From positions 3,030,001 to 3,062,000 of the forward strand of contig NZ_CP036280.1 in the NCBI RefSeq assembly GCF_007748075.1: a DNA stretch of 32,000 nt. The letters run 5' to 3'. The first letter of the stretch is position 1. Every line of letters begins with the position of its first letter. The position numbers and the translations under genes are program-made. Positions 1-32,000 of the stretch are shown one piece after another. The notes under the pieces were generated by a model. It made no database searches and was not told the origin of the DNA. It saw only the letters and a list, made by a program, of their open reading frames with translations. Source of the stretch: Mucisphaera calidilacus. GTDB taxonomy: Bacteria; Planctomycetota; Phycisphaerae; Phycisphaerales; Phycisphaeraceae.

Positions 1-704
1 TCCTTGAGCGTCTGCGCGAGTCGGCCGTAGCCGGCCTCGTCGAGGTGGCCGGCGGTGACGTCGGTGTCGTCGGGCTTGATGCCGAGGGACTTCTCGGCGT
101 CTTCCTCGTTGGCGATGCAGACGTCGACGTGCTCCATGAGCGGACGCATGACGGCCTGGGCCTGATCGGTCGTCCAGAGTTTCTTGCGGAAGTTGAGGTC
201 GCAGGAGACGGTGCAGCCGGCGCGTTGGGCGGCTTCGAGTAGCTTGGCAAGCGTGGCTCGTGGCTTCTCGCCGAGCGCGGGGGTGATGCCGGTCCAGTGG
301 AACCAGGACGCGTTCTTGAAGATGGCGTCGGGATCGATCTCGGCGGGCTCGAGGGTGGTGACGGCGGCGTTGGCGCGGTCGTAGACGACCTTGCTGGGCC
401 GCTGGCTGGCGCCGGTTTCGAGGAAGTAGATGCCGACGCGGTCGCCACCCCGGACGATGAGGCCGGTGTCGACGCCGAAGCGACGCAGGTGGTTGACGGC
501 GGCCTGGCCGATCTCGTGACTCGGGAGCTTGGACAGGAAGGCGGCGTCGAGACCGAACTGGGCGAGCGACGCGGCGACGTTGGCCTCGCCCCCGCCGTAG
601 ACGGCGTCGAAGCGGTCGGTCTGGAGGAAGCGGCTGAAGCCGGGCGTCGAGAGACGCAGCATGATCTCGCCAAAGGTCACAACACGCACAGGGCTGGCAG
701 GCAT
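1..704 (-). CDS. kdgK: 2-dehydro-3-deoxygluconokinase (PfkB-family sugar kinase); first ~234 codons, 3' end lies beyond the window edge
   Basis: Not in the ORF track because there is no stop inside the window. Manual reverse-complement translation from the ATG at 704-702 gives MPASPVRVVTFGEIMLRLSTPGFSRFLQTDRFDAVYGGGEANVAASLAQFGLDAAFLSKLPSHEIGQAAVNHLRRFGVDTG... and stays open to position 1. VVTFGE and GGGEANVA are typical KdgK/PfkB N-terminal patterns. Lies directly downstream of eda. Confidence 0.8.
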   Translation of the reverse strand, partial: MPASPVRVVTFGEIMLRLSTPGFSRFLQTDRFDAVYGGGEANVAASLAQFGLDAAFLSKLPSHEIGQAAVNHLRRFGVDTGLIVRGGDRVGIYFLETGASQRPSKVVYDRANAAVTTLEPAEIDPDAIFKNASWFHWTGITPALGEKPRATLAKLLEAAQRAGCTVSCDLNFRKKLWTTDQAQAVMRPLMEHVDVCIANEEDAEKSLGIKPDDTDVTAGHLDEAGYGRLAQTLK

Positions 705-728
705 GGTCAATCCAATCGATCGGTGGGT

Positions 729-1364
729 TCAGGCATCGGCGCTGGCGCGGATGCGTTGGGCGTTGGCGGTGATGGCGGCCCAGTCCTTGCTCTCGAGGGC
801 GGCCTTGGAGCAGAGCGCGCTGCCGGCACCGACGGCGATGGCTCCGGCGGCGATCCACTCGCCGGCGTTGTCGAGGGTGACGCCCCCGGTGGGCATCATG
901 CGCAGGTGGGGCATGGGAGCACGGACCGCTTTGAAGAAGGGGATGCCCACCACGTCGGCGGGGAAGACCTTGACGACGTCGGCCCCGGCCTGGGTGGCGC
1001 GGTGGATCTCGGTGGGCGTGAAGCAGCCGGGCATAGCGGCGGCGTTGGCGGCGTGGGCGGCATCGATGACGGCGGGGTCGAAGACCGGGCTGACGACGTA
1101 CTTCGCACCGGCCTCGACGGCTGCGGTGGCGTCGTCGGTGGTGAGAACGGAGCCGACGCCGATGAACAGCTCGTCGCCGAACCGCTTGTCGAGGTCGCGG
1201 ATGCACTCGATGGCGTTGGTGGTGGTGAGGGTGACCTCGATCGCGCGCACGCCGCCGGCGGCGAGTGCCTCGGCGAGCGCGGGCATGTCCTCGGCGGCTT
1301 TGAGGCGGACGACGGCAACGATGCGTTCTTTCTCGAGACGCTGGAGTATCGCTTCACGACTCAT
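729..1364 (-). CDS. eda: 2-dehydro-3-deoxyphosphogluconate (KDPG) / 4-hydroxy-2-oxoglutarate aldolase
   Basis: 211-aa ORF with the Eda-family pattern: IVAVVR, AIEVTLTT, GVGSV, and the Schiff-base lysine region VKVFPA. AGGA sits 6 nt upstream of the ATG. Only 24 nt separate it from the kdgK start. Confidence 0.85.
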   Translation of the reverse strand: MSREAILQRLEKERIVAVVRLKAAEDMPALAEALAAGGVRAIEVTLTTTNAIECIRDLDKRFGDELFIGVGSVLTTDDATAAVEAGAKYVVSPVFDPAVIDAAHAANAAAMPGCFTPTEIHRATQAGADVVKVFPADVVGIPFFKAVRAPMPHLRMMPTGGVTLDNAGEWIAAGAIAVGAGSALCSKAALESKDWAAITANAQRIRASADA

Positions 1365-1385
1365 GGGGGATCCTGGACTCTCTTA

Positions 1386-2159
1386 CTAGAGGCGTTGGGT
1401 GGTGAGGCCGCCATCGACCATGATGGCCTGACCGGTAGCATACGGCAGGTCGCCTCGGACAAGGGCCGCGACCACGGAACCAACGTCTTCGGGTTTTCCC
1501 CAGCGTCGGTCGATCGCGATGCCCTCGGCGAAGAGCTTGTCGTACTTCTCGGTGACCCCCGAGGTCATGTCGGTTTGGATGATGCCGGGGCGGACCTCGT
1601 AGCAGGGGATGCCGAACTCGCCCAGGCGAGCGGCCCAGAGCTGCGCGGCCATGGAGAGCGCCGCCTTGCTCAGGCAGTAATCGCCTCGGTTGACCGAGAC
1701 GACGGTGGAGCTGATGGAGGTGACGAAGGTGATGCTGGGCGTGCGGGTGTCGTCGGCCTGCTTCTGCTGGATCATCCAGTTGGCGACGCGTTGGGTGAGG
1801 AAGTAGGGGCCGCGGAGGTTGATCGAGATCAGACGGTCGAAGCTCTCGGCGGTCGCCTCGCGGATGTCGGCACGCTCGTTGGGTGCGACGCCCGCGTTGT
1901 TGATCAGCGCATCGAGCCGGCCGAAGCGTTCGTCGATGGCCTGCACGAGTCGCTCGTGGTCATCGAGGGAGGCGATGTCGGCGGCGACGTAGAGGACATC
2001 GACGCCGAGCGAGGTGAGTTCGTCGATGACGGGCTGGACGTCGGCCTGCGGTCGGCGGCCGTTGATCACGAGGTCGTAGCCGTCGGAGGCGAGTCGGCGG
2101 GCGATGCCCAGGCCGATGCCACGCGAGCCGCCGGTGACGAGGGCGACGGGTCGGCTCAT
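1386..2159 (-). CDS. Short-chain dehydrogenase/reductase (SDR); context suggests a KduD/DhuD-like 2-keto-3-deoxy-sugar-acid reductase
   Basis: 257-aa ORF with the TGGSRGIG Rossmann motif, NNAG, and YCLSK (YxxxK catalytic pair). Its start overlaps the GH88 stop by 4 nt (ATGA). The specific substrate is inference from neighbours. Confidence 0.8.
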   Translation of the reverse strand: MSRPVALVTGGSRGIGLGIARRLASDGYDLVINGRRPQADVQPVIDELTSLGVDVLYVAADIASLDDHERLVQAIDERFGRLDALINNAGVAPNERADIREATAESFDRLISINLRGPYFLTQRVANWMIQQKQADDTRTPSITFVTSISSTVVSVNRGDYCLSKAALSMAAQLWAARLGEFGIPCYEVRPGIIQTDMTSGVTEKYDKLFAEGIAIDRRWGKPEDVGSVVAALVRGDLPYATGQAIMVDGGLTTQRL

Positions 2160-3568
2160 GTCGCACCCCCCTTCTCAACCGGGCCGAAGAAGGTGTAAGG
2201 CGTCTGGTTGTTGGCGAGTCGTTGAACGGTGAGTGCTGCCTCGCGGAGGTGGTAGTCGCCCCACATCGCGGCCTCGCCGCAGGGGATGGAGCAACCCTCG
2301 GGGATGTGGTCCCAGCCGTTGGGTCGGTGATAAACCGTGTGGAGGAGCAGGCCCTGGTGGCCGGGGTCAGTACCGAGGTAGGTGTCGGTCAGCAGGGACT
2401 GGAGCGAAGTGAGACCGGCCTTGAGGTAGCGGCCGGCGGCCTGCGGGTCGCTGTCTTTGAGGTAGATACCGAGTCGGATCAGGCCCTGGCAGCCGATGGC
2501 GGCGGCGGAGCTGTCGACGGGCTCGTGGTCGTTGAGCGGCTCGGCGGGCCGATCCAGGTAGTCGCCCATCTTCGCGAGCCCGGGCGCGCCGGTGTCCCAG
2601 TAGGGGACGCCATCGACAGGCGTCTGCTCGATGTAGAAGTCACAGGTGGCGCGGGCGGCTTCGAGCATGAAGGCGGTGATCGCGTCGCGTCCGCCGAAGG
2701 GTTCGAGCTGGTCGTCGGCGAGGGTCTGGATGAATTCGAGCTGTTCGGGGTAGCCGAGCATGGCCCAGGCGAGCCCGCGGGTCCAGGTCGAGAAGGCGGA
2801 GTAGCCCTGCTGGGTGGAGGGGCAGCGGTAGTCGCCGTTGTTGGTGTTGAAGACCGACTCGTGGGCGGTGCGTCCGCGGACGTCGTAGGTGTCGCGCGGC
2901 CCGTTCTCGCTGTCGGGGCCGTACCAGATGTTGTAGCGGGCGGTGTTGCGGGCGTGTTCGATGATCCGGCCGAGGAGGCTGATGCGTGCGTCGCGTTCGC
3001 CCTGAAGCACGTGGCCGAGCTGATGACTGACGGCGAGGGCGCGGCAGGATCGGATGGTGTCGACGAAGAGCGACTGCGGCCCGTTGAAGGAGTAGATGTA
3101 GCCGGTGCCGTCGGCGGTGGTGGACCATCGCGAGGCCTGAACGGCGCCGGTGACCTTGAGCGCGAGTTCGTAGAAGTCGATCTCGTCGGCGGAGGCCTCG
3201 AAGCGATGCTCTTTGGCGAGGCGCCAGAGGTTGCCATAGGTCGAGACGTTGTTGAAGCCGTGGTCGTGAACGCCGGTGTGGGTCAGGTGGGGTGCCATGA
3301 CCTGCCGGGTGCGGTCGCGGGCGAGGTCGAGGAACTCGGTGTCGCCGGTGGCGTCGAACTGGAGGGCTGCGGCGCCGTACTGGAAACCCTGGGTCCACTC
3401 GGTCCAGCCCTGGGCCGAGTACTGGCCGGCGACGGTGAAGACGGGCGAGGGCGAGCCGGGCGGGAAAGACTGCTCGATCGCGCGGATCTTGTCGGCGGAG
3501 AGGGCCCACATGCGCTCGATGGCGGGGAGCAGGGTGCTCGGTTCGATCTGGGTGTCGACGTGAATCAT
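2156..3568 (-). CDS. Glycoside hydrolase family 88-like protein (unsaturated glucuronyl hydrolase type)
   Basis: The ORF track gives 2156..3637. I prefer the internal ATG at 3568-3566 (MIHVDTQ...) because GGAGA lies 6 nt upstream. GH88-like motifs: HDHGF, WTRGLAWA, PYWD, DSSAAAIGCQGL, WGDYHLREAAL. Confidence 0.7.
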   Translation of the reverse strand: MIHVDTQIEPSTLLPAIERMWALSADKIRAIEQSFPPGSPSPVFTVAGQYSAQGWTEWTQGFQYGAAALQFDATGDTEFLDLARDRTRQVMAPHLTHTGVHDHGFNNVSTYGNLWRLAKEHRFEASADEIDFYELALKVTGAVQASRWSTTADGTGYIYSFNGPQSLFVDTIRSCRALAVSHQLGHVLQGERDARISLLGRIIEHARNTARYNIWYGPDSENGPRDTYDVRGRTAHESVFNTNNGDYRCPSTQQGYSAFSTWTRGLAWAMLGYPEQLEFIQTLADDQLEPFGGRDAITAFMLEAARATCDFYIEQTPVDGVPYWDTGAPGLAKMGDYLDRPAEPLNDHEPVDSSAAAIGCQGLIRLGIYLKDSDPQAAGRYLKAGLTSLQSLLTDTYLGTDPGHQGLLLHTVYHRPNGWDHIPEGCSIPCGEAAMWGDYHLREAALTVQRLANNQTPYTFFGPVEKGGAT

Positions 3569-3649
3569 CAGGATCTCCTGAAGGGGGTTCGTGAAGGATA
3601 AGGCGGGCGGGAGCCGGTCACCACGCCGAAGAATCATTTATGACTGATC

Positions 3650-3678
3650 TCGACACAAAACGTCATGATGCGCATAAT
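3650..3678 (+). promoter_or_regulatory. Candidate sigma70-type promoter for the AraC-family gene (TCGACA-17 nt-CATAAT)
   Basis: TCGACA at 3650-3655, exactly 17 nt of spacer, then CATAAT at 3673-3678, about 25 nt upstream of the start codon. Lies in the only AT-rich patch of the 134-bp divergent intergenic region. No experimental support. Confidence 0.3.
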
Positions 3679-3702
3679 TGACTGGCCGGGGACAGGAGAC
3701 GC

Positions 3703-4572
3703 GTGATGATTCGAGCCTCGGCGATCGAGACGATGAGTCCGGAGCAGGCGGTGCTGGACGCCTGCTCGCGGTTGTTCCGCAGGGAGGACGCGGTGGCGGA
3801 CGTGCTGGTGCGTCGGCTGCACGGGCCGATCGAGGTGGCCCCGCACATGCACCGTGAGGGCGTTCAGTTCGTGCTGCTGCGTCGGTGCGGCGGGCGCGTG
3901 TGCGTGCAGGGCAACTGGCTGGGCGTATCGGGGACGACGCTGCTGGTGTCCTACCCCGGCGACCGTCACGGGTACGAGCTCAAGCCGAGCTCGGCGCGGT
4001 CGGAGATGGTTGTGGTCAAGCTGGCGATGGACCCGCACTGGCCGGCGGCGCGTCACCGCCCGTGGCCGGACATCGTGGCGTCGGGGGAGGAATCGCCCCG
4101 TCTGACCGACGCGATCGACCGTTTGCAGCGGGACGTTCGGCCGGTGGGGCCGTCGGTGCCGCTCTGGGTGGCGGACGCGGCGGGGGTGCTGTGCGCGTGG
4201 CCGAGGACGGATCAGCCCGGGATCACGCAGGCCCACTCGGAGGACGAGGACCCGGCGATCCAGGCGGCCCTGAGCCTGATCGAGGAGCACCCCGAGGCCC
4301 CGCCCTCGCTGGCGCAGATGGCGTCGGTGGCGCACCTTTCGCCTCGCCAGTTCACACGCCGGTTCGAGCGTGCGGTCGGCCGGACGCCCCACGCCTACGT
4401 CAACGAGCGGCGGATCGAGCGGGCCAAGGCGTTGCTGTTCGACGACCGGGTCTCGGGCGAGCAGGTGGCCCGGGCGCTGGGTTTCAGCTCGCAGGCGACG
4501 TTCACGCGCTGGTTCCGCCAGCACACCGGACGGACGCCGATGCAGTACCGGACCGACCCGGGCGTGCTCTGA
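3703..4572 (+). CDS. AraC-family transcriptional regulator
   Basis: 289-aa ORF. The C-terminal double helix-turn-helix is typical of AraC/XylS: LAQMASVAHLSPRQFTRRFERAVGRTPHAYVNERRIERAKALL...GFSSQATFTRWFRQHTGRTPMQYR. Start is GTG 3703 or, better spaced from AGGAGA at 3694-3699, ATG 3706. Divergent from the GH88 operon. Confidence 0.85.
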   Translation: MMIRASAIETMSPEQAVLDACSRLFRREDAVADVLVRRLHGPIEVAPHMHREGVQFVLLRRCGGRVCVQGNWLGVSGTTLLVSYPGDRHGYELKPSSARSEMVVVKLAMDPHWPAARHRPWPDIVASGEESPRLTDAIDRLQRDVRPVGPSVPLWVADAAGVLCAWPRTDQPGITQAHSEDEDPAIQAALSLIEEHPEAPPSLAQMASVAHLSPRQFTRRFERAVGRTPHAYVNERRIERAKALLFDDRVSGEQVARALGFSSQATFTRWFRQHTGRTPMQYRTDPGVL

Positions 4573-4575
4573 GCC

Positions 4576-4598
4576 GATCCGGACAGCGTGTCCAGATC
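4576..4598 (+). terminator. Hairpin just after the AraC-family stop codon (possible terminator)
   Basis: GATCCGGACA-gcg-TGTCCAGATC: 10-position stem with one mismatch and a 3-nt loop, starting 4 nt after the TGA. No T-tract follows, so its function is uncertain. Confidence 0.3.
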
Positions 4599-4683
4599 CG
4601 CATATCAACTGGGCCGTGACCCGGCGGCCGTCGGGCGGGTGGTGGCGTAGGGTTGTGATATCACCTTTCAGGAGGTCTCGATC

Positions 4684-5853
4684 ATGGAACAGCGACGACT
4701 CGGCGTGATTCTCTCGGGCGTGACCGGGCGCATGGGCACCAACCAGCACCTGATCCGTTCGGTCCTGGCGATCATCAAGCAGGGCGGCGTGAAGGTGTCG
4801 CCCGAGCTGACGCTGATGCCCGACCCGATCCTGGTGGGGCGGAACGAGAACAAGCTCAGGGCACTGGCCGAGGCGCACGGGCCGGATGCGATCGGCAAGC
4901 CGCTGCGGCACACGACCGATCTGGACGCGGTGCTGGCGTCGAAGGATGAGGAGATTTTCTTCGACGCGTCGCTCACGCAGCTGCGCGGCAACTTCGTGGG
5001 CAAGGCGATCGAGGCGGGCAAGTCGATCTACTGCGAGAAGCCGACCGCGACCACGACCGCCGAGGCCCTCGCGCTGGCCGAGAAGGCGGAGCGGGCGGGC
5101 GTGAAAAACGGCGTCGTGCAGGACAAGCTCTGGCTGCCTGGCATCCGCAAGCTCAAGATGCTCATCGACCAGGGCTTCTTCGGGAAGATCCTGTCGGTGC
5201 GTGGCGACTTCGGGTACTGGGTCTTCACCGGCGAGGTGGACGACCAGCCGGCACAGCGGCCGAGCTGGAACTACCGCGAGGAGGACGGCGGCGGGATCAT
5301 GGTCGACATGTTCTGTCACTGGCGTTACGTGATCGACAACGTCTTCGGCCCGGTGGCCTCGCTCGTAGCGCACGGCAACGTCGATCTTGATTCCCGCGTG
5401 GACGAGTCGGGCAAGGCCTACAAGGCGACGGCGGACGACTCGGCGTACGGCATCTTCCTGCTGGAGGACGGCACGGTCTGCCAGTTCAACTCGTCCTGGT
5501 GCTCCCGTGTTCGTCGTGACGACCTGCTGACGATCCAGGTCGACGGGACGCACGGCTCGGCGGTGGCCGGCCTGCGTGAGTGCTGGGTGCAGCCGATCGC
5601 CGCGACGCCCAAGCCGGTGTGGAACCCGGACATCCCGCAGCCGATCGACTTCACGGCGAACTGGTCACAGGTGCCCAACGCGACCGAGTACGACAACGCC
5701 TTCAAGATCCAGTGGGAGATGTTCCTGCGGCACGTTGCGCTCGACGAGCCGTTCCGCTGGTCGCTGCGTGAGGGTGCCAAGGGCGTGCAGCTCGCCGAGC
5801 TGGGCCTGCAGAGTTGGAAGAACCGCCAGTGGGTGGACGTGAAGCCGATCTGA
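4684..5853 (+). CDS. Gfo/Idh/MocA-family NAD(P)-dependent oxidoreductase
   Basis: 389-aa ORF with an N-terminal Rossmann segment ([13 protein letters not shown]) and the family EKP motif ([10 protein letters not shown]). AGGAGG lies 8 nt upstream of the ATG. Confidence 0.8.
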
Positions 5854-5861
5854 GAGACGTC

Positions 5862-6695
5862 GTGACAACGCCACGCCCCGCTGAGCTGAAGAACTTTGCT
5901 GTCCACACGATGACCAACAAGCCGTGGTCGCTGGCCGAGTGCTGCGACCGGTACGCGGCGGCGGGCTTCGGCGGGATCAGCGTCTGGCGCAACGTGATCG
6001 AGCCGATCGGCGTGGACGAGGCGGCGCGGATCGTCAAGGGATCGGGCCTCTCGGTGCCGGCGCTGGTGCGTGGCGGGTTCTTCGTGAGCGCGGACAACGC
6101 GAAGCGTCAGGCGGCAACCGACGACAACAAACGCTGCATCGACGAGGCAGCGGCGCTGGGCGCGGAGATGGTGGTGCTCGTGGTCGGCGCCGAGCCGGGC
6201 ACGCCGCTGGACGAAGCCAGACGCCAGGTGGCCGAGGGCATCGGCGCGTGCATGGACCACGCGCGGGCCAACTCGGTCCGGCTGGCAATCGAGCCGCTGC
6301 ACCCGATGTACGCGGCGGACAAGTCGTGCGTCAACCGGATCGCCGAAGCGCGTGAAATCTGCGCCACTCTCGGCGACCCGCTGGTGGGGGTTGCGGTCGA
6401 TGTCTATCACGTCTGGTGGGACCCCGACCTCGCGACCGAGATCGAGCTGCTGGGCAGGGAGGATCGGCTGTTCGGTTTTCACGTCTGCGACTGGCGCGTC
6501 AACACGCGTCACCTGCTGACCGACCGCGGGCTGATGGGCGAGGGCTGTATCGATATCGCGCGGATCCGCGCGATGGTCGAGAAGGCGGGCTTCACCGGAC
6601 TTAACGAGGTCGAGGTCTTCTCCGAAGAACACTGGGCCGAGGATCAGGATGCCTACCTGGCGACCATCGCCGACGCCTGTCTGAAACGCTCGTAA
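5862..6695 (+). CDS. Sugar phosphate isomerase/epimerase (xylose-isomerase-like TIM barrel)
   Basis: ORF track gives 5814..6695, which would overlap the upstream gene. Family members usually begin just before an LKxF(A/S)(V/I)xT segment (here ELKNFAVHT), so I favour GTG 5862, preceded by GAGAGA. ATG 5910 is the alternative. Typical segments: AAGFGGISVW, VVLVVG, IEPLHP, FGFHVCDW. Confidence 0.65.
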   Translation: MTTPRPAELKNFAVHTMTNKPWSLAECCDRYAAAGFGGISVWRNVIEPIGVDEAARIVKGSGLSVPALVRGGFFVSADNAKRQAATDDNKRCIDEAAALGAEMVVLVVGAEPGTPLDEARRQVAEGIGACMDHARANSVRLAIEPLHPMYAADKSCVNRIAEAREICATLGDPLVGVAVDVYHVWWDPDLATEIELLGREDRLFGFHVCDWRVNTRHLLTDRGLMGEGCIDIARIRAMVEKAGFTGLNEVEVFSEEHWAEDQDAYLATIADACLKRS

Positions 6696-6799
6696 GCAGC
6701 CATCGAGCGCGAATCACCAACATCACTGTTTCATGCGGGGGTACACCCGTCTACGATAAGTAGGGATTAATACCTATCTTCGCAGGTCGAGGTGCTGAC

Positions 6800-7771
6800 A
6801 TGAGTCACGACAGTCGCAGAGATTTTCTCAAGAAGGCCGCGTTGGGTGGAGCGCTCGCGGCGGGCCTGACACAGGGACGCTCGGCACGGGCGGACGATCA
6901 GCCGGACCGACGCGTCGTGCCCCGAACCACACTCGGCAAGACGGGACGCGAGGTCTCGATCCTCGGTCTGGGGCTGGGCTCGGCCTACACACGCCCCTAC
7001 GAGAACGATCCGGAGACCGCTCAGGCGCTGCTCGAAGCGGCGCTCGACCATGGCATCAACTACTTCGACACGGCGCGTGCCTACGGGCCATCCGAACAGA
7101 TGATCGCGCCGGTGGTCAAGGCGCATCGCGACCGGATCTATCTCGTCAGCAAGAGTGGCGCTCGTGACTACGACGGCCTGATGCGTGAGTTCGAGATCAC
7201 GACCACCAACCTTGGCGTGGACCGGCTGGACCTCTACCACCTGCACAACCTCAAGCCGGGTCAGGACGACCTGGGCCGGATGGAGCGTGGCTGCCTGCGT
7301 GCGATTCGCGAACTCAGGGAGCAGGGGGCGATCGGTCACTTCGGCGTCACGGGGCACAGCGGCGCTCAGATCATGACCGACGCGATCGAGCGGTTCGACC
7401 CCGACGCGGTGCTGACGATCTTCCCGGTCTCACGGCCGGATCAGGGACGGTACGAAACCCAGACGCTGGCGGTCGCGCGGCAGAAGAAGATGGGCGTGAT
7501 CGCGATGAAGATCTTCCGCAGGGCGCGGGAGGCCGACTTGCAGGCATCGAAGATGGTCAGTTACGCGCTGAGCCTGCCGGGCGTGCACACGGCGATCATC
7601 GGGCTGGACCGGCTCGATCACCTGATCGACAACGTCAACACCGTGACGAACCTCGAACCGATGGACGAGGCGGAACGCGACGAGCTGCACCGCATCGCGA
7701 AGGCTCGGCTGGGCAACGACCCGGCACCCTATGAGTTGGCGGGCTATCGCGACGCGCACGACGTGGCGTGA
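6800..7771 (+). CDS. Aldo/keto reductase with an N-terminal twin-arginine (Tat) signal peptide
   Basis: 323-aa ORF. SRRDFLKKAALGGALAAGL matches the Tat consensus (S/T)RRxFLK plus an h-region. AKR catalytic tetrad context: FDTARAYG (Asp, Tyr), LVSKSG (Lys), LYHLHN (His). GAGG lies 8 nt upstream of the ATG. Confidence 0.8.
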   Translation: MSHDSRRDFLKKAALGGALAAGLTQGRSARADDQPDRRVVPRTTLGKTGREVSILGLGLGSAYTRPYENDPETAQALLEAALDHGINYFDTARAYGPSEQMIAPVVKAHRDRIYLVSKSGARDYDGLMREFEITTTNLGVDRLDLYHLHNLKPGQDDLGRMERGCLRAIRELREQGAIGHFGVTGHSGAQIMTDAIERFDPDAVLTIFPVSRPDQGRYETQTLAVARQKKMGVIAMKIFRRAREADLQASKMVSYALSLPGVHTAIIGLDRLDHLIDNVNTVTNLEPMDEAERDELHRIAKARLGNDPAPYELAGYRDAHDVA

Positions 7772-7798
7772 TGGGTTGTCATCGATGCGTTCGGCGTG

Positions 7799-9286
7799 TC
7801 AGCAGACGCGTTGACGCGTGCCGGCGATCAGGGCTGCAAGGCCGAGCAGGAACGACGCCGGCTCGGGCGTGCTGACCGGCTGGAAGTTAGCGGCGAGGAT
7901 CGAGAGGTCGAGCAGGTCGACGACGCCGTCGACGTTGAAGTCGCCCTGCTCGAAGGTGCCGAACGAGTCGAAGTTGGCGGCGAGGATCGAGAGGTCGACG
8001 AGATCGACAACGCCGTCGCTGTTGGCGTCGCCGGCGATGAGATCGATGGGGATGCCGAGGCTGTCGGCGAAGGCGAGGCCGAAGTTCCTGCCCATGTCGT
8101 GGTAATAGTCGAGGGGCCGCTGGAAGCCGAACTGCGTCTCGAAGGTGACATCGACCTCGGCGCCGAGGAACGCCTCGGCGTGGTTGGTGGTGTACCAGGA
8201 GGTGCCGGTGGAGTTGGAGCTCTGGATGTTGGGCTGGATCGCGAGCAGCGACTGCCAGAAGGGGCTGAGGTGATCGCCCTGATCGAAGGGGATGAAGCCG
8301 AAGTCGTCGCCGCCGGTGGGCACGGTGGAGTGGAAATCGATGAAATAACTCAGGTCGGCGGAGGTCTGGGTGATATCCAGATACATCGCCTCGGCCTGGA
8401 CCCGGATGTCCTGGTGGGTGGCGTAGAGGTCGGGGTGCCAGAGGCGGTTGGGGTCGGTGCCGACGTTCTCGACGGTGGTGCGGCTGTTGCCCGCGAAGCG
8501 GCCGTCGGGGTTGGCGCAGGGGTAGGCGATGAACTCGGCGGCCTGGCGGAGGTGCGCTGCGACGGGGTCGTCGGAGATGAGGAAGTCGATCAGTCCCTGG
8601 TAGGTGTGGGTCCCGAGCGTCTCGCCGGCGTGGAGCCCGCTCATGACCATGACCTTGAGTTTCTGCTGACGCCCGCTGTCGGTGGCGGGGTCGGTGATCC
8701 GGTAGGCAAAGATCTCGCGGGGATCGACGGTGCGGCCCAAGTCGTCGGTGCCGCCGGGGCTCATGCCGATGACGCCGTTGGCGTCACCCGACAGCGTGGG
8801 CGTGGCCCACGGGCTCGCGAGGACCTCCTGCGTGTGCGCAACCGACATGCCGTAGGAATAGGGGAAAGCGTAAGCGACCTGGACCTCGTCCTGAGTGAAG
8901 CCGCCGTCAATGGAGAAGCTGTAGGTGCCGTTGGACCGCTGGTTGTTGTCGAAGTAGTCCCAGTTGACGCCATCGTAGGAGTAGACCATCGCGTGGTTGT
9001 TGAGTTTCGACCCGCCGCCGGCGAAGTTGTCGGAGATGCGGAAGACGACGTTGTCGCCAAGCACGTCGCTGGCGGTGAAGTTGAGCCAGCGCCACTGCCC
9101 GTTGCCGTAGTAGTTGTCCCGGCCGACGAGGTCGACGTAGGTGGTGGTGCCGGGTCGCCCGCCGGCCCCGGCGACGCTGAACGACTCAAGCGACGCGTGG
9201 TCGTAGTCGGCGTCGATGGTGATGGCCGAAGCCGTGCCAGCGAGAGCCAGTGAGGCCACGAGGGCAGCGGTGCGATGGAACTTCAT
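7799..9286 (-). CDS. Secreted M14 (zinc carboxypeptidase)-like protein with two dockerin-like repeats and a C-terminal PEP-CTERM sorting signal
   Basis: ORF track gives 7799..9337. I prefer ATG 9286-9284 (MKFHRTAALVASLALAGTASA, a signal peptide) with GGGAGGA 6 nt upstream. M14 motifs: LHAGE (HxxE), NPDGR, TDPNR, FIDFHS. Two DxNxDGVVDLxDLSILAANF repeats. The C-terminus TPEPASFLLGLAALIAGTRQRVC is PEP, then a hydrophobic helix, then a basic tail (PEP codons at 7859-7867). Confidence 0.75.
   Translation of the reverse strand: MKFHRTAALVASLALAGTASAITIDADYDHASLESFSVAGAGGRPGTTTYVDLVGRDNYYGNGQWRWLNFTASDVLGDNVVFRISDNFAGGGSKLNNHAMVYSYDGVNWDYFDNNQRSNGTYSFSIDGGFTQDEVQVAYAFPYSYGMSVAHTQEVLASPWATPTLSGDANGVIGMSPGGTDDLGRTVDPREIFAYRITDPATDSGRQQKLKVMVMSGLHAGETLGTHTYQGLIDFLISDDPVAAHLRQAAEFIAYPCANPDGRFAGNSRTTVENVGTDPNRLWHPDLYATHQDIRVQAEAMYLDITQTSADLSYFIDFHSTVPTGGDDFGFIPFDQGDHLSPFWQSLLAIQPNIQSSNSTGTSWYTTNHAEAFLGAEVDVTFETQFGFQRPLDYYHDMGRNFGLAFADSLGIPIDLIAGDANSDGVVDLVDLSILAANFDSFGTFEQGDFNVDGVVDLLDLSILAANFQPVSTPEPASFLLGLAALIAGTRQRVC
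7883..8032 (-). repeat. Two 63-bp coding repeat units (87-bp period) encoding the dockerin/EF-hand-like modules
   Basis: Unit 1 is 7883-7945 and unit 2 is 7970-8032. By my hand alignment 54/63 positions are identical, including an identical 22-nt run GCGGCGAGGATCGAGAGGTCGA. Confidence 0.8.
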
Positions 9287-9398
9287 GTGTATCCTCCCAG
9301 TCACGCGTCGACGCGAGCCTGCGTGGTGATGTGTCATAATCCCTAAGACTACAGCCGTCGGGAACCGGCACCAACTTTTCTTGCTCAGGAGCGGTCGG

Positions 9399-10229
9399 AT
9401 GGAGCTTCAGATCTTTCGTCACTTGTGGGGCGTGCCCGATCCGCTGGACGTCTGCATCCCGCGTTTTGTGAAAGCGGGTTATGACGGCATCGAGTGTGCC
9501 TCCGCGGAGAAGCTGCCTCAGGGCGTCACGACCGATGACCTGCGAGGGGCGATCGAAACCCACAACCTCGCCTACCTCGCCCAGACCTTCACCACGGGGG
9601 ACTCGGTGGCGGAGCACGTGGCGAGTTTTCGCGCCGAACTTGACCGGGTTCTGCCGCTGAACCCGGTGCGGATCGGCTGTCATTCGGGCTGGGACCGGTT
9701 CCCGCTCAAGGACGCGATCGATCTGTACCGCGAACTGGTACGGATTGAGGCTGACCTCGGCATCCCCGTCGGGCACGAGACCCACCGCAGCCGGATTTTC
9801 TACAACCCCTGGACGACCCGCGACGTGCTGATGGAGGTGCCCGAAGTCAAACTCGTGTGCGATTTCTCGCACTGGGTCTGCGTCTGCGAGCGGATCCCCG
9901 AGGAACCGGAAGTCTTTGCCCTCGCTGCTGATCGGTGCATGCACCTGCACGCGCGGATCGGCTACGCGGAGGGGCCTCAGGTGACCGACCCCGACGCTCC
10001 GGAGTTCGCGGCCGAGCGCGCCGCGCACGAGGCGTGGTGGCAACAGATCTGGGCGGTTCAGCAGGAACGTGGCGAGTCGGTCACGACGGTGACACCTGAG
10101 TTCGGCCCACCCCCCTACCTGCACACGCTGCCGCACACCCAGGAACCGGTCGCGGACCTGGAGGACGTGTGCGACCGGCAGGCCGGGAACGTGCGCAGGC
10201 TCTTTGCTGCGTGGTCATCCCGGGCATAG
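9399..10229 (+). CDS. Sugar phosphate isomerase/epimerase (xylose-isomerase-like TIM barrel)
   Basis: The ORF track starts at TTG 9381. ATG 9399 (MELQIFRHLWG) has AGGAG 7 nt upstream. AGYDGIE, GHETHR and HLHARIGY segments are typical of this TIM-barrel family. Confidence 0.7.
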   Translation: MELQIFRHLWGVPDPLDVCIPRFVKAGYDGIECASAEKLPQGVTTDDLRGAIETHNLAYLAQTFTTGDSVAEHVASFRAELDRVLPLNPVRIGCHSGWDRFPLKDAIDLYRELVRIEADLGIPVGHETHRSRIFYNPWTTRDVLMEVPEVKLVCDFSHWVCVCERIPEEPEVFALAADRCMHLHARIGYAEGPQVTDPDAPEFAAERAAHEAWWQQIWAVQQERGESVTTVTPEFGPPPYLHTLPHTQEPVADLEDVCDRQAGNVRRLFAAWSSRA

Positions 10230-10249
10230 AGATTCGTGGTGCGATCCAA

Positions 10250-10266
10250 CTTCCGTTGGGGGGAAG
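10250..10266. terminator. Weak hairpin between the convergent isomerase gene and tRNA-Gln
   Basis: CTTCC-gttgggg-GGAAG: 5-bp stem, 7-nt loop, immediately 3' of the tRNA on the minus strand. Short stem and no clear T-tract. Confidence 0.2.
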
Positions 10267-10338
10267 CTGGCCCTCAGGGACTCGAACCCCGACTAACTGG
10301 ACCAGAACCAGTCGTGCTGCCAATTACACCAAGGGCCA
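10267..10338 (-). tRNA. tRNA-Gln (anticodon CTG)
   Basis: Reverse complement reads TGGCCCT-TG-GTGTAATTGGCAGCAC-G-ACTGG-TTCTGGT-CCAGT-TAGT-CGGGG-TTCGAGT-CCCTG-AGGGCCA-G. It has a 7-bp acceptor stem with U1:A72 (typical of bacterial tRNA-Gln), a 5-bp anticodon stem, loop UU-CUG-GU, and a TTCGA T-loop. CCA is not encoded. Confidence 0.9.
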
Positions 10339-10362
10339 AAGGTGGCTTTCGCCAAGTCCAGC

Positions 10363-10391
10363 ATCGTAGGGTTCGGCCGGCGGAGCGTCAA
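10363..10391 (-). promoter_or_regulatory. Candidate promoter for tRNA-Gln (TTGACG-17 nt-TACGAT on the minus strand)
   Basis: On the minus strand, TTGACG (plus-strand 10391-10386), 17-nt spacer, TACGAT (10368-10363), ending 24 nt upstream of the mature tRNA 5' end. Read-through from the upstream HAD gene is also possible. Confidence 0.35.
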
Positions 10392-10412
10392 AACGGAGAT
10401 GATCGGACCCGG

Positions 10413-11084
10413 TCACGCCCTGACCCGCTCGCCCATGGCCGCTGCAACCTCGTGCAGATCAACGGTTTCGAGCGATTCAACGATGCGATCCGCCTCGTCG
10501 AAGCTCTGGCCGGCGGTGACGCGGTTGGGGACGGCGACGGCGTACAGCCCCGCGGCGGCGGCCGACCTGATGCCGTTGGGTGAGTCCTCGAGAGCCAGGC
10601 AGCGTTGCGGGGGCAGGCCCATGCGTCGGCAGGCCTCGGCAAACGGATCGGGCTCGGGCTTGTGGCGGGTGGTCTCCTCGCGGGTGACGAGGATCGGGAA
10701 GGCGTCGATGAGGCCGTGCTTCTCGAGGTAGCCGGCGACCCACTCGCGGTCGGAGCCCGAGGCGATCGAGAGCCGCAGGCCCTTGCTCCGGGCCTGAGCG
10801 ACGAGGTCGCGGACGCCGGGCATCAGGTCGGACGCATCGATGCGGGACCGGACGCTCTTTCGTCGCTCCGCGTCGATCGCCTCGCGGTCGTAGGCCGGGT
10901 CGCCCAGTTCCTCGAGTCGGGTGTGGAAGTCGAACATCCACGCGGGCCGGCCCAGAACCTCGACCCAGCGATCGATCGGCAGGTCGAGCCCGAAGCGCTC
11001 GTAGACGCTGCGCCAGCCGTCGTACTGCGGACCCTCGGTGTCGAGAATCAGGCCGTCGAAATCAAACACAATCCCCTCGAGCAT
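10413..11084 (-). CDS. HAD-superfamily hydrolase, subfamily IA (beta-phosphoglucomutase/sugar-phosphatase-like)
   Basis: 223-aa ORF. Motif I is FDFDGLILDTE, motif II is SIASGS, and motifs III/IV are HKPEPD ... LEDSPNG. It begins 12 nt after the rpe stop. Confidence 0.8.
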   Translation of the reverse strand: MLEGIVFDFDGLILDTEGPQYDGWRSVYERFGLDLPIDRWVEVLGRPAWMFDFHTRLEELGDPAYDREAIDAERRKSVRSRIDASDLMPGVRDLVAQARSKGLRLSIASGSDREWVAGYLEKHGLIDAFPILVTREETTRHKPEPDPFAEACRRMGLPPQRCLALEDSPNGIRSAAAAGLYAVAVPNRVTAGQSFDEADRIVESLETVDLHEVAAAMGERVRA

Positions 11085-11096
11085 GAGAACCCCCGT

Positions 11097-11804
11097 TTAC
11101 GCGTTGGACCGGTGGAAGGCATCGATGACCGCGGTCCGGTCGTCCGAGCCGAAGAGCGCGGAGGCGGTGACCATGACGTCGACGCCATGGGCGGCCGCGT
11201 CCCGGCAGGTCTGCGTGTTGAGCCCGCCGTCCATCTCGATGCGCAGGTCGGGACCGGCGAGCTGGCGCAGGCCCGCGGCCTTGGGCAGCACCTCGGGCAT
11301 GAACTTCTGGCCCGAGCGCCCCGGATGAACACTCATGACCAGCACCATCTGGATGTCGCTGAGCACCGGCTCGATGACGCGCAGCGCGTCGTCAAGGCCG
11401 GTCGGCGGGTTGACGACCAGGCCCGCCTCGGCCCCGGCGTCGTGGACGCGTTTGATGAGGTCCTTCGCCTTGATGCCGCCCGAGACAAGCGGCTCACAGA
11501 CCTCGACGTGGAAGGTGAGCATGTTGGCGCCGGCAGCGGCGTAGTCCTCGACGTAGTCGCCGGGCCGTTCGACCATCAGGTGGACGTCGAGGTACGTGTC
11601 GGGCAGGTGCCGGCGGACGCCTCGGATCATGTCGACGCCCATGGTGAGGTTGGGCGCGAAGTGGCCGTCCATGACGTCCATGTGGAGCAGGTCGGCTCCG
11701 CGGCTCAGGACGTCGCGGCACTCCTCGGCCATGCGTCCGAAGTCGGCGGAGAGGATCGAGACCGACACCAGCGGGTGCGGCGGGTTGTCGCAGAGCTTGA
11801 GCAT
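11097..11804 (-). CDS. rpe: Ribulose-phosphate 3-epimerase
   Basis: 235-aa ORF with SILSADF, HMDVMDGHFAPNLT, DVHLMV, MSVHPGRSGQKF and IEMDGG, which is the canonical Rpe pattern. Confidence 0.9.
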   Translation of the reverse strand: MLKLCDNPPHPLVSVSILSADFGRMAEECRDVLSRGADLLHMDVMDGHFAPNLTMGVDMIRGVRRHLPDTYLDVHLMVERPGDYVEDYAAAGANMLTFHVEVCEPLVSGGIKAKDLIKRVHDAGAEAGLVVNPPTGLDDALRVIEPVLSDIQMVLVMSVHPGRSGQKFMPEVLPKAAGLRQLAGPDLRIEMDGGLNTQTCRDAAAHGVDVMVTASALFGSDDRTAVIDAFHRSNA

Positions 11805-11835
11805 GGGCCTAGTTTACGGGATCGCGAAACGCTCT

Positions 11836-12825
11836 TTAGAACTTCATCCCGAAGCCCAGACGGGCGTAGGGCGCGTCGGAGAGCTTGCGGACCGTCGTGT
11901 CGTCGCGGACGTCGTAGCCGGTGGTGAACTGCTGGCCGAAGGCCCAGCCGCCGGCGACGGTGAGTTCGAGCCCGCGGAGGAAACGCCACTTGAGACCGGC
12001 CTCGAGCAGGTCCTGGCGGAAGAACAGCCGTCGGTCCTTGGGCAGGCTCCCGATGGCGTAGGCCTTGTTGCGTGCGAGCAGCTCGCCGTAGAACTCAAGC
12101 GGCTCAATAACCCGGTAGCCGATGCGTGCGCGGAAGCTTTCGGGGTAGAAGAAGGTGGCATCGAGGTTGAGCTTGTCGACAGGCGTCCAGCGGACGGTCG
12201 CGAAGGGGAAGCCGACCGTGAACATGAAGGGCGTCTCGGTCTGGAGCCGCTTGGTGTAGGCAATACCGGGGAGGGGGATGTCGGGGAAGATCGAGCGGTT
12301 GCCGTCCCAGTCGATGAGGTAGGTGATGGAAGAGAACTCGTCGATCTTCTGGGTAAGCCCGATGCCTGCCGAGCCGTAGATGCCCTGGTCGCCCCCGTCG
12401 AAGGACCAGTCGCCGTCGCTGTCCCGCAGCTCGCCGGCGTAGCCGATGCCCAGCCCCCAGCTGAGGGTGAAGGTCTCGTTGAGAACGTGGTTGATGCCGC
12501 CGCTGAAGAAGAGGTCGCCGGCCGACTCGGGCAGGGCGGGGTCGATCGAGTCGATCGCGAAGGTGTGGAGGCCGATGCGCATCGTCGGGACGGTGTCGGG
12601 GTTGTCGCCGAAGCGGGCCCGGAATCCCAGGTCAAAGACCCGGAGGTCGGTGTCGAGGTCACCGTTCTTGGTCTCGGCGTCGGGCACGACCAGGCCGAGG
12701 GCCTCGATCTCGTAGTTGGTCGGTCCGCGGAACGGGAGCATGACGCCGGTGAGCGAGGACTCGGCGCGGGCGTGGGACAGCCCCGCTGCGAGCAGGATCA
12801 GGCAGGCGAGCAGGAGGTGACGCAT
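11836..12825 (-). CDS. Hypothetical outer-membrane beta-barrel protein (signal peptide, C-terminal aromatic beta-signal)
   Basis: 329-aa ORF. N-terminal signal MRHLLLACLILLAAGLSHA|RAE. Alternating hydrophobic/polar stretches rich in G, Y, F and D. The C-terminus ARLGFGMKF ends in Phe, as in OMP beta-signals. GGAGA lies 5 nt upstream of the ATG. I recognise no specific family. Confidence 0.55.
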   Translation of the reverse strand: MRHLLLACLILLAAGLSHARAESSLTGVMLPFRGPTNYEIEALGLVVPDAETKNGDLDTDLRVFDLGFRARFGDNPDTVPTMRIGLHTFAIDSIDPALPESAGDLFFSGGINHVLNETFTLSWGLGIGYAGELRDSDGDWSFDGGDQGIYGSAGIGLTQKIDEFSSITYLIDWDGNRSIFPDIPLPGIAYTKRLQTETPFMFTVGFPFATVRWTPVDKLNLDATFFYPESFRARIGYRVIEPLEFYGELLARNKAYAIGSLPKDRRLFFRQDLLEAGLKWRFLRGLELTVAGGWAFGQQFTTGYDVRDDTTVRKLSDAPYARLGFGMKF

Positions 12826-12855
12826 GCGTGTCTCCGGGTTGGGAGGAACGATCGC

Positions 12856-14046
12856 TTATTTCTCGTCGAGCAGGTCGACGCTGTTGAAGGCCTTGCCCTC
12901 GAGCATCTCGAGGCTGGCGCCGCCGCCGGTGCTGACGTGAGAGACCTGGTCGGCGAAACCGAGCTGCTGGATGGCCGCGGCGCTGTCGCCCCCGCCGATG
13001 ATGCTGACCGAGTCGCTGTCGGCGACGGCCTTGGCGACGGCCTTGGTGCCCTCGTCGAAGGGCGGCATCTCGAAGACACCCATCGGGCCGTTCCAGACCA
13101 CGGTCTTGGCGGAGGTGACGAGGTCCGCGAAGAGCTTCGCGGTCTTGGGGCCGATGTCGAGCGCCATGTAGCCCTCGGCGGTGCCGTCGGCGGGGACAAT
13201 CTGCTTGTCGCAGTCGGCGCTGAAGGCGTCACCGGTGTGCGCATCGATCGGCAGCACGAGCTTGTCGCCGGCCTTCTCGATGAGCGACTTGGCCAGGTCA
13301 ACCTTGTCCGGCTCGACCATGCTCTTGCCGACGGAATAGCCCTGGGCGAGCGCGAAGGTGTTGGCCATGGCCCCGCCGATCAGGACCTTGTCGCAGACGG
13401 TGAGGAGGTTGTCGATGACGTTGATCTTGTCGGAGACCTTGGCGCCGCCGAGGATCGCGACGAAGGGCCGCTTGGGTTCGCCGATCGCCTCGCTGAGGTA
13501 CTGGATCTCCTTCTCGACGAGGAAGCCGCAGACGGCGGGCTTGCCGTCGGTCTTCATCGCGCGGGGCACTGCGACCATGGAGGCGTGGTCGCGGTGGCAG
13601 GTGCCGAAGGCGTCGTTGCAGTAAGCGTCGCCGAAGGAGGCGAGGACGGCCGCGAAGTCTTCGTCGCCCTTCTTCTCGGCCTTGGCAAACCGGAGGTTCT
13701 CCAGGAGCACCACGCCGCCGGCCTGGAGCGCCGCGACCTTGGCCTTGGCGTCGTCGCCGACGGTGTCGCTGGCGAAGACGACCTCGGAGCCAATCATCTC
13801 GCCCAGTCGCACAGCCGCAGGAGCAAGCGAGAACTCGGGCTCGGCGCCCTCGCCCTTGGGCCGTCCGAGGTGACTCATGAGCACGAGCGAGCCGCCACGG
13901 TCAAGCACCGACTTGATCGAGTCGAGCGCCATGCGGATACGCCGATCGTCCGTGATGGCGCCGTCCTTGAGCGGGACGTTGAAGTCCACGCGCATCAGAA
14001 CCTTCTTGCCTGCAACATCGATGTCCGTGATCGTCTTCTTCGCCAC
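12856..14046 (-). CDS. pgk: Phosphoglycerate kinase
   Basis: 396-aa ORF with [41 protein letters not shown] and GGGDSAAA, which is the canonical Pgk pattern. Confidence 0.95.
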
Positions 14047-14146
14047 AGCGCTATCCTCAGTGGTGGGGATGGAATTTCATTCTGAGCAGACTAACGTCTA
14101 CGCTCCCGGGGCATGACGCCCCATCAAACGATAGCTTAATCTGATC

Positions 14147-15355
14147 ATGACCCCACTGCACAACCATCTCAGTCAGCTCGGCGGCGAGTTCCTCACCTAC
14201 GGCCCGGACGAGGCCACCGCGGTCCGGATCCCCGATTCCTTCGGCGAATTCGAGGCCGAGTACGCGGCGATCCGCCGGCGCGTCGGCATCCTCGTGCTCG
14301 CGCAGCAGACCGTGCTCCAGGTCACCGGCGAAGACCGAAAAGACTTCCTGCACCGGCTGGTCACGCAGGAGATCAACGCGCTCGAGGGCGGGCAGACCAC
14401 GCGCTCGCTCCAGCTCGACACCAAGGGACGCGTGCTCGCCGACATGCTCGTGCATCACGGGCACCTCTGCACCTGGCTGGAGATGGACCGGTTCCACCTG
14501 CCGGCGGTGCGGGAGATCCTCGAACAGCGCTTGTTCACCGAGGACGTCGAACTGGAGCACCTCGACGACCGCGTGTTCATGGTCCTGATCGGCCCGGCAG
14601 CGCTGCAACTGCTCGCCGGCGTGGCGGAGCACACGGTCGAGACAATGACCGTCGAGTCGCTGGGCACGATGCCGCGCACCACGCACGTCCTGACCATCGA
14701 TGGCGTGAGGGTCTCGGCGACACGCTGGGACATGGCGGGTGAACTCGCGATCCGGCTGGCCGCGCCGTCAGACGATGCCGTGGCGGTCCACGAGAAACTG
14801 CTGGAGGCGGCGGGCTACGAGCCGGACACGGAACCGGACGCGGACTTCGCCGAGCGCCGGCGGGATTCGCTGCGCGGCCGACCGATCGGCTGGGCCGCCT
14901 ACAACACGGCCAGGATCGAAGCGGGCGAGGTGCTGTTCGGCGTCGACTTCGGCACCGACTGCCGCCCTGCCGAAGCAGGGTCGCGGGTGATGGATGAGAC
15001 CGTCTCGTTCACCAAGGGGTGCTACCTCGGGCAGGAGGTGGTGGCCCGGATGCACAACCTCGGCCATCCCAAGCGTCTGGCGGTCGGGCTGCGGATCGAC
15101 TCGGACCACCTGCCGGTCGCGGGGTCCCAGGTGCTCAAGGCCACCGACGACGGGCCGACACTCGACGTCATCGGCGCGATCACCTCGTCGACAACCTCGC
15201 CGCTGCAGGGCGGGACGACAGCGGCGATCGCCATGATGAAGTGGGGGCAGCACCGCCCGGGCACGAAGGTCTATGCGATCGAGGTGGGTGAGACGATCGA
15301 GGCGACGGTCACCGAGCCGGGTGTCGATGCGCTGAGGGACAAAACGACCACCTAG
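14147..15355 (+). CDS. ygfZ: Folate-binding protein YgfZ / GcvT-fold aminomethyltransferase-like protein
   Basis: 402-aa ORF. The C-terminal signature is FTKGCYLGQEVVARM (KGCYxGQE of YgfZ). The N-terminal part resembles the glycine-cleavage T-protein fold. Confidence 0.7.
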   Translation: MTPLHNHLSQLGGEFLTYGPDEATAVRIPDSFGEFEAEYAAIRRRVGILVLAQQTVLQVTGEDRKDFLHRLVTQEINALEGGQTTRSLQLDTKGRVLADMLVHHGHLCTWLEMDRFHLPAVREILEQRLFTEDVELEHLDDRVFMVLIGPAALQLLAGVAEHTVETMTVESLGTMPRTTHVLTIDGVRVSATRWDMAGELAIRLAAPSDDAVAVHEKLLEAAGYEPDTEPDADFAERRRDSLRGRPIGWAAYNTARIEAGEVLFGVDFGTDCRPAEAGSRVMDETVSFTKGCYLGQEVVARMHNLGHPKRLAVGLRIDSDHLPVAGSQVLKATDDGPTLDVIGAITSSTTSPLQGGTTAAIAMMKWGQHRPGTKVYAIEVGETIEATVTEPGVDALRDKTTT

Positions 15356-16107
15356 CGGCCCTCGAGGAGTCGCTGGCCGAGGAAGTCGGCGAGATCGGGG
15401 ATCTTCTCGATCTTGGCGACGACGGCGTCGATGTCGTACTCCGTGCGGTGGAAGGTCACGCGTTCGCCCTCGAGCACGGCATACGAGGCGCGGGGATCGC
15501 GGTCACGCGGCTGGCCGACCGACCCGGGGTTGATGACACACTTCTCCTCTTCCGAGAACTCGTACGTCCCCCCAAGGTCGCTGGGCGGGTAGAAATCGGG
15601 TTCATCGGTAAAGACGCCCGGGACGTGGGTGTGGCCCACGAGACAGGCGGTCTGGATGCGGTCAAAAATCTGCTGGACCTTCTGCGGGCTCGTGATCACG
15701 TCGTCGGGGAAGATGTACTCGTTGATCGGGCGTCGCGGCGAGGCGTGGACGCAGAGCATGTTCTCGAAGTCCTGCCGGATGCCGAGGTTGCCGAGAAACT
15801 CCCAGCGCTGGCGGCGCAGGGCGGTGTCCGGCTCGTTCTCCAGCTCGGCCCGGGTCCAGAAGGCGGCCGCCTCGGCGGTGGCGTTGAAACCGGTCGGCTC
15901 GTACAGAGCGGCAAAATCATGGTTGCCCATCAGTGCCCACGCACAGCGATCACGCACTAAGTCCAGACATTCACGAGGGTTAGGCCCGTATCCGATGATG
16001 TCCCCGAGGCAGATGATCTGCTCGATCCCCTTCTCCTCGATGTCGCTGAGCACGGCCATCAGGGCGTCCAGGTTGCCATGAATGTCAGAAATCAACGCGG
16101 TCGCCAT
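15352..16107 (-). CDS. Metallophosphoesterase-family protein (calcineurin-like phosphoesterase)
   Basis: 251-aa ORF with metallophosphoesterase motifs SDIHGN, LGDIIGYG, GNHD and VGHTHVPG. Its stop codon overlaps the ygfZ stop. Confidence 0.8.
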   Translation of the reverse strand: MATALISDIHGNLDALMAVLSDIEEKGIEQIICLGDIIGYGPNPRECLDLVRDRCAWALMGNHDFAALYEPTGFNATAEAAAFWTRAELENEPDTALRRQRWEFLGNLGIRQDFENMLCVHASPRRPINEYIFPDDVITSPQKVQQIFDRIQTACLVGHTHVPGVFTDEPDFYPPSDLGGTYEFSEEEKCVINPGSVGQPRDRDPRASYAVLEGERVTFHRTEYDIDAVVAKIEKIPDLADFLGQRLLEGR

Positions 16108-16235
16108 GAATGAGGCCCTGTCAGAAGAAGTGCTCCCCGCTCGAGTCGTCTAGAGAGTCTGAACATTTCTGTTCATCACGCAACTCTCCGCCCGTCAGGC
16201 CACCCGATCAGGAGCTATGGGTATATTCGGTCAAC

Positions 16236-17366
16236 ATGGCTGCAGGCGTTCAGGTTCCGGGCCCGACAGGCCCGCGTGACGGCGCACGATTGCTGATCGT
16301 GCGGCCCTCGGCGTTGGGCGACGTGGCCCGGACGGTGCCCGTCCTGGCGGCCCTGCGCGGCTCCTTCCCGAACGCATCGATCGACTGGCTGGTCCACCCG
16401 GCCTACGCCGACGCGATCCGCTGCCACCCGGACCTCCGCGAGGCGATCCCCTTCGACCGCAAGGGCATGTCGGGCTTCGGGCTGCGGCCGTCGGCAACCC
16501 GCAAGGGGCTGAGCCTCATCCGTCGGCTGCGCCGCGAGCGTTACGACCGGGTCTACGACCTGCAGGGCCTGGCGCGGAGCGGTTTCTTCACGTGGATGTC
16601 GGGGAGTCGGCACCGCGTCGGGTTCGCGGACGCCCGCGAGGGTGCCGCGTGGGGCTACAACCGTCGCCACCATGTGAACAAGGTCCATACTGTGGACCGG
16701 ATGCTCGGATTACTGGCAGCAGATGGCGTCGCGCTCCAGCAGGAGCCCGACCTGAGGCTCTACACGCCCGCCGAGGACCAGCGTTGGGCGGACAGCTATC
16801 TCGCGAAGCACGGCATCGACGCGGAACGGGGTTTCGTCTGCGTGGCGCCGACGGCGCAGTGGCGCTGCAAGTGGTGGCCTATGGATCGCTACGCCGCCTT
16901 GATCAACAGGATCGTCGCCGAGCCATGCTGCGGCGGGCGGGTGCTGGTGCTCGCGGCCCCGCACGAGTTCGACGAACTCCTGCCGCTTCGCGAGGCGCTG
17001 GATGCTCAAGCGGCCGGACGCGTCGACTTCCCCCCGACGGCGAGCGTCGGCCAGCTGATGGGGCTGCTCGGCCGCAGCGGCCTGGTCATCAGCAACGACT
17101 CGGCATCGCTTCACCTTGGCGTCGGGCTGGGGCGGCCGGTGGTCGGGGTCTTCGGGCCCACCGACCCGCGCCGCGTCGGGCCTTACGGGCATGACGACGC
17201 GGTCGTTCAACCCGATGCGGCCCGCGAGCCGGGTTTCACGTTCGACTACCGAAAACACCGCGACGACCAGAGCCTGATCGCGCAGATCCCGGTCGCGACG
17301 GTATGGTCAATGATTCTTCGCGTGGCGGGAACCTCGCCCGACCGTCAGACGTCTAAAGCCGTGTAA
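16236..17366 (+). CDS. Glycosyltransferase family 9 protein (LPS heptosyltransferase-like)
   Basis: The ORF track starts at 16110. The N-terminal 42 residues look non-coding (Cys/Ser-rich, lower GC). ATG 16236 precedes LLIVRPSALGDV, and the C-terminus has NDSASLHLGVGLGRPVVGVFGPTDP; both are typical GT9 patterns. TATATT lies at 16222-16227, so the mRNA may be nearly leaderless. Confidence 0.7.
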   Translation: MAAGVQVPGPTGPRDGARLLIVRPSALGDVARTVPVLAALRGSFPNASIDWLVHPAYADAIRCHPDLREAIPFDRKGMSGFGLRPSATRKGLSLIRRLRRERYDRVYDLQGLARSGFFTWMSGSRHRVGFADAREGAAWGYNRRHHVNKVHTVDRMLGLLAADGVALQQEPDLRLYTPAEDQRWADSYLAKHGIDAERGFVCVAPTAQWRCKWWPMDRYAALINRIVAEPCCGGRVLVLAAPHEFDELLPLREALDAQAAGRVDFPPTASVGQLMGLLGRSGLVISNDSASLHLGVGLGRPVVGVFGPTDPRRVGPYGHDDAVVQPDAAREPGFTFDYRKHRDDQSLIAQIPVATVWSMILRVAGTSPDRQTSKAV

Positions 17367-17392
17367 GCCTTCCTCACCTTCTGGAGTCTGCC

Positions 17393-18715
17393 ATGAAACC
17401 CACTTTCGCCTGGCTGAAGATCATCATCGTTCTTGTCGTGTTTGTCCTGCTGATCGGCATCTTCCTGCCGAGTCTGGGAGCGGCTCGCAGACTCGCACCG
17501 GCCCATGAGTACAACATCTATGTCGGAGCGGGGATGCATGCAGCAGACGAAGCGGACCAGGCCAGGTCGAGGAGGCCCATGTCAGCGGGAGCTTATGGCA
17601 TCGAATCAGCGGGGATAGGTGTCGCCATGGGAAGAGCCTATGCCTCTGATGCGCCGGCCTCAGCGGCTCCGCCAGCATCGCTCAAGGCAGGCGACGTGGT
17701 GCAGGCGATGGAAGAGCAGTCGCAGCAGGACCCGGCCGCCGAGCGACAGGTGATCTACACCGGACGATTGATCATCGCGGTGGCGGACGTGCAAGCGGCG
17801 ATCGCCTTCGTGCGCGCTCAGGCCGAGTCGATGGGCGGGCACATGCAGAGCCTCCAGGGCGAGGGAATCACGGTGCGCGTGCCGGCGCAGCGGTTCGACA
17901 GCGTCATCGACCGCATCGAAGACCTGGGCGAGCTGCGTCACAAGAGCATCAACGCGCAGGACGTCACGCGCGAGTTCCAGGACACCGAGATCCAGCTCCG
18001 CACGGCGCGGACGTCCTACGACCGGCTGATCACCCTGCTGGAGCAGGCCGAGAAGACCGAGGACGTCATCGCGATCGAGAAGGAGCTGCGTCGGCTCAAG
18101 ACCGAGATCGACCGGATCGAGACGCGCCGTCGCTACCTCAAGGACCAGGTCGCGCTGGCCACGCTGACCGTCACCTTCAACGCCAAGGTCCCGCAGCAGC
18201 CGACCGAGAAGCCGATCCCGATCCGGTGGCTCTCGGAGCTGGCTTTTGAATTGCTCAACCCGCAGGCCCCGCCGCCCATGAACGACATCTTCCGTGCGGG
18301 CGTGACCTTCGACCTGCCCGAGAACTTCGTCCGTCATTACCAGGAGGGCTACGTGACGATGGCGATGGCGCCGGGCGAGGTCGGCCTCAAGGTGATCCGC
18401 CACAACAACTACGACGAGGGCCCGCTCGAGTTCTGGCTCAGCCTCGTGCGGGACACGCTCATCGACCGCCATGGCGTGCCCGTCGGCGAGCCGATGACCG
18501 AGCACCTCAACGGACGCTGGTGGGGCAAGAGCTCGACCGAGGTGGCGGTTCTCGAGGGCACCAAGACAGTCGCAGCGGAACCGCACGGCTACATCGTCGG
18601 CATCATCGCGGCCGATCGCCACGTCTACACCTACGAGGCGTGGGGACCCGAGGCAGCGCTGGCGACGCACAGGGACGCCATCATCGAGTCGATGATGACG
18701 CTGCGTGCCCGCTGA
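17393..18715 (+). CDS. DUF4349-like membrane-anchored protein with an extra C-terminal domain
   Basis: 440-aa ORF with GGAG upstream and one N-terminal TM helix (LKIIIVLVVFVLLIGIFLPSLGAARR). The central region (QVIYTGRLIIAV...VRVPAQRFDSVIDRIEDLGEL...INAQDVTREFQDTEIQLRTART...LEQAEKTEDVIAIEKEL...L ATLTVTF) has the pattern I associate with DUF4349. About 170 further residues are unassigned. Confidence 0.6.
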   Translation: MKPTFAWLKIIIVLVVFVLLIGIFLPSLGAARRLAPAHEYNIYVGAGMHAADEADQARSRRPMSAGAYGIESAGIGVAMGRAYASDAPASAAPPASLKAGDVVQAMEEQSQQDPAAERQVIYTGRLIIAVADVQAAIAFVRAQAESMGGHMQSLQGEGITVRVPAQRFDSVIDRIEDLGELRHKSINAQDVTREFQDTEIQLRTARTSYDRLITLLEQAEKTEDVIAIEKELRRLKTEIDRIETRRRYLKDQVALATLTVTFNAKVPQQPTEKPIPIRWLSELAFELLNPQAPPPMNDIFRAGVTFDLPENFVRHYQEGYVTMAMAPGEVGLKVIRHNNYDEGPLEFWLSLVRDTLIDRHGVPVGEPMTEHLNGRWWGKSSTEVAVLEGTKTVAAEPHGYIVGIIAADRHVYTYEAWGPEAALATHRDAIIESMMTLRAR

Positions 18716-19683
18716 TGGCCCTGATCTGCGGCATCGACGAAGCCGGATACGGCCCGCTGCTCGGCCCGCTGACGCTGGCACGCGTGGCACTCGAAGTCCC
18801 CGAGCCGGACGCCGACCCGTGGTCGCTGCTCGACAAGGCGGTGAGCCGGACACTCGGCAAGCGCAAGGGACGGCTGGTCGTCAACGACTCGAAGAAGCTC
18901 AACGTGCGCTCGGTGGGCGTGGTGCACCTCGAGACGAGTTGCCTGGCCTTCGCGGGTGCGGCGGATCGCGACACGACAGACGTCGGCCTGTTCTTCGACG
19001 GCCTGCACGAGACCAGCCACCGCCAACTCGATCACCTGCCCTGGTACGCGCCGACGCAGGAGCAGCCCTGGCAGCCGCTGCCGACCGCGCTGACCGAAGG
19101 CGAACTGGCGATCGCCCGGTCGATGCTGCGAACCGCGATGGCTTCGGCTGGCATCAGCGTGCGGGACATGGCCGTGTCGCTGGTCTTCGAGGACGCGTTC
19201 AACGACCTCGTCCGCAAGACCCACTCCAAGGCATCGGCCAGCTTCACCTACGTCGCCCGCCACCTGATGGCAATCTGGCGCGACCTCGGCCAAGAGCAAC
19301 CCGTCGTCGTGATCGACCGCCAGTCGGGGCGGACCCGCTACCGGGAGCTGATCGCGATGCTGCTGCCCGACGCGACCATCCGGGTGCTCGACGAGTCGCC
19401 CGAGCGCTCGGCGTATCACGTCCGTGAGGGCGATCGATCGATGACGCTCGGCTTCGAGACCAAGGCCGACGGCAACCACTTCCCGGTGGCGTTGGCCTCG
19501 ATGCTGGCCAAGTACAGCCGGGAGCTGATGATGGAGCGGCTCAACGGCTGGTTCACGCGTCAGCTGCCCGACCTGACCCCGACGGCGGGGTACGCGGTCG
19601 ACGGCCGACGCTTTGTGAACGACATCACGCCTCACCTCCCCGCCATGGGCATCGAGACCAACCAGATCTGCCGGATCGCTTGA
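18715..19683 (+). CDS. Divergent ribonuclease HII-family protein (expanded, 322 aa)
   Basis: The ORF track starts at 18520. ATG 18715 (MALICGIDEAGYGPL) overlaps the upstream TGA by 1 nt. All four RNase HII landmark segments are present: GIDEAGYGPLLGPL (DE), VNDSKKL (D), VVVIDRQSG (D), and KADGNHFPVALASMLAKYSRE. There are about 180 residues between the DSKK and ID motifs, versus roughly 60 in E. coli RnhB as I recall it. Confidence 0.6.
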   Translation: MALICGIDEAGYGPLLGPLTLARVALEVPEPDADPWSLLDKAVSRTLGKRKGRLVVNDSKKLNVRSVGVVHLETSCLAFAGAADRDTTDVGLFFDGLHETSHRQLDHLPWYAPTQEQPWQPLPTALTEGELAIARSMLRTAMASAGISVRDMAVSLVFEDAFNDLVRKTHSKASASFTYVARHLMAIWRDLGQEQPVVVIDRQSGRTRYRELIAMLLPDATIRVLDESPERSAYHVREGDRSMTLGFETKADGNHFPVALASMLAKYSRELMMERLNGWFTRQLPDLTPTAGYAVDGRRFVNDITPHLPAMGIETNQICRIA

Positions 19684-19701
19684 GCCAACCCCGCGCCTTG
19701 A
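19684..19701 (+). repeat. Left copy of a perfect 18-bp direct repeat GCCAACCCCGCGCCTTGA
   Basis: Identical 18-mer at 19684-19701 and 21174-21191. The left copy begins immediately after the TGA of the RNase HII-like gene. Confidence 0.9.
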
Positions 19702-19720
19702 TCCAGGTAGCGATCCTTAA

Positions 19721-19746
19721 ATTCTCAATTTAAGACAATTTGATAA
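19721..19746 (+). repeat. 26-bp direct repeat, copy 1 (ATTCTCAATTTAAGACAATTTGATAA)
   Basis: Matches copy 2 at 22/26 positions. Overlaps a perfect inverted repeat TTAAATT-ctc-AATTTAA (19717-19733). Confidence 0.75.
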
Positions 19747-19812
19747 CTCATTGTTAACCAAGACCTCAATTAGGGCCTCTGTGCGGCCTTCTACGCCATT
19801 CAATCTTGATTT

Positions 19813-19838
19813 ATTCTCAATTATAGTTAATTTGATAA
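19813..19838 (+). repeat. 26-bp direct repeat, copy 2 (ATTCTCAATTATAGTTAATTTGATAA), overlapping a TATAGT -10-like hexamer
   Basis: Starts 92 bp after copy 1 starts and ends 3 nt before the fic ATG. Contains TATAGT at 19822-19827. Confidence 0.75.
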
Positions 19839-19841
19839 TAA

Positions 19842-21191
19842 ATGAGGATTCCAAAACGACCACCCCGTGACGCTATTGCCAAGTATCTCGATGCCTTGTT
19901 CCGGCACGAGACGGCTGACCTGAAGGCATGGCCGCGACAAGCGGCTTTCTTGCGGGACACCGAAGACGCCTATCGCCACTGGGACAAGGTGCGGATCCTG
20001 GCCCGGGCCGAGGGTCTGGACCCTGAGATCACGTGGGGCGAGATCGTTGCCTCGAGAAGCCCGCGTCTTCAACCGGTTCAACTGCATGGCCACGGGAACA
20101 AGCCACTCCAGTACCTCATCCCCAATCGTCTTCAGCAGGAACTGATGCTGATCGATCAGCAACTCGCCGGACAACTCACCACCCGTGATGAACAGCCGCT
20201 CTCGGTGCGAGACAAGGAACGCTTCATCGTCCGTGCTCTGCATGAAGAGGCCATCACGTCCAGTATGCTCGAGGGGGCTGCCACCACGCGACGCGAAGCG
20301 AAAGACATGCTGCGCCGGCAGCGCAAACCGCGCAACCGAGGCGAGCAGATGGTTCTGAACAACTATCAGGCCATCGAATTTGCGCGCGACCACCTTGACC
20401 ACAGTCTCACCCCTGAGTTACTGCTTGAACTCCAGACCATCCTCACCCGAGACACGCTCGATCGGCCTGATGAAGTCGGCCGGTTTCGCCGGCGGGATGA
20501 CGTTATCCATGTCGAGGATCGACGCGATAACGAGATCATCCATACACCACCCGATGCCGTAGAACTCCCGCAGCGCCTTGAGCGGTTGTGTGCCTTCGCC
20601 AATGCCGGCAACGACACGCGTCGATTCATCCACCCGGTGATTCGGGCCTCCATCCTCCATTTCCAGATCGGCTTTGATCACCCCTTCTGTGACGGCAACG
20701 GACGAACCGCGCGCACGCTCTTCTACTGGCTGATGCTACGCCACGGCTACTGGCTCTTTGAATATCTCCCGATCTCCAGGCTGATCTACCGGGCTCCGGC
20801 CCGTTACGTCAGGGCGTATCTCTATTGTGAGACCGACGACTTCGACGTTACATACTTCCTCATGTACACCGCCGAGGTGATCCGCAAAGCTCGTGAAGAA
20901 CTGCAGACCTACATCGAGCACAAGATGAAGCAGTCGAGGGACGCTCAACACATCTACCGCGATGACAGCCGGCTCAATCACCGGCAGCGTGAAGCGATCA
21001 GGCTGATCACCACGAATCCTGCGAGGGTGCTGACGATCGCCGAGCATCAGGAACGGCATCAGATCGTAAACGCCACCGCACGCACCGACTTGCTGAAACT
21101 CGCCGAATGGGGCTATCTCACCCGGGAGCGGATCGGGCGACGCTTCGAGTTCCTCACAGGACCCCGACTCATCGCCAACCCCGCGCCTTGA
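19842..21191 (+). CDS. Fic-family protein (AMPylase-type Fic/DOC fold) with an N-terminal inhibitory motif and a C-terminal winged-helix-like region
   Basis: 449-aa ORF. Canonical Fic motif HPFCDGNGRTAR (20679-20714). An upstream SSMLEG matches the (S/T)xxxE(G/N) inhibitory motif (20259-20276). The C-terminal segment RQREAIRLI...LTIAEHQERHQIVNATARTDLLKLAEWGYLTRERIGRRFEF looks like a wHTH. The last six codons and the stop lie in the right direct repeat. Confidence 0.85.
   Translation: MRIPKRPPRDAIAKYLDALFRHETADLKAWPRQAAFLRDTEDAYRHWDKVRILARAEGLDPEITWGEIVASRSPRLQPVQLHGHGNKPLQYLIPNRLQQELMLIDQQLAGQLTTRDEQPLSVRDKERFIVRALHEEAITSSMLEGAATTRREAKDMLRRQRKPRNRGEQMVLNNYQAIEFARDHLDHSLTPELLLELQTILTRDTLDRPDEVGRFRRRDDVIHVEDRRDNEIIHTPPDAVELPQRLERLCAFANAGNDTRRFIHPVIRASILHFQIGFDHPFCDGNGRTARTLFYWLMLRHGYWLFEYLPISRLIYRAPARYVRAYLYCETDDFDVTYFLMYTAEVIRKAREELQTYIEHKMKQSRDAQHIYRDDSRLNHRQREAIRLITTNPARVLTIAEHQERHQIVNATARTDLLKLAEWGYLTRERIGRRFEFLTGPRLIANPAP
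21174..21191 (+). repeat. Right copy of the perfect 18-bp direct repeat GCCAACCCCGCGCCTTGA
   Basis: Identical to 19684-19701. Encodes ANPAP-stop of fic, and its terminal TTGA forms part of the TTGAAA -35 element of the tRNA-Glu promoter. Confidence 0.9.
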
Positions 21192-21215
21192 AACCCCCTC
21201 CGGCCTCCCTATAAT
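21188..21215 (+). promoter_or_regulatory. Near-consensus sigma70-type promoter for tRNA-Glu (TTGAAA-16 nt-TATAAT)
   Basis: TTGAAA at 21188-21193, 16-nt spacer, perfect TATAAT at 21210-21215, ending 12 nt upstream of the tRNA 5' end. Confidence 0.55.
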
Positions 21216-21227
21216 CACCGATTCGAC

Positions 21228-21300
21228 GCCCCGTTCGTCTAGTGGCCTAGGACATCGCCCTCTCACGGCGACGACATGGGTTCAAATCCCATACGGGGTA
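21228..21300 (+). tRNA. tRNA-Glu (anticodon CTC)
   Basis: GCCCCGT-TC-GTCTAGTGGCCTAGGAC-A-TCGCC-CTCTCAC-GGCGA-CGAC-ATGGG-TTCAAAT-CCCAT-ACGGGGT-A. The D-arm is almost identical to E. coli tRNA-Glu, and the anticodon loop is CU-CUC-AC. Position 1:72 would be a G:U pair. CCA is not encoded. Confidence 0.9.
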
Positions 21301-21350
21301 TTTCCCTTGAACAACCCATCCGACGACACCCGCAAGGTAGAGTGACGCGC

Positions 21351-22448
21351 ATGAGATACGCCCTCATTATCGCCGGCGGCTCCGGCACCCGCCTCTGGCC
21401 GATGTCGACCCGGGACCTGCCCAAGCAGCTGATCCCGCTGTTTGGCGGCAAGTCACTCCTCGAACTCGCCGTCGAACGCCTGCTGGGGCTGGTGGGTGCC
21501 GAGAACCTCTACGTCTGTGCCGGCTCGTCCATGCGTGACGTCATGCTCCGGACGATCCCGAGCCTCTCAGCGGACAACTTCATCGCCGAGCCGATGGGCC
21601 GCGACACCCTCAACGCGATCGCCCTGAGCTGCGCGGTCCTCCGCAGGCAGGACCCCGACGCGACCGTCGGCGTCTTCACGGCGGATCAACTCATCGAGCC
21701 GGTCGAAACCTTCCAGCAGATCGTGGAGCAGGGATTCAGCGTCGCGGAGGCGGCCGACGACCTGCTCGTGACCTTCGGCGTCGAGCCGACCCACCCCGCC
21801 ACGGGCTACGGCTATCTCGAACTCACCGACAAGCTCCCCGAAAGCGACGCGGCCAGCCTCGTGGGCACCTTCAAAGAGAAGCCCGACCTCGAGACGGCCA
21901 GGACCTACCTCGCGGCGAAAGACCGCTTCCTCTGGAACTCGGGGATGTTCGTCTGGAAGGCAGAGACCCTGCTGCGTGCCGTCGAGCAGTTCGCGCCGGA
22001 GAACCACGGGCCGATCCTCGAACTCGCCGAGAGCTGGGGCACCGAGGCATGGGAGGAGCTCGCGAACACGATCTACCCGACGCTCAAGAAGATCAGCATC
22101 GACTTCGCCGTCATGGAGCCGGCCTCGCGTGCGCCCGACTACCGTGTCGCGGCCATCCCCTCGCCCTTCCGCTGGCTCGACGTCGGGAGTTGGCCGAGCT
22201 ACCAGACCACGCTCGATCCGGATGATGCCAACAACACCTCATCCGGCTGCCCGAACACCCTGCTCGACTGTAAGAACACGCTGGTCGCCTCGGACGACCC
22301 GGACCACCTGGTCGCTGCGATCGGCCTGGAAGACGTCATCATCGTGCGCACGGCCAAGGCCACGCTGGTCTGCAGGGCACAGGACGCCGAACGCATCAAG
22401 CAGCTCCACGCGGCCGTCGGTGAGCAGCACGGCGACGCCTACCTCTGA
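21351..22448 (+). CDS. manC: Mannose-1-phosphate guanylyltransferase (NTP-transferase domain only, no PMI domain)
   Basis: The ORF track starts at 21276, inside the tRNA. ATG 21351 gives MRYALIIAGGSGTRLWPMSTRDLPKQL (GGxGxRLWPxS). Downstream segments are typical of GDP-mannose pyrophosphorylases: FTADQLI, GYGYLE, FKEKPD, WNSGMFVW, SIDFAVME. Confidence 0.8.
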   Translation: MRYALIIAGGSGTRLWPMSTRDLPKQLIPLFGGKSLLELAVERLLGLVGAENLYVCAGSSMRDVMLRTIPSLSADNFIAEPMGRDTLNAIALSCAVLRRQDPDATVGVFTADQLIEPVETFQQIVEQGFSVAEAADDLLVTFGVEPTHPATGYGYLELTDKLPESDAASLVGTFKEKPDLETARTYLAAKDRFLWNSGMFVWKAETLLRAVEQFAPENHGPILELAESWGTEAWEELANTIYPTLKKISIDFAVMEPASRAPDYRVAAIPSPFRWLDVGSWPSYQTTLDPDDANNTSSGCPNTLLDCKNTLVASDDPDHLVAAIGLEDVIIVRTAKATLVCRAQDAERIKQLHAAVGEQHGDAYL

Positions 22449-22861
22449 TGAAGCGCTACCTGGCGATCGATCCGGGCGGGAAACGCACCGGCCTGGCCCT
22501 GGGCGACGACCTCACCAAGCTCGCCTCGCCACTCGACGTCATCCAGACTGCGAGCCCGACCGAACGACTCCGGCAGATACGCGATGCCATCGAACGCGAG
22601 CAGCCCGACGAGCTGGTGCTGGGTCTGCCGCTCAACATGGACGGCAGCGAAGGGCCCGCGGCCAAGGCGGCTCGTCTGTTCGCCGATGAGCTGCGCGAAG
22701 CGACACAACTTGAGGTCCACCTCGCCGATGAGCGTTTGACCTCGGACGTCGCCGATCAGCAGATGGCACGCACGGGGCTGACACACAAGCAGAAAAAACA
22801 GCTGCGCGACGCACTCGCCGCTGCGACGCTGCTGCAGGATTTTCTTAATCAGTCCGCCTAG
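22448..22861 (+). CDS. ruvX: Holliday-junction resolvase-like nuclease RuvX (YqgF family)
   Basis: 137-aa ORF with YLAIDPGGKRTGLALGD and LGLPLNMDGSEGP (YqgF pattern). The ATG overlaps the manC TGA by 1 nt. Confidence 0.85.
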   Translation: MKRYLAIDPGGKRTGLALGDDLTKLASPLDVIQTASPTERLRQIRDAIEREQPDELVLGLPLNMDGSEGPAAKAARLFADELREATQLEVHLADERLTSDVADQQMARTGLTHKQKKQLRDALAAATLLQDFLNQSA

Positions 22862-24321
22862 AAAACCATCGCGTAGGCCAGGAAGCACAAACCCATGAAG
22901 GCGTTGGCCAGGCCGATGTAGCCGATGATCGCCTTGACCTCCTCGGGCAGCTTGCGTGCCGGCCAGCTCACGACCGAACAAGCCTTGCGCAGCGACACGA
23001 GCATGCGTCCGAGCCGCGTCTTGGGAGGCTCTTCGACCGGCTCGTCACCGGACGCCGAAGCATCGGCTCTTGAGGCAGCAGCAGCCGGGGCCTTCTCGTC
23101 GGTCTCCAGCTCGGCATCAACGTCCTCACCCGACGCCATCATCGCGTCCATCTCGGCGAGCGCGTGCTCCTCGTCGGTCTTGGGCGCCTCCTCCGCGACG
23201 ACCCCCTCGGCCTCATCCTCCGCGACTTCCTCGACGGCTTCGGGTTCTTCAGGCTCAGGCTCGGCAGCCGCCTCCGGCTCCGCAACCTCACCCTCCGACT
23301 GCACCGCCTCGACCGTGTCGAAGTCACCCTCCAGCTCGACCTCGTCGTAGTTGACCGATTCGAGGTCCGCCGCCTGCCGGCTCTCGGGCCGACTCGACCC
23401 GGAGCTGAGTTCTTCCTCAAGCCGCTCGATGTCGGCGGTCACCTCGGCCACCGATCCCGATTCCTCGGTCGCCAGCTCGGCCTCAGCGACCTCGGCGATG
23501 GCCGCGTCGATCGCTTCGAGCGCCGCCTCATCGGGATCCGCTGCGTCGGGCTCCGCGACGGCCTCCGCCTCAGCCCGCGACTCGGCCTCCTGCGCCACCA
23601 GCGCCTCCGACGCGGCATCCACGTCGTCCGCCTCGATCGCCGTGTCGGGCTGAACGGGCAGAGCGGCCTCCGCCTCTTCCTGCTCCAGATCACTGACCTC
23701 GGCCATGACGTCGTCGATCGCACGCGCGAGATCGTCCATGTCTTCGGTCGGTCCGGTCGACATGCTCGACGACAAGTCCGCCGCGGCCTGCCTGCGTGCC
23801 GCCGTCTCAGGCGTCTCGGGCTGCGCGGGCGACTCGTCCGTCGCGAGATCATCCAACACCGATTCAAGGTCCGCGACCCAACCCGGCTGTTCGTCGGGCG
23901 TGGCGGGTTCCGCCTCGTTCTCGGCGGCAACGGGTTCTGGAGAAACTTCTTTGGTCACGATATCCCCCGGAGCTTCCTGACGGTCTTCAACGGGCTGGGT
24001 GTCGGCCTCGGCCGCCGGCTCCTGAGCGGTCGCCTGCTCGATGTGTTCTTCAACAGCCTGCTGCGTGAGGGCGTCGGAAGCAGCGTCGTCCACGCCGACA
24101 TCCGAAACCGGCTGGTCTTCTTCGGGCCGCTTGGGCTTGCGGTCCGGGAAGGTGCCGGGCGCGGTCAGTTCGATCTGGTCCAGCAGCGACTCGAGCTGCT
24201 GATCGAGTTCGAACGGATCGGGTGCCTCCGGCTTGCTGGGCGGGTTGGGTTCGCTCACGATCCTTTCGCTCACATCCAATCCGGTTCGCCAGCCCGCGCA
24301 CAACTTCAGGCTTGCCAACAC
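22858..24321 (-). CDS. Hypothetical highly acidic, low-complexity protein with a single C-terminal transmembrane anchor
   Basis: 487-aa ORF. About 400 residues are dominated by E, A, D, P, V and T with very few basic residues. A basic patch follows (KTRLGRMLVSLRKACSVVSWPARKLPEEVK), then a terminal hydrophobic helix AIIGYIGLANAFMGLCFLAYAMVF. The start is uncertain: ATG 24321, or in-frame GTGs at 24273 and 24258. The antisense frame gives only R/G/L-rich junk. Confidence 0.55.
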   Translation of the reverse strand: MLASLKLCAGWRTGLDVSERIVSEPNPPSKPEAPDPFELDQQLESLLDQIELTAPGTFPDRKPKRPEEDQPVSDVGVDDAASDALTQQAVEEHIEQATAQEPAAEADTQPVEDRQEAPGDIVTKEVSPEPVAAENEAEPATPDEQPGWVADLESVLDDLATDESPAQPETPETAARRQAAADLSSSMSTGPTEDMDDLARAIDDVMAEVSDLEQEEAEAALPVQPDTAIEADDVDAASEALVAQEAESRAEAEAVAEPDAADPDEAALEAIDAAIAEVAEAELATEESGSVAEVTADIERLEEELSSGSSRPESRQAADLESVNYDEVELEGDFDTVEAVQSEGEVAEPEAAAEPEPEEPEAVEEVAEDEAEGVVAEEAPKTDEEHALAEMDAMMASGEDVDAELETDEKAPAAAASRADASASGDEPVEEPPKTRLGRMLVSLRKACSVVSWPARKLPEEVKAIIGYIGLANAFMGLCFLAYAMVF

Positions 24322-24409
24322 GCCGCCGATGCTTGATGCTCAGCGGCACGAGGCGGGTTACGCGCCGCCTCACATCCTGACGATCGACGCCCAGGCAGAG
24401 GCGACTACA

Positions 24410-25225
24410 GTGACCAACCACGAGGTCCGAGAGAATCGGCCCCCACAGCACGCAGACGGCGATCACGCCTTACCCCGATTCTACGCACCGTCGCTGCCGA
24501 CACCGAATCATGCTGATCCGGTCGAGATCGAACTTGACCCCGAGGAGGCCCGGCACGCGGTCAAGGCTCGCCGGCTTCAACCCGGTTCACCCGTCGAGCT
24601 GATCGACGGACTGGGCCACCGGTCGCTGGCCGCCATCCTCCACGCCGACGGCAGGCGGGTCACGGCCCGGATTGAACAGACGCTGACCCACCCCGAGCCG
24701 TCGCCGCGCATCACCGTCGCCAGCGCCCTGCCCAAGGGCTCGCGGACCGAAGACCTGATCGACATGCTCGTCCAGACCGGGGCCTCGGCATGGGTGCCGC
24801 TCGACACCGAACACGCGGTCGTTCGACCCGACGAACGCAGGCGCAGCCGCTGGGAACGACGCGCCCTGGCGGGCCTCAAGCAGTCCCGCAGGCTGCACCG
24901 GCTGGAGATAAAACGCGTCACACACCCCGACGATCTGGCGGGCTGGACGCAGCCGGTTCGGCTGCTGGCCGACGCTGCGCATGGCGTTCACAAAACCGCT
25001 AAAACACACGCTCAGGAGATCGCGGTCGCGATTGGGCCTGAGGGGGGATGGTCCCAGCGTGAACGGTCGCTCCTGCTCGATGCCGGATGGTTGTCGTGGT
25101 CACTCGGCGACTCTGTCATGAGAGTCGAGACCGCTGCCGCCGTCGCCTCGGCACTGCTCAGGTATCTCAACACAGGCTCGTCTGACGCGCCAGCAGACGA
25201 CGCCACAGCGAGCACCCTGCTATGA
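24410..25225 (+). CDS. rsmE: 16S rRNA (uracil1498-N3)-methyltransferase RsmE
   Basis: The ORF track starts at 24233, overlapping the divergent gene. The RsmE pattern begins at LPRFYAP, and IGPEGGWS and MRVETAA follow near the C-terminus. I chose GTG 24410 (GAGG 9 nt upstream). ATG 24329 is the alternative. Confidence 0.7.
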   Translation: MTNHEVRENRPPQHADGDHALPRFYAPSLPTPNHADPVEIELDPEEARHAVKARRLQPGSPVELIDGLGHRSLAAILHADGRRVTARIEQTLTHPEPSPRITVASALPKGSRTEDLIDMLVQTGASAWVPLDTEHAVVRPDERRRSRWERRALAGLKQSRRLHRLEIKRVTHPDDLAGWTQPVRLLADAAHGVHKTAKTHAQEIAVAIGPEGGWSQRERSLLLDAGWLSWSLGDSVMRVETAAAVASALLRYLNTGSSDAPADDATASTLL

Positions 25226-25956
25226 ACCATCCCCAGCAGCCCCCCTTCGAACCGGTCGTCCTGCGTGAACGCGGGGCCAATGACGCGACCTCGGACCGGA
25301 GGCTGTTCGTTCAGTTCTACGCTGCCACCACGCGGCCCGGGGCCGAGAGCCCGACATCGGTCGCCCTCACCCCCGCCCTGCGTGACCAGCGGATCGATGC
25401 CGTGCTCTACGAGGACGCTCGCGACCCGCGCGGCTTCGGGGTGGCGTTCGCCTCCGAAGACCCTCACCAGATCATCGAGGCGGCACGCACGCTCTTCGTC
25501 CAGCCCGCCTGGATCGCCTTGGAGATCCTGCCGGACTACACCATGCTCGGGCGGAGCTACAGCCTCGGCTACGAGACCGACATCGAGGACACCCTGATAC
25601 ACCGGCCGCTGCGCCACCTGCTCGACCCCGACTGGCCCTGGGCGATCTGGTACCCGCTCCGGCGATCCGGTGCGTTCGAAACGCTGCCTCAGGACCAGAA
25701 GCGGAAGATCCTCGGCGAGCACGCCAGGATCGGCATGGACTGGGGACGAAGCGGGCTGGCCCGGGACATCCGACTCGCCTGCCACGGGCTGGGCGGCGCC
25801 GACAACGACTTCGTGATCGGCCTGTTCGGCAGGGACCTCTTCCCCCTCTCCGCGCTGATCGCCCGCATGCGTTCGACCGAACAGACCTCGCAGTATCTCG
25901 AACAACTCGGCCCCTTCTTCGCGGGTCGTGCCGTCTGGCGGTCGACGAACACCTGA
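25222..25956 (+). CDS. Chlorite dismutase-family protein (Cld/HemQ-like)
   Basis: 244-aa ORF. The segment WYPLRRSGAFETLPQDQKRKILGEHARIG ... FVIGLFGRDLFPLSALIARMRSTEQTSQY follows the chlorite-dismutase-family pattern (proximal His in EHARIG). The ATG overlaps the rsmE TGA (ATGA). Confidence 0.6.
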   Translation: MNHPQQPPFEPVVLRERGANDATSDRRLFVQFYAATTRPGAESPTSVALTPALRDQRIDAVLYEDARDPRGFGVAFASEDPHQIIEAARTLFVQPAWIALEILPDYTMLGRSYSLGYETDIEDTLIHRPLRHLLDPDWPWAIWYPLRRSGAFETLPQDQKRKILGEHARIGMDWGRSGLARDIRLACHGLGGADNDFVIGLFGRDLFPLSALIARMRSTEQTSQYLEQLGPFFAGRAVWRSTNT

Positions 25957-26002
25957 TGGGCGTTAAAATCCAGTCCCAGCACCCCAGCGAAGAAAGCAAA
26001 CC

Positions 26003-27463
26003 ATGATCGAGACCACCAGCGAGCAGTACACCCAGGCCCTTGAGACCCTCAAGAGCATCGGGCAGGAGCACGTCCTGGCCAGTTTCGATCAGCTCGACGC
26101 GGGACAGCAGGCCGCTCTGCTCGCCGAGATCGCCTCGGTCGACTGGCAGGAGGTCCACCGGCTGATCGGGACCCACGTCCTCGACAAGCCCACCTTCGAG
26201 CTGCCGACCGACATCGAGCCGGCCCCGTGGTTCCCCAACGTGCCCACCGCGGGCGAGCAGGAGTCCTACTACCACACCGCCACCGAGGTCGGCCGGGCCA
26301 TGATCGCCGCCGGCAAGGTCGCCGCCTTCACCGTCGCGGGCGGCCAGGGCACGCGCCTGGGCTGGGACGGGCCCAAGGGAACCTTCCCCGCCACCCCGAT
26401 CCGACACCTGCCGCTCTTCGGCTGCTTCGCCGAGTACATCCGCGCCTGCGAGGCACGCTTCGGCGTGACCATCCGCTGGTACATCATGACCTCGCCCGCC
26501 AACGACACCGACACCCGCGAGTTCCTCACCCGACACCAGTTCTTCGGACTCGACCCGGCCCAGGTCATGATCTTCCCGCAGGGCATGATGCCCGCCGTCG
26601 ATCCGAGCACCGGCAAGGTGCTCATGGCCTCCAAGGGCTCCATCGCCCTGTCGCCCAACGGCCACGGCGGCTCCCTCAAGGCCCTCGAGACCTCCGGCGC
26701 GCTCAAGGACATGGAGAAGCACGGCATCGAGCACATCAGCTACACGCAGGTCGACAACCCCATCGTCCGCGTCCTCGACCCCGTCTTCCTCGGCCTCCAC
26801 GCCATCTCGGGCAGCCAGATGTCCTCCAAGATGCTGCCCAAGGCCTACCCCACCGAAAAACTCGGCAACTTCTGCTTCGTCGACGGACGCATGACCATCA
26901 TCGAGTACTCCGACCTCCCCGACGAACTGGCCTACGAGACACTCGAAAACGGCGAGCTGCGCTTCCGCGCCGGCTCCATCGCGATCCACGCCATCCGCCG
27001 GGACTTCGTCGAAAACCTCAACCGCACCGCCGGGGGCTTCGCCCTGCCCTACCACCGGGCCAACAAGAAGGTCCCCTTCTACGACCCGAAGACCGACACC
27101 CAGGTCAAGCCCGACGAGCCGAACGCCGTCAAACTCGAGACCTTCGTCTTCGACGCCCTGCCGCTCTGCAGCACCTCGATCGTCTACGAGACCGAACGCG
27201 TCGACGAGTTCGCGCCCATCAAGAACGCCGACACTCCCGCCGGCGACGAGCCGGCCAACGACAGCCCCGAGACGAGCCGCAACATCCAGACCGAGCGTGC
27301 CGCCCGCTGGCTCTCGGAGCTGGGCGTCCACATCCCCCGCCGCGAAGACGGCACCGTCGATGCCGCCATCGAGATCAGCCAGATCACCGCGATCTACAAG
27401 GAAGACCTCGACCGCTCGTCGCTGCCTGATCACATCCGCCCCGGGCAGGAACTGCTGCTCTGA
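26003..27463 (+). CDS. UDP-sugar pyrophosphorylase of the UDPGP/UAP1 (eukaryotic-type) family
   Basis: 486-aa ORF with FTVAGGQGTRLGWDGPKGTFP, SPNGHGG and YTQVDNP, landmark motifs of the UTP--glucose-1-phosphate / UDP-N-acetylhexosamine pyrophosphorylase family. Confidence 0.75.
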   Translation: MIETTSEQYTQALETLKSIGQEHVLASFDQLDAGQQAALLAEIASVDWQEVHRLIGTHVLDKPTFELPTDIEPAPWFPNVPTAGEQESYYHTATEVGRAMIAAGKVAAFTVAGGQGTRLGWDGPKGTFPATPIRHLPLFGCFAEYIRACEARFGVTIRWYIMTSPANDTDTREFLTRHQFFGLDPAQVMIFPQGMMPAVDPSTGKVLMASKGSIALSPNGHGGSLKALETSGALKDMEKHGIEHISYTQVDNPIVRVLDPVFLGLHAISGSQMSSKMLPKAYPTEKLGNFCFVDGRMTIIEYSDLPDELAYETLENGELRFRAGSIAIHAIRRDFVENLNRTAGGFALPYHRANKKVPFYDPKTDTQVKPDEPNAVKLETFVFDALPLCSTSIVYETERVDEFAPIKNADTPAGDEPANDSPETSRNIQTERAARWLSELGVHIPRREDGTVDAAIEISQITAIYKEDLDRSSLPDHIRPGQELLL

Positions 27464-27469
27464 TCCGAA

Positions 27470-28141
27470 TCAGGCCGTCACCAGCAGCACCGCGAACATC
27501 GAGATCCAGACCGCGTCCAGGAAGTGCCAGTACATGGCCAGGTGCTTGACCGGCGCGTGATGCTCGTGGTCGTATTTCCGCTTGTGCGCATCACGCGTCA
27601 CGATCGCCAGCGGCACGACGCCGCCGATCACGTGTAAAGCGTGGATGAGGATCAGCACAAACACCGCTCCGTAGAGGGGATTGGTCGAGGTCGTATCGGC
27701 CGCCGCCATCTGCCCGTTGGCCACCGCCTGACGCTGGGCGATCGCGTCCCAGTGGTCGCCCAGCAACGCGAGCAGGCTCGGCGTCTGCACCAGCAGGAAG
27801 ACCACCGCAAGACCGAGCGTCGCCCACATCGCCCTGCAGAAGGCCTCCTGGCGCTCGAGGCGGATGTGCGTCAGCGCCCGGTGGATCGTGAAGCTCGAGA
27901 GCAGAATCACCGCCGTCGAAACCCACAGCCCGACCGGGATGGTCATCGAGCCCCACGGCGGACCGGCCGGCGGGATCGGCTCGCCCGTGATGTAGTTGGT
28001 CTTCTCCAGCATCCCGTTGACCCGGATGATGGTGTAGGCCAGCATCGAGGCCGCGAACAGCATGCCCAGCGAGATGAGGAAGAGCCACATCCCGAAATCA
28101 CCGGCCTTCTTGGGAACGTGCGGGGTCGAAACGGCTGTCAC
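27470..28141 (-). CDS. Heme-copper oxidase subunit III-family protein (short paralog)
   Basis: 223-aa ORF with a GTG start and GGAGG 6 nt upstream. It is multi-TM, has LIHALHVIGG, and has the C-terminal signature LAMYWHFLDAVWISMF (YWHFVDxVW). Confidence 0.8.
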   Translation of the reverse strand: MTAVSTPHVPKKAGDFGMWLFLISLGMLFAASMLAYTIIRVNGMLEKTNYITGEPIPPAGPPWGSMTIPVGLWVSTAVILLSSFTIHRALTHIRLERQEAFCRAMWATLGLAVVFLLVQTPSLLALLGDHWDAIAQRQAVANGQMAAADTTSTNPLYGAVFVLILIHALHVIGGVVPLAIVTRDAHKRKYDHEHHAPVKHLAMYWHFLDAVWISMFAVLLVTA

Positions 28142-28206
28142 GGGATACCTCCAGATCCGGCGTCGTGCCTGATCACATCATAGACCCACAAGGGCCTGAG
28201 ACCGAG

Positions 28207-28229
28207 AAAAAACCGCCGCGATCAGGGCG
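28207..28229 (-). terminator. Weak hairpin plus T6 run after the subunit IV stop (possible attenuator inside the cox operon)
   Basis: Minus strand: CGCC-ctgatcgc-GGCG, then G and TTTTTT (plus-strand A-run 28207-12). A six-base homopolymer run is unusual in this GC-rich window, but the stem is only 4 bp. Confidence 0.2.
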
Positions 28230-28587
28230 CCGTGGGCACGATCGACGGCCGGTCGAGGACCGACTGATAGGCGTTGGTGTCCATCAACGCGAACGAGATG
28301 AACAGCGTCACGAACAGCAGCGAGGCGATCAGGATCACGCCGTTGACCGGCGCATCGACCTTGAGGTGCATGAAGTACCACGCCACCAGCGTCGCCTTCA
28401 CGAAGGCGATCCCCATCGCCACCAGCAGGTTCGCCGTGTAACCGAAGTCGTAGGTCGTCACGCCCACGGTGATGATCGTCAGGAACATCAACGCGAAGAA
28501 CGTGAGGAACATCTCCGAGTAAGGCAGCGGGTGATTGTAACTCTGGTCGTACCCGTAGTCGTCGATCTTGGTTTCGTGGTGTGCCAT
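28222..28587 (-). CDS. Cytochrome c oxidase subunit IV (prokaryotic COX4_pro family)
   Basis: 121-aa ORF with three predicted TM segments and the family segment IAFVKATLVAWYFMHLK. Confidence 0.75.
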   Translation of the reverse strand: MAHHETKIDDYGYDQSYNHPLPYSEMFLTFFALMFLTIITVGVTTYDFGYTANLLVAMGIAFVKATLVAWYFMHLKVDAPVNGVILIASLLFVTLFISFALMDTNAYQSVLDRPSIVPTAP

Positions 28588-28620
28588 ACGGTCAATCCCT
28601 CGCCGGGGTGTGTGCGGGTG

Positions 28621-29778
28621 TCAGTGGATCAGGTACAGAAGCGGGAACAGGAAGATCCAGATCATGTCCACGATGTGCCAGTAGAGACCCACACACTCGA
28701 TGGTCGTGAAGTTGTCCGGGCCGAAGGCGTTCATGAACGTCGCACGGATCCAGAGCCACAACAGCAGGCCCATGCCGACCAGCACGTGGATGCCGTGCAG
28801 GCCCGTCATCATGTAGTAGATCTGATAGAAGATGTGCACGCGGTCCTGCTCGGCGACGGGCAGGTCCATGAACGTGATGACCTTGTGGTGGCCGGCGTGG
28901 TGCCCGCCGCCCTGCAGGTCCATGCCGGCGAACTCCGAGGTCACGCCCGAACCGGCTTGCTCCGGCTCCGCGATCAGCGAGACCTCGACCGGCACGCCGG
29001 CCTCGTCCGCCTCAGCCTCACCGCCGACCGGCACGTAGTCCTCGGGCAGCTCGGCGGTCATGTCGCCATGCGTCGGCTCCGCGTGCTCGCCGTGGCCGTC
29101 GTCGTGACCCTCGTCATGCTCCGCCTCGTGCGTCTCACCCTCCTGTTCCGCGTGCTCCTCATCGTGAGCGTGATCGTGGCCGTCGGCGTAGCCGTGCCCA
29201 TGGTGCGGGTCGTAGAACTTCGGGTCGGTCTTGTAGTCGTAGTCGTCGCCGTAGATGTACTTGCCCAGGTACTTGCGGTCGAGGTAGTTGTTGATGACGT
29301 TGAGCCGTTGGGCCTGCCCCTCGGTGTCGGTCGGGTCCTTGATCGGGTAGTAGGCGTTGGCCTGACCCGGCCAGAGCCCCGAGCCCCACTTGCTCGAGTA
29401 CTCGATCGACTTGATGCCCATGAAGCCCACGCCGCCCATGAACGTCAGCAGGAGCATGGCCGAGAGCAGCTTCTTCTGTCCGAGCATCGCGGCACGCACG
29501 GCCCAGGCCATCGTCAGCGACGAGGCGAGGAGCACCGCGGTGTTGATCGCACCGAGCTGCGTGTCGAGGAACTTGTGGGCGTAGAGATAGACCTCTTTGT
29601 GGTTGCCGCGGTAGATCGCATAGGCGCAGAACAGCCCGCCAAACATCAGGATCTCGGTCGCGAGAAAGAGCCAGATGCCCAGCTTCGCCGACTCGAACTG
29701 CTGCTTGGGGGTGTGGAAGTGGTGGGCCAGGTGCGGATGATGGCCCTCGCCGTGCCCGTGATCGTTCGCGTCGCTCAT
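28621..29778 (-). CDS. ctaE: Cytochrome c oxidase subunit III with a large His/Asp/Glu-rich insertion
   Basis: 385-aa ORF. The N-terminus has HHFHTPKQQFESAKLGIWLFLATEILMFGGLF, and the C-terminus has MTGLHGIHVLVG and LYWHIVDMIWIFLFPLLY, all canonical subunit III. About 185 residues (roughly 128-312) are inserted between the third and fourth TM helices. Confidence 0.8.
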   Translation of the reverse strand: MSDANDHGHGEGHHPHLAHHFHTPKQQFESAKLGIWLFLATEILMFGGLFCAYAIYRGNHKEVYLYAHKFLDTQLGAINTAVLLASSLTMAWAVRAAMLGQKKLLSAMLLLTFMGGVGFMGIKSIEYSSKWGSGLWPGQANAYYPIKDPTDTEGQAQRLNVINNYLDRKYLGKYIYGDDYDYKTDPKFYDPHHGHGYADGHDHAHDEEHAEQEGETHEAEHDEGHDDGHGEHAEPTHGDMTAELPEDYVPVGGEAEADEAGVPVEVSLIAEPEQAGSGVTSEFAGMDLQGGGHHAGHHKVITFMDLPVAEQDRVHIFYQIYYMMTGLHGIHVLVGMGLLLWLWIRATFMNAFGPDNFTTIECVGLYWHIVDMIWIFLFPLLYLIH

Positions 29779-29849
29779 GCCGCTTTTCTGCCTTGTTCTT
29801 CTCAGGGATCAGCCGGCCGCAACGCCACCGGCGGGAAACAACCAGTTCG

Positions 29850-31640
29850 TCAGTGATGACCGCCCGCGGCGGCGACCTTCTCGGCGTACACCTTGGGGTC
29901 TTCACGCAGGACGTAACCCTCCTGCTGCTCGTCGTACTTCCAGTTCACGTGGTCGTAGGGCTCGCCCGCGATCGGCGCCTCGCCCTCGAAGTTGTGGTGC
30001 GGGGGCGGCGACGTGGTGTACCACTCCAGCGTGTTCGCGCCCCACGGGTTCGCCGAGGCCTTGCGACCCGCCCAGAACGAGTGGAGCCAGTTGTAGAGCA
30101 CGATGAACAGCCCGATCGACAGCAGGTAGGAGCCATAAGTCGAGAAGGCGTGGTAGAAGGCGTACTCGTCGAGGTAGTGGGCGTACCGGCGGGGCATGCC
30201 CTTGGTGCCGGCCAGGAACTGGATGAAGAACGTCGCGTTAAAACCGATGAACGTGACGATCGCACCGATCCGGCCCGTCGTCTCGTTGTACATGACGCCG
30301 AACATCTTCGGCCACCAGTAATACATGCCGCCGATGAACGCGAAGAGCGTCGAGCCGACCATCACGTAGTGGAAGTGAGCCACAACAAAGTACGTGTCGT
30401 GGAAGAAGATGTCCGTCGACAGCGTCGCCAGGAACAGGCCCGTCAGCCCGCCGATGGCGAACAGCCAGATGAAGCCGATGGCGTAGAGCATCGGCGTGTC
30501 CAGGCGGATCTGCCCACGCCACATCGTCGCCAGCCAGTTGAACACCTTGATCGCCGAGGGAATCGCCACGCTCATCGTCAGCAGCGAGAAGATCGCGTTG
30601 AGCATCGACGACTGGCCCGAGGTGAACATGTGGTGGCCCCACACGATGAACCCGAAGACCGCGATCGCCACCGACGAGAAGGCGATGAACTTGTAGCCGA
30701 AGACGTGCTTGCGGGAGAAGGCCCCGATCAGCTCAGAGACCACGCCCAGCGCCGGGAGGATCATGATGTAGACGGCGGGGTGGGAGTAGAACCAGAAGAA
30801 GTGCTGGTAGAGCACCGGGTCGCCGCCCAGCGCCGGGTCGAAGATGCCGATGCCGAGCATACGCTCCGCCGCGAGCAGCAGCAGCGTGATCGCCAGCACC
30901 GGCGTCGCCAGGATCTGGATCAGCGCGGTGGCGTACAACGCCCAGATGAACAGCGGCATGTGAAACCACGTCATCCACTTGGGACGCATCGTGTGCACGG
31001 TCGCGATGAAGTTCAGGCCCGTCAGGATCGACGAGAAGCCGAGAATAAAGACGCCAAGCGTCGCCGCGACCACCTGCGTGCCGGTCTCGGTCGAGTAAGG
31101 CGTGTAGAACGTCCAGCCGGTGTCCAGACCGACAGGCAGCCAGTCCGGCGGGTTGATGCCATACGCGTAGAGCACCGTGCCGATCACGCCGCTGAGCAGG
31201 ATCCAGACGAAGAAGACCATCCCGATCATGTAGAGATACCACGACGTCAGGTTCAGCTTGGGGAACGCCACGTCCTTCGCCCCGAGCATGATCGGCAACG
31301 CAAAGTTGCCCAGGATCGCCGGGATCGCCGGGATGATGAACAGGAACGTCATCACCGCGCCGTGCAGCGTGAACGAGTGGTTGTAGAAATCGTTCGAGGC
31401 GGTCTCGTCCGCGAGCAGCGTCCACTCGTTGCTCAGCAACTCGGTGCGCACCACGATCGCGAACACGCCGCCGAGGAAGAACGAGAAGAGCACGAAGCCC
31501 ATGTACATCAGGCCGATACGCTTGTGGTCCACCGTCGACAGCCACGACCACAGGCCCTTGCCTGCCGTCAGGTAGTTGTCCTCGTGGGCCTCCTGGCCCT
31601 GCCCGCCACCGATCGAACCGGGTTGTGTCACAACCGACAT
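29850..31640 (-). CDS. ctaD: Cytochrome c oxidase subunit I
   Basis: The ORF track starts at GTG 31646. ATG 31640 is better spaced, 8 nt from AAGGA. Canonical subunit I segments: [14 protein letters not shown]-equivalent [24 protein letters not shown]. Confidence 0.95.
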
Positions 31641-31700
31641 CGTCACATTCCTTCACATCACGGCGGCGGGATCATGCCCGACGCCTGGCATCCCGCCTTC

Positions 31701-32000
31701 TCACTGGGTCTCGGTCTCACCCTCGGTCGGGGCGAGCTTGTCCCAGTCCGTCTCGACCGTCCCCTGATAGTTCTCGCTGATCGTCTTGAGGTACTCGATG
31801 ATCGCCGTGATCTCGAGATCGCTCAGCCGCCCCTTGTAAGAGGGCATCACGTTCTGATACCCGTTCACGATGTTCGCGCCCGGGTAGATGATCGACTCGC
31901 GGATGTAGTTCTCGTCGGCCTCGTAAGACCCGTTGTTGTGCACGCCCTGCTTGCCGTAGAGATCCTTGAAGCTCGGCCCGATCTTCGAGGTGCCGTCAAG
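31701..32000 (-). CDS. ctaC: Cytochrome c oxidase subunit II, C-terminal cytochrome c domain (caa3 type); 5' part lies beyond the window edge
   Basis: The frame is open from position 32000. Manual translation gives LDGTSKIGPSFKDLYGKQGVHNNGSYEADENYIRESIIYPGANIVNGYQNVMPSYKGRLSDLEITAIIEYLKTIS..., the pattern that follows the CxxCH of the fused cytochrome c domain in caa3 subunit II. The CxxCH itself would lie just outside the window. Confidence 0.75.
   Translation of the reverse strand, partial: LDGTSKIGPSFKDLYGKQGVHNNGSYEADENYIRESIIYPGANIVNGYQNVMPSYKGRLSDLEITAIIEYLKTISENYQGTVETDWDKLAPTEGETETQ

Follow-up and report, generated by a model that had tools for sequence, protein, structure and literature searches.

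The analyzed window is a 32-kb stretch of the Mucisphaera calidilacus genome in which a fic gene lies between an RNase HII-like gene and tRNA-Glu(CTC), with all features on the forward strand. On the left flank, the RNase HII-like reading frame (positions 18715-19683; 322 aa; Pfam RNase_HII, 1.9e-13) ends with a TGA codon at 19681-19683. The left copy of an 18-bp direct repeat, GCCAACCCCGCGCCTTGA (19684-19701), begins one base past this stop codon, just as described in the initial annotation. It is followed by an AT-rich leader of 140 nt (19702-19841) and by fic itself (19842-21191; 449 aa), the start codon of which is backed by an alignment of homologues. The right copy of the repeat (21174-21191) doubles as the end of the fic reading frame. 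It had been credited with six codons plus the stop, but the frame ends with five sense codons (ANPAP) and the stop. The last four bases of this copy also open the -35 box of a near-by tRNA-Glu promoter, TTGAAA-16 nt-TATAAT (21188-21215), so the earlier assignment of its TTGA to the repeat was correct. This promoter was the sole promoter-like match in a scan of positions 19500-21400. The tRNA-Glu(CTC) gene (21228-21300; Rfam tRNA, 60.8 bits) makes up the right host flank, and the repeat, which ends at 21191, stops 36 nt upstream without contacting it.

The 18-mer occurs exactly twice in the window, at the two positions originally reported. A third match was not detected in the window even when three mismatches were allowed, and at least two matches were observed in none of 100 shuffled controls. 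The two copies are perfect and sharp-edged: identity cannot be extended on either side, and there is no partial similarity outside of them. With 72% G+C the repeat is host-like in composition, and it lacks dyad symmetry by inspection. Its copies coincide exactly with the two compositional boundaries of the islet. Short G+C-rich repeats of 10-14 nt were found to be common background in the loci compared, with 14 nt being the maximum for an exact repeat in about 60 comparable loci.

Quantification bore out the earlier impression that the DNA between the repeats, including its leader, is foreign. The leader has a G+C content of only 34%. For fic the value is 59.5%, compared with 66.5±2.1% in 23 window genes (z = -3.4). 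Its GC3 of 0.711 is the lowest among all genes (0.881±0.043 in the 23 host genes; z = -3.9), and its CAI-like index of 0.49 is likewise below that of the host genes (0.71±0.07; z = -3.0). Elsewhere in the window, a switch in GC skew was observed near 17.9 kb.

Comparison of the flanks with related genomes revealed the corresponding empty site in three relatives (L001, L096 and L097). In each of them, an RNase HII-like orthologue (54-71% identity) is located directly 5' of tRNA-Glu(CTC), and its stop codon is followed by an uninterrupted spacer of 54, 48 and 57 nt, respectively, from which the leader sequence (19702-19841) is absent. Removal of 19702-21191 from the window leaves a spacer that can be aligned over its full length with those of the relatives and, at 54 nt, has the same length as that of L001, in line with the clean junction of about 54 nt that had been anticipated. 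The region of the spacer corresponding to the repeat is poorly conserved: the left copy aligns with nucleotides 1-18 of the spacer in the empty sites, at 11/18 identical positions in the closest relative, and is unalignable in L096. The position of the tRNA promoter is nevertheless kept in the empty sites (TTGGAA-17-TATACT in L096 and CTGGAC-17-TATAAT in L001). Thus, the empty sites and the composition statistics agree with the original proposal of a foreign insertion with an 18-bp duplication at its junctions. The stretch 19702-21191 is a self-contained module with a single gene, acquired horizontally and consisting of 1,472 unique bp plus one copy of the repeat. Only in the Mucisphaera calidilacus lineage did it enter the spacer, 54 nt in length, that separates the RNase HII-like gene from tRNA-Glu(CTC). 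Eighteen nucleotides of host spacer are now found on both sides of the module; the right copy preserves the tRNA promoter and happens to furnish the last five codons and the stop of fic. The contrary view would be that the repeat is a coincidence, or that fic is ancestral at this position and was precisely lost in the relatives. The abundance of 10-14 nt G+C-rich repeats lends it something, but the shuffles, the 14-nt background maximum, the placement of the copies on both compositional boundaries, the three uninterrupted spacers, the match to the 54 nt of L001 and the outlier composition of fic make it extremely improbable. Our confidence that the module was inserted, and in what it carries, is very high. 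Defense genes are known to move often, while the route taken by many small islets is unknown. The islet is of an ordinary kind, though unusually clean, and as a clean example it establishes no new principle and leaves current views standing. Because the occupied site, in the cultured strain Pan265, and its three empty counterparts are defined at single-base resolution, the questions of excision, recombinase and duplication at insertion are testable.

Homology and structure indicate that the cargo is an auto-inhibited Fic AMP-transferase of class II, belonging to the SoFic type of anti-phage defense. The protein matches the Pfam Fic family (3.6e-18; 66.6 bits, cut-off 24) and the PADLOC SoFic profile PDLC03963 (E = 3.1e-44; profile positions 34-345 of 361). 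The catalytic motif HxFx(D/E)GNGRxxR is present as HPFCDGNGRTAR at residues 280-291 and is invariant in 28 homologues. An inhibitory helix motif, (S/T)xxxE(G/N), is located in the same chain N-terminal to the Fic core as S140-S-M-L-E144-G145, with S140, E144 and G145 also being invariant in the 28 homologues. An AF2 model of the protein (pLDDT 88) contains a C-terminal winged helix (H399-406, H410-422, E426-431 and E434-439) and an extra N-terminal domain of ~110 residues that is winged-helix-like. The top Foldseek matches to the model were the SoFic structures 3ZCN and 3EQX (E about 1e-11, ~355 columns), with further matches to 4RGL and to 7XUX, the structure of CccR. On the other hand, the score for the NCBIfam SoFic equivalog NF046030 was 53.5 bits, far short of the 550 required, which marks the window protein as a distant relative of SoFic proper and not an orthologue. 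SoFic, a single-gene anti-phage system of the Shewanella oneidensis type, is an abortive-infection defense protein (PMC12249575), and sequence and model predict a role in phage defense for the window Fic. The two have in common the Fic core motif, the N-terminal inhibitory helix, the C-terminal winged helix and a gene that stands alone, but they share only about 19-20% identity and the window protein is longer by the ~110 N-terminal residues. Moreover, there is no room downstream of the window fic for an AS1-like antitoxin gene (PMC12249575) because the fic stop codon lies in the repeat adjoining the tRNA promoter.

The leader contains a second set of direct repeats, 26 bp in length, at 19721-19746 and 19813-19838. 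The first of these, O1 (19721-19746), is an operator-like imperfect palindrome, TTCTCAA-N11-TTGATAA, whose 7-N11-7 layout also appears in related leaders. The other is contained in O2 (19802-19850), an operator-like palindrome that spans the fic ATG and has arms of 19 nt (19802-19820 and 19832-19850) that are 84% complementary and separated by an 11-nt spacer. Perfect 7-nt inverted repeats with an 11-nt spacer were identified in 34 of 69 related leaders, where 1.1 would be expected from shuffles, and none were found inside the ORFs. Because similar palindromes are present in about half of the related loci regardless of their flanks, the 26-bp repeats make better sense as operators for the Fic protein than as arm sites for a recombinase. 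In the mechanism we envision, Fic would repress its own promoter, with its winged-helix domain predicted to bind O1 and O2, such that autorepression is probably exerted via two palindromic operators, one of which covers the start codon. An analogy is provided by CccR of Yersinia pseudotuberculosis (PDB 7XUX), a Fic-HTH protein that represses its own promoter via a palindrome (PMC9755527); the window leader has two such candidate operators. CccR was matched by both sequence and fold and similarly combines a Fic domain with a DNA-binding domain C-terminal to it. However, it is a T6SS-secreted effector that is encoded within a T6SS locus and acts on FtsZ, whereas the window lacks a secretion context. 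Operator half-site sequences vary between loci, and this family-wide layout with changing half-sites predicts that each Fic reads its own leader, which would explain how the gene can function wherever it is inserted. Apart from the tRNA, no credible Rfam match to a structured RNA was detected across 18500-22500.

The enzyme behind the insertion is not encoded nearby. As noted in the initial annotation, the repeats enclose no gene other than fic, and the islet is devoid of an integrase, a transposase and terminal inverted repeats. A Pfam scan extended this picture to 20 other window genes, among which there was no mobility gene (recombinase, transposase or Cas1). Inverted repeats pairing the two islet ends were also not found, the ends TCCAGGTAGCG... 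and ...CCCGACTCATC being unrelated. Several known classes of element were considered and rejected. A DDE transposon, MITE or mobile insertion cassette would have terminal inverted repeats inside the duplication. An integron cassette does not fit a non-palindromic 18-mer that lacks, by inspection, the RYYYAAC...GTTRRRY cores of attC, nor a module with a long leader of its own. For an Xer/dif element (IMEX), neither a dif-like match (28-bp site, up to 3 mismatches) nor an XerD-arm motif was detected in the window. Finally, a phage-borne or free form found no counterpart in IMG/VR, from which both the 18-mer and the leader repeat motif are absent.

Repeats of at least 30 bits were found to flank fic at about 10 of ~65 distinct loci in the family, compared with 3 of 80 control genes. 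Flanking by repeats was nevertheless rejected as a general rule for fic, since the cases are of mixed origin, and for the same reason no single mechanism is claimed. The repeats are paralogous coding pieces at L060 and L012/L014, a second operator copy in the L040 group, hairpin pieces at L048 and L087, and an att array at L081. L105, a 1.8-kb contig, contributes an operator leader only. The closest Fic homologues were also considered as second copies of the element and dismissed: the nearest is only 62% identical, and flanking repeats are missing from L002, L003 and L005. In a subfamily with 77-96% identity, homology has sharp limits and runs from the operator to the stop codon. These limits were not accepted as element ends because they may instead reflect selection. 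Similarly, tRNA targeting was discarded as a family trait given that a tRNA is located within 600 nt at only 4 of 65 related fic loci, and the tRNA adjacency of the islet looks incidental.

How the 18-bp duplication arose is less clear, and we slightly favor att-type recombination, with target duplication at insertion as the main rival. According to the favored reading, to which we assign a probability of roughly 0.45, the two copies represent attL and attR of an integration that was conservative and site-specific, carried out at the 18-mer by a lost or trans-acting recombinase. With the recombinase no longer, or never, in the islet, what is left would be a decayed or trans-mobilized, CIME-like element. 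The initial annotation had seen an att-type target duplication beside a tRNA gene; the junction duplication stood up to analysis, but its att identity and the tRNA as the target were not established. The options it listed (mobilization in trans, a decayed remnant or an undescribed mechanism) are each possible. A length of 18 bp is typical of att identity blocks and exceeds known transposase duplications. Other family loci offer further support. At L081, a 40-nt repeat that constitutes the 3' end of a ComM-like gene is present in four direct copies. Between these lie small units lacking an integrase, fic being one of them, in a tandem array that resembles accretion at att sites. In addition, fic lies between tRNA-Met and integrase pieces at L012/L014 and adjoins a tyrosine integrase at L043, and a 137-nt repeat at L099 (90% identical) includes the promoter of the downstream SpoU/TrmH-like gene along with its first ~35 codons. 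CIMEs are elements that retain attL and attR after losing their integration genes, and like the islet they are small repeat-bounded units without integration or transfer genes (PMC5704250). In contrast to CIMEs, the islet has no known cognate integrase or parent element, its repeat is outside of a conserved gene end or tRNA, and its att function is putative. With tRNA-targeting integrase islands it shares a foreign islet beside a tRNA, direct repeats and empty sites in relatives, but it has no integrase, and its repeat is situated in the promoter and includes no tRNA sequence. The repeats of classical tRNA islands contain part of the tRNA gene, usually the 3' end. Counting against att-type recombination are the lack of a recombinase gene in the islet or the 20 other scanned genes, the absence from the 18-mer of the dyad symmetry expected around a tyrosine-recombinase crossover, and the lack of overlap with the tRNA gene. 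Furthermore, the target spacer is not conserved, making it ill-suited to a site-specific element, the closest three Fic homologues (51-57% identity) are without flanking repeats, and the repeats at other family loci are of mixed origin.

A perfect, sharp-edged and host-like repeat is also what de novo duplication of host DNA predicts, and it is possible, though we lean away from it, that the 18 bp are a target duplication formed by an 18-nt staggered cut, or two nicks 18 nt apart, followed by joining and gap filling. Such an event might be the work of a transposase-like or casposase-like enzyme acting in trans, or of end-joining repair that captured a foreign fragment. The contrast of the repeat with the leader and fic in G+C content, the exact 54-nt spacer left upon removal of the module, and the absence of dyad symmetry all fit this explanation, and given the lack of conservation of the target in the relatives, a matching 18-mer is unlikely to have been brought in by the element. 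It also draws on the duplication of the 5' region of a co-directional downstream gene in the window and at L074 (26 nt), L065 (92 nt) and L099, in lengths that vary as expected of a process that is not site-specific. Transposons, MITEs, insertion cassettes and casposons similarly have their target sequence directly duplicated at both ends, and trans-mobilized cassettes carry cargo without an enzyme of their own. Unlike transposons and MITEs, however, the islet lacks terminal inverted repeats, and the scanned window genes include no transposase or Cas1. Target duplications are usually 2-15 bp, or 14-15 bp for casposons, such that 18 bp is beyond the common range, and we know of no described bacterial system that generates an 18-bp duplication without terminal inverted repeats. 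Stretches of 92-137 nt exceed what an enzymatic stagger would yield, the repeats of the relatives are imperfect (88-98%), and those at L081 are clearly att-like. Insertion driven by homology or replication is unlikely as the source of the repeat. In one version, a circularized fragment with fic and part of this spacer from a sister lineage would have been integrated by a single, Campbell-type crossover; in the other, a polymerase would have switched to a foreign template and then returned, copying 18 nt a second time. Such routes yield direct, host-like duplications of arbitrary length with no element enzyme, which would accommodate the range of 18-137 nt, and the diverged copies at L099 fit recombination between diverged homologues. 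Nevertheless, 18 nt is shorter than the usual minimum for RecA-dependent recombination, and the Campbell route merely transfers a pre-existing insertion in a sister lineage, of which none is known, with all three relatives being empty. More doubtful still is the broader notion that SoFic-type fic genes with their operator leaders are mobilized as integrase-less single-gene cassettes by an undescribed route that makes variable target duplications and keeps the neighboring gene functional. The duplicated stretches in the window and at L074, L065 and L099 (18, 26, 92 and 137 nt) all coincide with the 5' regulatory region of the gene downstream or with its 5' end.

The orthologous RNase HII-like gene was found in three relatives: a Mucisphaera sp. 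MAG (L001), a Phycisphaeraceae MAG (L096) and a more distant contig (L097), with neighbour protein identities of 69%, 71% and 54%, respectively. In all three, the stop codon of this gene is followed by a short spacer (54, 48 and 57 nt in the same order) and then by tRNA-Glu(CTC), with no gene between. When positions 19702–21191 are removed from the window, a deletion that the initial annotation had predicted to recreate the empty site, the remaining spacer measures 54 nt. It can be aligned over its full length with the spacers of the three relatives, and its -35 and -10 boxes line up with theirs. The islet is a real, lineage-specific and precisely bounded insertion: a defence module of the SoFic type that comes with putative operators of its own. 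It belongs to a known kind, small genomic islets with a defence gene as cargo.

The junctions of the islet are marked by an 18-bp repeat of host spacer. As claimed initially, the 18-mer GCCAACCCCGCGCCTTGA is present at 19684–19701 and 21174–21191. No third match was found elsewhere in the 32 kb when up to 3 mismatches were allowed, and two copies were seen in 0 of 100 dinucleotide-preserving shuffles. In a sensitive local comparison of both junction regions, the similarity covered exactly 18 nt without extension either way. The repeat has a host-like G+C content (72%) and corresponds by homology to nucleotides 1–18 of the relatives' spacers (only 11/18 identical in the closest relative); the insertion target is host sequence that is not conserved. 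The left copy starts one base past the TGA stop (19681–19683) of the RNase HII-like gene (322 aa). The right copy forms the end of the Fic ORF (19842–21191, 449 aa; identified by ORF and Pfam analysis), and its final four bases open the TTGAAA-16 nt-TATAAT promoter (21188–21215) of tRNA-Glu(CTC) (21228–21300). This layout is the one originally described, except that the right copy encodes ANPAP and a stop, which is five sense codons rather than six.

The proposal that fic is compositionally foreign was borne out by formal statistics. Compared with the 23 other genes of the window, fic was lower in GC3 (0.711 vs 0.881 ± 0.043, z = -3.9, the lowest of all), G+C (0.595 vs 0.665 ± 0.021, z = -3.4) and leave-one-out codon index (0.49 vs 0.71 ± 0.07, z = -3.0), and the 140-nt leader has a G+C content of 34%. 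In nearly all high-G+C hosts, fic has a lower G+C than its flanks, so low G+C characterizes the module itself and says little about the time of its arrival.

The Fic catalytic motif HPFCDGNGRTAR and an upstream inhibitory motif (S140-xxx-E144-G145) are invariant among 28 aligned homologues, which marks the product as a predicted class II, auto-inhibited Fic AMP-transferase. It matched the PADLOC SoFic anti-phage profile (3.1e-44), and the structures nearest to its confident AlphaFold model (pLDDT 88) were SoFic (3ZCN, 3EQX), Dde_2494 (4RGL) and CccR (7XUX). SoFic is described as an abortive-infection defence protein encoded by a single gene, with AMPylation of targets as its activity (PMC12249575). 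Orthology with SoFic was rejected because the protein scored 53.5 bits against the NCBIfam SoFic equivalog cut-off of 550; it is a distant relative. Unlike SoFic, it has ~110 extra N-terminal residues (1–110; 19842–20170), which are modelled as helices and a beta hairpin (H47–56, H61–75, E77–82, E88–91) folding as a second winged-helix-like unit. The public annotation is a 413-aa form that starts 36 codons further downstream, leaving out 19842–19949. Since homologues of ~445 aa align from residue 1 and share a conserved MRxPxxPP, the start is placed at the ATG at 19842, and the annotated one is probably too short.

The two 26-bp leader repeats are each an imperfect palindrome, TTCTCAA-N11-TTGATAA, the second extending to 19-nt arms that cover the fic start codon. 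Related leaders share a layout of a 7-nt half-site, an 11-nt spacer and an inverted half-site, usually in two copies (e.g. L002 5880–5965, L003 5900–5990 and L065 1005–1100), with a half-site that varies by locus (CTATCAA, CTACTAA, CTCCTAA, ATACTTG, GTATTAA and others). Of 69 distinct related loci, 34 have a perfect repeat of this type in the 200 nt preceding fic, as opposed to 1.1 expected from shuffling, and none lies inside the ORFs. The Fic protein CccR, which has a C-terminal HTH, acts as a repressor of its own promoter via a palindrome (PMC9755527). The leader is better read as a control region than as a recombination arm, and we infer that the module regulates itself through the predicted operators, a property that, if true, would let it function at any landing site.

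Flanking repeats of at least 30 bits were detected around ~10 of ~65 distinct fic loci, compared with 3 of 80 control genes from the neighbourhood. They do not share one origin: some are paralogous coding pieces, others are a second operator copy or hairpin elements, and one is an att array. The three closest homologues (L002, L003 and L005) have none. A tRNA gene lies within 600 nt of fic at only 4 of 65 loci; the tRNA-Glu is probably a bystander. Relatives were also found on 18 plasmids and in 3 phage records. At L065, a low-G+C fic islet lies between 92-nt repeats (829–920 and 2520–2611; 98% identical) with internal hairpin potential, the right copy stopping 23 nt ahead of the next gene's start. 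In L040–L047, the operator palindrome ATCGAGA-N11-TCTCGAT (43 nt) is repeated directly past the fic stop (3814–3856 and 5197–5239 in L043), and genes for a tyrosine integrase and AbiEi lie just upstream. Fourteen further loci (L031, L036, L048, L051, L055, L057, L058, L060, L063, L064, L066, L068, L075 and L087) form a subfamily with 77–96% DNA identity confined to the stretch between roughly the operator palindrome and the stop codon, with mostly unrelated flanks; either the element ends are tight or only the functional unit is conserved.

The insertion route is the sole part of this analysis with real potential for novelty. The reported lack of an integrase, transposase or terminal inverted repeats held: Pfam revealed no recombinase or transposase genes in the islet or among 20 other window genes scanned, and the islet ends are unrelated, with no inverted repeats pairing them. 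An Xer/dif route was rejected because the window has no dif-like site, and an integron cassette because the repeat is without attC features. We slightly favor att-type integration by a recombinase since lost or acting in trans, at a probability of roughly 45%, because the 18-bp length is typical of an att identity block and fic relatives occur in such settings. L012 and L014 have fic flanked by tRNA-Met on one side and integrase fragments on the other, and at L043 a tyrosine integrase adjoins it. L081 has four direct copies (453–492, 1593–1632, 3283–3322 and 4945–4984) of a 40-nt repeat that equals the 3′ end of a ComM/YifB-like gene (its final 12 codons plus stop); they separate small integrase-less units, one of them fic, and the locus looks like a tandem cassette array at one att site. 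At L099, in a 5-Mb genome, a fic islet is flanked by a 137-nt repeat (4735–4875 and 6397–6535; 90% identical) containing the promoter of the downstream SpoU/TrmH-like gene and about its first 35 codons. A frameshift affects the left copy, and the start called for this gene (6546) probably lies ~110 nt too far downstream. The term CIME denotes elements that have retained attL and attR but lack integration genes (PMC5704250).

It is also possible, though somewhat doubtful, that the 18 bp are host DNA duplicated during insertion. The repeat is perfect, sharp-edged, host-like in composition and without dyad symmetry, a chance match by a foreign element is unlikely given that the spacer is not conserved, and the repeats in the window, L065, L074 (26 nt) and L099 all correspond to the 5′ region of a co-directional downstream gene. 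However, we are not aware of a described bacterial system in which duplications this long arise in the absence of terminal repeats. Homology-driven or template-switch insertion is unlikely, and, with the relatives' empty sites and the shuffles in view, a chance repeat or ancestral presence of fic is extremely improbable.

The surroundings of the islet differ from those of relatives in a second respect: in L001 (7196–7822) and L096 (5176–5799), tRNA-Glu is separated from a ManC-like gene by a CMD-family (carboxymuconolactone decarboxylase-like) gene, which is missing from the window (21301–21350), on the 3′ side of the tRNA. Plus-strand GC skew is +0.105 over 1–17000 and -0.114 over 19700–28000 regardless of gene orientation. 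The cumulative G–C maximum, at ~17.9 kb, is 2 kb from the islet; this switch could mark a replication terminus, but the window yielded no dif-like motif and the skew falls back to ~0 beyond 28 kb. The RNase HII-like protein (18715–19683) matches Pfam RNase_HII only in two short end pieces (residues 2–63 and 243–296), separated by a long middle with no such match. This form is widespread (2,141 matches at E ≤ 1e-30), and the few source-named proteins among the 120 matches listed are all from Phycisphaerae or other Planctomycetota.
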